A stretch of DNA of 47,368 nt from the NCBI GenBank assembly GCA_900313795.1, contig OMSS01000001.1:1-47368 (forward strand), given 5' to 3'. The notes beneath the pieces are model-generated. The model had not been told where the DNA came from. It did not search any database and was given only the letters and a program-made list of their open reading frames with translations. This stretch comes from an uncultured bacterium. GTDB lineage: Bacteria > Cyanobacteriota > Vampirovibrionia > Gastranaerophilales > Gastranaerophilaceae. Every line of letters starts with the position of its first letter. The first letter of the stretch is position 1. Both the position numbers and the translations under genes were made by a program. Positions 1-47,368 of the stretch are shown piece by piece.

Positions 1-70
1 AATGGTGAAATTCGACAATTTATTAAATTTTTTCAAGTAAAAACAAGAATACAGACCTAATACAGACGAT

Positions 71-1126
71 GTGCAAGTGCCGATTGTGACGATAGCAACA
101 TCGGGTAAGATTTTGTATGCAAACACTGCGGCAAATAATCTTTTTGAGATAAATGATGCCAAAGATTCAAATATTACAGACTTGATAAAAGCGGATCTTC
201 CATCAATGATTAACGGTAGTTCAGGCTCTGTTCGCAAGGCTTTCAAGGTCGCTATCGACACAGACAGATATGTCGAAATTTCTTCGAAAGAAAATACTTT
301 TGAGCATTATTTTATTTTGACGTTTAAAGATGTTACAAAAGATTATGTTTTGCTTAACAAATTAATCGAATACCGTACGAATATGGACAATTTGGGCAAA
401 AATAAGAACATGTTTCTTGCTCAAATGGCAAATGTGTTTAATTCACCTGTAAAATCCGTTATAGGCTATTCTAAGGCTATTTTGGAAGGTATGGGCGGTG
501 AGACTGACGAAAAGCAAAGAAAATATTTGAACATCATTTATAAACATTCTGAAGAACTTTATAAATTACTCGATAGGGTTACTGAACTTGCAAAAGTTGA
601 GGCACAACTTGTCAATTTTTCATACAAAAATTATGACATTACAAATCTTTTAAATTCTGTTTACACTGAATATACGGCTAAAACGGCAGAAAAGGGTGTG
701 CAATTTGCGATTAACACGGACAATTTGACCCAAAAGGTTATTTACGGTGACGATATTGTTTTGAAATCAGTAGTTTCATACCTTATTGACAATGCGATTT
801 TGTCTTGTGATTTTGGCACGATTGTTATGGAACTTTCGGATAGAGAGTATCTCGAACGGGGCGAAAAACTTTTGAAAATAAGAATTACAGACCCAAGCAC
901 ACCTGCAAAACAAAGCGAAATGGCAAATTTGTTCAACCCGTATTACCAACCTGATAAGAAAAATCGTACGACACTTATCAAGAGTTTGAATCTTTGTATT
1001 ATTGGCAATTTGGTCGGACAAATGAACGGTCATATTTCAGCAGAGACGGAAACTTCGGGATTTTCAATCGTAATTCCGACGGATAAATTAATTGAGACAA
1101 TGGATTTTGCTTCGAAGGTAAATTAG
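71..1126 (+). CDS. PAS-domain histidine-kinase-like protein with degenerate H-box and ATP lid (probable pseudokinase)
   Basis: 351-aa ORF with GTG start. PAS-like N-terminus 'IVTIATSGKILYANTAANNLFEI'. HisKA-like helix 'FLAQMANVFNSPVKSVIGYS' aligns to the F-x-A-x-M-S-H-E-L-R-T-P-L consensus with Asn in place of the phospho-acceptor His. N-box 'YLIDNAI' is kept, but G1 (DxGxG) reads 'DPSTP' and G2 (GxGLG) reads 'KSLNLC'. Confidence 0.6.
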   Translation: MQVPIVTIATSGKILYANTAANNLFEINDAKDSNITDLIKADLPSMINGSSGSVRKAFKVAIDTDRYVEISSKENTFEHYFILTFKDVTKDYVLLNKLIEYRTNMDNLGKNKNMFLAQMANVFNSPVKSVIGYSKAILEGMGGETDEKQRKYLNIIYKHSEELYKLLDRVTELAKVEAQLVNFSYKNYDITNLLNSVYTEYTAKTAEKGVQFAINTDNLTQKVIYGDDIVLKSVVSYLIDNAILSCDFGTIVMELSDREYLERGEKLLKIRITDPSTPAKQSEMANLFNPYYQPDKKNRTTLIKSLNLCIIGNLVGQMNGHISAETETSGFSIVIPTDKLIETMDFASKVN

Positions 1127-1127
1127 T

Positions 1128-2189
1128 ATGGCAAATGTAATCCTCAAGCACGTTTCCAAACTTTACGACAACAAGAAAAAAGTCATTAACGATGTGTCAC
1201 TTGAAATTCGAGATAAAGAATTTTTGGTACTTGTCGGCTCATCAGGTTGCGGAAAATCCACCGTACTCCGTATGATTGCAGGACTTGAAGAAATTTCTGA
1301 AGGTGAAATTATTATAGGCGACAAGGTCGTAAACAATGTCCACCCGAAGGATAGAGATATTTCTTTCGTTTTTCAAAGTTATGCACTTTATCCTCACATG
1401 AGCGTTTATGATAATATGGCATTCCCTTTGAAAATGCGTGGTTTCAAGAAAGATGAAATTGATAAAAAAGTTCGTGAGGCTGCGGAATTTTTGGATTTGA
1501 AAGAACTTTTGGATAGAAAACCGAAACAACTTTCTGGCGGTCAAAGACAACGTGTTGCTTTAGGTCGTGCGATTGTTCGTGAGCCAATGGTTTTCCTTAT
1601 GGACGAACCGCTTTCGAACCTTGATGCGAAACTTCGTGCAAAAACGAGAGCAGAACTTAAAAAACTTCATGAACAACTTCAGACGACGTTTATATACGTT
1701 ACTCACGACCAAACAGAAGCCCTTACGTTGGGCGATAGGATTGCTGTTATTGATAAAGGGGTAATTCAGCAAGTGGATACTCCTGATGTTATTTATAACT
1801 CTCCTGCAAATGTTTTTGTGGGCGGATTTTTGGGTTCACCGCCGATGAACTTTATCAAAACTGAAATTAATGACGGAAAAATTAATATTAACGGCGTGGA
1901 TTTCGAATTGACGGAAGAGCAAAAAAATAAATTGAACGGAAAAAAAGAAGTTCTTTTAGGTATTCGGGCGGAAAAATTCAACGAGCCTGATGGAACGTTG
2001 AAATTCCCCGCAAAGGTTAGAATTACGGAAATGCTCGGTAGCAAAAAGATTGTTTTTGTTGACTGTAACGGTCGAGAATGTCAGGTTGAAATGCCTGCCG
2101 AAGGAACTTATGACAATGAAGTAAATTTGTCAGTTTCGAACAAAAATATTCTGTTTTTCGACCCAGAAACCGAAGCAAGAATTTATTAG
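1128..2189 (+). CDS. ABC transporter ATP-binding protein, MalK/MsmX/UgpC sugar-importer type
   Basis: Walker A 'GSSGCGKST', Q-loop 'FQSYALYPHMSV', signature 'LSGGQRQRVALGRA', Walker B 'FLMDEPLSNLD', H-loop 'YVTHDQ', and a C-terminal TOBE-like regulatory domain. The ATG lies 1 nt after the stop of the upstream ORF. Confidence 0.9.
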   Translation: MANVILKHVSKLYDNKKKVINDVSLEIRDKEFLVLVGSSGCGKSTVLRMIAGLEEISEGEIIIGDKVVNNVHPKDRDISFVFQSYALYPHMSVYDNMAFPLKMRGFKKDEIDKKVREAAEFLDLKELLDRKPKQLSGGQRQRVALGRAIVREPMVFLMDEPLSNLDAKLRAKTRAELKKLHEQLQTTFIYVTHDQTEALTLGDRIAVIDKGVIQQVDTPDVIYNSPANVFVGGFLGSPPMNFIKTEINDGKININGVDFELTEEQKNKLNGKKEVLLGIRAEKFNEPDGTLKFPAKVRITEMLGSKKIVFVDCNGRECQVEMPAEGTYDNEVNLSVSNKNILFFDPETEARIY

Positions 2190-2200
2190 AGGTAAAAAAT

Positions 2201-3136
2201 ATGGCTTATAAAAGTTGCGAAGATAGTTTGCACACGATATGTTTTATGCCCGAGGGTTTGAGACATTGTATGTATATGATTCCTGAGAATGCACCTCCGG
2301 TTATTCCGATTTTTTCTAATCGACCTGTTGACCCTGAAATGGTGTTCGATTTGAAGTTTGAAATTGAAGAAATGAGAATGGACGGATATTTGCAATCAGA
2401 TTGCGAAAACTGTTTCCGTGCGTGTGTTAAGGACTTTGATAACGAAGATTATATCAACAAAGTTTTGATTTCTCATAAAATAGATTGTAACGCACATTGT
2501 TCGTTCTGTTATAACAAATATGCGGAAAATATTCGATACAATCCGTATAAAATTATGCCGCAATTAGAACAGTTCAAACCGTATTTCAAAAATTGCGAAA
2601 TGCATTTTGGTGGCGGCGAACCGACAATGTGGGACGAATTTGACGATATTGTTGACTTTGCGATAAAAGAAAGATTTAAGAAAATTTTTATTGCAACAAA
2701 CGGTTCAATCTATTCTGAAAAATTGGCTCAAGCAATCAAAATGGGTATGGCAGAACCTGTATTTACAACCGATACGGCTGATGCTGAGTTGTTTGCGAAA
2801 ATGAAGGGTTTGGATTTCAACGAAGTTACTGAAAATATCAAAAAATATCTCGAATGTGACGAAGAAAGAATCGCAGTCCGCAATAAATACCTGATTATTC
2901 CCGACGTAAACGACAACGAAGAATCAATCAGAAAATGGGTTGAATATAATGAAGAATTGGGCATAAAGAACCTCGCTATCGATATTGAGGCTATATTTTT
3001 CAATGAAAATCGTGGTCAAATTGATGAGAAATACAAAAAACTGGTACTTTTTGCAGAAAATTTAATCCTTGAAAAAGGCTTAAAATGCGATTTGTATAGT
3101 TTCGCATCTCAAATGAAATATGACGATAACAAATAA
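2201..3136 (+). CDS. radical SAM protein with an N-terminal Cys-rich extension
   Basis: CxxxCxxC motif 'CNAHCSFCYN', glycine-rich SAM motif 'HFGGGEPT', and an upstream Cys-rich segment 'ICFMPEGLRHCMYM...CENCFRAC'. Good RBS 'gaggtaaaaaatATG'. Confidence 0.75.
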   Translation: MAYKSCEDSLHTICFMPEGLRHCMYMIPENAPPVIPIFSNRPVDPEMVFDLKFEIEEMRMDGYLQSDCENCFRACVKDFDNEDYINKVLISHKIDCNAHCSFCYNKYAENIRYNPYKIMPQLEQFKPYFKNCEMHFGGGEPTMWDEFDDIVDFAIKERFKKIFIATNGSIYSEKLAQAIKMGMAEPVFTTDTADAELFAKMKGLDFNEVTENIKKYLECDEERIAVRNKYLIIPDVNDNEESIRKWVEYNEELGIKNLAIDIEAIFFNENRGQIDEKYKKLVLFAENLILEKGLKCDLYSFASQMKYDDNK

Positions 3137-3163
3137 CCAAAAAGTGGATAAATAAAGGCAAAA

Positions 3164-3197
3164 TAAAAAGGGTTGCGATTGTTCACAACCCTTTTTA
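3164..3197. terminator. bidirectional intrinsic terminator between convergent genes
   Basis: 8-bp stem aagggttg/caaccctt (3168-3175 with 3186-3193), with an A-run 5' and a T-run 3'. Confidence 0.6.
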
Positions 3198-3206
3198 AAT
3201 TTAAGA

Positions 3207-3809
3207 CTAATTCATCGGTATCAATAATTCTTGTCCTGCATAAATCGCATGAGGACTTGCAAGTCCGTTAGCCGCTTGCAATTTTTTCGTATTTTCAGGT
3301 GATGCTTTTCCGTAGAATTTAACCGAAATTGCTTCGAGTGAATCACCTGCTTTAACTTTGTATTTGTCGTTAATGACCGCAGGAGCGTTTACGACTGCTT
3401 CTTCAGCCGTCAAATCGGCAACTGTCGCTTGGTCTGCAACATACTGAGGAGAACCGATTGGTGCAAAAGAACCGTGGTCTTTTTTGACAATTTTTCTTTC
3501 TTGAACAGGAGCAGAAACCGAACCGTCCGTGTTCGAAAACGTTGTGAAACTAAGCATTGCAGTCATTAAGAACATGCTTAATGCTCCTGCTATAAATCCT
3601 GCCAAAATATAAATCCCCGGAGATTTTTCTTCCTTCGGTGTGATTTTGAAATTTTGCCACAAAATATCAAGTTCGTCTTGCTTAGACTGCATTGAATTGT
3701 TTATATTTGCAGATTCTCTTTCAGATTCTTCGTTTAAAGATTTCAATTCTGCCAAAAGAGCCATGCTTTCGCCTGACAGCATTGATCTGTTTAATGTTGA
3801 TGTTTTCAT
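3207..3809 (-). CDS. LysM domain membrane protein
   Basis: C-terminal LysM 'YKVKAGDSLEAISVKFYG...YAGQELLIP' and one TM helix 'GIYILAGFIAGALSMFLMTAMLSF'. I prefer the ATG at 3809 (RBS aagggg upstream) over the TTG at 3860 in the ORF track. Confidence 0.7.
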   Translation of the reverse strand: MKTSTLNRSMLSGESMALLAELKSLNEESERESANINNSMQSKQDELDILWQNFKITPKEEKSPGIYILAGFIAGALSMFLMTAMLSFTTFSNTDGSVSAPVQERKIVKKDHGSFAPIGSPQYVADQATVADLTAEEAVVNAPAVINDKYKVKAGDSLEAISVKFYGKASPENTKKLQAANGLASPHAIYAGQELLIPMN

Positions 3810-3948
3810 AAATTCCCCTTGACTTGCTACTATAATCCAATCAAAATACACCGCTGTCAATGGTTTCGGGCATGATTTCAGTGTAACGTTTTGTAATTTT
3901 GAAAACGCTGATTTTCAAAGCGTTTTCAGCAAGGGCAACTTAACATTA

Positions 3949-5736
3949 CTAAATATCTTCGTCTGGAACTTCTAAAATTCCCTGTTCGTATTCTTTTACA
4001 TCATCATCAGAAACCTCTGTGAAGAGTTGAGGCTCTTCGATGATTTCCGGTTCGTCGTTTTGGTATTTATCTTTAAGTTCTTTTTGAATGTCTGCAAATT
4101 CTTCTTCGCTCAAAAGAGTTGAAACGTCTGCCTTTTCGTCGTAATTGTCAATATCTTCTTTCGGGGTGTCAACTATCTCTTGCGGGGACGTTTCTTCGTC
4201 CTCATCATCTAATTCTAAGATATTTTTTATTTTTGGTTTTGGCAAATCTTGGGCAAAATCGTCTGTTTCGCTTGCCAAAATGCCTTCATTTGCAGAACTT
4301 TCGAGAATATCTTGAAAACTTGGTTCAACAGATTTTTTCACGTTGAAAACATTCTCGTCAATATTGAGTTTTTCTTGATTTTGAGGTTGTTCAATTTCCG
4401 TTGTCGATTCGGTTTCTTCGATTGATTTTCCGAAAAATGTCAGCGGTTCTTCTTTTTGTTGATTTTCAAGTTGTTCTGTTTCGTTAATTTCATTATTTGT
4501 CTCAATTTTAGAGGGTTCACTAATTTGTGAAACGGTAAAATTTTCTTTATTTTCAGGTGCTTCAACAACAGGGAGTGTGAATTTTTTTCGTTTCAATTTT
4601 TTCAATTTTTCTTTTAATTTTTTTCGTTTTGATTCTGATTTTGGAGCATTTGAAACGACCGAATTTGCCTGTCCGGAGATGTAACTGTGTTTGTGACCTT
4701 CTTCTAAAAATTCGCTCAAAAAGCGTTGAGAATTTTCTTGGTTGAAAAATCTTGAAGAATTGCCTGTTGAAACATGATAACCGTTGCTATTTCTGACGAA
4801 AATATCTTTTACGGAGTAATCATTTTGCGAATTTTTGACCATTTCAGAGACTTTTGTTATACAAAAATCACCTTGAATTTTGTTGACGCAAATCACCACG
4901 TCTATTGACGTTGAGGTCATAAAATCGGCATTTTCTTCAAAAAGATTGATGTTTGATAGAAGGAGCATGTTTCTGATTGCGGTCAGAATGTCGACGTCCT
5001 CTTTGAGCGACATTGAGACGACGAAGCCGTTATGCCCTGATATGATTAATTGAAAAATCTGAGTGAGGTCAGAAATTTGTGCATCTGAGTAGAAAATATT
5101 GTCGTAGTTGAGATTTTCGATATCTTTGATGCAACCTTGCGAAAGTTTTATGCTGCAAGGTTTTTCGACAATAATTTTTTCTGTTTTGCCACAAATGATA
5201 TTTCGCTTGTTGTTATCAGAAAGATTGACCATAAAGTTCATCAGGGACGTTTTGTCGACTGATGCATCACCTACGATGAAGATGTTTGCCTGTTGAGCAA
5301 TGCAATCTCGGAAGTAGGCAACCATTTCGCTGCTAACGATTTTTGTTGAAAAATACGTTGCGTAAAGTTGTTTGTTTTTTCTCAAAATGCTTATGAATGG
5401 CTCTTTTTCGACTATTGGTGGTATCAGAATGTTGATGACCGAATTTCCCGGAGTGGAAATAGTTGCTTGCGGATTTTTTTTGTCGATGTAGCAGTCGTAA
5501 AGCCTTGCTATTTTTTCAACTTCGGCAAAATAAGTTTCTTGTGATGAAAATACGAGCGGAATTTTTATTATGCTTCCATTTTTTTCGCCGTAAATTTTGT
5601 CATGAGAGTATGCCGTTATGACGTCAAATTCTTTATGTTCACGGAAAAATGCCAAAAGGTCATAATCTGCACTCATTTTGGCAAAATTGAGAGATTTAAG
5701 TTCTCTGTTTTTTAATAATCTGCTTTTTAGCGACAT
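3949..5736 (-). CDS. CpaF/VirB11-family ATPase homolog with degenerate catalytic motifs and a ~250-aa acidic C-terminal tail
   Basis: 'IFIVGDASVDKTSLMNFM' aligns to the CpaF Walker A GGTGSGKTT (second Gly is Asp). 'NYDNIFYSDAQ' aligns to Walker B RPDRIIVGE (GE is SD). 'ISGHNGFVVSMSL' aligns to the His box TGHxGxxxTxHA (second His lost). 'SIDVVICVNKIQGDFCITKVSEMV' aligns to the CpaF C-terminal block. The tail is D/E-rich with the basic patch 'KRKKLKEKLKKLKRKKF'. Confidence 0.55.
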   Translation of the reverse strand: MSLKSRLLKNRELKSLNFAKMSADYDLLAFFREHKEFDVITAYSHDKIYGEKNGSIIKIPLVFSSQETYFAEVEKIARLYDCYIDKKNPQATISTPGNSVINILIPPIVEKEPFISILRKNKQLYATYFSTKIVSSEMVAYFRDCIAQQANIFIVGDASVDKTSLMNFMVNLSDNNKRNIICGKTEKIIVEKPCSIKLSQGCIKDIENLNYDNIFYSDAQISDLTQIFQLIISGHNGFVVSMSLKEDVDILTAIRNMLLLSNINLFEENADFMTSTSIDVVICVNKIQGDFCITKVSEMVKNSQNDYSVKDIFVRNSNGYHVSTGNSSRFFNQENSQRFLSEFLEEGHKHSYISGQANSVVSNAPKSESKRKKLKEKLKKLKRKKFTLPVVEAPENKENFTVSQISEPSKIETNNEINETEQLENQQKEEPLTFFGKSIEETESTTEIEQPQNQEKLNIDENVFNVKKSVEPSFQDILESSANEGILASETDDFAQDLPKPKIKNILELDDEDEETSPQEIVDTPKEDIDNYDEKADVSTLLSEEEFADIQKELKDKYQNDEPEIIEEPQLFTEVSDDDVKEYEQGILEVPDEDI

Positions 5737-6860
5737 AATTTTCTCGCAACTAAATCGGCAAGTTCACCGAACGAGTAGTAAATGTCTGAGAACGGGTTCG
5801 TTTCTCCAATTGTAATACCTTTATTTATGGCGGAAGAAGAAGTTTGCCAGTCGTTTGGAATAACTGCGAAGATATCTTTTTGCAAAATGTCTGCAACGTC
5901 TTGCTTTTTGCACTCGTCGAATGAGGAATATCTGTTCAGAACAATTTGAGTTTTCTTTTGTAATCCAATATGTTCGAAAAAGTCCAGACAACGCTTGCAG
6001 TTGTTGAGCGTTGGCAAGTTTGATTCTGTTATCAACAAAATCATGTCGGATAAATCCAAAATGTATTTCGTTTTGCCTGTAATCGCTGATGAATTATCGA
6101 TTATGATGTATTTGAATTTTTTGCGTAAAACATTCAACATTTTTACGACATCTTCTTTTGTGATGTTTCTCGAGTAGTCACGATAGGGCGAATCAGCGAT
6201 GACGTAATAATTTGAGTCAGAATATTGTGTCGTTAAGTCTACAACATCTTTTGTTACGTCTAATTTTTCTATCAAAAAACTTAAATCGTATGGCGGAGTA
6301 ATGTCCAAAAAAGTCGTTACGTCGCCTAAAAATAAGTTCATATCAACGATAGCAACCTTTGAGCGTCTGTCTCGTCTTGCAAGTTCGTATCCGAGATTCA
6401 CCGCAACGGTTGTTTTGCCCAAACCGCCTTTATTTGAGAATACAGAAATAACTTTTCCTTGACCAGAAAAATCTTGTTCAGAGGTCATTTTTTCGACAAT
6501 TTCGTTCACTATTTCCAAAAATCTTGTTTTGATAATCGGTTTTGTTATGAAATCTTTTTTGCTTTTGCGTAAAAATCTTACTATATTGTCAGTTTTGAAG
6601 TCGTAAGCGGTTATGATAAATTTGCAATTCTTAAAAGTATCTTCAAGATTATCAATTTCTGTTCCGATTTGTTCAACATTCTCTGAAGCATCGACTATGA
6701 AAAGGTTTAGTGCATTTTCGTCAATCTTTTCTTTCGCTTCTGAAAGCGTGCCGCATTTTTCGAGAGAAAAGTCGTAATTGACCTCTCTCAGGTAATTTTC
6801 AACAATCGAAACCGTAATATTATCTTTGTCTACAATAAAAATTTTCAAACTTCTACTCAT
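5727..6860 (-). CDS. receiver-domain / ParA-MinD-type ATPase (CpaE/TadZ-like)
   Basis: N-terminal CheY-like fold 'KIFIVDKD...LFIVDASE', then the deviant Walker A 'SNKGGLGKTTVAVNLG' typical of ParA/MinD/CpaE. Its 3' end overlaps the start of the next gene by 10 nt. Confidence 0.75.
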   Translation of the reverse strand: MSRSLKIFIVDKDNITVSIVENYLREVNYDFSLEKCGTLSEAKEKIDENALNLFIVDASENVEQIGTEIDNLEDTFKNCKFIITAYDFKTDNIVRFLRKSKKDFITKPIIKTRFLEIVNEIVEKMTSEQDFSGQGKVISVFSNKGGLGKTTVAVNLGYELARRDRRSKVAIVDMNLFLGDVTTFLDITPPYDLSFLIEKLDVTKDVVDLTTQYSDSNYYVIADSPYRDYSRNITKEDVVKMLNVLRKKFKYIIIDNSSAITGKTKYILDLSDMILLITESNLPTLNNCKRCLDFFEHIGLQKKTQIVLNRYSSFDECKKQDVADILQKDIFAVIPNDWQTSSSAINKGITIGETNPFSDIYYSFGELADLVARKLCR

Positions 6861-6926
6861 AGAATTTATTTTACTATATTTTCGCTTTTTTGTTAAGATA
6901 TATTTGAAAAACGGTAGGATAAAATT

Positions 6927-8237
6927 ATGAAAATAACAATTATCGGAGCGGGTCTTGCAGGCTCGGAAGCAGCATTACAAGTCGCAAATGCAGGGTTAGA
7001 GGTCGATTTGTATGAAATGAGACCTGAAACTTCAACAGGTGCACATAAGACAGAAAAATCAGCAGAATTGGTATGCTCAAACAGTTTAGGCTCTTATGAC
7101 GAAACAGTTGCGAGTGGGCTTTTGAAGGCTGAATTGAAGATTTTAACTTCTTATTTGATAAAAACAGCATTTGATTGTAAAGTTCCTGCTGGTGCTGCAC
7201 TTGCGGTCGATAGAGAAGGTTTTTCTCAAACTATTCAGAATATGATTGAAAATCATCCGAAGATTAATTTCATCAGAAAAAAAATCGATAAAATCCCGAA
7301 AGACGAAGTCGTTATTGTGGCTTCAGGGCCTTTGACCTCGTCGGAATTGGCTCAAGATATATTGGATTTGACGGGCGAAAATCAGATGAGATTTTTCGAT
7401 GCGATTGCTCCGATTGTCGAAAAATCGAGCATAAATTTTGATATCGCCTTTTACCAAAATCGTTATGGCAAGGGAACTGACGACTATATAAACTGTCCGA
7501 TGAACAAAGAGCAGTATGAAAAATTTTACAATATCTTGATTAATGCTCCAAAAATTGAACTTAAAAATTTTGAGAAAAAATTTTTTGAATCATGTTTGCC
7601 TGTCGAGGTTCTTGCTTCGAGAGGAACTGATACGTTGCGTTTTGGACCTATGAAGCCTGTTGGTTTGGTAGATAGCAGAACTAACGAGGAAAATTATGCC
7701 GTTGTTCAGTTAAGACAAGATGATAAGGCTGGCGATTTATATAATTTGGTTGGTTTCCAAACTAACTTGAAATGGGGTGCACAAAAAGATCTTATTCACT
7801 CTATTCCAGGACTTGAAAACGCAAATATAGTACGCTATGGTGTTATGCACGCAAATACTTTCATCAATTCACCAAAAATTCTCAATCCAACAATGAATAT
7901 GAGAAAATACCCGAATATCTTTTTTGCTGGTCAACTTACAGGTACTGAAGGCTACACAGAGGCAATAGCCGGTGGGCTTTTGGCTGGTTTAAATGCGGTT
8001 CGATATGCAAAGGGTAAAGAACTTTTGGAATTGCCTGAAACGACCATGCTTGGTGCATTAACGCATTATATAAGTTTCGAAGGACAAGAACATTTTCAAC
8101 CCGTAAATTCGAACTGGGGTATCATCAATAAAGAAGGTATTGACAGAAAAATTCTTAAAAATAAAAAAATAAAAACAGAATTTATGTCAAAACGAGCAAT
8201 AGAAACTCTTTTGAACATTGTGTCAACTATCGCCTGA
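6927..8237 (+). CDS. trmFO: methylenetetrahydrofolate--tRNA-(uracil-5-)-methyltransferase TrmFO
   Basis: FAD fold 'KITIIGAGLAGSEAA', 'LVCSNSLG', 'FAGQLTGTEGYTEAIAGGLLAG'. Length and overall similarity are typical of TrmFO/Gid. Confidence 0.9.
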   Translation: MKITIIGAGLAGSEAALQVANAGLEVDLYEMRPETSTGAHKTEKSAELVCSNSLGSYDETVASGLLKAELKILTSYLIKTAFDCKVPAGAALAVDREGFSQTIQNMIENHPKINFIRKKIDKIPKDEVVIVASGPLTSSELAQDILDLTGENQMRFFDAIAPIVEKSSINFDIAFYQNRYGKGTDDYINCPMNKEQYEKFYNILINAPKIELKNFEKKFFESCLPVEVLASRGTDTLRFGPMKPVGLVDSRTNEENYAVVQLRQDDKAGDLYNLVGFQTNLKWGAQKDLIHSIPGLENANIVRYGVMHANTFINSPKILNPTMNMRKYPNIFFAGQLTGTEGYTEAIAGGLLAGLNAVRYAKGKELLELPETTMLGALTHYISFEGQEHFQPVNSNWGIINKEGIDRKILKNKKIKTEFMSKRAIETLLNIVSTIA

Positions 8238-8252
8238 CAAGAAATAGTATTG

Positions 8253-9299
8253 TCAAGAAACAGTTGACAGAGGTCTTAGTTTTGCGTTAATATTGCAGTT
8301 TGGAGATTTAAAGATATCGTTGTTGATAACTTCAAGATATTTTGGATAATCGGGGTGAGTTGGTTCAAAAATCGCAACTTCATCATACCTTTTATCCAGT
8401 TCAACTTCGCCCCAAGTTCTGTATTCCCAGAAATTTGTAGTTGCACCAAGTTCGTTTGCAAGTTTTTGAAAATCTATCATTTCTTGATAATTGTAAGAAT
8501 TTACAACGAAATTTAGCCAAAAAAAGTCGAGTTTTCCTGATTTTTTCATTTCAGAAATGAATTTTAAATTTTCCATAAGCGTGTCGAAATTTCCGCCACG
8601 AACAATTTTTTCATAAGTTTCTTTGTGTGCTGAGTGCATCGAAACTTCGATGGATTGGACTTTTCCGAGCAAACCAATTTCTTCGAAATTTTTTGCATTT
8701 GCCAATAATCCGTTTGTGATTAAGTCAAATTTTATGTTCGGGTAAGTTGCGGTTATTTTTTTGACAAGTTTTTTGCATAAATTGCTCGCAAAAAGTTCGC
8801 CTGAGCCGTTCAAATAAACTGTTTCTGCGTTTTTTAACAACGGTATCAACGTCTTATCTATATTTTCTTCGTATTTTTTTATCCACTCTGTGTTATGAAT
8901 ACTTTTGTCACGACACATAATGCAGCGAGCGTTGCAGGTTTCATCGATGTTGAAGTGAACCATTTTAGGCAATTCTGTTACTTCTGCACTGTCATAAATC
9001 TTCTCGGAGTTAAAGCGGCCATCTTCTTTAAGATTTCTCGTAATACAAGATTTTAAATCGCAAAATTGATAATTTCCATCGAGAACAGATTGTCTGAAAG
9101 CCTTTGCTTTTTCGCCATTCCAGAGTTCTTCATAACTTTGGTCAAAGATATTTCCGAACGTGTATTTGTTTACGATTGCAGGACAGCACGAGTAAACTTT
9201 TCCGTCTTGAAAGAACATCAAATGTTCGAACGGAACAATACATTGGAGTTTTCTACCCAAATATTTTTCGGCATCTTTTATGATTTCTGTGTTATCCAT
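8253..9299 (-). CDS. radical SAM protein with a SPASM/twitch-like Cys motif at the N-terminus
   Basis: Core 'CNARCIMCRD' lies at about residue 122. It is preceded by 'QDGKVYSCCPAIVNKYTFGNIFDQSYEELWNG...CDLKSC', which resembles the normally C-terminal SPASM signature. Confidence 0.75.
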   Translation of the reverse strand: MDNTEIIKDAEKYLGRKLQCIVPFEHLMFFQDGKVYSCCPAIVNKYTFGNIFDQSYEELWNGEKAKAFRQSVLDGNYQFCDLKSCITRNLKEDGRFNSEKIYDSAEVTELPKMVHFNIDETCNARCIMCRDKSIHNTEWIKKYEENIDKTLIPLLKNAETVYLNGSGELFASNLCKKLVKKITATYPNIKFDLITNGLLANAKNFEEIGLLGKVQSIEVSMHSAHKETYEKIVRGGNFDTLMENLKFISEMKKSGKLDFFWLNFVVNSYNYQEMIDFQKLANELGATTNFWEYRTWGEVELDKRYDEVAIFEPTHPDYPKYLEVINNDIFKSPNCNINAKLRPLSTVS

Positions 9300-9340
9300 A
9301 ACAATCGGATTATACTTTATTTGTTGGGTTTTGGCAAGAT

Positions 9341-9369
9341 TTACAAGTTTTTTGTTTTAGTGGTAAAAT
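9341..9369 (+). promoter_or_regulatory. candidate sigma70-type promoter for the YhhQ-like gene
   Basis: TTACAA (9341-9346), a 17-nt spacer, then TAAAAT (9364-9369) preceded by TGg (extended -10). The ATG at 9376 sits about 7 nt after the -10 with no SD sequence, so a leaderless mRNA is possible. Confidence 0.35.
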
Positions 9370-9375
9370 TTTTTT

Positions 9376-10047
9376 ATGAATGAACTACTTTTCATAGCCG
9401 AAGTGATTTTAAGTTTTTCAGGGGTACTTCTTGCACACAAATTTTTCGGGAAGTACGGCTTGTTTGCGTGGATTGCGATGAATACAATTATTGCGAATAT
9501 TGAAGTCGTTAAGTGTGTAGATATGTTTTCTATGCCAATGACACTTGGAAATATTACGTTTGGCAGTGTTTTTCTTGCAACGGACATTATTAATGAAAAA
9601 TATGGTAGAAAAGTTGCTCAAAAGGGCGTTTTTATTGGGTTTTTCTCGTTAATGACGTTGACTATTTTTACTCAACTTGATTTGTTGTATGTCCCTAATT
9701 CGGAAGATTTTGCCCAGCAATCAATGCAGACACTTTTCGCAATCACTCCGAGATTGTGTTTCGGAAGTATGTTTGCTTATTTGATTTCTCACACGACGGA
9801 GGTTTTTTTGTTTAGTACAATCAGAAAATTTCTTCCTGATGATAAATTTTTGTGGGTCAGAAACAATGTTGCGACGATTACAAGTCAACTTTTAGATACA
9901 ATTTTGTTTACATTCATAGCGTTTTTAGGCGTATTTCCTTTCAAAACGGTTGTAACGTTATGTTTAACAACTTATTTGATAAAGGTCGTTTTGGCGTTTT
10001 GCGAAACACCGTTTCTCTATGCCGCTAAAAGGATAAACAATGATTAG
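9376..10047 (+). CDS. yhhQ: queuosine precursor transporter (YhhQ/VUT family)
   Basis: Six-TM protein with the family-typical 'NITFGSVFLATDIINEKYGRKVAQKGV' and 'SQLLDTILFTFIAF' blocks. Confidence 0.8.
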   Translation: MNELLFIAEVILSFSGVLLAHKFFGKYGLFAWIAMNTIIANIEVVKCVDMFSMPMTLGNITFGSVFLATDIINEKYGRKVAQKGVFIGFFSLMTLTIFTQLDLLYVPNSEDFAQQSMQTLFAITPRLCFGSMFAYLISHTTEVFLFSTIRKFLPDDKFLWVRNNVATITSQLLDTILFTFIAFLGVFPFKTVVTLCLTTYLIKVVLAFCETPFLYAAKRINND

Positions 10048-10510
10048 TTATTATTCTCAAGAAACAAAGATTGGAAAGTTTACAATTTTTGAAGAAAATG
10101 GTGCAATTATAAGGGCTGTTTTTCCTGTTTTAAGTGTGTCAACTAATGGTTGTCGTTATGCTAAAACACTTGCTATTACTGAGGCTTTTAAACAACTGAC
10201 GGAGTTCCTTGACGGAAAAAGAACTGTTTTTGATTTGAAATTAGAACCAAAAGGAACGCCGTTTCAAAAGAGAGTTTGGGCGGAACTTATGAAAATCCCG
10301 TATGGTAAAACTGTTTCATATCAAGACATTGCGGTTGCAATCGGAAACTCGAAGGCATGCCGTGCCGTTGGATTGGCAAACAACAAAAATCCTATACCAA
10401 TTTTTATTCCGTGTCATAGAGTAATCGGTAACAACGGCAAAATGGTTGGTTATGCGGGTGGTTTAGACTGCAAAAAATCTTTGCTCGAGATTGAACAAGT
10501 TATTCAATAA
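10040..10510 (+). CDS. ogt: methylated-DNA--protein-cysteine methyltransferase
   Basis: Active site 'IPCHRVIG', plus 'TPFQKRVWAELMKIPYGKTVSYQDIA' and 'RAVGLANNKNPIPIFIP'. Overlaps yhhQ by 8 nt. Confidence 0.9.
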   Translation: MISYYSQETKIGKFTIFEENGAIIRAVFPVLSVSTNGCRYAKTLAITEAFKQLTEFLDGKRTVFDLKLEPKGTPFQKRVWAELMKIPYGKTVSYQDIAVAIGNSKACRAVGLANNKNPIPIFIPCHRVIGNNGKMVGYAGGLDCKKSLLEIEQVIQ

Positions 10511-12053
10511 CGTTTAATCTTCCGTCTTTTTCTGCTTTTAATTCTCCTTTTTGTTTAATTTGTTCAATGAAAATTTCTTGTTGATTTCCAACTTTTGGAG
10601 ATGTTTTAACGTCCTTTAAAATGCTTGCGAGAGTAGACTCTTTGAACAAAAACTTGTTCATTGCACATTTGACGATTTTAGATTCATCTGGATTTAGGGT
10701 ATCAAATTTTCTCACTACGTTTCCATTTTTGTCCAAAATGCAGACATCATGTACACAAAGAGCATCTTTTTTTGCATCAGATTTGTTAATTGTATATTTC
10801 ATTCCCGCACAATGTAAAACTTGCGAAAGGTCTTTTGTGATAATCGTTTTAGATTCTGTGTTAAGCAAATCAACGAATTGTTTTTCATTTAATTCTGCAA
10901 CGACCACATCGTCATCGTAAGGAAGCATACGATATTTTATGTCGTAAGTTGTTATTTTGCCTGAAATTCCTGATGATTTCATACTTGGAGCATTGAAGAA
11001 AGCAACTTCTACACAGTATTTCTGTCCACGTCTTAACATTCCGTCTGCAAGTATTGAGGCAACTGGGTTTTCGGCTTTTCTTTCATCGTCTTCGCAACTT
11101 GGTAAAAAAGGTACGGTAACAGGGGCAATGACTTCATTTTTGCCCAGTGATTTTGCTAAAATTCTGTCAATTTTTTTAGAATCGGGATATTTTTCAAGTT
11201 TCACCAATTTATTTTGGATTTTATCTTCGATTAAGACACCTTTTTTGTCAAAAAGCACATCGAGATAACCAGCATTTGTGTTGTCACTGCCTGCTTGGGT
11301 AATAATTACAGGCTCTAAACGTAAAGATTTTACTAAATTTTTCTTTGATTTTGCGTTATCTTCTTTGTTTACACCGTCGAGTGCATCATGGGTGTGACCA
11401 CCAATTATGACGTCGATACCGCCTGTTTTAGTTGCGATTTGCAAGTCGCTATCGTATCCGCTGTGGCTGAGAAGAATAATCTTATTAACCCCTTTTGCTT
11501 CTAACTTTTCGACCTCTTGGTTTAAAACAGCAATCGTTTCATCAAGTGTCATAACGGAAACTTTATTGTCCTTGTCAGCGGTCCCAATATCCTTGTCTGA
11601 TGGGCTTGTTCCAAGAATTGCAAATCTTGTTCCTTTTTTCATAAAAACATCGCTTTTGACAAGTTTTTTGTCCTGCAAACGTTCGCTCAGAGGGTTTTTT
11701 GCAGGTAAATTAATATTTGAAACGACTGTTGTGAATTTTGCATTTTTAATATTGTTTGCATAAAATGCCGAACCGGCATCGTATTCGTGGTTTCCTGCGG
11801 TTGCATAGTCTAGTTTAAGGGCATTATAGATTTTTGTCATTGCAGAATTTCTACCCTTATTGCCGCCAAGGTACAAATCGCCCGCACCAACTGTCAAACC
11901 ACCTTTTTTATTATGTTTTTTGAACTTGTCATGGGCTGGTTTGAGTTTGCTCACTTTGGTGACATTTCCGTGAGTATCATTTATGTAAAATACTGTTATT
12001 TGTGTGTTTCCAAGGTTTTGTTGCGGTATAAAATCTTGCGGGCAGTAATCCAT
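10500..12053 (-). CDS. bifunctional metallophosphatase / 5'-nucleotidase (UshA/CpdB-like), no signal peptide
   Basis: Calcineurin-like motifs 'INDTHG', 'GDLYLGG', 'GNHEYD', 'LSHSG', 'GGHTHD', plus a C-terminal 5'-nucleotidase domain. The N-terminus 'MDYCPQDFIPQQ' is not signal-like. Confidence 0.85.
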   Translation of the reverse strand: MDYCPQDFIPQQNLGNTQITVFYINDTHGNVTKVSKLKPAHDKFKKHNKKGGLTVGAGDLYLGGNKGRNSAMTKIYNALKLDYATAGNHEYDAGSAFYANNIKNAKFTTVVSNINLPAKNPLSERLQDKKLVKSDVFMKKGTRFAILGTSPSDKDIGTADKDNKVSVMTLDETIAVLNQEVEKLEAKGVNKIILLSHSGYDSDLQIATKTGGIDVIIGGHTHDALDGVNKEDNAKSKKNLVKSLRLEPVIITQAGSDNTNAGYLDVLFDKKGVLIEDKIQNKLVKLEKYPDSKKIDRILAKSLGKNEVIAPVTVPFLPSCEDDERKAENPVASILADGMLRRGQKYCVEVAFFNAPSMKSSGISGKITTYDIKYRMLPYDDDVVVAELNEKQFVDLLNTESKTIITKDLSQVLHCAGMKYTINKSDAKKDALCVHDVCILDKNGNVVRKFDTLNPDESKIVKCAMNKFLFKESTLASILKDVKTSPKVGNQQEIFIEQIKQKGELKAEKDGRLNVIE

Positions 12054-12067
12054 TTTGTCCTCTTTCT

Positions 12068-13087
12068 TTATCGTTTAATTTTTGGCGATTTGAGCCATTT
12101 ATTATGTTCTTTCATATCTTGGTACATATAGCAATGACTGCAAGGTATTTCGGGGTTTTCAGGGGCATTATTTATGACCATGTTTTTTGCGTAAATTATT
12201 TTTGGATTGTTCATTGCGGTTAAAAACCCTTCAGTGAAAGCATTTCCGCCAAAATCGTCCGTAAATAATGAACAGCAGCCCAAAACTTTGCCGTCCCAGT
12301 TGATTTGTGGTTCTTCCCACAAAAATGCACAATAATACCAGTCCAAAAGGCCCTGTTCATACTCTTCGAGCAATTTATGAGGGGGAAGTTCGACACTTGG
12401 CATGCCCGTTTGTTCTATTACTTTTTGAGGATTTTTTACGGGAGAAAAATCGGGATAGGTATTTTGTTCAAAAACGATTTCCATATCGAGATTTTTTGCC
12501 AAAATTTTTGCTTGTTCAATTTCGTGTTCATTATGCCCGAAAACGATGAATTTGTAGTACATCACAGGGTATTTTGAGTTATATTTTTGTTTATAAAAAT
12601 TGATTTTTTTGATATTTTCAATGACTTTGTTGAAGTCCCCATTTTTGCGGTAAATTTTATATGTTTCTTGGCTTGCACCGTCGATTGAGACATAAACTCT
12701 CTTTACGCCACATTTTACGAGTATTTCAGCCATTTTATCAGAAAGGTAGTTTAAGTTTACACCATTGTCCATTGACAGTGCAATTCCTTTTGTGGTGGCG
12801 TATTCGATTATTTTGTCTAATTCGGGATTTAGAAAAACTTCGCCGTGATTTGAGAGTTCAATCGATTCAAAATCATTTTCATCAATAAATTTTTTGAAGT
12901 CATCAAACTTCAAATTGCCCAATCTGCAACCATTTTCGACCCCTTCTTTGTCCATTCGCATGTAGCATCTTTCGCAATCGAGTTGGCATTTTGTGCTTGC
13001 ATCAATGCGAACTTTTTTCGGCAATTCCGATTTGTCGTGATAAATTTCTCCAAGATATTTTTCTTCCAAAATGATTTTATTGCTCAT
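12068..13087 (-). CDS. radical SAM protein with C-terminal SPASM/twitch-like domain (paralog B)
   Basis: 'CQLDCERCYM' cluster motif. C-terminal 'WDGKVLGCCSLFTDDFGGNAF...PCSHCYMYQ'. Roughly 55-60% identical by eye to the upstream gene. Confidence 0.75.
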   Translation of the reverse strand: MSNKIILEEKYLGEIYHDKSELPKKVRIDASTKCQLDCERCYMRMDKEGVENGCRLGNLKFDDFKKFIDENDFESIELSNHGEVFLNPELDKIIEYATTKGIALSMDNGVNLNYLSDKMAEILVKCGVKRVYVSIDGASQETYKIYRKNGDFNKVIENIKKINFYKQKYNSKYPVMYYKFIVFGHNEHEIEQAKILAKNLDMEIVFEQNTYPDFSPVKNPQKVIEQTGMPSVELPPHKLLEEYEQGLLDWYYCAFLWEEPQINWDGKVLGCCSLFTDDFGGNAFTEGFLTAMNNPKIIYAKNMVINNAPENPEIPCSHCYMYQDMKEHNKWLKSPKIKR

Positions 13088-14084
13088 TTTTTGCCCTCGG
13101 GGATTTTAGCCAAACGTTGTGTTTTTGCATATCTTGATATATTTCGCAGTCAAAACAGGGGATTTTTTTATTTGGTGCGACTTTATTTGTTACCATATTT
13201 TTTGCATAGAGAAAATCAGGGTGGTTTAATGTTTCAAAAAGCCCATCTTTAAAGACATTTCCGCCAAAATTTCTTTTGTAATTTGCACAGCAGCCCAAAA
13301 GTTGCCCGTCCCAGTTAATTTGTGGTTGCCAAAGATCGTTGCAATAAAACCAATCGACTTCGCCATTTTCAAATTGTTTCAGTAACTCAACAGGGGATGC
13401 ATTTGTTGTCAAAGAGTTCAATCCTGTCTGTTCAAGCACTTTTTGAGGATTTTTGACTGGAGAAAAATTTTCGTCCCAATTAGTTGCAAATTTTATTGCC
13501 ACACCCAATTTTTTTGCCTCAATTTTCGCTTGTTCAATTTGGTGTTCATTATGCCCGAAAACGATGAATTTCCAAGTGATATGCGGGCAACCGTTGCTAT
13601 ATTTTTGCCTATAAAAAATAATTTTTTTGATATTCTCGATGACTTTGCCGTAATCTCCACCAACACGGTATTTTTCGTATGTTTCTTGACTTGTGCCGTC
13701 AATCGAGACTGTCATTGAAATGACGTGATATTTTGCAAGTGCCTCAGCCTGTTTGTCGGTGATGTAATTTAGGTTAACACCGTTATCTGCAGTGACTTTC
13801 ACCCTTTTTTTATCTGCGTATTCTAAAATTTTTACCAAATCAGGGTTCAAAAAAATCTCGCCACTATTTGAAATTTCGATATTCTCAAGTTCATTTTCAT
13901 CAAGCAGTTTTTTGAAATCTTCAAACTTCAAATACCCGAAACCGCAACCATTTTTAGCATTTTCTTCATCTGTTCTCATATAGCAAACGGGGCATTTTAA
14001 CTGACAAATACTGCAAACTTCCACCCTTAAACGTTTTGGAAGTTCTGATTTGTCTTTATAAATTTCTGCATCTTTTTCAAACAT
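13077..14084 (-). CDS. radical SAM protein with C-terminal SPASM/twitch-like domain (paralog A)
   Basis: 'CQLKCPVCYM'. C-terminal 'WDGQLLGCCANYKRNFGGNVF...PCFDCEIYQ'. Overlaps paralog B by 11 nt. Confidence 0.75.
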   Translation of the reverse strand: MFEKDAEIYKDKSELPKRLRVEVCSICQLKCPVCYMRTDEENAKNGCGFGYLKFEDFKKLLDENELENIEISNSGEIFLNPDLVKILEYADKKRVKVTADNGVNLNYITDKQAEALAKYHVISMTVSIDGTSQETYEKYRVGGDYGKVIENIKKIIFYRQKYSNGCPHITWKFIVFGHNEHQIEQAKIEAKKLGVAIKFATNWDENFSPVKNPQKVLEQTGLNSLTTNASPVELLKQFENGEVDWFYCNDLWQPQINWDGQLLGCCANYKRNFGGNVFKDGLFETLNHPDFLYAKNMVTNKVAPNKKIPCFDCEIYQDMQKHNVWLKSPRAKNEQ

Positions 14085-14139
14085 TTATAAAACCCACAAT
14101 ATCAAACGCTCTGCCTTTTTTGCCTTTTGGACAAGTTTG

Positions 14140-15585
14140 TTATTCTGCTCTTTGTTTTTTGAACAAATCCCAAACAAACAAAATGTAGTTTTTGAATTTT
14201 TTCGGGTCTCTGTATGTTTCTGCAATCGTTCTGAAGAAATATCTCGGGCTTGCGTAGTACAAGAAAAGAGTTTTCTTTCTGAAATCTTTGAGTTTTTTAT
14301 GAGTTAAAAATTTCGTGCCTAATGCAGGAATTTTAATCGTTTCATTTTCAAAAAGCGATTCTCTCAAAATATTTTCATCACGGAAATTCTTTTCGACAAC
14401 CGAATCTGGGTACGCAACGGGGAATGTTAACGAAAGCAAATCCGGACATATTTTCAAAATCAATTTTTTCGTTTCCGCAAGGTGAGATTCCGTTTCCCAC
14501 GGCAAACCTACTGAGAACAAGCCGAAAATTTTGAGTTTATGTTTTCTTGCAATGTCAACAGTGTTGATACTTTCATCGACTGAAAATCTTCTGTCCAAAC
14601 GAACAAGGGTGTCGTCTGAGCCGCTATCGAAACGTACGACAATCATTGAACAATTAGCATTTTTCATCTCCATTGCCATATATTCTGTGAAAGATGCAAC
14701 GTTTACGTTCGCAATCCAGTCAACATGCCCGTTCATCGGTGATTCGATGATGTAATCACAAAATTCTTCAACCCATTTTTCATTGTGGTTAAAAGTGTCT
14801 GACGGGAAGTAAAAATTGGTGATACCGTATTTTTGGTAACATTCATACATTTCGTCAAAAACTTTTTTAGCAGGACGAACATTCATTGTTCCATCTGCCA
14901 AAACAGGTTCTTTGCAATGTAAACAAGTGTATGGACAGCCTTTTGCCGTGATAATTGTTGCAATAGGTTTTTTGTTGTCGGGGCGAACATATTTTTCGTT
15001 CTGCATCAAATCTCTTGCTGGGAACGGCAAATCGTTTATATTTCCATGCGGTGCGTGGAAGTTTGTTTTGTGCATCATACCGTTTTTGCAAATCGTGATA
15101 AACGGCACTTGATAAAGCATTTCGGGGGTTTCATAATGTGCTTGAACCAACAAAGGCATTACAAACGCAGCATCAGAACCAATTAAATAATCCACTCCGC
15201 CCATCGGCAAACTGCATAAAAGTTCTTCAGAAGCATCAAAAAACATATCGCTTTTCAAGATAATTACGATTTGAGGATTTGAGGATTTAATCATTCTGAC
15301 CAATTTCAAATCTTCAAAAATGTTTGCGATATCCGTTTTAAAAAGCAACATATCCGGACAATTTTTCAATACGTCGTCGAGCAAGTCGAGTGCGGTTTTG
15401 CGTTCGATTTTGTAATCTTTTAAAACGACTTCGTGACCTGCATTTTGCAACATTGCCGCAATATAGCCCAAATCATTGCATGCTCTCATTGAGTGAGGAA
15501 CAATGTCTGAAGTTCTGTATTTGTATCTGTTCTTAATATTTACCGATAAGTCCCCTGGGGGGCTGCAAAGCATTATTTTTTTCAT
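14140..15585 (-). CDS. B12-binding-domain (class B) radical SAM protein
   Basis: N-terminal Rossmann-like B12-binding region 'LGYIAAMLQNAGHEVVLKDY', then the radical SAM core 'KGCPYTCLHCKEP'. The 481-aa length is typical of the class. Confidence 0.8.
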   Translation of the reverse strand: MKKIMLCSPPGDLSVNIKNRYKYRTSDIVPHSMRACNDLGYIAAMLQNAGHEVVLKDYKIERKTALDLLDDVLKNCPDMLLFKTDIANIFEDLKLVRMIKSSNPQIVIILKSDMFFDASEELLCSLPMGGVDYLIGSDAAFVMPLLVQAHYETPEMLYQVPFITICKNGMMHKTNFHAPHGNINDLPFPARDLMQNEKYVRPDNKKPIATIITAKGCPYTCLHCKEPVLADGTMNVRPAKKVFDEMYECYQKYGITNFYFPSDTFNHNEKWVEEFCDYIIESPMNGHVDWIANVNVASFTEYMAMEMKNANCSMIVVRFDSGSDDTLVRLDRRFSVDESINTVDIARKHKLKIFGLFSVGLPWETESHLAETKKLILKICPDLLSLTFPVAYPDSVVEKNFRDENILRESLFENETIKIPALGTKFLTHKKLKDFRKKTLFLYYASPRYFFRTIAETYRDPKKFKNYILFVWDLFKKQRAE

Positions 15586-15623
15586 AATATTCGGTCACCG
15601 AATTTTCCAATACGTTCACTTTT

Positions 15624-15652
15624 GTGACAATTTTAATGAAAAAAAATATAAA
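15624..15652 (+). promoter_or_regulatory. candidate promoter for mutS2
   Basis: GTGACA (15624-15629), a 17-nt spacer, then TATAAA (15647-15652), within the 107-bp divergent intergenic region. Confidence 0.3.
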
Positions 15653-15692
15653 AAACAAGATATACTAAGTTATTTGTCATATAATTAATTAC

Positions 15693-18059
15693 ATGAAACC
15701 TGTAATTGAAGTAACGGAATTTGACAAAGTAAGAGAATATATATCCGAAAACGCAATCACTGAGCCTGGAAGGCTTAGAACTTTGAGTGCGGAAATTTTT
15801 GACGATGCGGAAAAAATTCGAGAACAATTAACCTGCACAACTGAGGCAAGAAGGTTGTGCGATATGAATTTACGCTTGCCGTTGGAAAATTTTTCCGATT
15901 TGACAAGTTCTCTTAAAGATGCAAAAGCCAGAATTAAACTTTCGCCGCAAGAAATTTGGGATATCGCAAATCTTCTCAGAAATTCAAGACTTGTGAAAAA
16001 TTTTCTCGACAAAAATGCCGAAGATGCTCCAAAATTGGCTGAAATTAGTGCTAATCTTTTTGTCCTGAAAGAACTTGAGGACAAAATTTTTGATACTTTA
16101 GGTAGCGATATGAAGGTTAAAGAAAGTGCTTCATCAGAATTAAAACGTCTCTATGGTGCACTCTCAGACACTCATGCAAGTATTAAATCCACAATTACAA
16201 GATTGCTCTCGGATTCGAATTTTACAAATGATTTGCGAGACACAATCTACACTCAGCGTGATGGCAGAACCGTTTTCGGGGTTAAGGCTGAGGCAAAAAA
16301 CAAAATTTTGGGCATCGTACACGACGTTTCCGCCTCTGGGCAAACGTTTTTCATCGAACCGAAAGATTTGACCGAACTTCACAACCGTGAACGTGAAATC
16401 GAAATTCATATCCAAATTGAAACTGACCGAATTTTGAAAGTTTTTTGTGAAGAAATTGGTAGACACTTCGACGAACTCATTGCGACACAAGATGTTTTGG
16501 CAGAAATAGATTTCCATTTTGCAAAAGGAAAATATTCTCAAAAAACTGAAAGTTCTCCTGCAATTATTCTTGATGAACCGAAAATTGACTTGAGAGCAAT
16601 GAAAAACCCAGTGTTGATGAGGGTTTGTGATAACGTCATCGAGAACGATTTCAATGCAGGAAAAGACAATCTTTGCACAATTATTACAGGTTCTAATACA
16701 GGTGGAAAAACAGTCGTATTAAAGACTGTGGGGCTTTGCGTATTGATGAGCAAAGCAGGATTTCACATTCCCTGTTTGAGTGCAAAAATCTATCCGTTCA
16801 AAAAAGTTTTTGCCGATATCGGTGACCAACAAAACATTATTCAAAGTTTGTCGACGTTTTCTTCACACATCAAAAACCTTGTCGAAATGAGCAATCAAGC
16901 CGATAGAGATACTTTGATTTTGATAGATGAAATCTGCTCAGGAACTGATCCTGCCGAAGGTTCGGCACTCGCAAGAGCATTGTTGCAATATTTTGTTGAA
17001 AAACAGGCGTTTTGCGTTGTCACGACACACTTTGGCGACTTGAAAAATCTTGCACTCGAAGGTAGCGGATTTGAAAATGCAAGCGTTAGATTTGACACTG
17101 AAACCTTGAAGCCTACATATCGCTTTACTCAAGGAGTTTCTGGCAGCAGCAATGCAATTACGATTGCGGAAAATTTGGGCTTAAATTCTGAAATCATTGG
17201 CAATTCAAGAGAAATTTTCACTGAAACATCGGGCAAAAATATTGAAAAATTTGCCAAAATCGAAGAAATGTGGGAAGAAGCCGCCAAAAAAGCAGACGAG
17301 GCAAAAAAAGAGGCAGAAGTCGCAAAAGCATTGAGGTTGCAACTTGAAAAGCAGGCTGATGATTTGAAAAAAGAAAAACGGAAAATCATTGCGGAATACA
17401 AGAAGAAAACACAGACAGCGTTTGATTCTGCACGAGATGAAATTAAAGATGTTTTGAAAAATCTTCGTGAAAACGAAAATCGTGAAAACACAATGAAAAC
17501 AATACGGAAGAATACTTTAATCCGCAAAAAACTCCACGATAAACTTGATGAAGAATACGAGTCTTTGAGAGAAGAATATCGTGATATTGACATAAATTCA
17601 ATCGTCAAGGGCGATAAGGTCATAATTCGTGACTTAAATCAAGAGGCTGAGTTTGTTGGTTTTACGGATAAATGCAAAAAGGCTATAATCCTTATGGGTG
17701 CTGTAAAAACGACACTTCCTGTCAAGAAACTTGCTATGTATGACAAAGATGTTGTCAAACCAAAAGTGAAGCCGCTCGTTCAACGGAAACAGGCTGTCGA
17801 GTTCGTCAAACACGATGTTTCGTACACTTTGGACTTGCGTGGATATAGATACGAAGAGGCTATGGACGAGGTTGAAGCGTATCTTGATAAGGCTTGTGCA
17901 GCGGGACTTTCGTACGCAATTATCATTCACGGGCATGGAACTGGCGTTTTGAAAAAGGCGATTCGGGAATATCTTGCGGACAGTCCTTATGTCGCAAAAT
18001 TCCGCCCAGGAGAAGATGTTGAGGGCGGAGACGGAGTCAGTGTGGTGGATTTGAACTGA
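15693..18059 (+). CDS. mutS2: endonuclease MutS2 (MutS domain V ATPase plus C-terminal Smr)
   Basis: Walker A 'ITGSNTGGKTVVLKT', 'STFSSH', Walker B 'LILIDEICSGTDP', a K/E-rich coiled coil, and the Smr domain 'LDLRGYRYEEAMDEVEAYLD...IIHGHGTGVLK'. Confidence 0.92.
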   Translation: MKPVIEVTEFDKVREYISENAITEPGRLRTLSAEIFDDAEKIREQLTCTTEARRLCDMNLRLPLENFSDLTSSLKDAKARIKLSPQEIWDIANLLRNSRLVKNFLDKNAEDAPKLAEISANLFVLKELEDKIFDTLGSDMKVKESASSELKRLYGALSDTHASIKSTITRLLSDSNFTNDLRDTIYTQRDGRTVFGVKAEAKNKILGIVHDVSASGQTFFIEPKDLTELHNREREIEIHIQIETDRILKVFCEEIGRHFDELIATQDVLAEIDFHFAKGKYSQKTESSPAIILDEPKIDLRAMKNPVLMRVCDNVIENDFNAGKDNLCTIITGSNTGGKTVVLKTVGLCVLMSKAGFHIPCLSAKIYPFKKVFADIGDQQNIIQSLSTFSSHIKNLVEMSNQADRDTLILIDEICSGTDPAEGSALARALLQYFVEKQAFCVVTTHFGDLKNLALEGSGFENASVRFDTETLKPTYRFTQGVSGSSNAITIAENLGLNSEIIGNSREIFTETSGKNIEKFAKIEEMWEEAAKKADEAKKEAEVAKALRLQLEKQADDLKKEKRKIIAEYKKKTQTAFDSARDEIKDVLKNLRENENRENTMKTIRKNTLIRKKLHDKLDEEYESLREEYRDIDINSIVKGDKVIIRDLNQEAEFVGFTDKCKKAIILMGAVKTTLPVKKLAMYDKDVVKPKVKPLVQRKQAVEFVKHDVSYTLDLRGYRYEEAMDEVEAYLDKACAAGLSYAIIIHGHGTGVLKKAIREYLADSPYVAKFRPGEDVEGGDGVSVVDLN

Positions 18060-18991
18060 TGAAAGAAAACTTAAATTTTAAAACAAAAAATACAAACATC
18101 AGTTTGACTGCATATAGAGCGATAAAAATTTTGAAACTTTTAATGGAAAAACCGTCTACAAGTGCCGAAATCATTGAAGTTTTGAAACAAGATGAGTTGA
18201 CAATGCGGTCGGTTTCCGATGATACTTTGCGAGTGACGATGAATTCTCTGAAAGCGGTCGGTTGTAAGATTGCACGCCCATGTCCGAAAAATAATTATCA
18301 TTATATTTTGACAGAACACCCATTTCGGGCAAAATTTTTAGCACCCGAGATTAATGTTTTGATGCAGATAAGGCAATATTTTTTGGATAGTTGCCAATGG
18401 CGTACCGTTATTGGGTTAAACAATTTTTATGACAAAATAATTGCTTCTCATTGCGATGTTGAAAATGTTGATTTGCTCAACAAAAATCGCCCGTTTGCGA
18501 AGGTTCGAGCGAATATTTTGAAAACTTTTTATGAAAAAGATTTGGGCAAAAAAGAAATTTTGATGACTTATGCAACCTCGTCAAAAAAGATTGAAAAGAT
18601 TAATATTTCAAGCGAACGAGTTTTTTGCGAAGCGGGCAAATTGTACGTACTCGGTTGGTATTACAAGCGAAACACCTGTTCTTATTTCAATGCGGAAAAA
18701 ATATTGGAAATTCATTCTATTGAACCCAAAAAATTAACAGAAACCCTTGAAAATAAAGTGTTGTATAAGGTTACGGGTGATGAGGCACTGACTTTCAGAT
18801 GTAATTCTGATGAAAGAATTCTTGAACAAACAGAAAAAGAAATAACGGTTGAATGTACTGCAATGAGCGAGTTTAAGATTGTTCAGAGATTGCTTTCGTT
18901 TGGTTGTGATTTTGAACTTATTTCGCCGATGTATTTAAAAAATCATTTGCTTGAAAAATTGTCCAAAATCAAAGCGAGGTACGAACAATGA
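18059..18991 (+). CDS. HTH-WYL-WCX transcriptional regulator (PafB/PafC-like architecture)
   Basis: N-terminal wHTH 'AYRAIKILKLLMEKPSTSAEIIEVL', WYL-type core 'GKLYVLGWYYKRNTCSYFNAEKILEI', and a C-terminal extension 'IVQRLLSFGCDFELISPMYLKNHL'. The ATG shares 1 nt with the mutS2 TGA. Confidence 0.7.
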   Translation: MKENLNFKTKNTNISLTAYRAIKILKLLMEKPSTSAEIIEVLKQDELTMRSVSDDTLRVTMNSLKAVGCKIARPCPKNNYHYILTEHPFRAKFLAPEINVLMQIRQYFLDSCQWRTVIGLNNFYDKIIASHCDVENVDLLNKNRPFAKVRANILKTFYEKDLGKKEILMTYATSSKKIEKINISSERVFCEAGKLYVLGWYYKRNTCSYFNAEKILEIHSIEPKKLTETLENKVLYKVTGDEALTFRCNSDERILEQTEKEITVECTAMSEFKIVQRLLSFGCDFELISPMYLKNHLLEKLSKIKARYEQ

Positions 18992-19884
18992 CCTATGTCG
19001 CAAAACATCACGATTCTTGCGTTAGAGTTTTGGAATTCTTGAAACTTTTGACGAAAGAAGATATCGATATAAAAGAATTAGAATATGGTCGGAAATTCAA
19101 GGATATCGAAGCCCCTGAAACGTTTTTGAAGTATATTTCCACGCTTGAAACATCAGAAATTGATGTGAGAAAAATTGGCAAAAAATATTCTCTTTGTAAA
19201 TTTCCTGAAGAACTTGAACTCAAAGACGAAGAAATTAACCTCATAAGTATTATTTGTAAGGCTTTTGATGCTTGTTGTCTTGAAAAAAACAGAGTTTTCT
19301 TGGAAAGTTTTTTGTCAAAACTCCAAAAATCTTTGACGCAAAATTCAAGAGAAAAATTGTTTTCAAAAATAGAATATTTAAAAAATTCTGCTTCAAACAA
19401 CAATATTGCAGAAGTTGCAAACAATTTCCAACAATACGTTGATTTGGCTCAAAAATTGAAAATTACTTATGATGGCAAAACGGCAATCGTTATACCGAAA
19501 AAGGTCGAAATTTATGAAGATAGAGTGATTTTAGATGTTTATAATCCTAAAACTGCTGAAAATTTCAAACTTTTGACCCAAAATATCGAAAATATTGAAA
19601 TTCTTCCCGTTCGTGCAATTCAGTCGAGTAATATGACAAATTCGGTCGTGTTTACTGTTTATGGCAGATTGGTCGTGAATTACCGTTTGCGTGATTGCGA
19701 AAGAGTTCAGACTTTTAACGATGATGAAAAAGTTATCATAAATACGGGCGAGGATAAAAAATCTTTGCTCAAAAGGCTTATGAAATATGGGGAAAACTGT
19801 AAAATTATGTCCCCGAAATTTATGCAGCAAGAAATGCTTGACGAACTTCAAAAGGTTGAGGATAAATTAAGAGGAGTTAAATGA
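18988..19884 (+). CDS. second, diverged HTH-WYL-like protein
   Basis: Same overall layout: 'CVRVLEFLKLLTKEDIDIKEL' (HTH-like), 'DRVILDVYNPKTAENFKLLTQNIENIEIL' (WYL-like beta core without the WYL triad), and 'LLKRLMKYGENCKIMSPKFMQQEM' (WCX-like). ATGA overlap with the upstream gene. Confidence 0.5.
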   Translation: MTYVAKHHDSCVRVLEFLKLLTKEDIDIKELEYGRKFKDIEAPETFLKYISTLETSEIDVRKIGKKYSLCKFPEELELKDEEINLISIICKAFDACCLEKNRVFLESFLSKLQKSLTQNSREKLFSKIEYLKNSASNNNIAEVANNFQQYVDLAQKLKITYDGKTAIVIPKKVEIYEDRVILDVYNPKTAENFKLLTQNIENIEILPVRAIQSSNMTNSVVFTVYGRLVVNYRLRDCERVQTFNDDEKVIINTGEDKKSLLKRLMKYGENCKIMSPKFMQQEMLDELQKVEDKLRGVK

Positions 19885-21287
19885 TGAAAAAAATCGGTTT
19901 CCTTCCGATAGATAATCGCCCTGTTTGTTATGATTTGCCTAAAATGATTGCAAATATTGATTCAGAGGTCAAAATGTATCTTCCGCCAAAAAATCTTTTG
20001 GGTTCGCTGACAAGAAATGCCGACAGAAATGCACTTTTCGAATGGCTAGAAGATTTGAACGATGTCGATTACCTCGTAATATCAGTAGATACGCTCATTT
20101 ACGGTGGTTTGATACCGTCAAGAAGAAGTTCTGATACGAAAGATGAAATCGAAAATCGACTTTTGAAGTTGAGAAATATTTTGCTCAAAAAAGCAAACTG
20201 CAAAACACTCATTTTTTCAAGCATAATGCGTATTTCGAATAATAATTGCAATGAAGAAGAAAAAGAATATTGGGCAGATTTTGGGAAGAAAATTTTTGAA
20301 TATTCTTTTGAACTTCATCGTTCGGAAATCGAGGGAAACCGCTCCGCTAAAGAAAAAGCGACCCAAGTTGCCAAAGAAATTCCGTCTGAAATTTTGATTG
20401 ACTGGTTGTCTACTAGAGAAAGAAATTTTTCTGTCAATAAAGAATACGTCAAAATGTTTGATGACGGCATTTTTGACACTTTGATTTTTTCAAAAGATGA
20501 TTGTGCAAAGTATGGCTTTAATGTCAAAGAGGCAAAATATTTCGAATTTTTGGCTCAAACACGAAAGGGTATGTTTGTTAAAACAGGGGCTGATGAAATC
20601 CCTCTAACCTTGCTATCACGCTGCATTTCAGACGGAAAAAAGATTAAAATGGCCCCAATTTATACAAATCCTGATGAGGTCGATAAAATTTCAAAATACG
20701 AGGACGTTTCGGTGAAGAAGTCTGTTGAATCGCAAATTTTGACGGCAGGCGGAAGCGTTTCTTCGCCCGATGAAGCCGACTTGATTTTGTATGTGAATAA
20801 CTTTAAGGGCGAACAGGGTGAACTCGTCATGAACGTTGATACAGAACCTTTTGACGGGGAGTTTGCTCATTTTGACAAACCATATTTTGTTGTTGATATT
20901 TTGAATGCAAATGGTGCGGATAATAAATTTGTTGAAAAAATGTTTGAAAACGGTATAAATGGGTACTTTTACGGATATTCTGCTTGGAATACGACGGGAA
21001 ATTCCTTGGGATCTGGAATTGCTGCTGCGGTGACGAAATTTTTGGCAAAAAATCCTGATGAGAATGCTTTTAAAAAATTGCAAACGGTTAGATTTCTTGA
21101 TGATTGGGCGTATCAGGCAAATTTGAGAAAAGAATTTAAACGGGAAAACTTGATGGACTTGAACGAGATTAAGAATCGATTTTCTAGATATGAAAAAGAA
21201 GTCGCAAAGGCTTTGAACGTGGATACTTCTAAAATTTCGTATTTTTTCCCTTGGGATAGATTTTTCGAAATTGAAGTGAAAATATAA
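19881..21287 (+). CDS. DUF4127 family protein (function unknown)
   Basis: I recognise these blocks as the DUF4127 (PF13552) family: 'GFLPIDNRPVCY', 'ISVDTLIYGGLIPSRR', 'GADEIPLTLLSR', 'YGYSAWNTTGNSLGSGIA', 'FFPWDRFFE'. ATGA overlap with the upstream WYL-like gene. Confidence 0.65.
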   Translation: MMKKIGFLPIDNRPVCYDLPKMIANIDSEVKMYLPPKNLLGSLTRNADRNALFEWLEDLNDVDYLVISVDTLIYGGLIPSRRSSDTKDEIENRLLKLRNILLKKANCKTLIFSSIMRISNNNCNEEEKEYWADFGKKIFEYSFELHRSEIEGNRSAKEKATQVAKEIPSEILIDWLSTRERNFSVNKEYVKMFDDGIFDTLIFSKDDCAKYGFNVKEAKYFEFLAQTRKGMFVKTGADEIPLTLLSRCISDGKKIKMAPIYTNPDEVDKISKYEDVSVKKSVESQILTAGGSVSSPDEADLILYVNNFKGEQGELVMNVDTEPFDGEFAHFDKPYFVVDILNANGADNKFVEKMFENGINGYFYGYSAWNTTGNSLGSGIAAAVTKFLAKNPDENAFKKLQTVRFLDDWAYQANLRKEFKRENLMDLNEIKNRFSRYEKEVAKALNVDTSKISYFFPWDRFFEIEVKI

Positions 21288-21293
21288 TAAATT

Positions 21294-21332
21294 GGATTCT
21301 TCGGTCTTTTACAAGACCTCAGAATGACGAAG
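21294..21332. repeat. hairpin repeat, copy A (GGATTCTTCG...CTCAGAATGAC type)
   Basis: ggATTCTtcggtcttttacaagacctcAGAATgacgaag. Outer stem is ATTCT/AGAAT and the inner hairpin is ggtctt/aagacc. Related copies lie at 25153-25265 and 35969-36006. Confidence 0.5.
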
Positions 21333-21363
21333 TTTCTGATTTTTTACGGTTGCAGATGATATT

Positions 21364-21453
21364 ATTTGCGACAACGAGAGCAAATTGCCAGTTCGATGTC
21401 TCAAAACAAAAAAACTTCCCGAAGGAAGTTTAAAAATGGACGAGAAGAGACTC
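21364..21453. repeat. 90-bp direct repeat, copy 1 (tRNA-Leu 3' fragment, terminator and downstream hairpin)
   Basis: Identical to 21520-21609 apart from one mismatch (g/a at 'aattGcc' versus 'aattAcc'). Period is 156 bp. It contains the last 17 nt of tRNA-Leu (21437-21453) without the rest of the tRNA. Confidence 0.85.
21405..21432 (-). terminator. intrinsic terminator (duplicated copy)
   Basis: On the minus strand: aacttcc-TTCG-ggaagtt followed by a T-run. This is a UUCG tetraloop hairpin. Confidence 0.6.
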
Positions 21454-21519
21454 CCCTGAATCGTAGGCGAACTAACGAGAGCCGTACGAGTCAGGATACC
21501 CGTAGGGTAGAACTCCGTA

Positions 21520-21609
21520 ATTTGCGACAACGAGAGCAAATTACCAGTTCGATGTCTCAAAACAAAAAAACTTCCCGAAGGAAGTTTAAAAATGGACGAG
21601 AAGAGACTC
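21520..21609. repeat. 90-bp direct repeat, copy 2 (overlaps the 3' end of the intact tRNA-Leu)
   Basis: See copy 1. Here the 17-nt segment 21593-21609 is part of a complete tRNA. Confidence 0.85.
21561..21588 (-). terminator. intrinsic terminator of the tRNA-Thr/tRNA-Leu unit
   Basis: 7-bp stem with a UUCG loop and a T-run, immediately 3' of tRNA-Leu on the minus strand. Confidence 0.7.
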
Positions 21610-21672
21610 GAACTCTTACACCGAAGGCGCCAGTTCCTAAGACTGGTGCGTCTACCATTCCGCCACTCGTCC
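21593..21672 (-). tRNA. tRNA-Leu (anticodon UAG)
   Basis: Reverse complement GGACGAGTGGCGGAATGGTAGACGCACCAGTCTTAGGAACTGGCGCCTTCGGTGTAAGAGTTCGAGTCTCTTCTCGTCCA folds as a class II cloverleaf. Acceptor GGACGAG/CTCGTCC, anticodon stem CCAGT/ACTGG with loop CTTAGGA, long variable arm, T arm AAGAG-TTCGAGT-CTCTT. Confidence 0.85.
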
Positions 21673-21683
21673 ATAAAAAGAAA

Positions 21684-21756
<73 letters not shown>

Positions 21757-21802
21757 ATTTCCGTTTCCATTATATTTTAATCAAGTTTTTTTATCAAGTT
21801 AT

Positions 21803-24800
21803 TTAATCGAGTGAGAAAATTTCTTGCAAATCCGCATAACTCAGGCTCTTTCCGATATTTCTGTCGACAGAAATTACCGAGTCAACGAGGTTTCTCTTTT
21901 GTTGTTTAAGTTTTTGAATTTTCTCTTCAACAGTGCCTTTTGTGATGATTCTATAAACGAAAACTTTTTTCGTTTGTCCGATACGGTAAGCACGGTCAGT
22001 TGCTTGATCTTCGACGGCAGGATTCCACCACGGGTCATAGTGAATTACATAATCCGCACCGGTCAAGTTCAAACCTGTTCCGCCAGCTTTCAAACTGATT
22101 AAGAATATCGGAATTGTCGGGTCGGAGTTAAATCTTTCGACGACTTCGCCACGGTTTTTCGTTTTACCTGTAAGATATTCGTGTTTAATTCCTTCTTTTT
22201 CGAGCCAAGCCTTAATGATATCGAGCATATCGACAAATTGACTGAACAATAAAACTCTGTGTTTTTCTTCGATAATTTGTTCGAGCATCGATTTGAGTTG
22301 TTCAAATTTACCCGATTGAATATTTCCTTTTTTGCCCTCTTTGTCGTAAAGTTTCGGGTGACAGCAAATTTGACGTAAACGCAACAATGCCGAGAAGATT
22401 GAGAGTCTGCTTTTTTCCAAACCGTTTTGTTCGATAGATTTGAAAAGTTCTTCTTTTGTGCTGTCCAAAACTTCGAGGTAAAAATCTTTTTGTTCGGGCG
22501 TAAGTTCGCAGTATGCGATGTTTTCCACTTTGTCCGGCAAATCCTTCGCAACGTCACGTTTCATACGTCTCAAAATGAACGGATAAATTTGTGATTTCAA
22601 ACGTTTTTCGACAATCTTATCGTCACGTTCCGTAATCGGCGTTACATAACGGTAATTGAACTCATTTTCTTCAAACAAGAACCCTGGCATGAGAAAGTCA
22701 AATACTGACCAAAGTTCTTCAAGTCTGTTTTCAATCGGAGTACCGGAAAGTGCCAATTTATGTGACGATTGCAACTTCTTGACGCTTTGTGCAGTCAAAC
22801 TGTCAGCATTTTTGATGTTTTGTGATTCATCAAGAATGATATATCTGAAATTGTGCTTAATAAGTTCGTCAATATCCCGTCTGACAAGTGCATAACTCGT
22901 TATAACAACGTCATATTTATCAATTTCTTTGAAAAATTCTTTTCTTTCAACACCAGCAAGTTTCAGGCACTTCATCTTAGGTGCAAACTTTTGGATTTCA
23001 TTTTCCCAGTTGAAAACGACCGAAGTCGGGCAAACTACGAGGTTTGGTGCTTGTTTATCCTTTTCTTTAGCCTTTTGAATCAATGCCAATGCCTGCAAAG
23101 TTTTACCAAGACCCATATCGTCTGCCAATATGCCGTTTAAGCCATATTGATACAAGAACCATAACCAACTGAAACCTTTCGTCTGATATTCACGGAATTC
23201 AGCGTTAATGCCCTTAGGAAGTGCAACCCCGTCCATTTCCGAGAAAGTCGAAATTTGCTTCCAAAACTTGGAAAACTTACGGCTCATTTTAAGAGTCATT
23301 TTAAGGTTCTGCATTTCGGACACAATGCCAGCACGGTAAGTCTTTACGACGTATTTGTTGTCATCGTTTCGATAAACGTCAATCGTATTAAACGATTTCA
23401 TCAACGAGAAAATTTCCTGTACGGGAAGTTCAACAAAACCTTGACCTTTGACCTTGAAATACTTGTTATTGTCCAAAACCATTTCGTAAATATCGTTAAA
23501 CGAAATAATCTCATCTCCAATTTTTCCGTACAATTCAATAATGAAACTATCTTTTGACTCTTCGCAAAAATCAAGTGATGCACAAAGTTCAAACGGTTTT
23601 TCGGCAAGTTTGAAGAAACTCATGTTGTCTTTTTCTTCGAAAATCCAGTCAGCACCTGCTTTTGGCTTGTAATAATTGTAAAAATCGATAGCGTTTTCAC
23701 GTTCCATTCCGAGGTTGTTCGTTTGCATCGGGGCAAATTTGCAACTCAAAAGCATCTGATATGCTTGTTCTTCGTGAAATTTGTTACGTTTGACGTAGTA
23801 AAGCAAGTCCTCTTTAGGCTTTTTAACCGTGACATAAGGCGTTTTGTCTTGTTTGCTATAAGGAACTCTTGTTCCGTTATAATCAAATTCCAAAGTCGCC
23901 TTGAGCGAGCCGTCATAGTCCAATCCGAGCGAAACAACGTTGAGCGGGTGAGATTCTTCAAGTGCAAGTTTTTCAATCGCTTCGGTCGTTTCGACATCTG
24001 TAATCTGTTTTAATTTTGGCAATTCTTCATAAATAAATTTTGCACCTTCAGCGTCTTTGATGTCTGTGAATGATGCTTTGGTTAAGTTTTGCGGAAGTGC
24101 CGAAACTGCAATATTTGTCGGGAAAATGAGGTTTTTATAACGACCCCATTGAAGTTGTCTTGAGAAATACCTGACTTCTTCAAACGGCAAAATATCATCT
24201 CTGTCAGGGCGTTTCCAATACAAGGAAGCAAGCACGTTTCCGACCATTGAAAAGTTTACGCCGACTCCTAAAGTCCAGACATCGTGGGTAAATCTAAGTT
24301 TTGCTTTTGTTTTTCCGTCAATAACTTCTTCTGCCTTTGAGAGCATTTTGAAAAATGGGTCAAACTTCAATATCGGTACGTCATACCAACCTGCTCGTTT
24401 ATCCAATCTTGATTGAGTCAAAAGCATTTTGAAAATTTCAAGATTCACTTTTTGCAAATAATTTAATTCTAAATCTTCGCCGTTTCTTTGTTTTTCGATG
24501 ATTTTTTTGAAAAGACCTTCTAAATCACGAACGACCTTTCCTGTTTCACGTTCCATAACCAAAATCGAGAAGAAATTTTGACGACGTTTGGGATTGAAGT
24601 GGAAAACGTAAGCCCCTTGTGGATTTTCGACCGCATCGGCGATTTCGTCTGAGTAATCAATTTGCATCTTGTATTTTTTTTCGGCATATTCATCGTAAAT
24701 GTGATTGTCGATTGCCGTTAATCCAAGTGCAACAACGTGTTTACACCATTCTTCTTTCAACGGACAAGTACAACTCGGTATAATTTGTCCTTTTTGAAAT

Positions 24801-24976
24801 TTCAATGTAACATCATAATGATCTTTGTAACTGCCCTTAACTATTGCAGACAGTATGTTTCTCGTTAATTTAACGTCTTGCACGAGATTTTTCTGATAAA
24901 CTTCATATCCTCTACGCCAACTTCCCGGCTTTGCATTATCTTTGAGGAATTTATGGTTTAAATACACATTACTCAT
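21803..24976 (-). CDS. SNF2-family helicase with N-terminal SWIM zinc finger
   Basis: SWIM 'CTCPLKEEWCKHVVA'. Helicase motifs 'LADDMGLGKTLQALA' (I), 'ILDESQNIKN' (II), 'LSGTPIEN' (III), and 'SLKAGGTGLNLTGADYVIHYDPWWNPAVEDQATDRAYRIGQ' (V-VI). I prefer the ATG at 24976 ('MSNVYLNHKF') over the TTG at 25003. Confidence 0.85.
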   Translation of the reverse strand: MSNVYLNHKFLKDNAKPGSWRRGYEVYQKNLVQDVKLTRNILSAIVKGSYKDHYDVTLKFQKGQIIPSCTCPLKEEWCKHVVALGLTAIDNHIYDEYAEKKYKMQIDYSDEIADAVENPQGAYVFHFNPKRRQNFFSILVMERETGKVVRDLEGLFKKIIEKQRNGEDLELNYLQKVNLEIFKMLLTQSRLDKRAGWYDVPILKFDPFFKMLSKAEEVIDGKTKAKLRFTHDVWTLGVGVNFSMVGNVLASLYWKRPDRDDILPFEEVRYFSRQLQWGRYKNLIFPTNIAVSALPQNLTKASFTDIKDAEGAKFIYEELPKLKQITDVETTEAIEKLALEESHPLNVVSLGLDYDGSLKATLEFDYNGTRVPYSKQDKTPYVTVKKPKEDLLYYVKRNKFHEEQAYQMLLSCKFAPMQTNNLGMERENAIDFYNYYKPKAGADWIFEEKDNMSFFKLAEKPFELCASLDFCEESKDSFIIELYGKIGDEIISFNDIYEMVLDNNKYFKVKGQGFVELPVQEIFSLMKSFNTIDVYRNDDNKYVVKTYRAGIVSEMQNLKMTLKMSRKFSKFWKQISTFSEMDGVALPKGINAEFREYQTKGFSWLWFLYQYGLNGILADDMGLGKTLQALALIQKAKEKDKQAPNLVVCPTSVVFNWENEIQKFAPKMKCLKLAGVERKEFFKEIDKYDVVITSYALVRRDIDELIKHNFRYIILDESQNIKNADSLTAQSVKKLQSSHKLALSGTPIENRLEELWSVFDFLMPGFLFEENEFNYRYVTPITERDDKIVEKRLKSQIYPFILRRMKRDVAKDLPDKVENIAYCELTPEQKDFYLEVLDSTKEELFKSIEQNGLEKSRLSIFSALLRLRQICCHPKLYDKEGKKGNIQSGKFEQLKSMLEQIIEEKHRVLLFSQFVDMLDIIKAWLEKEGIKHEYLTGKTKNRGEVVERFNSDPTIPIFLISLKAGGTGLNLTGADYVIHYDPWWNPAVEDQATDRAYRIGQTKKVFVYRIITKGTVEEKIQKLKQQKRNLVDSVISVDRNIGKSLSYADLQEIFSLD

Positions 24977-25152
24977 TCGGTTATTTTCTTTGTTCCTATC
25001 CAAATCCCGATAAACTGAATTTACAGTCCACGGACAGGTTCACTTCCCTTATAGTTTGATTATACACAGTGATTTTTATTAGGCAAGAAAAATCTTTGAA
25101 AATGCCGTGATTGAAGTATCGCCCATAATTTTTGATAAATTGGCAAATGACC

Positions 25153-25265
25153 GGATTGCTTCGCTACGCTCGCAATTACAATTAATTTATTCTGTCATTC
25201 TACAATGTGGCGAAGACTCTTTGAAAATCTCGACAAATAGATGTTTCGTAAAGCCTCAGTATGAC
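25153..25265. repeat. cluster of three hairpin-repeat copies (B1 25153-25179, B2 25194-25219 inverted, B3 25243-25265 partial)
   Basis: B1 is ggATTGCttcgctacgctcGCAATtac. B2 is gtcATTCTacaatgtggcgaAGACTc. B3 is gtttcgtaaagcctcagtatgac. All belong to the same family as 21294-21332 and 35969-36006. Confidence 0.45.
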
Positions 25266-25286
25266 TGATAAAAGGTAAAAATGCAC

Positions 25287-25322
25287 ACAAAAAACGAGGT
25301 GAGTAAAAAATACCCACCTCGT
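25287..25322 (-). terminator. intrinsic terminator of the M20 peptidase gene
   Basis: 8-bp stem acgaggtg/cacctcgt (25294-25301 with 25315-25322). On the minus strand it is followed by a T-run (the plus-strand A-run 25289-25294). Confidence 0.65.
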
Positions 25323-25339
25323 TAAAATCATTAAATAAA

Positions 25340-26581
25340 TTATTTATTGAATTTTACGAAAATATCATAAACAAATTCTGCACCTTTGATTAATGTTTCA
25401 TAGTCCATGCTTTCGTCTGACGAGTGCATATTCTTAATCGTCGCAACACCAATCAAATAAGGCTTAATTACCTTGCCATATTTGTTTTTTTCATTTGCAT
25501 AAATGTGAGTTTCAGCACCTGCGTGGAATGAGGCAACTTTTACCTCTATGCCTGTTTCTTTGCCGACTTCTCTTGCTACATCGGGGATTGTCGTGTCGTT
25601 GTTCTTTTCGAATTTCTTAGTTTTAACTTTTGAAGTCATTTTGAAAATTGCAACACCTTCATATTTTTTGTTAAATTTGTCGACAATTTTTTGGATATCA
25701 GCGAGCAAGTCTGCTTCTGCTTGTGAATCTGAACTTCTCAATGAGTAAATTGCAGCACCTTTTTTGTTGATTACGTTTGTAACTGCATTTTCGATAAGAT
25801 AGTCAAAATGTTCACCATTTTTGAGGTCTTGTTTTGACATTTTTTGGAGCGGAAAATCAACGCCACCGCCTAAAATTACGCCAAGGTTAATTGAAGTTAC
25901 AACGCCTTCTTCATCTTGTTTGTAAACCCCTTGAGGAATTTCTGAAACGATGTCAGCGAGCAATTTTGCAGCGTTAACTCTTGTTTTATCAGCAATATCG
26001 TTGCCTGAGTGACCGCCTTTGAGACCTTCAACTTCGACCAAAACGTTCGTGTAACCGGCACCTGCAATCATAACTTCGCCAAAACTATCAGAGTCAAGTA
26101 CGAGTGCGTATTCTGATTCCAATTCGTTCATCTTAACGTGCTTGATGCCGCTCATTCCGCTTTCTTCGTCACGAGTAAAGACCATTTCTAAGCCGCCGTG
26201 TTTGAGGTTTTTATCTTCGATAATGCGGCATGCCGTACTGATTGCAGCCGTAATACCTGCTTTATCATCAGCACCCAATGTGCGTTTTTTGTCTGTCTCA
26301 ATATATTTATCATCTTTCAAAACAATGTTAATCGGTGAATCATCGCCTACAACGTCCATGTGTGCTGAAAGCAACATAGGTTTTTTGCTTGAATCTGTTG
26401 CGGGAATTCTTGCAATAACGTTTGAATAATCATCTTGATGAACTTCAATGCCATTGCTTTTAAGAGTTGCAATAATTTCTGTCGCAACATCATTTTCGCC
26501 CATTGAGGGTGAGGGAATTTCTGCTAAAGTGCAGAATAAGTCAATTAAAGTGTTTTGTTTTCTTAAATCTTGAATGTTCAT
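25340..26581 (-). CDS. M20-family metallopeptidase (peptidase T-like)
   Basis: Metal-binding motifs 'LLSAHMDVVG' and 'LGADDKAGI', plus 'VFTRDEESGMSG'. The 413-aa length fits PepT/M20B. Confidence 0.8.
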   Translation of the reverse strand: MNIQDLRKQNTLIDLFCTLAEIPSPSMGENDVATEIIATLKSNGIEVHQDDYSNVIARIPATDSSKKPMLLSAHMDVVGDDSPINIVLKDDKYIETDKKRTLGADDKAGITAAISTACRIIEDKNLKHGGLEMVFTRDEESGMSGIKHVKMNELESEYALVLDSDSFGEVMIAGAGYTNVLVEVEGLKGGHSGNDIADKTRVNAAKLLADIVSEIPQGVYKQDEEGVVTSINLGVILGGGVDFPLQKMSKQDLKNGEHFDYLIENAVTNVINKKGAAIYSLRSSDSQAEADLLADIQKIVDKFNKKYEGVAIFKMTSKVKTKKFEKNNDTTIPDVAREVGKETGIEVKVASFHAGAETHIYANEKNKYGKVIKPYLIGVATIKNMHSSDESMDYETLIKGAEFVYDIFVKFNK

Positions 26582-26801
26582 TTACTTTCCTCATTTCTTC
26601 GTTAAAAGAATTATATACCCATTTATTTGTGATAGCAAAACAAAATTTTACAATTTGTCAAATCCTGTAATATTGTGAATTACGACGACATGGCAAAACA
26701 AAATCGACGATTGGGGTTTGCATTATTATCTTGTTTAAGATACGATAATAAAAAGTGTTAGAACTACAATTAATGTTACATGAAAAAGCAAGAGAGGAAT
26801 A

Positions 26802-27398
26802 ATGAATAAAAAATCGCTACTTTTAACAGTAATAATTGTTGCAATGACATTTGTATTTACTGTGATGCCTGCAATGTCAGCACAAAAAGCATCAATGCAC
26901 GACATCAAACAATACATTATCAAATGCTCCACAGAAATGGGTGTAGAACCAGAAATCGCACTCAGTATCGCAAAGCACGAATCGGGCTTTTGCCAAGAAA
27001 AGAGAAGTTACATGGGTGCAGTCGGAGTATTCCAAATTTTGCCGTCAACAGCAAGAAGGGTTGGCTACAATCCTTACCAATACCAATCGAACATCAAAGG
27101 CGGAATTGCTTATTACAAGCAAATGAAGCGTATGTTCAAATCAGATGCCATAGCACTTGCAGCATACAATGCAGGTCCGGGGACAGTTAAGAGATATGGT
27201 GGAATCCCACCTTATGCCGAAACAAGAAGATATGTAAAAACAGTTATGAAATATTATCACGAATACAAATCTAATCCCGACGGAACAGTTGCTCCTATGC
27301 TCGCAGCCGTGAAAGCACCAAAGGAAGATCAGAAAGTTTTGGCTGAAAAAGAACATAGAGAAATGTTGACTCTTTTTATGTTGAATCAAGCCATATAG
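26802..27398 (+). CDS. secreted lytic transglycosylase (SLT domain)
   Basis: Signal peptide 'KKSLLLTVIIVAMTFVFTVMPAMSA'. Catalytic 'IAKHESGF', plus 'GVFQILPSTA' and 'AAYNAGPGTVKRY'. Confidence 0.85.
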   Translation: MNKKSLLLTVIIVAMTFVFTVMPAMSAQKASMHDIKQYIIKCSTEMGVEPEIALSIAKHESGFCQEKRSYMGAVGVFQILPSTARRVGYNPYQYQSNIKGGIAYYKQMKRMFKSDAIALAAYNAGPGTVKRYGGIPPYAETRRYVKTVMKYYHEYKSNPDGTVAPMLAAVKAPKEDQKVLAEKEHREMLTLFMLNQAI

Positions 27399-27415
27399 AA
27401 ATATGCAGAAGATAA

Positions 27416-28093
27416 ATGTTCAACGAAGTTAAGACTCATGAACTTACAATTGACGTTGTCGTCTTTACGATTAAAGACAATAAGTTGCAAGTATTAGTCA
27501 CAAGAAGAAACAAAGAACCATTCAAAGGTAGATGGGCAATTCCAGGGGGCTACATTCGTTTATCGGAAACTTTAGACGATGCTGCTGCAAGGATTTTGAA
27601 GGAAAAAACAGACGTAGATGATATCTATCTGGAACAACTTTATACGTTTGGCGATCCTCTTCGTTACCCGAATGCCCGTGTCGTTACTTGTGCTTATTTT
27701 GCACTCGTTAGAGCAGAAGATGTTGAGCATATTTTCACAAGAGAACAAGGTGAAGATGTTGCTTGGCACAACGTTTATTCGTTGCCTGAAATGGCATTCG
27801 ACCACAAAAAGATTATCGAATATTCGCTTTATAGAACTCGTGAAAGATTGGAATATTTCCCGATTTCATACAAACTTTTGAAAGACAAATTCACCTTGAC
27901 GGAATTGCAAAGAACGTATGAGTTAATATTGAACAAACCGCTCGATAAACGCAATTTCAGAAAGAAAATTCTTTCAGGCACAATGCTTATCGAGACGGAC
28001 GAATATACAAAGTCAGGCTCAAAACGCCCTGCAAAACTTTATATGTTCGACCCTGATTTGATTAAATCAAAAAAAGGCTTGATGTTTGTATAA
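27416..28093 (+). CDS. Nudix-fold protein with C-terminal winged-helix domain (NrtR-like)
   Basis: Nudix box 'GGYIRLSETLDDAAARILKEKTDV', in which the REUxEE core reads 'RILKEK' (degenerate). The C-terminal ~80 aa, 'FTLTELQRTYELILNKPLDKRNFRKKI', matches the NrtR wHTH. Confidence 0.65.
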   Translation: MFNEVKTHELTIDVVVFTIKDNKLQVLVTRRNKEPFKGRWAIPGGYIRLSETLDDAAARILKEKTDVDDIYLEQLYTFGDPLRYPNARVVTCAYFALVRAEDVEHIFTREQGEDVAWHNVYSLPEMAFDHKKIIEYSLYRTRERLEYFPISYKLLKDKFTLTELQRTYELILNKPLDKRNFRKKILSGTMLIETDEYTKSGSKRPAKLYMFDPDLIKSKKGLMFV

Positions 28094-28124
28094 CTTGAAA
28101 TATTTTAAATAACTTGAAAATTCT

Positions 28125-28153
28125 AAAAAGAACGTCATTGTACGTTCTTTTTT
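28125..28153 (+). terminator. intrinsic terminator after the Nudix gene (overlaps the 3' end of the convergent gene)
   Basis: Stem aagaacgt/acgttctt (28128-28135 with 28142-28149), followed by a T-run. Confidence 0.55.
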
Positions 28154-28947
28154 ATCGTTAATTCAACTCCATTAACGCCGAGACCGAAAAGAGCGAAATC
28201 GTACTTTGTCGGGTCGTTTTTGTCTAATATTCTCAAATTTTTCGTAATTTCCATTGCACTTTTCATATCGTTGTTTTTTCTCGTCAACAAGCCGATTTTG
28301 CGGGAAATATTTCCGACATGAACGTCTAATGGAATAATCAATTCCGATTTATCAATAAAATCCCAAATGCCTACATCGACGGGGGATTTTCGGACAAACC
28401 ACCTGAGCATCATATTCATTCTTTTTATAGCACCGCCTTTTTTCGGATTGGGTAAAAGGTGGTAAAATCCTTGCGTAATGTCCATTTTGACGTTCGAATA
28501 AAAATATTCTGTGATGCCCGAGAGCATTTTTATGATATCGTGAGTTTGTTCGTAATGATACTTGAAAAGGCTTTTGAGGCTTTCTTTTTCGCCTTGTAGT
28601 TTTTGCAAAATTTTCAATATCTGAATAAAATCAACACCTTTTGAAAAACGATAATTGAAATTTTTCAAAATCTCATCATTTTCGTCAAAATCTTTGATAA
28701 ATTCGTTCAAATCTTTATCTTTTGTCAAAAAAGTTTTGAGTTGTCTGATGAAAAGTTCTCTTTTTCCATAGGCGAACATTGAGGCGATAAATCCTGCAAT
28801 TTCGATGTTTTCGGGTTTTTGATAAAGATGAACAAATTGAACAGGGTCATCTTTGATAAAATCAGTCGTGTCGTACTTTTCGGCGTAATTGTTTAAAAGG
28901 TTTTTTACCTTATCGTTTTGAAATAATTTTTCAGCAGTGTTGAACAT
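28135..28947 (-). CDS. TIGR02757 (DUF2400) family protein
   Basis: Family-typical blocks 'DPVQFVH', 'EIAGFIASMFAYGKRE', 'IIPLDVHVGNISRKIGLLTRK', 'DPTKYDFALFGLGV'. Its start overlaps tadA by 43 nt, and no alternative downstream start codon is available. Confidence 0.65.
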   Translation of the reverse strand: MFNTAEKLFQNDKVKNLLNNYAEKYDTTDFIKDDPVQFVHLYQKPENIEIAGFIASMFAYGKRELFIRQLKTFLTKDKDLNEFIKDFDENDEILKNFNYRFSKGVDFIQILKILQKLQGEKESLKSLFKYHYEQTHDIIKMLSGITEYFYSNVKMDITQGFYHLLPNPKKGGAIKRMNMMLRWFVRKSPVDVGIWDFIDKSELIIPLDVHVGNISRKIGLLTRKNNDMKSAMEITKNLRILDKNDPTKYDFALFGLGVNGVELTIKKNVQ

Positions 28948-29330
28948 TCTTCTTCCTTTATACCACCGATTACTTCTGTTTTCGAGTTCAAAAATTTTCG
29001 CAAGTCTGTAGCAGATCCTAAGGCACCATATATTGTATCATAAGCACCAAAAAAAACTTTAGAAATTCGTGAGTTCAAAATTGCCCAAGAACACATCGGG
29101 CATGGTTCTAAAGTCACATAAAGTTCGCAATCTGATAAAATTGTTGTGCCTAAAATCTCTTGTGCTTCTTGAATTACGAGCATTTCTGCATGGGCTGTCA
29201 CATCTTTTTGCAACTCTTTTTCATTATGTGCTTTTGATATAATTTCACCGTTTTTGACAAGAACAGCACCGATTGGCAAGTCTTTTTCGGAGTTTTTGGC
29301 AATATTTATCGCTTCTTGCATAAAATCCAT
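28905..29330 (-). CDS. tadA: tRNA adenosine(34) deaminase
   Basis: CDA zinc motifs 'HAEMLVIQEA' and 'TLEPCPMCSWA'. The 141-aa length fits. Confidence 0.9.
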   Translation of the reverse strand: MDFMQEAINIAKNSEKDLPIGAVLVKNGEIISKAHNEKELQKDVTAHAEMLVIQEAQEILGTTILSDCELYVTLEPCPMCSWAILNSRISKVFFGAYDTIYGALGSATDLRKFLNSKTEVIGGIKEEECSTLLKNYFKTIR

Positions 29331-31027
29331 TATTCTTCCTCAGATGGCAAGGTTACATAAGTGAAAAATTCGTTGTTCGGGGTGGATTTAATGAAAATTG
29401 TTCCGCCCATTGCCGAGAGTAAGCCTTTTACGATGAATAGACCTAAACCAGTACCACGAGTGGTTCTGGTCGTTTTGTCGTCAAGTCTTACAAATTTTTC
29501 GAACAATTTTTTTACGGTTTGTTTGTCGATGTAGGGGGCGTAATTTTTCAAAATCACCGTGACTTTGCCGTTGACTTTTATTGCGTCGATGATGAGCGGA
29601 GTGTCCTCAAGTCCGTATTTGTTTGCATTTTCGATTAAGTTAATCAAAACTTGCTCAAATCTATCTTTGTCGGCACAAATGTAGATGTTCTCTGTAACAT
29701 TATTTATTACTTCACGATTTTCAATGTTTTTAACCGAAATCAGTGACAATTCAAGGCTTTCAGCGACGTTTACGGATTCGAACGTCATATTGAGGTGTGC
29801 ACCTTCTATGTCCGGAATTACGAGCAAATCTTCAATCATTCGGCTAAGTCTTTCGGTTTGTTGTTTAATGACCTTTAAAGACTTATTCCAAGTTGCCTTG
29901 TCGATTGTGATGTCTGTTCGCATAAGTCTCGAAGAATAGCCTTTGATGCTCGTCAGAGGGGTTCTGAACTCGTGGCTGACAGTGTCGATGAGATTCGAGC
30001 GGAAATTGTCCAAAATTTCCAATTCTTCCTTTTGTTTTGCAAGTTTTGAATAAGCGTCGTTGATTTCGTCCGCCGCCTTGTTGAATTCGTTCGAGAGATA
30101 AACGAGTTCATAAGGGGTCAAAACATTTTTCAAAAGCCTTATCCTACGGGAATAATTACCCTTTGTAAGTGCGTTAATCCCTTTGAACAACTGTCTGATG
30201 TTGAGGTACAAATAGGAAAGGTACATCGTGATAAAAAGTAAACTTGCAATGGCGGAAACTATCATCGCAGTAAGGATTTGCCATGCCGAAAAATAAATCG
30301 TTCTTTCCATAATTTCGGTTGTGGTGTTGACGATGATTGTCACGTCCATTGATTTCATTTTTGTGCAAATGATAGGCTGATTGTGGTTTTTGCCGATAGA
30401 GGCTGTTGTGCCATTTTCCATATTTGATGGGATTAAGGGATATAAAGATTGGAAATCCTTTTCGTTGTAGTTGATTGAAGAAACGAGTTTGCCCTTTTCT
30501 GACAGGACAAAAATTTCTCTTATTGGTTCGTTAATCCCTCTGAAAATCTGATTATGCAGGTATTCTTTGTTCATTATCCCGATGAGATAATGGTTGTTGT
30601 CCAATTTTTCTGAAACGGTAATCGTACCCGATGACGGGTCGAGGTGTCCAGATTCTGCAATGTAGATGGGAAGGTTATGAGGATTGACTTTTTCGATGTG
30701 TAAGTCTGAGAAAATTTCGGTCGACTTTACATAATCATTCAAATATTTGTCAATCATTTTTCTATTGGGCAAGTACTTGATAGATAGGGCGATTTCCTTA
30801 ATTTTGGCATCGTCGGATTTGAACATATCGTAGATGTTTCGGTCGACGTTTTTTGCAATAATTAGGGCTGTATTTCGCAACTCTCTTGCCAAAGCCTGAC
30901 GGTTGATGTTGTTTACGATAATTCCTGTAACGATAAGAGGAATAATCAATGAAAAAATCGCTACAACGACAACCTGTTCGACGATTTTGAGTCTGTGAAT
31001 TCGAAAAACTCTCAAAAATTTTCTCAC
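29330..31027 (-). CDS. sensor histidine kinase (two TM helices, HAMP, HisKA, HATPase)
   Basis: Intact H-box 'SHEFRTPLTSIKGY', N-box 'LINLIENANKY', and G2 'GTGLGLFIVKGL'. TM helices lie near residues 20-40 and 250-275. Confidence 0.85.
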   Translation of the reverse strand: MRKFLRVFRIHRLKIVEQVVVVAIFSLIIPLIVTGIIVNNINRQALARELRNTALIIAKNVDRNIYDMFKSDDAKIKEIALSIKYLPNRKMIDKYLNDYVKSTEIFSDLHIEKVNPHNLPIYIAESGHLDPSSGTITVSEKLDNNHYLIGIMNKEYLHNQIFRGINEPIREIFVLSEKGKLVSSINYNEKDFQSLYPLIPSNMENGTTASIGKNHNQPIICTKMKSMDVTIIVNTTTEIMERTIYFSAWQILTAMIVSAIASLLFITMYLSYLYLNIRQLFKGINALTKGNYSRRIRLLKNVLTPYELVYLSNEFNKAADEINDAYSKLAKQKEELEILDNFRSNLIDTVSHEFRTPLTSIKGYSSRLMRTDITIDKATWNKSLKVIKQQTERLSRMIEDLLVIPDIEGAHLNMTFESVNVAESLELSLISVKNIENREVINNVTENIYICADKDRFEQVLINLIENANKYGLEDTPLIIDAIKVNGKVTVILKNYAPYIDKQTVKKLFEKFVRLDDKTTRTTRGTGLGLFIVKGLLSAMGGTIFIKSTPNNEFFTYVTLPSEEE

Positions 31028-31737
31028 TGTTCTTCTGCCTCAAACGGTGTCAGTTTGTAACCGACATTTGTCACTGTTTGCAAGTATATTGGGTGTTTTG
31101 GGTCATCTTCGATTTTTTGTCTTAACCCTCCGACATGAACCCTCAACATTCTGACGTCCTCGTCGCTATCGTAGCCCCAAACTTCGTTCAACAAAACGGC
31201 AAGGGTGACCGAGTTGTCAAAATATTGTATCAAACAGTACAAAATTTCGAATTCTGTTGGAGTCAATTTGATTTTTTTATCTTTAATTGCAACTTCTAAA
31301 TAATCTGGAAATAACTCAAACACGCCGACTTTGAGGATTTCTTTGCTGTTTTGAGTTTGCTGTTCGTTTTTGGAATTTCGGCGTAAAAGTACACGAACTC
31401 TGAGCAAAACTTCCTGAATGTCGAAAGGTTTGACGATGTAATCGTCAGCACCAGAGTTGAAACCAGTCGTTTTGTCAGTAATAGTGCCTTTTGCGGTCAA
31501 CAATAAAATCGGAATGTCAGGTTTTTTGTCTCGAACATTTTTGCAGACATCGAAACCATTGATTTTTGGCATCATTACATCGAGCAAAATCAGGTCATAA
31601 TCATTCGATAATGCCTTCTGAAGCCCTTCGCTGCCATCTTTTGCAGTATCGACATCGTATCCGCTTTGTGCAAGGTCAAATTCTAAAAGTTCCCTAATAT
31701 CTGTATCGTCATCAACAACTAAAAGTCTTTTTTTCAT
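31024..31737 (-). CDS. OmpR-family response regulator
   Basis: 'RLLVVDDD...LILLDVMMP...LLLTAK' receiver domain, plus a winged-helix C-terminus 'LRVHVGGLRQKIEDDPKHPIYLQTVTNVGYKL'. I prefer the ATG at 31737. Overlaps the HK gene by 4 nt. Confidence 0.9.
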   Translation of the reverse strand: MKKRLLVVDDDTDIRELLEFDLAQSGYDVDTAKDGSEGLQKALSNDYDLILLDVMMPKINGFDVCKNVRDKKPDIPILLLTAKGTITDKTTGFNSGADDYIVKPFDIQEVLLRVRVLLRRNSKNEQQTQNSKEILKVGVFELFPDYLEVAIKDKKIKLTPTEFEILYCLIQYFDNSVTLAVLLNEVWGYDSDEDVRMLRVHVGGLRQKIEDDPKHPIYLQTVTNVGYKLTPFEAEEQ

Positions 31738-31808
31738 TGTTTTTCCCACTTTTAGCAAGTATTATCGCATAATTTTTTCGTATTCTCAAGGATTTAATAA
31801 CAAATATT

Positions 31809-32447
31809 TCACAAAGGTTGTTTGCGTGCGGCGTTATTGGGTCTTGGGTATTTTTTAGGTGTCGGCTTGATTTTTTTGAAAATCAACAGGCAACGATTTT
31901 CGTCCTCTGTTTTTGAAACGTCGATTTTTTCAACAAATTTAAGCCCTAAAATTTTTATTGCATTTTCGGCCAAAATCAACTCCTCGTCTGCTGTTTTAGA
32001 TTTATATGCAACAAAATATCCACCCTGCTTTATAAATGGTGCAGAATATTCTAAAATTACCGACAAATCCGCAACGGCACGGCTTGTCGCCACGTCAAAA
32101 AATTCTTTTTTGTCAAAATCTTCAATCCTTGTGCAAATCGGGGTCAAATTTTCAAGGTGCAAGTTTTCTTTTGCCACTTTGATGAATTTGATTTTTTTTG
32201 CAATCGAATCGAGTGCAAAAACCTTGATATTACTATGCTCAATCGCAATCGGTATTGCTGGAAAGCCACCACCTGTTCCAATATCAAGAAGATTTTCAGG
32301 CTCTTTATATTTACCGAAAAATGCTTCTATCGCAAGGCTATCTGGGATATGCTTTTCGGCAAGTTTTTGTACATCATTTTTACTCATCAAATTTGTGTGA
32401 AAATTATATTCCTCAAAAAGCCTTATAAATTGTGTGAAATTAGTCAT
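31809..32447 (-). CDS. rsmG: 16S rRNA (guanine527-N7)-methyltransferase
   Basis: 'LLDIGTGGGFPAIPIAI' SAM motif and 'DVATSRAVA'. I prefer the ATG at 32447 ('MTNFTQFIRLF'), which overlaps the upstream stop by 8 nt. Confidence 0.85.
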   Translation of the reverse strand: MTNFTQFIRLFEEYNFHTNLMSKNDVQKLAEKHIPDSLAIEAFFGKYKEPENLLDIGTGGGFPAIPIAIEHSNIKVFALDSIAKKIKFIKVAKENLHLENLTPICTRIEDFDKKEFFDVATSRAVADLSVILEYSAPFIKQGGYFVAYKSKTADEELILAENAIKILGLKFVEKIDVSKTEDENRCLLIFKKIKPTPKKYPRPNNAARKQPL

Positions 32448-35103
32448 TTTGCGATTGAAACTCCGAGGCGATTCTTTCAAAAGTTGCCGTTCCCAATTTA
32501 GTTTTCATATCGTTAATTCTCACGTCGATTTTGCGGACGTTTTCGGGGTTTGGTTGTTTAAGTAGCAAGGCTTTTGCCAACAAATATGATTTCAGAGCAT
32601 CTTTTGTTTGGTTTGATTGATAGTAATAATCGCCGATTTGAATGTATGTTGATGCGGTGTAAACGTTGTCGTTGAGTTTCTTTGCGGCATCTAATGCTTT
32701 GAAAGAATAATCAAGGGCGAACGTCAAAGATTTTGCCTGATAAATTGTTGCTAGTTTTGAGTATGCAAAGTACAAACCGTCCCAATTTTCGTGCTGTTCG
32801 TCAATCTTTACCGAAAGTTCGTAATATTTTGCGGCTTTGTCGGTCAAATTTTGCTCCTCAAAAATTCCTGCAATGTTTGAATATGCCGATGAAATGTACG
32901 AATTTACCTCATAGTCAGTCGAGGTTTGGATACATTGTGAGTACATTTTGAAGGCTTTTTCGACACTGCCGGCATCGTCGTATGCAAGTCCGAACTTGAA
33001 GCAGGTTTCGCAAATAAGTTTTTTGTCGTTCAAATTCAGTGCGTAACTCAATGCCTCGTTGTAATAAACGCTTGCTCTTTCGATGTTGAGGTTGTTTGAT
33101 TCGATTTCTGCAAGGTTCAAAAGCACTCTTGCATTGAAGGCAAGGTCGGTTTTTTGATTTGAGTGCAAAATTGCCTCGTACATTTCTTTTGCCTTGTTGT
33201 GGTTGTACGTTTCTGTATAAATTTCAGCCATATTAAACAAGGCCTTGTTGGCGTTTTGCGGATTTGTGTTGCAATAAAGTTTGTACGCTATTTCAAAGCA
33301 TTTCAAAGCTTCGTCATTGTTTTGCATTTTTCTGTGGCAAAATGCAGTTTGCATCATTATAATCGGTTTTGCTTCGTCATAGCCAGCCGCTTCGGTCATT
33401 GAGTATGCTTTGTTATAAATTTTCAACGCACGTTCAAAATCAAATTCCTGTTCTGCAAGACTTGCCTCATTCATTACTGTAACAAGAGTTTCTGTAGGTT
33501 GAGCAGGTTCTTCTTTTTGGAAGTTGTTTTGAGGAGGTTTTTGTTGATTTTGGAACTGATTTTTTCTGAGTTGATTTCTCGGATTGAAGTCGTATTGTGG
33601 AGTTTCCCTGTCGTCACGGATAAGTTCGGCATTTGGAACTTTGAGGTTGAGTTGATTTAGCAACTTCAATTCTTCGTTTGAAAGTTCGAAATTTTTTGCT
33701 CTTAAATTGTTGTTAATTCTCGTAGCAAGTCCTCTTGGTGCGGGCTTAACAAATCTTTTTTGCTGTTGTTGATTGCTGCCGACAGAAGATTCGGAAAAAT
33801 TCCAGTCTCTTTTGATACTGTTTGAATAACTCAAATAGTTGTAGTCCAAACTTTTTTGTTTGGTTTGTGGCTGGATATTTGTTTCGATTGTTTGTGCGGC
33901 TTGTTCCTTGTGGTATGCTGCTTCACGACGCATTGTGCTTCTCGAAATTATCAAATCACGTTCTGAAGGTTTTTTGGGAAGTTGTGATTCATACAATTCT
34001 GCCAAATAGGTGTGAATGTCCTTAAACGTTTGCGGATTGATGGTTTCGATGACCGTGCTTTTGACGTAATCTTTCAGGTAAATGTTGATTCCTTCTCTGC
34101 AAAGCAACATTCTCTCCTCGAGATATGCAAGTTCATCTGGAGTTGAAAGTTTTTGTTTAATCAAGAAATTTTCGCTAACGCCCGAACGAATAAGAGCAAG
34201 AAACCATAAAGTTTTGAAAAATCTTTCGGGGATTAATGTCAAAACTTTCGAAATCAGAAAATCAAAAATTGTCTTTTTCTTTTTGGAATAATCGTTATAA
34301 ACGCTCTTGAGGTTCAAATTTAGCAGTTTGATTACGTTTATCAACAAAGAAATATAAAGAAAATGTCCCTTTGTAGCTTCAAATGCGTTGTTGTAAGTTT
34401 CTTCGTCCGACGTGATGTCGTTTTTGTTCAAAATTTCGATGAACTCTTCTTTTCCACAAAGTTTTATTATGGCGTAATTTTGATTGTTTTCCCCTGATAA
34501 ATCACTGTCTGCAAGGTTTCTCGATGCAACGACAATTTTTACCCTTTCGATTTGTGAAATGTGTTTGATAAAGTTCGAAATTTCGACGTGAAGCGGAAAT
34601 TTTTGTGCATTTACAGAGTCAAAAATAAATAACATTGGCATATTTATGCTTTTTAAATATGCGTTAATTCTGTCTGTAAATCCAGTAGAATCAACCTTTG
34701 GTAGGGTTATCTTGCGTTGGTTATGATAGTTCACAAAGTCCGTATGGATTGACAACAAAACGTCGTCCAAGTTAGTTGATTCAAAACAATTTATTCTGAA
34801 ACAAAGAACGTCATCGTTTGTTATTTTGGGCAAAAAATCGACCATTGTTGATTTTCCGCTACCCATAAATCCGTGAAGGACAAACAAACTTGCATTAGAG
34901 TTTACAAAATTCACAAGTTTTGTGAAAGTTTCAAAATCGTGAGCCAAAATTTCTTCAACTTGCGGAGAAATTTCCTCATCAATAGCACCTTTTAAGCCTT
35001 CAATGGACAATCCTCTTGAAAAGACAAAACTTCCCATACCGGAAAGGCCGGCTGGTCCGTTAAGCAAATTTTCGATTTTTTCCGTTAAAAACTTATACGC
35101 CAT
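32440..35103 (-). CDS. P-loop NTPase (STAND/AAA-like) fused to a C-terminal TPR array
   Basis: Walker A 'LHGFMGSGKSTMV', Walker B 'MLFIFDSVN', a Q/N-rich linker 'QLRKNQFQNQQKPPQNNFQ', then about 8 TPR-like repeats ('ALKCFEIAYKLY', 'KAKEMYEAIL', 'KAFKMYSQCI', 'KAAKYYELSV', and others). Confidence 0.6.
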   Translation of the reverse strand: MAYKFLTEKIENLLNGPAGLSGMGSFVFSRGLSIEGLKGAIDEEISPQVEEILAHDFETFTKLVNFVNSNASLFVLHGFMGSGKSTMVDFLPKITNDDVLCFRINCFESTNLDDVLLSIHTDFVNYHNQRKITLPKVDSTGFTDRINAYLKSINMPMLFIFDSVNAQKFPLHVEISNFIKHISQIERVKIVVASRNLADSDLSGENNQNYAIIKLCGKEEFIEILNKNDITSDEETYNNAFEATKGHFLYISLLINVIKLLNLNLKSVYNDYSKKKKTIFDFLISKVLTLIPERFFKTLWFLALIRSGVSENFLIKQKLSTPDELAYLEERMLLCREGINIYLKDYVKSTVIETINPQTFKDIHTYLAELYESQLPKKPSERDLIISRSTMRREAAYHKEQAAQTIETNIQPQTKQKSLDYNYLSYSNSIKRDWNFSESSVGSNQQQQKRFVKPAPRGLATRINNNLRAKNFELSNEELKLLNQLNLKVPNAELIRDDRETPQYDFNPRNQLRKNQFQNQQKPPQNNFQKEEPAQPTETLVTVMNEASLAEQEFDFERALKIYNKAYSMTEAAGYDEAKPIIMMQTAFCHRKMQNNDEALKCFEIAYKLYCNTNPQNANKALFNMAEIYTETYNHNKAKEMYEAILHSNQKTDLAFNARVLLNLAEIESNNLNIERASVYYNEALSYALNLNDKKLICETCFKFGLAYDDAGSVEKAFKMYSQCIQTSTDYEVNSYISSAYSNIAGIFEEQNLTDKAAKYYELSVKIDEQHENWDGLYFAYSKLATIYQAKSLTFALDYSFKALDAAKKLNDNVYTASTYIQIGDYYYQSNQTKDALKSYLLAKALLLKQPNPENVRKIDVRINDMKTKLGTATFERIASEFQSQND

Positions 35104-35140
35104 ACTTATATATTACAATAATTTTTCCACTAATTAAATA

Positions 35141-35169
35141 CAAAATAAAAAAGACCGACTAATCGGTCT
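35141..35169 (-). terminator. terminator-like hairpin facing the minus strand, inside a divergent intergenic region
   Basis: 7-bp stem agaccga/tcggtct (35152-35158 with 35163-35169). On the minus strand it is followed by ttttttatttt. Confidence 0.4.
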
Positions 35170-35203
35170 AAATTCACACACTTTTCAATACACATTTTTG
35201 TTA

Positions 35204-35236
35204 GGCACAATCCCTGTGCCGAGTTTTTTTATTTTT
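35204..35236 (+). terminator. terminator-like hairpin facing the plus strand, with no upstream plus-strand gene
   Basis: Stem ggcaca/tgtgcc (35204-35209 with 35215-35220), followed by gag-ttttttt-a-tttttt. Confidence 0.4.
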
Positions 35237-35419
35237 TCACTTTTACACATGAGGTCGCCTCACACCTTGCGAGGTAACTGTTTGGACATCTTGTCCACAC
35301 TTCTATAAAGTCATGTTTTTCATGAAAATTGCTCAATATTCTCCATTTGTATGAATTTTTGTAAAGGCTTGTTTTAAAAATAACAAAATGATACACTTGT
35401 TATGACGAAAGGACGGCAA

Positions 35420-35863
35420 ATGATGACAAAAAAATTAAAAATCGGCTTTGGCTGTGATCACGGCGGAATTAATCTCAAAAATAAACTCATCGAAATTTTC
35501 AAAGATGAATACGAATATGTTGACTATGGAACTTATACAGCAGATTCTGTTGATTATCCTGTTTATGCGAAAAAAGTTGCAGATGCAGTAGTTGCAGGTG
35601 AAGTTGATAGAGGAATTATCTGTTGCGGTTCCGGAATCGGCGTTTCTATTGCTGCAAACAAGGTTAAAGGCATTAGGGCGGTAGTTTGCTCAGATACTAC
35701 TTCTGCAAGATATTCAAGACTTCATAACGATGCAAATGTTCTCTGTATGGGCGAAAGAATCATCGGTGCTTTGACGGCGGAAGATATTTGCAGAATTTGG
35801 CTCGATACTGAATTTGAAGGCGGTCGTCACCAACGTCGTGTCGATATGCTCAACAATATGTAA
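35420..35863 (+). CDS. rpiB: ribose-5-phosphate isomerase B
   Basis: 'KIGFGCDHGG', 'GIICCGSGIGVSIAANKVKGIRA', 'SRLHNDANVLCMGERI', 'GGRHQRRV'. I prefer the start at the ATG-ATG at 35420/35423, downstream of RBS aaggacgg. Confidence 0.9.
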   Translation: MMTKKLKIGFGCDHGGINLKNKLIEIFKDEYEYVDYGTYTADSVDYPVYAKKVADAVVAGEVDRGIICCGSGIGVSIAANKVKGIRAVVCSDTTSARYSRLHNDANVLCMGERIIGALTAEDICRIWLDTEFEGGRHQRRVDMLNNM

Positions 35864-35883
35864 TCGACTGAAATATGATTTTT

Positions 35884-35913
35884 AAAAAGCAGGTCTTCTT
35901 GCCTGCTTTTTTG
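35884..35913 (+). terminator. intrinsic terminator of rpiB
   Basis: Stem agcagg/cctgct followed by a T-run (35907-35912). Confidence 0.65.
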
Positions 35914-35968
35914 TTGCAGGGACTTCGTCCCGCTCTGTTTGCGCTTGCGTATGTTCATAGCATTCACC

Positions 35969-36006
35969 GTCATTGCGAACGGAGCGTCAGCGGAGTGTGG
36001 CAATCC
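35969..36006. repeat. hairpin repeat, copy C (inverted relative to copies A and B1)
   Basis: gtcATTGCgaacggagcgtcagcggagtgtgGCAATcc. Same family as 21294-21332 and 25153-25179. Confidence 0.5.
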
Positions 36007-36035
36007 AGTAATTCGAGTTTATCAAAACGTATTAA

Positions 36036-36066
36036 CAAAAAAGAGGGCTTTAAAAAAGTCCTCTTT
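36036..36066 (-). terminator. intrinsic terminator of groEL
   Basis: On the minus strand: agaggac-ttttttaaa-gccctct followed by tttttgtt. Confidence 0.6.
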
Positions 36067-36106
36067 CTCGTTTTGAGTTAGTTTAATGAATTTCAGTTGA
36101 CTGAAA

Positions 36107-37777
<1,671 letters not shown>

Positions 37778-37795
37778 TTAAATCTTTTTTAATTC

Positions 37796-38083
37796 TTATT
37801 CAAGAATACCCAAAACATCTTTTACTGAAAGGATTTTGTACATTACGTTGTCAACTTTTACGTCTGTACCTGCATATTTTGCGTACAAAACAATTTCGCC
37901 GACTTTAACTTCCATCGGTGCTTTTTCGCCGCTGTCTAAAGTTTTGCCTGTTCCGATTGCAACAACTTTACCTTTTTGCGGTTTTTCTTTTGCACTGTCA
38001 GGAATAAAAATACCGCCTGATGTTTGTTCTGCATCGTCTATGATTTCAATAACCAAATTATCGCCTAAAGGTCTGATACTCAT
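37796..38083 (-). CDS. groES: co-chaperonin GroES
   Basis: 'IRPLGDNLVIE...SGGIFIPDSAKEKPQKGKVVAIG'. It is 95 aa and lies 33 nt upstream of groEL. Confidence 0.95.
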   Translation of the reverse strand: MSIRPLGDNLVIEIIDDAEQTSGGIFIPDSAKEKPQKGKVVAIGTGKTLDSGEKAPMEVKVGEIVLYAKYAGTDVKVDNVMYKILSVKDVLGILE

Positions 38084-38240
38084 TTTATTTCTCCTTTACT
38101 GTCTGTAACTTTACTACTCATTTATAATATATTTTTTGCAATATTGAGTTTATTTTAACAAAAAATTAATTATTCAGTTTTTAAGTATTGGTTTTTGCGG
38201 TTGTTTTTTGAGGCGAAAAATCAACAAATTTTATTTTTTC

Positions 38241-38269
38241 TTGAAAAATAAACATTTTTTGTTTATAAT
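38241..38269 (+). promoter_or_regulatory. near-consensus sigma70-type promoter
   Basis: TTGAAA (38241-38246), a 17-nt spacer, then TATAAT (38264-38269), about 50 nt upstream of the ATG at 38322. Confidence 0.45.
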
Positions 38270-38321
38270 TTTTGCAAATTTAAAAATTCATGAATGGAAA
38301 AATTACAGAAAGGTATTGGTT

Positions 38322-38939
38322 ATGTCCGCAAGCCAACTCCCCGAAAATATGGGAAAAAAGATAGTAGAAGCCTTGAAAAGACAGGCTATGTATGGAGAAG
38401 ATTATTCTGCAACAACGAATGAACAGACGGAACAACCTGAAAAATTCGTTTTGCCGCAAGAAGATACTATTGTTGAAAACGATATGGAAGATTTGAATAC
38501 AATTACGGAAACTGAAGAAGTTCAACCTCAACCGACACCGGTTCTAAAAGAAGATCCAATTCAATTTTCGATTCCTTCATCATCACCTGCAACTTTGCAA
38601 AATGTTGCATTCAACGCTTATGCACCTGAAATGCCCACAAACGTTGCTGTTTTGAAAAAGTTGATTTCACAACTTCCTGCAGGCGTTTCGAAACAAATCG
38701 GTGCACAAATTATCAGACAAACTATTGAAGCGTTAGGCATTTCGATGAACAGTGTTCTTCAAGAGGCTCAACAGGTTCCAGAAAATTTGAACAATTCTGT
38801 TACTGAATGTTCGATGAAAATTCAAGAATACAAAAATCAAATTATGCAACTTGAATCAAATGCAAGAGATTATCAACGCCAAATGGCTCAAATCAATGAT
38901 TTAATCAGTCTTTTCATCTTGACGGATAAAAAACATTAA
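38322..38939 (+). CDS. hypothetical protein (acidic N-terminal half, coiled-coil C-terminus)
   Basis: The ORF-track start at 38208 would put the promoter inside the CDS. The ATG at 38322 has an aaagg RBS. I recognise no family. Confidence 0.5.
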   Translation: MSASQLPENMGKKIVEALKRQAMYGEDYSATTNEQTEQPEKFVLPQEDTIVENDMEDLNTITETEEVQPQPTPVLKEDPIQFSIPSSSPATLQNVAFNAYAPEMPTNVAVLKKLISQLPAGVSKQIGAQIIRQTIEALGISMNSVLQEAQQVPENLNNSVTECSMKIQEYKNQIMQLESNARDYQRQMAQINDLISLFILTDKKH

Positions 38940-38965
38940 TTCCGCAATCCCGAAAATTTACGGAA

Positions 38966-39001
38966 TAAAAAAGAGGAACTTTTGATGAGTTCCTCTTTTA
39001 C
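38966..39001. terminator. bidirectional intrinsic terminator
   Basis: 10-bp stem aagaggaact/agttcctctt, flanked by an A-run and a T-run, between convergent genes. Confidence 0.65.
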
Positions 39002-39018
39002 TTTGTTGGAAAGTTTTG

Positions 39019-39831
39019 TTATGGAGTTACTGTCATAAGGTCGTAAATAGCGTCCCAACCACTTTTTCCACCACGAACTTTGAATTTTTGGATACGATTA
39101 ACTGTTGATTTTCTCAATTTTGCAATGGTTTTGGTATTTCTTGTTTCCAACTTTTTGTTTTCTTTTCTGAGTTGAAGAACTGAATTTGCGTAAGTCAAGA
39201 AGTTTTTGTATTCGTTGCAGTTGTAACCTGCTTTAACTTTTGCAGGGTATGAGTAAGTTGTGTAATCGTAAACGTTCATTGCTCTTTCGCTGTTAGCAGG
39301 TCTGCCTGTGATTGCATCCCAAGTTGAACCGGTTTGTTTTGTCAAAACAACAATCAATGCAAGTGGGTTGTAGCCAGCGTTTGCCATAAGGTTAGTTGCG
39401 ATAGCGTCAGCCTCTTTTTCTTCTTTTGTTGAACGGTAATTGATTGCTGCTGTTGTGAGTAAGCCTGTTGAGTCAGATTCTGTTGCAGTTGTTGTGTCTG
39501 TTGATTGTAAAGAGTATAAAACTTTTGCTTTTGAAGCGTGGCCTGCGATGATGTGACCGAGTTCGTTTCCGACAACTGCTGCGACTTCGTTGTCATTGCC
39601 TGCAAAAGAAAGTTTTGCTTTTGAAACATTTACTGTTTTATTTGTTGTAAAGTCAGAGTTATCAGTGTCGTCAGAAACAACCTTGAATTGAACGTTTGTA
39701 ATGGCGATGCCATTTTTTGTCAATAAAAGTTTTCCGATTTCAGGAACTCTTGATTCTGCATTATATGTTGCTGCAAATGAAGGAATTGCCGCAAAGATTG
39801 CAACAAACAATGTTAAAATAATCTTTTTCAT
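39019..39831 (-). CDS. secreted M48-like protein with a variant metal motif (NELGH)
   Basis: Signal peptide 'MKKIILTLFVAIFAAIPSFA' (ATG at 39831, RBS ggagaa). 'VVGNELGHIIAGH' resembles the M48 motif HExxHxxxxH with Asn at the first His. 'EKEADAIATNLMANAGYNP' resembles the M48 distal Glu region. Confidence 0.5.
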   Translation of the reverse strand: MKKIILTLFVAIFAAIPSFAATYNAESRVPEIGKLLLTKNGIAITNVQFKVVSDDTDNSDFTTNKTVNVSKAKLSFAGNDNEVAAVVGNELGHIIAGHASKAKVLYSLQSTDTTTATESDSTGLLTTAAINYRSTKEEKEADAIATNLMANAGYNPLALIVVLTKQTGSTWDAITGRPANSERAMNVYDYTTYSYPAKVKAGYNCNEYKNFLTYANSVLQLRKENKKLETRNTKTIAKLRKSTVNRIQKFKVRGGKSGWDAIYDLMTVTP

Positions 39832-39895
39832 GTTTTCTCCTTTTCCTTTCAATAACAAAATTATTTTACCATAGAAATTCTACTTGTGGCGGTTA

Positions 39896-41614
39896 TTATC
39901 GATTGAATTTACAGTATTTGTATCTTGGAAGTTTTTCGCCAAAAATTCTTAGGTCGATTTCTTTGCAATCAGTGACTTTTCGACCATTATTTTTATTGTA
40001 AAAATCTAAAACTTCATTTACCATATCAGAATAACACTCGTCGATTGAAACAAGGTAAATATTTTTATCGCTTCTGATTAAGTCTTTGCAATACTTTTCG
40101 GCATATTCCGAGAAGAATGTGTAAGTGTCAATCGTTCTGTCGATTTTTTCAATTTCCTTGTAATGCTTGTTGAATATGGATTTTGGATAAAAAAGCATGA
40201 CGAATTGAACATTCGGATTTTGGTTGACCAAAGTTGCTGAAACACCGCAATTTGTGATTAAAACGACAGAATTGTCATCGAAGTTCATATCTGTTCTTTC
40301 AAAAATTTTGAATTTTTCTCCAGATTGAATTTTTTCAAACAAATTTGTTTTCATTGACGGAATTTCGCCGTAATTGATGTTGAAATAAAGAAGAAAAATC
40401 ATTGCCATAACTGCGATTATGACAAAAATATCTTTGAATTTTGATTTTTCCGAATAGAAAAATGAAAAAACGAAAATTGTCACCAAAATTCCAGATAAAA
40501 CAGTACTTGCGATGACAAATCTTGCACAGGCACTAACGGCGAGGTTTATTGAACAAGGTATTGCAAAAAGCATTATCATAACGAATAAGTTGCCGTAAGA
40601 TATGGTGTTTCTGAATGTTTTTGTGATGTTAAAATTGTCTTTTTTGAAGTTGAAAAACGAGGTGACTGTCAAAATAATTGTCACAAAATAAATTATTATA
40701 CTTCTGTAATCCGTCGCAAAATTGTCGTACGCATATCCTCTCAACACAAACGGATAGAACAAAAATTCGTATAAATTTTTCGGTATAAGATAATATCCGC
40801 AGTCGATATCGAGGAGTTTTATCGGGTATGTGTATGGGGATTTGAAAACATTGTTGAAAAAAGGGAAAAATGGATTTAAAAATTTCTGATAAACCTTGAT
40901 TATCCAATAACCATCAAGGATTGAGAAGGTTATGGCTGCACCTGCAAAATACCAAAGCAGTGCATTTATCGGTTTGTCGATTTTTTTGAACAAAATGAGT
41001 GTGATTATCGGAATTGCTACTGCCGCAGAGTATGCTGTGAGTTTTAATCCAGTCGCAACTCCGAAAACTATTCCACATAAAAGAAACATTATCTTTCGAT
41101 GATTTGTATTTTCTTTGAAAATATTTCTTATAAAAATATAAAATCCAACAAGCGTAATAAGTGCAATCTTGATGTCGTTTTGCTCAAATGTGAGTTGCAA
41201 AATCATTGCGGGCATGAAAATAAAGCAAAAAATTGATGAAAATATTGCAATTCCTTTTGTTTTTGGAGAATTTGTGTCAAATTTATCGAAAATATAATCC
41301 GCAAATTTGTAAATCATAAAAACTACCAAAACCGAATCCCAAAGCGATAAAAAGGCAAATAAATATGGGTGATTTTGGAGTTTAAAAATTGTCCAAAAAG
41401 TAAGTATATCAATAACTGGAGTTATGCATGTTCGCATATTTCCAGGGAAAAAATCAATGTCGAATCCTCTGTGTGTCAAAAACGAAAAACAGTTGAATGC
41501 CTTGTAATTTAGCCAATCCCAGTCAGGTATTGCAGGAAACAAAAAATAAATTATCGCAAGCAAAACCCAAATTAGAACTATAAGAAAGACTTCTTGTTTC
41601 CAATTTATCTTCAT
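39896..41614 (-). CDS. polytopic membrane protein, GT-C-type glycosyltransferase-like
   Basis: It has 12 or more predicted TM helices, the first-loop acidic motif 'PDWDWLNYKAFN', and a soluble C-terminal domain of about 150 aa. The family assignment is tentative. Confidence 0.45.
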   Translation of the reverse strand: MKINWKQEVFLIVLIWVLLAIIYFLFPAIPDWDWLNYKAFNCFSFLTHRGFDIDFFPGNMRTCITPVIDILTFWTIFKLQNHPYLFAFLSLWDSVLVVFMIYKFADYIFDKFDTNSPKTKGIAIFSSIFCFIFMPAMILQLTFEQNDIKIALITLVGFYIFIRNIFKENTNHRKIMFLLCGIVFGVATGLKLTAYSAAVAIPIITLILFKKIDKPINALLWYFAGAAITFSILDGYWIIKVYQKFLNPFFPFFNNVFKSPYTYPIKLLDIDCGYYLIPKNLYEFLFYPFVLRGYAYDNFATDYRSIIIYFVTIILTVTSFFNFKKDNFNITKTFRNTISYGNLFVMIMLFAIPCSINLAVSACARFVIASTVLSGILVTIFVFSFFYSEKSKFKDIFVIIAVMAMIFLLYFNINYGEIPSMKTNLFEKIQSGEKFKIFERTDMNFDDNSVVLITNCGVSATLVNQNPNVQFVMLFYPKSIFNKHYKEIEKIDRTIDTYTFFSEYAEKYCKDLIRSDKNIYLVSIDECYSDMVNEVLDFYNKNNGRKVTDCKEIDLRIFGEKLPRYKYCKFNR

Positions 41615-41704
41615 AGGTTAATTGTAGCACATTTTTGTCTAAAATGTTCATATCCGTTGAGTGAGTTTGTTCTTGGTTGTATAATCGGGACAAAAGGAGT
41701 GCTT

Positions 41705-42934
41705 ATGGATAAAATCAAGGCGATGTTCAGAGCATTTAAGTATCGGAATTTCAGGCTTTTCTTTCCGAGTCTTGCAATTTGTCAAATCGGGATTTGGATT
41801 CAAAATATTGCCATAAGTTGGCTCGTTTATGACATTACAAAATCCCCGTTTATGATGGGAACTGTAATGTTTTTCAACGCAATCCCTCTTTTTATCGTAA
41901 CTCCGTTTGCGGGCGTTATCGTTGATAAATTCAATCGTCATAAACTCCTTTTCGCTGTGCAACTTTTGTTCGCCTTACAGGCTTTGTTGATAACACTTTT
42001 CACCGTTACGGGATTTATAAATATCCCTGTGATTATAGTTCTTGGGGTATTCTTGAACTGTATTGCCGCTATAGATGCACCTTTGAGACAGTCGACATTT
42101 GTTCTTCTCGTTGATGATAAAAAAGATTTGTCTAATGCAATTTCTTTGAATGCTTCTTGCTTTAATATGGCAAGATTTGTTGGCCCTGCAATCGGCGGTA
42201 TGCTCATTGCTTACACAAATATTGGCATTTGCTTCTTGATTAATTTCTTATGTATTTTGCCGAATATTTTTCTCGTTAGAATGATGAAAATTGTGGACGT
42301 AAAATCAGAAACCGTAAAGAATTCTTCTATTTTTGAAAGTTTAAAAGAAGAGGTTTCTTATACTCTTGCACACCCTGAAATTTCCTTGTCGCAACTGTAT
42401 TTGGCTGTTTTTTGCTTTATGCTCCTTGCATATCCAATGTTAATGCCTATTTATACTTCAGAGGTTTTGCACGCAAATGCTGATGTTTTGGGCTTTATCT
42501 TGGGTGCAACTGGGGTCGGTTCGTTGACGGCTTCTTTGCTTCTTGCTATAAAAATGACAACCCATAAAATGCGAACGATTATGTTCTGTGGCTGTCTGTC
42601 AATCTGTGGAGCATATATTTTCCTCGGCTTTATAAATCATGAGTGGACTGCTATTATCCTCATGTTTTTTGCAGGACTTGGCATGACGTGTTTTTTAACT
42701 CCTCAAAACATGCTTTTGCAAAATATCGTTGCTGATGACAAACGTGGTCGTGTAATGAGTATGAATGCACTTTGTTACGGTGGTACAATCTCTTTGAGTA
42801 GTTTCATTGCTGGCTCAATCGCTGAAACAATAGGTATTGCACATACTTTCGTCCTCCTCGGGGGTGTAATGTTCGGCTTCGCTTGCTATTTTAGTTATCG
42901 TTTATCGAAATTTGATTACACTAAAAAGATATAA
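41705..42934 (+). CDS. MFS transporter
   Basis: 12 TM helices. 'FRAFKYRNFRLFF' and 'GVIVDKFNRHKLL' are typical of the EntS-like MFS_3 group. I prefer the ATG at 41705 (RBS aaaaggag). Confidence 0.8.
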   Translation: MDKIKAMFRAFKYRNFRLFFPSLAICQIGIWIQNIAISWLVYDITKSPFMMGTVMFFNAIPLFIVTPFAGVIVDKFNRHKLLFAVQLLFALQALLITLFTVTGFINIPVIIVLGVFLNCIAAIDAPLRQSTFVLLVDDKKDLSNAISLNASCFNMARFVGPAIGGMLIAYTNIGICFLINFLCILPNIFLVRMMKIVDVKSETVKNSSIFESLKEEVSYTLAHPEISLSQLYLAVFCFMLLAYPMLMPIYTSEVLHANADVLGFILGATGVGSLTASLLLAIKMTTHKMRTIMFCGCLSICGAYIFLGFINHEWTAIILMFFAGLGMTCFLTPQNMLLQNIVADDKRGRVMSMNALCYGGTISLSSFIAGSIAETIGIAHTFVLLGGVMFGFACYFSYRLSKFDYTKKI

Positions 42935-43208
42935 AAATTCGACCGCAATAAATGGTTTACATATCTGACGGAATTGGTTGACGTTTGTGTAAAAATACCT
43001 GTGGTTATTGTATTGATTATATTTTGTTGATATTAGAGCAAAATTGTCAGGTGTTGGTTGACAATAGACGAAAAATATTGCCTTTGTTGGGGTGGATTTT
43101 TTGTTATAAAAAATGGTCAAAAAAGGTTGTTTTTTAAATATGTTCACGGTATCTTTAATGTCATAAAGACTACATTTATTAGGAAGTATTAAAGGAGGAT
43201 CTAATAAT

Positions 43209-46200
43209 ATGGCAGGAAAAACAATAACAGTTGACGGTAACTACGCTGCAGCACACATTGCGTATGCACTCAGCGAAGTATCGGCAATTTACCCTATCAC
43301 TCCTTCATCTACAATGGGTGAATGGGTTGATGAATGGGCTTCTCAACACAAGAAAAACATTTGGGGCAGAGAAGTTAAAGTTGCTGAAATGCAGTCAGAA
43401 GCAGGTGCAGCAGGTGCTGTTCACGGTTCATTGGCAGCAGGTTCATTGACTTCAACATACACAGCTTCACAAGGTTTGTTGTTGATGATTCCGGTTATGC
43501 ACAAGGTAGCAGGGGAAATGATTCCTCACGTAATTCACGTTTCTGCTCGTGCATTGGCTGCTCAATCATTGGCAATTTTCGGTGACCACACAGACGTTAT
43601 GGGTTGCAGAAATACAGGTTATGCAATGCTCGCAGCTAACTCAGTTCAAGAAGAAATGGATATGGCTTTGGTTGCTCACTTGTCAACATACAAAGCAAAA
43701 GTTCCGTTCTTGCAATTCTTTGATGGCTTCAGAACTTCTCACGAAATTCACAAAATCGAAGAAATTTCATACGAAGACATCGCAAAATTGGTTGAACCTA
43801 AATACATCGAAGAATTCAGAGCAAGAGCAATGAGACCTGAAGCACCGATTTGTAAAGTTGGTGCTCAAAACACAGATGTATATTTCCAAGGTCGTGAAAC
43901 AGTTAACAAATATTATGATGCTGTTCCTGACATTGTTCAAGAATACATGGACAAAGTTGCAAAAGTAACAGGCAGACAATATCACCCGTTTGATTACGTA
44001 GGTGCTCCTGATGCAACAGATGTAATCGTAGCAATCGGTTCAGGTTGCGAAACAATCGAAGAAACAATCGATTACTTGAATGCAACAAGAGGTACTAAGT
44101 ACGGTTTGGTTAAAGTTAGATTATACAGACCGTTTGATGTAAAACGTTTCAACGAAGCACTTCCTGCATCAGTTAAACGTATTGCGGTTCTTGATAGAAC
44201 AAAAGAACCTGGTTCAATCGGCGAACCTTTATACTTAGATGTAGTTGCAGCACTTGCTGGTAAAGACATCAGAATCATCGGCGGCCGTTACGGTTTGTCA
44301 TCAAAAGAATTTACGCCGTCAATGGTTTACGCTATTTACAAACACAGCGAAAACAATGGTTTCCACGGATTTACAGTTGGTATCGAAGATGATGTTACAA
44401 ACAAATCATTGAAAATTGAAGAACACATCGTTACAGAACCTGAAGGTACTACAAACTGTATGTTCTGGGGCTTGGGTTCAGACGGTACCGTTGGTGCTAA
44501 CAAAAACTCAATCAAAATCATTGGTCAATATACAAACAAAGATGCTCAAGCATACTTTGCTTATGACTCAAAGAAATCTTTCGGTGTAACTGTTTCTCAC
44601 TTGAGATTTGGTGACAAACAAATCAAATCAACATATTTGATTACTGCACCTGACTTTGTATCTTGCTCAGCACACGCTTATATCGGCAGATATGACTTGT
44701 TGAAAGGTATTAAAGAAAACGGTACATTCTTATTGAATTCACCTTATTCAAAAGAAGAAGCATTTGCTCACTTAACAAGAGATATGCAAGAAACAATCAT
44801 CAACAAGAAGATTAAGTTCTACAATATTGATGCGGAAAAATTGATTAAGTCACAACCCGGCTTGCGTGGTAAAGGTGCAAACACAGTTATGATGGTTGCA
44901 TACTTCAAAGTTTCAGGAATCATTCCGTTCGAACAAGCACTCGAAGGTATGAAAGAAATGACGAAGAAAACATTCAAGAAGAAAGGTGACGATGTTGTTA
45001 ATATGAATATCGCATTGATTGATGCAGCAGTTGATGCTTGCGAAGAAGTTGAAGTTCCTTCATCATTGGACGGTGTTGCACACGCAGAAGTTGTTAAATT
45101 GATTCCTGATGACGCATCAGACTTCGCTAAGAAGATTATTGAACCTTCAATGAGACAAAAAGGTGATGATATCCCTGTTTCAGCAATGTCAGTTGACGGT
45201 GTAATTCCGACAGGTACTGCTTGCCTTGAAAAACGTGGTATTGCTCCGAGAGTTCCGCATTGGAACGCTGAGTTCTGTTTACAATGCGGTATTTGTGCAT
45301 CAGCATGTCCGCACGCTGCAATCAGAACGAAGTTGGTTGAAGCAGAAAACTTGAAAGATGCTCCTGCATCATTCAACACAGTTGATGCTAAACCGAATGC
45401 AAACGGCGAAAAATTCAAAGTTCAAGTATACTGCAAAGATTGTACGGGTTGCGGTGTATGTTTAGATCAATGTCCTGCAATGAAAATCCCCGGCAAAGAA
45501 GCATTAGGTTGGTCATCACTTGAAGCTGAAGAAGCAGCAGGTGAATGCGAAAACGAAAAATTCTTCGACGAATTGCCTGATAACGTAATGGGTAAAAACA
45601 CAACTAAGACAATTAAGGGTGCAATGCTCAGAAAACCGTTGTTTGAATTCTCAGGTGCTTGTGCAGGTTGTGGTGAAACACCTTATGTTAAATTGGTATC
45701 ACAATTATTCGGTGACAAAGCAATCGTTGCAAACGCAACAGGTTGTTCATCAATTTATTCAGGTACATTCCCGACAATTCCTTACACAAAAACTAAGGAA
45801 GGCAGAGGTACTGCTTGGGCAAACTCATTGTTCGAAGACAACGCTGAATTCGGTTTCGGTATGAGATTAGCAGTTGATGCAAACAGATCAACTTTGAAAA
45901 CATACGTTGAAAAAGTTGTTGCTAATGCAGAAACACCTCAAGACTTGAAAGATGCTTTGAATGCAGCAATGGCTCACTTCGATAACTCTAAGACAGACGA
46001 AGCAATCAATGCTCAAGAAGAAGCAAAAGCAGTTATCGCAAAATATGCAGATTGCGGATGCCCTGATTTAGCTAAGGTTCGTGAACTTCAAGATTACTTC
46101 ACAGATAAATCTGTATGGATTATTGGTGGTGACGGTTGGGCAAACGATATCGGATACGGCGGTATTGACCACGTTCTTGCTCAAAACAAAAACGTAAATA

Positions 46201-46742
46201 TCCTCGTACTTGATACAGAAGTTTACTCAAACACTGGCGGACAAGCTTCTAAGTCAACTCCGACAGCAGCAGTTGCTAAGTTCGCAACAGGTGGTAAACC
46301 GACATACAAGAAGAACATGGGCTTGATGAGCATGTCTTATGGTTACGTTTATGTTGCATCAGTTGCATTGGGTGCTGATAGAAACCAAACATTGAAAGCA
46401 TTCCAAGAAGCAGAAGCATACAACGGACCTTCAATCATCTTCGCTTATGCACCTTGTATCGCACACGGTATCGATATGAGCAAAACTCAAACCGAACAAA
46501 AACGTGCAGTTGAAGCAGGATACTTCCCGCTTTACAGATACAACCCTGCAAACGAACAACCTTTCACTTGGGACGCAAAAGATCCGAAAGGAAGTTACCA
46601 AGACTTCATCAGAAGCGAAGGTCGTTACAAATCACTCGTTAAGACTAACCCTGAAGCTGCTGAAGCACTTTACAACCAATCTGAAGCAGATGCTGCTAAG
46701 AGAATGGCTGTTTACAAATCAGTTGGCGAATTGTTGAGATAG
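43209..46742 (+). CDS. nifJ: pyruvate:ferredoxin (flavodoxin) oxidoreductase
   Basis: 1177 aa. N-terminus 'DGNYAAAHIAYALSEVSAIYPITPSS'; two ferredoxin-type motifs 'CLQCGICASACPHAA' and 'CTGCGVCLDQCP'; TPP domain 'GGDGWANDIGYGGIDH'. Strong RBS aaaggagg. Confidence 0.96.
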   Translation: MAGKTITVDGNYAAAHIAYALSEVSAIYPITPSSTMGEWVDEWASQHKKNIWGREVKVAEMQSEAGAAGAVHGSLAAGSLTSTYTASQGLLLMIPVMHKVAGEMIPHVIHVSARALAAQSLAIFGDHTDVMGCRNTGYAMLAANSVQEEMDMALVAHLSTYKAKVPFLQFFDGFRTSHEIHKIEEISYEDIAKLVEPKYIEEFRARAMRPEAPICKVGAQNTDVYFQGRETVNKYYDAVPDIVQEYMDKVAKVTGRQYHPFDYVGAPDATDVIVAIGSGCETIEETIDYLNATRGTKYGLVKVRLYRPFDVKRFNEALPASVKRIAVLDRTKEPGSIGEPLYLDVVAALAGKDIRIIGGRYGLSSKEFTPSMVYAIYKHSENNGFHGFTVGIEDDVTNKSLKIEEHIVTEPEGTTNCMFWGLGSDGTVGANKNSIKIIGQYTNKDAQAYFAYDSKKSFGVTVSHLRFGDKQIKSTYLITAPDFVSCSAHAYIGRYDLLKGIKENGTFLLNSPYSKEEAFAHLTRDMQETIINKKIKFYNIDAEKLIKSQPGLRGKGANTVMMVAYFKVSGIIPFEQALEGMKEMTKKTFKKKGDDVVNMNIALIDAAVDACEEVEVPSSLDGVAHAEVVKLIPDDASDFAKKIIEPSMRQKGDDIPVSAMSVDGVIPTGTACLEKRGIAPRVPHWNAEFCLQCGICASACPHAAIRTKLVEAENLKDAPASFNTVDAKPNANGEKFKVQVYCKDCTGCGVCLDQCPAMKIPGKEALGWSSLEAEEAAGECENEKFFDELPDNVMGKNTTKTIKGAMLRKPLFEFSGACAGCGETPYVKLVSQLFGDKAIVANATGCSSIYSGTFPTIPYTKTKEGRGTAWANSLFEDNAEFGFGMRLAVDANRSTLKTYVEKVVANAETPQDLKDALNAAMAHFDNSKTDEAINAQEEAKAVIAKYADCGCPDLAKVRELQDYFTDKSVWIIGGDGWANDIGYGGIDHVLAQNKNVNILVLDTEVYSNTGGQASKSTPTAAVAKFATGGKPTYKKNMGLMSMSYGYVYVASVALGADRNQTLKAFQEAEAYNGPSIIFAYAPCIAHGIDMSKTQTEQKRAVEAGYFPLYRYNPANEQPFTWDAKDPKGSYQDFIRSEGRYKSLVKTNPEAAEALYNQSEADAAKRMAVYKSVGELLR

Positions 46743-46770
46743 TCAACGAATTGATTAAAATTCAAGCAGA

Positions 46771-46800
46771 AAGCGGATTTCGAAAGAGTCCGCTTTTTGT
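46771..46800 (+). terminator. intrinsic terminator of nifJ
   Basis: Stem aagcgga/tccgctt followed by a T-run. Confidence 0.65.
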
Positions 46801-46835
46801 TTGACAAAAATTTTTACGTCCTATAAAATAGCTTT

Positions 46836-47294
46836 ATGTCAAACGATGACTATATTTTATTTGAACATAAGTTCACGGTTAAAGATTCCAAAAATCTTTT
46901 GAATGCTGTCATTTGCCTGTTTTTAATCTTGTGTATTTGTTTGTTTTTGTTTTTCAATATCGGTTCAATTTTGCAAACGCAAACATTTTTGAAAACGGAT
47001 TTGTATTTTTTCGGTGTAGTTATTGGGATAATTTTTGTCATTGCTTGTTCAATGCTTAGGTTTTCAACCTTTGCAAAGATTGTTTTGACCGAGGATAAAA
47101 TTATCTATAAACCGCCGATTGGTTCTCGGTTTTATGAAATGGAGTATTTTTCCATTAAACATTTTTGCTATGAAAAAACAACGTTGTTTGTTTTGGGAGA
47201 AAACCAACAACGATTAGCGGTTTGCCTTGCTAAAAATGTTGCAGAAAAAATCATTGATATTCTAAATAGCAAAATATCAAATGGTGCAGAATAG
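46836..47294 (+). CDS. hypothetical small membrane protein
   Basis: Two TM helices ('LLNAVICLFLILCICLFLFF', 'LYFFGVVIGIIFVIACSML') and a C-terminal soluble ~70 aa. I recognise no family. Confidence 0.45.
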   Translation: MSNDDYILFEHKFTVKDSKNLLNAVICLFLILCICLFLFFNIGSILQTQTFLKTDLYFFGVVIGIIFVIACSMLRFSTFAKIVLTEDKIIYKPPIGSRFYEMEYFSIKHFCYEKTTLFVLGENQQRLAVCLAKNVAEKIIDILNSKISNGAE

Positions 47295-47368
47295 TTATTG
47301 GGGCAACAAAAAGTTTTTGCACATTCTAAGTCCGTATTTGATGTAATTTAAGAGCAAAGACGGGGTTA

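Follow-up and report, generated by a model that had tools for sequence, protein, structure and literature searches.

Radical SAM genes beside a 5′-nucleotidase gene in Gastranaerophilales: a probable juxtaposition of separate units

Four tightly packed genes of an uncultured Gastranaerophilales bacterium, three coding for radical SAM (rSAM) enzymes and one for a 5′-nucleotidase, raise the question of whether they form a single biosynthetic pathway. They lie on the minus strand of the window, the 47,368-nt stretch of contig OMSS01000001.1 that was analysed. The open reading frame (ORF) list and Pfam identify them, in order, as a B12-domain-type rSAM gene (gene 1, 14140–15585, 481 aa), the rSAM paralogues A (gene 2, 13077–14084, 335 aa) and B (gene 3, 12068–13087, 339 aa), and a Metallophos/5′-nucleotidase gene (gene 4, 10500–12053, 517 aa). 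Consecutive genes are separated by 55 nt, an 11-nt overlap and 14 nt. The preliminary description of the locus had given exactly these spacings for four co-directional genes, and its identification of a B12-type rSAM enzyme, two rSAM paralogues and a UshA-like phosphoesterase devoid of a signal peptide agrees with the Pfam domains, the motifs and the nucleotidase N-terminus. The CxxxCxxC motif is kept in all three rSAM proteins. A 107-nt intergenic region (15586–15692), the presumed promoter region, is common to the block and to the divergent mutS2 (15693–18059, plus strand), and contains a minus-strand promoter-like match at 15630–15602 that is a consensus match only. No terminator-like site was found on the minus strand inside the block, and Shine-Dalgarno-like sequences precede gene B and the nucleotidase gene; the block is probably transcribed as one unit. 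Since two related genomes (L013 and L028) show the same four-gene order, as does L051, the contig of the window itself, the arrangement is real and no artefact of assembly.

Our preferred reading, held with moderate confidence, is that the block juxtaposes separate, probably co-transcribed units, comprising rSAM enzymes that would tailor sugars or glycans and an independent nucleotidase, and is not a conserved four-step pathway. The four-gene arrangement is confined to one genus-level clade, being intact only in L013, L028 and L051 and broken in L018, L020, L052, L001–L012 and L021–L027. Even within this clade, the A/B genes are present in two copies, one or none, whereas genes 1 and 4 are retained: both A and B are found in L013 and L028, B alone in L018 and L052, where A is deleted and its 5′ remnant is left in a 200-nt gap, and neither in L020, where the B12-type gene directly adjoins the nucleotidase gene. 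Such variation inside one genus implies that the four genes are not an obligate pathway. Gene 1 is a core Gastranaerophilales gene fixed beside mutS2, its orthologues (53–95% identity) being divergent from mutS2-h310-h298-DUF4127 in every locus long enough to show it.

The other end of the block has its own conserved neighbourhood. Orthologues of the nucleotidase gene (56–74% identity) occur in unrelated contexts in other Gastranaerophilales, next to pyruvate kinase (L008/9), RNase HII (L010) or trmFO (L011/12), and neither A/B nor B12-type genes were found within about 8 kb of them in L008–L012. The trmFO gene of the window sits a few genes past the nucleotidase gene, which is a conserved core gene of the trmFO-side synteny block, separate from the rSAM units. 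The preliminary description had staked its pathway on conservation of the nucleotidase adjacency, and this adjacency is not conserved. Taken together, the sequence comparisons show a juxtaposition that appears recent and lineage-specific. The encoded protein carries Metallophos and 5_nucleotid_C domains and all of the metal-binding motifs DxH, GD, GNHE and GHTH; its top PDB match is the Thermus thermophilus 5′-nucleotidase 2z1a (1.7e-29), and it falls far under every equivalog cut-off of NCBIfam. Its N-terminus, MDYCPQDFIPQQNLGNTQITVFYINDTHGN, belongs to an ORF that allows no upstream extension and, by inspection, shows neither a hydrophobic h-region nor a lipobox context. It thus shares domains and metal motifs with Escherichia coli UshA, T. 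thermophilus 2Z1A and CD73, but differs from the secreted, periplasmic UshA in having no signal peptide. In L010, an unrelated rSAM array lies 3 kb from the nucleotidase orthologue.

Co-occurrence of the trio with the nucleotidase, which the preliminary description had suggested checking, is borne out in part. Several Gastranaerophilales lineages have B12-type and A/B genes in proximity, whereas the nucleotidase adjacency is absent outside one genus. In 4 of 6 informative lineages, A/B genes lie at most 6 kb downstream of the mutS2-linked B12-type gene, as in L001–3, where GDSL, four A/B paralogues, GT2 and an rSAM-SPASM gene follow it; control Gastranaerophilales loci totalling about 293 kb gave no A/B match. 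L059 carries an array of four tandem A/B genes after a clade-2 B12-type gene. The region 3′ of the B12-type gene is also a synteny breakpoint, occupied by HSP20 in L004 and L005 and by pilin-like and MiaB-like genes in L006 and L007, and the closeness of A/B to the B12-type gene could reflect a flexible hotspot instead of a shared function. The tight spacing, the continuous block free of terminators and the direct adjacency seen in L020 leave room for the nucleotidase to be functionally linked to its neighbours in this one genus, and UshA-family enzymes hydrolyse UDP-sugars.

Gene 1 codes for a protein of class B architecture, with an N-terminal B12-binding-type Rossmann domain followed by an rSAM barrel. 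Pfam detects Radical_SAM at 51.6 bits, and B12-binding at 28.4 bits, under the gathering score of 32.1; the cluster motif is intact (GC217PYTC221LHC224). To our knowledge, no sequence motif is diagnostic of cobalamin binding. None of the curated NCBIfam cut-offs is reached, the top score being that of HpnJ (99 bits against 578), and the scores for the AprD4 equivalog NF033070 (77 against 500) and for the characterised methylases PhpK (78 against 600), HpnR (55 against 650), MgmA-type (38 against 360) and Trp methyltransferase (26 against 500) are also far below theirs. AprD4 is its closest characterised relative by phmmer, profile and fold: a profile search of PDB sequences returned AprD4 at E 7e-33 and MgmA second at 2e-23, ten orders of magnitude apart, and the AlphaFold model (pLDDT 88) has AprD4 as its top Foldseek match (E 1.7e-23, TM 0.73/0.77). 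AprD4, TsrM, OxsB, TokK and CysS can each be superposed on the entire predicted fold. AprD4 acts as a 1,2-diol dehydratase on sugars, reportedly independently of cobalamin, and the C-methylation that had been attributed to gene 1 thus gains no specific support from its nearest characterised relative.

The resemblance to AprD4, which acts with the reductase AprD3 in the C3′-deoxygenation of apramycin (PDB 6FD2), extends to a common Rossmann and barrel layout in about 450–480 aa, and relatives of gene 1 are fused to or located beside SDR-type reductases, in parallel with the AprD4/AprD3 pair. Identity in the structural alignment is only about 18%, however, and the window has neither an aminoglycoside cluster nor an adjacent reductase; no partner NAD(P)H reductase is encoded in the window, and only distant clades possess one, as a fusion or a neighbour. 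The class B rSAM methyltransferases TsrM, TokK, CysS, MgmA, PhpK and HpnR share the two-domain architecture and CxxxCxxC with gene 1, and give second-tier fold matches (TM 0.6–0.7) and partial NCBIfam matches, but they resemble it less than AprD4 does and no equivalog cut-off is approached.

Paralogues A and B are 57% identical. Pfam assigns Radical_SAM to both; A has CxxxCxxC plus C-terminal cysteines and no SPASM domain, and the SPASM score of B (19.9 against a threshold of 21.5) is sub-threshold. A (subclade A1) and B (subclade B1) form a conserved A→B pair in which B lies downstream of A; in a neighbour-joining tree, A groups with genes of L001 (17084–18133) and L054 (8920–9966). Cysteines C34/C38/C41 and C253/C271/C316/C319 are invariant in the family and C272 is nearly so. 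The invariant C-terminal set would suffice for one auxiliary cluster of the twitch-like kind, and does not form the seven-cysteine SPASM pattern, which is consistent with A and B being twitch-type rSAM enzymes with one auxiliary [4Fe-4S] cluster. The model of B (pLDDT 93.5) is closest in fold to SkfB, BlsE, SuiB, DesII, viperin and MoaA, with EpeE also among the top matches, and its single match in PDB sequences is the tetraether synthase GDGT-MAS (1e-5). Neither A nor B reaches a curated NCBIfam cut-off. The preliminary description had been unable to match the block to a characterised pathway, an impression that family placement bears out, with 0 of 3 rSAM proteins reaching any such cut-off. 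Like the twitch sugar-tailoring enzymes BtrN, HygY, BlsE and those with DesII-type chemistry, A and B combine an rSAM core with a short four-cysteine C-terminal domain. Yet BlsE and DesII, although top folds for B, match at TM of only 0.5–0.6 and 12–17% identity (NCBIfam BlsE, 30 against 400), and whereas the known enzymes act on small molecules in antibiotic pathways, the A/B family is marked by polysaccharide-glycosyltransferase fusions and conserved A→B pairs.

Judged by gene context and domain fusions, the candidate substrates of both rSAM families are sugars and glycans of the cell envelope, in preference to free nucleotides. The A/B family comprises 357 representative relatives (clusters) at E≤1e-30, many of them with glycosyltransferase fusions, suggesting polysaccharides as the target of their radical chemistry. 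Among 64 long members analysed with Pfam, for which the 25 most frequent families were listed, we found GT2 (8), GT1/GT4 (6), GT8 (2), GT28C (2) and Nucleotid_trans (2), as well as WbsX, GT7, TylF, polysaccharide deacetylase, UDP-GlcNAc 2-epimerase and cupins; the share of long fusion proteins with recognisable glycosyltransferase domains is no more than about one third to one half. In L086 and L087, a fusion of 1,824–1,838 aa joins an A/B-type rSAM (45% identity) to an FkbM methyltransferase, GT4, GT2 and GT4 inside an ABC-2 (Wzm/Wzt-type) polysaccharide cluster. GT2, epimerase and GlmS-like genes neighbour A/B genes in L063 and L078, and GT2 and GDSL genes lie within the L001 A/B cluster; the neighbours of stand-alone environmental homologues are mostly heterogeneous and uninformative. 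B12-type relatives in clades of 30–36% identity adjoin genes of the UbiA family, SDR-type reductases and membrane glycosyltransferases: the rSAM of L016 is fused to an SDR and followed by GT4, beside a UbiA-family gene that scores above the NCBIfam cut-off for decaprenyl-phosphate phosphoribosyltransferase, and the order is rSAM→UbiA→GT87 in L035 and epimerase-EamA-UbiA-rSAM-epimerase in L043. Another relative lies inside a Lachnospiraceae cell-wall glycan cluster, and in clade 2 the B12-type gene invariably diverges from a gene of the CdsA/CTP_transf_1 family. Near the block itself, no glycosyltransferase, UbiA or SDR gene was found.

Neither rSAM family has a characterised member, so the substrate class is assigned through guilt by association, and we infer both this class and every chemical step of what follows. 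Our preferred reading comprises three units: the AprD4-like rSAM of the mutS2-fixed core gene, whose Rossmann domain is of the B12-binding type; the twitch rSAM pair A→B, which is dispensable and varies in copy number; and the core cytoplasmic 5′-nucleotidase, a UshA-family phosphoesterase, of the neighbouring trmFO block. The rSAM enzymes would modify sugar units of glycans in the cell envelope, or the activated precursors of these units, either NDP-sugars or polyprenyl-phospho-sugars. For the AprD4-like enzyme, the first step would be hydrogen abstraction at a vicinal diol of the sugar, leading to dehydration or to oxidation to a keto-sugar, an intermediate that a fused or adjacent SDR-type reductase would reduce in relatives. 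Hydrogen abstraction on sugar residues by the A/B pair could result in epimerisation, dehydrogenation or C–C bond formation. The nucleotidase is most likely a housekeeping enzyme that acts independently in the turnover of nucleotides or NDP-sugars.

The preliminary description had instead envisaged a dedicated pathway in which C-methylation by the B12-type enzyme and two radical steps on a phosphorylated small molecule, possibly a nucleotide, precede a final dephosphorylation. We regard this as highly improbable. The tight co-directional packing with its Shine-Dalgarno sites and uninterrupted by terminators, the arrangement retained in L013 and L028, and the nucleotide-acting (viperin, MoaA) and nucleotide-sugar-acting (DesII, BlsE) enzymes among the nearest folds of B are compatible with it, but the nucleotidase adjacency is missing outside one genus, A and B vary in copy number within that genus while genes 1 and 4 stay, gene 1 is nearer to a dehydratase than to a methylase, and the A/B family is found in fusions with glycosyltransferases. 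At the other extreme, A/B may have landed in a recombination-prone gap between conserved blocks and share no function with a mutS2-linked protein that is non-catalytic or unrelated. Gene content 3′ of the B12-type gene differs in every lineage and A/B are being lost within the genus, in keeping with this view, as are orthologues that lack the CxxxCxxC cysteines (L006, L026 and L027) but evolve under purifying selection (dN/dS about 0.1). It seems unlikely, given the enrichment of A/B near the B12-type gene relative to the control loci and the independent array of L059.

Two further substrate classes appear quite improbable. A B12-type C-methylase and twitch epimerases or crosslinkers could mature, in a proteusin-like manner, a ribosomal peptide (RiPP) encoded elsewhere: peptide maturases are found among the best partial NCBIfam matches and, with SkfB, SuiB and EpeE, among the top folds of B, tandem multi-copy rSAM arrays exist in L059 and L001, and an environmental A/B gene (L068) neighbours one for a nitrile-hydratase beta-subunit protein, nitrile-hydratase-like leader peptides of RiPPs being known from the literature (PMC12537861). 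A precursor ORF, however, fits neither in nor beside the block, the gaps being as short as the preliminary description had remarked; Pfam found no RRE/PqqD domain in A or B, no peptide-binding, RiPP-related or RRE/PqqD family is among the 25 most frequent listed for the long members, no protease or exporter gene was found near the block, and the fusions are to glycosyltransferases. Modification of membrane lipids, at tails or head groups (e.g. methylation or C–C coupling of acyl or isoprenoid chains), is hardly better placed. The matches of B to GDGT-MAS and of gene 1 to HpnJ, which favour it, span only the generic rSAM core far under cut-offs. The divergent CdsA/CTP_transf_1-family gene of clade 2 fits such a role, as do UbiA neighbours viewed as lipid-carrier enzymes, but the latter class as polyprenyl-phosphate phosphoribosyltransferases, that is, sugar-carrier chemistry, and A/B are fused to glycosyltransferases and sugar methyltransferases.

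Sugar tailoring by the rSAM families, our preferred reading, invites comparison with the mycobacterial arabinan pathway, in which the UbiA phosphoribosyltransferase Rv3806c acts with the decaprenylphosphoryl-ribose 2′-epimerase formed by the flavoenzyme DprE1 and the SDR-class DprE2. Relatives of gene 1 in L016, L035 and L043 display a phosphoribosyltransferase homologue directly before the rSAM, an SDR fusion and glycosyltransferases after it, with the rSAM replacing DprE1. This context belongs to clades of 30–36% identity; it does not demonstrably extend to gene 1, which lacks UbiA and SDR neighbours. The literature search turned up no paper that ties DprE1-type chemistry to rSAM enzymes, and the single one to contain both terms deals with RiPP leader peptides. 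It is conceivable, if speculative, that both rSAM families are an uncharacterised oxygen-independent toolkit of anaerobes for unusual envelope sugars (epimerised, deoxygenated or C-branched), that UbiA→rSAM::SDR modules do by radical chemistry what the DprE1/DprE2 route does in making polyprenyl-phospho-arabinose, and that the window trio is a reduced Gastranaerophilales version.

The interest of the locus thus lies in its enzyme families and not in the proposed operon. Annotation and pathway mining would be misled by the latter, since the nucleotidase that sets it apart most is probably a bystander. One lead is a sizeable twitch-rSAM family whose 357 clusters include no characterised member; the other is an AprD4-like clade tied to polyprenyl-phosphate phosphoribosyltransferases and SDRs, which would let anaerobes remodel lipid-linked pentoses independently of oxygen. 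Both bear on surface building by uncultured gut Melainabacteria (Gastranaerophilales) and other anaerobes. Since purifying selection persists in orthologues of gene 1 devoid of the cluster cysteines, the conserved role of the mutS2-linked clade may not be radical chemistry, and these orthologues provide a natural case of a pseudo-rSAM protein.

The four ORFs at 10500–15585 of the window lie on the minus strand and code, from upstream to downstream, for a 481-aa B12-type radical SAM (rSAM) enzyme (14140–15585), rSAM A (13077–14084, 335 aa), rSAM B (12068–13087, 339 aa) and a 517-aa nucleotidase (10500–12053), with spacings of 55 nt, an 11-nt overlap and 14 nt. Pfam assigns Radical_SAM to the first three, with sub-threshold matches to B12-binding in the 481-aa protein (28.4 bits against a threshold of 32.1) and to SPASM in B, and Metallophos and 5_nucleotid_C to the fourth. 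All three rSAMs contain CxxxCxxC, and A and B are 57% identical. The nucleotidase has complete dimetal motifs and an N-terminus (MDYCPQDFIPQQNLGNTQITVFYINDTHGN) devoid of any hydrophobic segment, and its ORF cannot be extended upstream. ORF coordinates and Pfam domains bear out the co-directional arrangement, gaps and gene types of the preliminary description, as the missing hydrophobic segment does its claim of a nucleotidase without signal peptide. NCBIfam placement fell below every cut-off, none of the four block proteins reaching a curated one or yielding an equivalog. No terminator-like sites were found on the coding strand within the block, and B and the nucleotidase each have a Shine-Dalgarno-like sequence upstream; from the gene arrangement, co-transcription is plausible. 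When sampled words of the window were compared with RNA-seq runs, only 20% of them occurred in one run of uncertain kind, and sampled words were absent from all three metatranscriptomes.

Orthologues of the 481-aa protein (53–95% identity) were collected with their flanks, and genes were placed by tblastn. In all loci of sufficient length the B12-type gene is divergent from mutS2, two hypothetical genes and a DUF4127 gene, which occupy 15693–21287 on the plus strand of the window and whose order is kept in every sufficiently long orthologue locus; the hypothetical proteins (310 and 298 aa) have no Pfam match above threshold and no NCBIfam match. The downstream side varies. A, B and the nucleotidase follow in the window, its own contig (L051), L013 and L028 (91–100% identity to the window B12-type gene), a single B-type gene and then the nucleotidase in L018 (95%) and L052, and the nucleotidase immediately in L020 (86%). 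A GDSL esterase gene is found downstream in L001–L003 and L023 (64%) and in L053, L055 and L056, the longer loci of this group additionally containing two A→B pairs, a GT2 gene and an rSAM-SPASM gene. L025 (58%) has a convergent A2/B2 pair downstream, L027 (61%) a GDSL-like gene and one B-type gene 5 kb away, and L006 and L007 (53%) a pilin-like and a MiaB-like gene; L004, L005, L021, L022 and L024 (62–65%) are without A/B genes, with HSP20 in L004 and L005. L018 and L052 retain a remnant of a deleted A gene, approximately the first 30 codons at its 5′ end (...YKNKSELLKNFRVEISAF... versus IYKDKSELPKRLRVEVCSI in A), in the 200-nt gap that separates the B12-type gene from the remaining rSAM (11444–11641 and 9806–9990, respectively); as a consequence, B as called in L052 has a spurious N-terminal extension of 51 aa. 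Nucleotidase orthologues (56–74% identity) adjoin pyruvate kinase (L008 and L009) or RNase HII (L010), or, in L011 and L012, lie convergent to trmFO, after which comes the ParA-like gene that the window also has; searches of L008–L012 detected neither A/B-family nor B12-type genes. Adjacency of the nucleotidase to the rSAM genes is thus not conserved. Because of these orthologue contexts, we assign the nucleotidase to a trmFO-side block and the B12-type gene to a mutS2-side block; gene order across the loci places the A/B pair at the seam of the two and indicates that it is under loss within the genus.

The best solved relative of the 481-aa protein is AprD4 (phmmer E-value of 6.6e-17), which also precedes MgmA in a profile search (7e-33 versus 1.7e-23) and is the top match of its AlphaFold model (pLDDT of 88.1; TM of 0.73/0.77), followed by MgmA, TsrM, CysS, OxsB and TokK. 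From these matches we consider its class-B architecture to be real. Judged by sequence, profile and predicted fold, the characterised chemistry nearest to this enzyme is the sugar diol dehydration of AprD4, not the C-methylation proposed in the preliminary description. AprD4 is reported to act without cobalamin and to pair with the reductase AprD3. The cluster cysteines, intact in the window copy, are missing in several mutS2-linked orthologues, including the full-length proteins of L006 (8125–9561; GNNKDCLYNE), L026 (646–2082) and L027 (10001–11437; GHSSDSIY... in both). The latter two share 72% amino-acid identity with a dN/dS of about 0.10, at a dS near saturation, and such cysteine-less orthologues under purifying selection are candidate pseudo-rSAM proteins.

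A second clade of homologues of this enzyme (clade 2, 29–38% identity) strictly conserves GCPxxCxYC. In Gastranaerophilales, most loci showing the upstream side of a clade-2 gene have a CTP_transf_1 (CdsA-like) gene divergent from it (L017, L030–L034, L037, L038 and L047–L049, at about 9.1–12.5 kb in full-length loci). Downstream there is often a convergent rSAM-SPASM gene together with one for a methyltransferase. Outside Gastranaerophilales, clade-2 genes adjoin UbiA-family genes: UbiA, a fusion of rSAM and short-chain dehydrogenase-type reductase (SDR), and GT4 in L016 (9021–13386), where UbiA exceeds the decaprenyl-phosphate phosphoribosyltransferase cut-offs of NCBIfam (251.7 versus 234); rSAM, UbiA and GT87 in L035 (9968–13498); an epimerase, a small EamA protein, UbiA, rSAM and a further epimerase in L043 (7554–12547); and, in L014 and L015, UbiA together with HAD hydrolase, GT2s, PMT_2, DUF2142 and MBOAT in a cell-wall glycan cluster of Lachnospiraceae. 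These loci resemble the UbiA/DprE1/DprE2 system of polyprenyl-phospho-pentoses, but with an rSAM replacing the flavoenzyme, a comparison that concerns the relatives and not the window gene. By this analogy, the UbiA-rSAM modules of L016, L035 and L043, with fused or flanking SDR-type reductases and glycosyltransferases, are candidates for an oxygen-independent DprE1/DprE2 counterpart. No glycosyltransferase, UbiA or SDR partner gene was found near the block in the window.

Invariant residues of the A/B family are C34, C38 and C41 together with C253, C271, C316 and C319, C272 being near-invariant; the second set fits one auxiliary cluster, and hence a twitch-like domain rather than a full SPASM. 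A neighbour-joining tree resolves four old subclades (A1, B1, A2 and B2), and each pair keeps the A→B order (A1B1 in the window, both pairs in L001, A2B2 in L025). The family extends beyond Gastranaerophilales, with more than 463 relatives in a metagenome collection and 357 representative clusters at E≤1e-30, and many members are long fusion proteins. In L086 (2498–7972) and L087 (9986–15502), proteins of 1,824–1,838 aa join an rSAM module 45% identical to B to FkbM methyltransferase, GT4, GT2 and GT4 within an ABC-2-transporter polysaccharide cluster containing UDP-glucose dehydrogenase, an AsnB-like gene and GtrA. Among 64 long members, Pfam detected GT2 (8), GT1/GT4 (6), GT8 (2), GT28C (2) and Nucleotid_trans (2), as well as WbsX, GT7, TylF and other methyltransferases, polysaccharide deacetylase, UDP-GlcNAc 2-epimerase and cupins; in a local check, at least 11 of the 33 proteins with a length of 520 aa or more carried GT2 or GT4. 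We also clustered the neighbours of 80 metagenomic A/B loci and ran Pfam on 20 immediate neighbours, which were heterogeneous and revealed no conserved partner of stand-alone homologues. A universal glycan-cluster context was rejected on these grounds, and the sugar assignment of A/B is therefore based on the fusion proteins and on some of the clusters.

A/B genes occur within 6 kb downstream of the B12-type gene in four of six informative mutS2-linked lineages, in loci picked via that gene, whereas control Gastranaerophilales loci totalling about 293 kb contained none; in L059 (211–5931), four tandem A/B genes come after a clade-2 B12-type gene (35% identity), all on one strand. This co-occurrence supports a functional link between the two families, read from gene order. 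Alternatively, the variable region 3′ of the B12-type gene may simply be a hotspot in which A/B genes lie without functional link. The absence of any shared function in the block is unlikely. We lean towards a patchwork, in which an AprD4-like rSAM and a dispensable twitch rSAM pair, both probably tailoring envelope-glycan sugars or activated precursors, stand beside an unrelated core cytoplasmic nucleotidase.

Other readings of the rSAMs are less likely. The model of B (pLDDT of 93.5) resembles SkfB, BlsE, SuiB, DesII, viperin, MoaA and EpeE at TM of 0.5–0.6, a modelled likeness that is generic and points to no particular substrate, and peptide-related families are absent from the 25 most frequent Pfam families listed for the 64 long members; RiPP maturation with a remote precursor is rather improbable. 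GDGT-MAS, the sole PDB sequence match of B, aligns at core level and was judged uninformative as a guide; a paper on bacterial membrane lipids (PMC13159169) contains nothing on the rSAM families of the block, its enzymes MSS and Ger being distinct proteins. We hold lipid modification to be similarly improbable. The nucleotide pathway initially proposed, running from B12-dependent C-methylation through further radical steps to dephosphorylation, is very unlikely: the arrangement is real, but the block genes are not a conserved unit across orthologue loci and the pathway is unsupported. Novelty lies in the uncharacterised rSAM families, on neither of which literature searches found anything, and not in the operon.

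The window (GC content of about 36%) is most closely related to gut MAGs that carry the label Melainabacteria or Gastranaerophilales. On the side of the block opposite mutS2 lie ogt, a queuosine-precursor transporter gene of the Vut_1/YhhQ family (9376–10047, plus strand; TIGR00697, 175.6 bits, cut-off of 51), an N-terminal SPASM/twitch-like rSAM gene (8253–9299, minus strand; NF033640 N_Twi_rSAM, 72 bits, cut-off of 170), trmFO and a ParA-like response regulator gene. A functional tie of the block to the transporter and Ogt was set aside because both are encoded on the opposite strand, in the trmFO-side block. The N-twitch rSAM and the divergent transporter, kept together in L013, L018, L020 and L028, may serve queuosine salvage as a pair; a queuine lyase of the rSAM type is known. 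Upstream of its DUF4127 gene, L020 contains two additional tandem paralogues of the N-terminal-twitch rSAM (1184–3239; 38–40% identity). The first 16 kb of the window hold five rSAM genes altogether, one of which codes for a 311-aa protein (2201–3136, plus strand) with sub-threshold matches only, glycyl-radical-enzyme activases among them; it follows MalK-like ABC ATPase and histidine kinase genes and is kept in L013. Genes for tRNA-Leu(tag) and tRNA-Thr(cgt) are found at 21592–21756 (minus strand), and a 121-aa ORF overlapping tRNA-Leu (21309–21674) is probably spurious. L019 and L020 are labelled ‘uncultured Muribaculaceae bacterium’, yet have the Gastranaerophilales mutS2/B12-type synteny at 86–91% identity, and these bins are probably mislabelled.

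Follow-up and report, generated by a model that had tools for sequence, protein, structure and literature searches.

The window, by which we mean the whole analysed stretch of 47,368 nt from an uncultured bacterium of the Gastranaerophilales, contains mutS2, two genes for proteins of about 300 aa (here WYLA and WYLB) and a gene of the family DUF4127, all on the + strand and joined by start/stop overlaps of 1 nt, 4 nt and 4 nt. This arrangement raises the question of whether these genes act together as a single system. In a preliminary description they had been tentatively read as a circuit that senses damage or infection, with DUF4127 as its enzymatic output. The locus belongs to the Melainabacteria, a gut lineage that is uncultured and in which hardly any experimental genetics has been done.

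Gene layout and junctions

The open reading frames, the junction reads and the domain matches agree with the first description of which four genes are present and of how they overlap at three junctions (Table 1). The mutS2/WYLA junction is TGATG (TGA at 18057-18059, ATG at 18059-18061), and both WYLA/WYLB (18988-18991) and WYLB/DUF4127 (19881-19884) are joined by ATGA. The three internal starts are preceded by SD-like purine runs, namely GGTGGA (18044-18049), GAGG (18976-18979) and AGAGGAG (19870-19876).

Overlaps were found in 9 of the 23 same-strand neighbour pairs of the window, and 6 of the 20 pairs outside the four-gene module (about 30%) are affected. Due to this high frequency, the overlaps alone carry little information, and in a genome as compact as this one even three consecutive overlaps are not enough to delimit a functional system. 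It is the conservation of the junctions, not the overlap as such, that exceeds chance. An overlap or a gap of at most 9 nt was found at the WYLA/WYLB and WYLB/DUF4127 junctions in 33 of 33 complete related loci. Between mutS2 and WYLA, the spacing is -1, -4 or +2 throughout the intact loci of the mutS2 clade; L007, with a split mutS2 ORF, is the one exception.

Table 1. Features of the mutS2-WYLA-WYLB-DUF4127 region (positions in the window).
Feature	Position	Strand	Basis or location
B12-binding radical SAM gene, divergent neighbour of mutS2, context only	14140..15585	-	Pfam Radical_SAM, B12-binding
Divergent intergenic region, presumed operon promoter	15586..15692	+	between B12-binding radical SAM gene (-) and mutS2
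mutS2, 788 aa, housekeeping-type endonuclease/ATPase	15693..18059	+	TIGR01069 equivalog; Pfam MutS_V, Smr
WYLA, 310 aa, wHTH-WYL-WCX, transcription-factor-like, first of paralogous pair	18059..18991	+	PADLOC WYL, AF2/Foldseek
WYLB, 298 aa, diverged full-length WYLA paralogue, likely heterodimer partner	18988..19884	+	hhalign, PADLOC WYL
DUF4127, 468 aa, cytoplasmic, enzyme-like	19881..21287	+	PF13552
Hairpin then U-run, possible operon terminator	21289..21346	+	directly 3′ of DUF4127 stop codon

In the presumed promoter region, a TATAAT is located at 15680-15685, just 7 nt upstream of the mutS2 ATG, and the leader would therefore be very short or absent. The TTTGTCATATAAT element is also present upstream of mutS2 in L006, L008, L010 and L012. 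The radical SAM gene precedes mutS2 in every sufficiently long locus of the mutS2 clade. The RNA fold of the possible terminator (-14.3 kcal/mol, z -1.47) is by itself not significant. A consensus scan for promoters and terminators did not exceed the shuffled expectation and missed this hairpin, and the Rfam scan of the window revealed two tRNAs and nothing else.

Assignment of the four proteins

MutS2 scored 741.5 bits against TIGR01069, with an equivalog cut-off of 400. With Pfam, the domains MutS_V (7.6e-34, residues 330-511) and Smr (2.1e-26, residues 713-787) were detected, and no match to the mismatch-binding domain MutS_I. MutS2 proteins function in the suppression of recombination and, in Bacillus subtilis, in the rescue of collided ribosomes.

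The assignment of the two middle proteins to the WYL type is weak by sequence and was confirmed by profile and structure evidence. WYLA stays below the Pfam cut-offs for WCX (20.1 bits, cut-off 23.9) and WYL PF13280 (13.2 bits, cut-off 21.8), and WYLB has no Pfam match. The PADLOC WYL models recognise both (WYLA 6e-9, WYLB 4e-7), and at E<=0.1 the Pfam WYL model matches 14 of 17 WYLA orthologues, which also match WCX, and 5 of 13 WYLB orthologues. Comparison of the two family profiles with hhalign resulted in a probability of 99.8% (E 4e-30, 293 columns, 16% identity). The AF2 model of WYLA (pLDDT 87.7) was matched over its full length by PafBC as the best hit (9fnd chains Y and X, E 4e-10; 6sj9), followed by DriD, CapW and BrxR, all with a Foldseek probability of 1.00. 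Both proteins are thus of wHTH-WYL-WCX build, WYLA as judged from its predicted model and WYLB through its alignment to WYLA. The N-terminal wHTH is conserved in both.

For DUF4127, the match to PF13552 covers profile positions 1-488 of 489 (394.7 bits, cut-off 27; 7.1e-118). Its AF2 model is of good quality (pLDDT 87.9, pTM 0.90). Foldseek against the PDB yielded marginal matches only, none with a TM-score above 0.26 in either normalisation; these matches, with xylose isomerase as the best by E-value (TM 0.21/0.22), were left uninterpreted. Neither of two DUF4127 profiles matched a PDB sequence, at E<=1 (A1) or E<=10 (A5). The residues D11, R13, R81, R179, D207, GADE236-239, W369, T371, N374 and D408 are invariant and common to homologues at 22-29% identity, and they look catalytic. 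In the literature search, no paper mentioning DUF4127 (PF13552, IPR025394) was found, in line with the earlier statement that no described system combines these parts.

Distribution of the gene arrangements

The proposed neighbourhood survey was carried out with 80 species-level DUF4127-bearing Gastranaerophilales genomes, which are the best 80 of 546 relatives in the scan. Among these 80, the order mutS2-WYLA-WYLB-DUF4127 is present in 11 genomes of one clade (Q), window included. Another 25 carry the trio WYLA-WYLB-DUF4127 without mutS2, and in the remaining 44 no WYL pair adjoins DUF4127. In the DUF4127 tree, the four-gene arrangement is monophyletic and the trio is scattered over several branches. 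The adjacency to mutS2 is conserved within this one clade only, and it is best read as a lineage-specific operon fusion that arose once.

The conserved unit is WYLA-WYLB-DUF4127 only, without mutS2. It is maintained down to about 50% (DUF4127) and 30% (WYLA) identity, with flanking genes that change on both sides. The neighbours in Gastranaerophilales are housekeeping genes, namely dCMP deaminase (divergent to the trio in the trio clade), thrS, ilvBN, metK, HPF and HSP20. The GC content is uniform, without a compositional island or anomaly. Two deviating loci bear on the relation between the pair and DUF4127. In L078, which lies inside a pair-bearing clade, the WYL pair is cleanly deleted and DUF4127 is retained; the enzyme can therefore do without the pair, as would be expected if the latter is a regulator. 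In L016, a single MAG, an in-frame fusion joins WYLB to DUF4127 in a protein of 769 aa (P0047). The internal start codon is retained in the fusion, as is an SD-like site. The fusion may indicate that the two are physically closer than a regulator and its target.

The WYLA family comprises 246 clusters at 50% identity (E<=1e-30), and paralogous WYL genes are adjacent in all four-gene and trio loci as well as in 6 of 7 distant loci. DUF4127 is absent from L090, L092 and L093, which carry WYLA with a confirmed WYLB orthologue, and from L097, L099 and L100, where the overlapping partner of WYLA was judged by its similar size. Because WYLA and a partner occur without DUF4127 in these six distant loci, the pair can be regarded as an autonomous unit. 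The distant pairs have dnaE directly downstream (L092), a divergent recG (L093) or an overlapping NERD/UPF0102 nuclease gene downstream (L099); other neighbours have nothing to do with DNA (coaX, thrS, Gate-domain proteins) or are missing. Two genes of about 312 aa each upstream of the pair in L099 were considered as a second WYL pair and rejected on testing. A metagenome scan for distant WYLA relatives revealed one locus.

Outside the Gastranaerophilales, DUF4127 was found in NanE-HAD-DUF4127-PTS clusters with RpiR (Carnobacterium, E. faecalis), among ROK/esterase/ManA/PTS/NanE/RpiR genes (Priestia), among NagZ/GH20/sugar ABC genes (Deinococcus) and among sugar ABC/acetyltransferase/PfkB genes (Subdoligranulum). 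Phages of Bacillus cereus, among them PBC6, encode DUF4127 as a fusion with SLH domains, which bind the cell wall. The WYL pair is absent beside DUF4127 in all other phyla examined. From this gene context, DUF4127 is probably a glycan or amino-sugar enzyme. The Gastranaerophilales loci have no sugar-utilisation neighbours, and the role of DUF4127 there may therefore differ from that in Firmicutes. The view that DUF4127 is a known catabolic enzyme, which had been set against the proposed circuit, is supported by the sugar-utilisation genes beside its distant relatives, but the structure model resembles no known enzyme.

A conserved element upstream of the trio

At trio loci, about 40 nt of sequence at a fixed distance of 46 nt upstream of the WYLA start form a strongly conserved element, which would fit a regulated promoter or operator. 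A position weight matrix of this element detected no copy in the mutS2 upstream regions or at the mutS2 3′ end (scores of -6 to 8, compared with 20-45 for true sites). There is therefore no evidence that the promoter or operator of the trio moved with it, and autoregulation in the lineage of the window is unsupported, since the element is missing at both places in the window.

Proposed function and competing explanations

The claim that the four genes constitute one functional system is not supported, since mutS2 is linked in a single clade and the WYL pair and DUF4127 are each found apart. The restricted mutS2 adjacency and the sugar genes beside distant DUF4127 are largely the findings that had been named beforehand as speaking against the circuit. 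We consider it about an even call that the locus is instead a three-gene operon of a PafBC-like WYL pair and a glycan or amino-sugar enzyme, which mutS2 joined in one sub-lineage. In this operon of gut Gastranaerophilales (Melainabacteria/Vampirovibrionia), WYLA and WYLB would most likely form a heterodimeric, ligand-gated transcription factor of the PafBC style that binds DNA. The cytoplasmic DUF4127, which would be co-transcribed with and translationally coupled to the pair, is probably under its control, and its probable substrate is a derivative of an amino sugar or of cell-wall glycan. In the sub-lineage of the window, a rearrangement may have placed the trio directly behind the housekeeping gene mutS2, so that all four genes would be read from the mutS2 promoter. 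To our knowledge, simple pathway regulation does not typically involve a transcription factor that is translationally coupled to an enzyme in a fixed ratio, which argues against this explanation. If it is true, the PafBC-style paired WYL regulator would be extended beyond Actinobacteria to Melainabacteria. It would also provide a first working hypothesis for DUF4127, a widespread family of thousands of sequences without a solved structural neighbour, as an enzyme that works in the metabolism of ManNAc-type or cell-wall glycans, as suggested by the NanE/PTS clusters and by the SLH fusions in phages.

By analogy to the closest structural matches of WYLA, a role of the pair in sensing DNA damage is possible, as PafBC and DriD are regulators activated by ssDNA (PMC11804915, PMC12041258). 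The pair would then respond to DNA damage or replication stress by activating a repair regulon, with a functional mutS2 link and DUF4127 as a damage-induced effector. DNA-metabolism genes do recur beside the pair (mutS2 in the Q clade, dnaE, recG, the NERD/UPF0102 nuclease, dCMP deaminase), but its neighbours vary and many have no relation to DNA. Moreover, ligands of other kinds, c-di-GMP for example, are also bound by WYL domains (PMC11880434), the contexts of DUF4127 elsewhere are sugar catabolism and the cell wall, mutS2 is linked in a single clade, and the trio and mutS2 promoters have no common operator. We regard such a damage regulator as unlikely. In a quite unlikely variant, the pair would be a PafBC-like heterodimeric sensor of stress or DNA damage in this non-photosynthetic branch of the cyanobacteria and DUF4127 its dedicated partner, an enzyme with a fold not yet solved that makes, destroys or answers the WYL ligand; the coupling and the L016 fusion would then reflect a physical sensor-enzyme module, with repeated recruitment of mutS2, dnaE and nuclease genes to it. 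A physical association is taken further if the main role of WYLA and WYLB is not that of transcription factors but of regulatory subunits that bind and gate DUF4127, analogous to WYL1, which modulates Cas13d. The overlaps or very short gaps are kept over deep divergence (WYLA about 30% identity), and the L016 fusion would fit as well. However, this fusion occurs in one MAG only and keeps its internal start, six distant loci have the pair without DUF4127, 44 of the best 80 relatives, like every other phylum examined, have DUF4127 without the pair, and the wHTH is conserved in both WYL proteins, which makes gating subunits a very unlikely solution.

The reading as an anti-phage defence module under a BrxR/CapW-like WYL protein is largely refuted by the context and retains hardly any probability. 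Defence systems are often under the control of WYL regulators, the structural matches include BrxR and CapW, and a gene for an SNF2 helicase matching the PADLOC models DpdE and ZorD lies about 500 nt downstream on the opposite strand. This SNF2 gene scores far below every NCBIfam cut-off, though, and within flanks of up to 10 kb on each side it was found in three related loci (L008, L010, L046), directly downstream only in L010. PADLOC recognised the middle genes by WYL models only, DUF4127 by none and MutS2 by a marginal LeoBC match (E 2e-4). The locus is vertically inherited among housekeeping neighbours and outside any compositional island, and DUF4127 is widespread (546 relatives, of which the best 80 are all Gastranaerophilales). 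No context of defence or infection was found in PADLOC, neighbours or GC content. It is also quite improbable that the genes have no functional link at all, being packed by genome compaction and kept in order by inertia. The background of overlapping junctions in the window, the single origin of the mutS2 junction and the at least four different contexts of DUF4127 within Gastranaerophilales would agree with this, but the trio persists over the given divergence while its flanks change, and its conserved upstream element is specific to it.

Comparison with known systems

Like known MutS2 (TIGR01069), the protein of the window is a full-length equivalog with the MutS_V ATPase, an MSSS/KOW-like region and the Smr nuclease; it is distinguished by its downstream neighbours alone, in one clade. 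With DUF4127 of Firmicutes and Deinococcus and the DUF4127-SLH proteins of B. cereus phages, the full-length domain and the invariant acidic, arginine and tryptophan residues are shared. These distant proteins have 22-29% identity and come with NanE/PTS/RpiR/ROK/ABC neighbours, an SLH fusion or a signal peptide, whereas the Gastranaerophilales DUF4127 is cytoplasmic, has housekeeping neighbours and is coupled to a WYL pair.

DriD (Caulobacter), CapW (CBASS) and BrxR (BREX) have the same three-domain architecture and fold and adjoin or control the genes they regulate. They are single genes whose products form homodimers, with defence or damage neighbours, in contrast to the conserved paralogue pair described here, which has housekeeping neighbours and no defence genes. 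PafBC differs by its low sequence identity (about 14%) and its occurrence in Actinobacteria, not Melainabacteria. A PDB profile search gave only a marginal PafC match (E 0.22), short of orthology to the actinobacterial proteins, and no pafA or Pup-proteasome locus was found among the neighbours. PafBC is encoded by a paralogous wHTH-WYL-WCX gene pair in an operon with pafA (PMC6789036, PMC11804915). In both systems, adjacent overlapping paralogues of about 300-330 aa, each with wHTH-WYL-WCX, share an operon with the gene of an unrelated housekeeping enzyme, which is pafA there and mutS2 and/or DUF4127 here.

Gene organization of the module

The preliminary description had reported a mutS2 gene, a WYL regulator, a WYL-like protein and a DUF4127 protein connected by three overlapping start and stop codons; reading of the sequence and domain searches confirmed the genes and their identities, and reproduced the overlaps exactly. 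The mutS2 and WYLA genes have one base in common in a TGATG motif (18057-18061), and the WYLA/WYLB and WYLB/DUF4127 junctions are ATGA overlaps (18988-18991 and 19881-19884). MutS2 is full-length (741.5 bits against the TIGR01069 equivalog model, cut-off 400) with MutS_V and Smr domains present, and DUF4127 is likewise full-length (7e-118). Since overlaps occur in 9 of the window's 23 pairs of same-strand neighbours (genome G + C content 36.7%), they are weak evidence per se, and their conservation elsewhere is the real test.

Features of the module and its surroundings
Feature	Position	Strand	Remark
Radical SAM genes	12068-15585	-	three consecutive genes
mutS2	15693-18059	+	ORF
WYLA	18059-18991	+	ORF, 310 aa
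WYLB	18988-19884	+	ORF, 298 aa
DUF4127	19881-21287	+	ORF, PF13552
Direct repeat, first copy	21364-21453		90 nt
Direct repeat, second copy	21520-21609		90 nt
tRNA-Leu(tag)	21592-21673	-
tRNA-Thr(cgt)	21684-21756	-
SNF2 helicase	21803-25003	-	1066 aa

Features flanking the module

The three radical SAM genes, one with a B12-binding and one with a SPASM domain, are joined by two overlapping or nearly overlapping junctions and may form a cluster for the maturation of a peptide or cofactor; in related genomes, the gene with the B12-binding domain is the only one of the three to accompany mutS2. On the other side, a 121-aa ORF (21309-21674, minus strand) was rejected as spurious, as the region holds tRNA genes. 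The two copies of the direct repeat are 99% identical at a spacing of 156 nt and copy the final 18 nt of the tRNA-Leu together with its terminator hairpin; either a small tandem duplication or a scar left by integration could account for this. The SNF2 helicase carries an N-terminal SWIM zinc finger and matches the PADLOC models DpdE and ZorD strongly, while scoring far under every NCBIfam cut-off. Among the related loci, with flanks of up to 10 kb per side, it adjoins the module only in L010 and lies farther off in L008 and L046.

Distribution of the module in Gastranaerophilales

Close homologues of DUF4127 come from Candidatus Gastranaerophilales/Melainabacteria MAGs from gut and rumen sources. 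A scan with one genome per species resulted in 546 relatives, of which the best 80 loci were analyzed with flanks of up to 10 kb; all 80 are from the Gastranaerophilales group, and some records carry wrong labels. In 11 loci (type 1, L006-L016), a B12-binding radical SAM gene on the minus strand is followed by mutS2, WYLA, WYLB and DUF4127, and these loci form a single clade with the window in a neighbour-joining tree of DUF4127. The trio WYLA-WYLB-DUF4127 without mutS2 is present in 25 loci (type 2), usually with a divergent dCMP deaminase gene upstream and thrS downstream. Because type 2 loci are scattered over several branches of this unrooted tree, the trio is suggested to be the older state. 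The remaining 44 loci (type 3) have no WYL gene adjoining DUF4127, which mostly follows metK-ilvB-ilvN or is flanked by genes for a UbiE-type methyltransferase and an MntP-like protein. Within the flanks examined (up to 10 kb per side), mutS2 was not found at any type 2 or type 3 locus.

The tight junctions are retained in all 33 complete type 1 and type 2 loci. One locus within the trio clade (L078, 2737-4691) has lost the WYL pair cleanly and kept the enzyme gene: both WYL genes are absent, and 47 nt separate the dCMP deaminase gene from an intact DUF4127. The genes flanking the surveyed loci are all housekeeping genes, and no compositional island was detected in the window.

WYLA and WYLB as a conserved pair

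Both middle proteins are weakly recognized at the sequence level, with PADLOC WYL models matching at 6e-9 (WYLA) and 4e-7 (WYLB); the Pfam WCX and WYL models are sub-threshold in WYLA and have no match in WYLB. In the AlphaFold2 model of WYLA (pLDDT 87.7), a winged helix at the N-terminus is followed by a helical linker, then a beta-barrel and finally an alpha/beta domain at the C-terminus. Its nearest PDB structures are both mycobacterial PafBC chains (E 4e-10), followed by Caulobacter DriD, CapW and BrxR, all with probability 1.00. From the architecture of the model and its best PDB neighbours, WYLA is a transcription-factor-like protein of the wHTH-WYL-WCX type. The orthologue profiles of WYLA and WYLB align over their full length (hhalign probability 99.8%, E 4e-30, 293 columns, 16% identity), by which the two are old paralogues and WYLB is of the same type through homology.

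The WYLA family is not tiny, as an exhaustive profile search yielded 246 clusters at 50% identity (E<=1e-30). For distant relatives with 25-34% identity, found by profile search, seven contexts were read, all of which lack DUF4127. In six, the gene after WYLA overlaps it and encodes a partner of about 290-310 aa, which is a WYLB orthologue wherever tested (hhalign 99.6-100%); in the seventh (L091) WYLA stands alone. The next gene downstream of the pair is dnaE in L092 (2516-7943) and coaX in L093 (3597-9544), the latter with a divergent recG upstream of the pair, and in L099 (3706-5909) a NERD/UPF0102 nuclease gene overlaps directly downstream. No co-directional gene follows the pair in the other three (L090, L097 and L100). 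In this small sample, DNA-metabolism genes recur beside distant pairs. The module is built in three layers, with the pair as the core, DUF4127 added in part of the Gastranaerophilales, and mutS2 added in one clade of those.

Regulatory elements

The trio loci (L017-L070) have in common a strongly conserved element, TTCATAATAAGTAACAATnATTTGTAAAGTATTTATA, about 40 nt long and at a fixed distance of 46 nt before the WYLA start. It scores 20-45 bits compared to at most 18 bits in 530 other intergenic regions and is a good candidate for a promoter plus operator. Since its weight matrix found no match in the window or its clade, either ahead of mutS2 or within the 3′ end of that gene, the trio would there most simply be read from the mutS2 promoter. 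A TATAAT motif, conserved in close relatives, is located 7 nt ahead of the mutS2 ATG, and the stop codon of DUF4127 is succeeded by a hairpin and U-run.

DUF4127 and its homologues

The model of DUF4127, which is a confident one (pLDDT 87.9, pTM 0.90), shows two alpha/beta regions and a long helical insertion. Foldseek and profile searches of the PDB returned no solved relative, and no PDB chain exceeded a TM-score of 0.26 in either normalisation, so that the family appears to be without any solved structural relative. Homologues with 22-29% identity retain D11, R13, R81, R179, D207, GADE236-239, W369, T371, N374 and D408 invariantly, for which reason they probably have a common chemistry.

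Distant copies are encoded among sugar genes: NanE-HAD-DUF4127-PTS EIIC with an RpiR regulator on Carnobacterium and E. faecalis plasmids; ROK, esterase, DUF4127, ROK, ManA, PTS, NanE and RpiR in Priestia; NagZ, GH20, a sugar ABC transporter, an oxidoreductase and DUF4127 in Deinococcus; and a sugar ABC transporter, DUF4127, an AAC(3)-like acetyltransferase and PfkB in Subdoligranulum. Two copies have signal-peptide-like N-termini. Further matches occur in Bacillus phage PBC6 (PBC6_092; L098, 4001-6079) and 10 further phage records from the B. cereus group, where the usual annotation is 'S-layer domain-containing protein'. PBC6_092, the sole phage protein run against Pfam, combines a full-length DUF4127 (8e-98) with SLH repeats in one fusion, which points to a cell-wall glycan as target of the family. 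SLH domains have as their ligand a pyruvylated secondary cell-wall polysaccharide that contains ManNAc, in keeping with NanE and ManA as neighbours. Judged by gene context, DUF4127 would be an enzyme for glycans of the ManNAc type or derived from the cell wall. The Gastranaerophilales protein is cytoplasmic, and no sugar-utilisation genes adjoin its gene, so that in this group the physiological substrate may be a different one.

In one sub-branch (L003 and L101), the trio is preceded, at a distance of three to four genes, by genes for a PfkB kinase and a CsaB-like polysaccharide pyruvyl transferase; this is of possible interest given the link of the phage proteins to SLH domains and pyruvylated glycans.

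Functional interpretation

The proposal that the four genes form a damage- or infection-sensing system was not borne out, as mutS2 is a lineage-specific addition, a defence context is missing and distant DUF4127 genes lie among sugar genes. In the best-supported reading, held with moderate confidence, a paired WYL regulator resembling PafBC is co-transcribed with an enzyme related to glycans. A role of the pair itself in the DNA-damage response would agree with its structural relatives and with the DNA-metabolism genes recurring beside it (mutS2, dnaE, recG, the NERD nuclease and dCMP deaminase), and is considered unlikely. Still more improbable is a physical complex of sensor and enzyme, a hint of which is given by an in-frame WYLB-DUF4127 fusion in a single MAG of the mutS2 clade (L016, 2496-4805), where both are encoded by one 769-aa ORF (P0047). 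This ORF keeps an internal ATG and an SD-like site and may be a true fusion or merely the result of a lost stop codon.

For the paired regulator with its glycan-related enzyme, we infer that WYLA and WYLB form a heterodimer, bind DNA and recognize a ligand. New here is a WYL-type regulator with an undescribed partner gene. PafB and PafC, the only well-studied heterodimer in the wHTH-WYL-WCX family (PMC6789036, PMC11804915), are encoded by an adjacent, overlapping paralogue pair, and WYLA and WYLB are arranged likewise.
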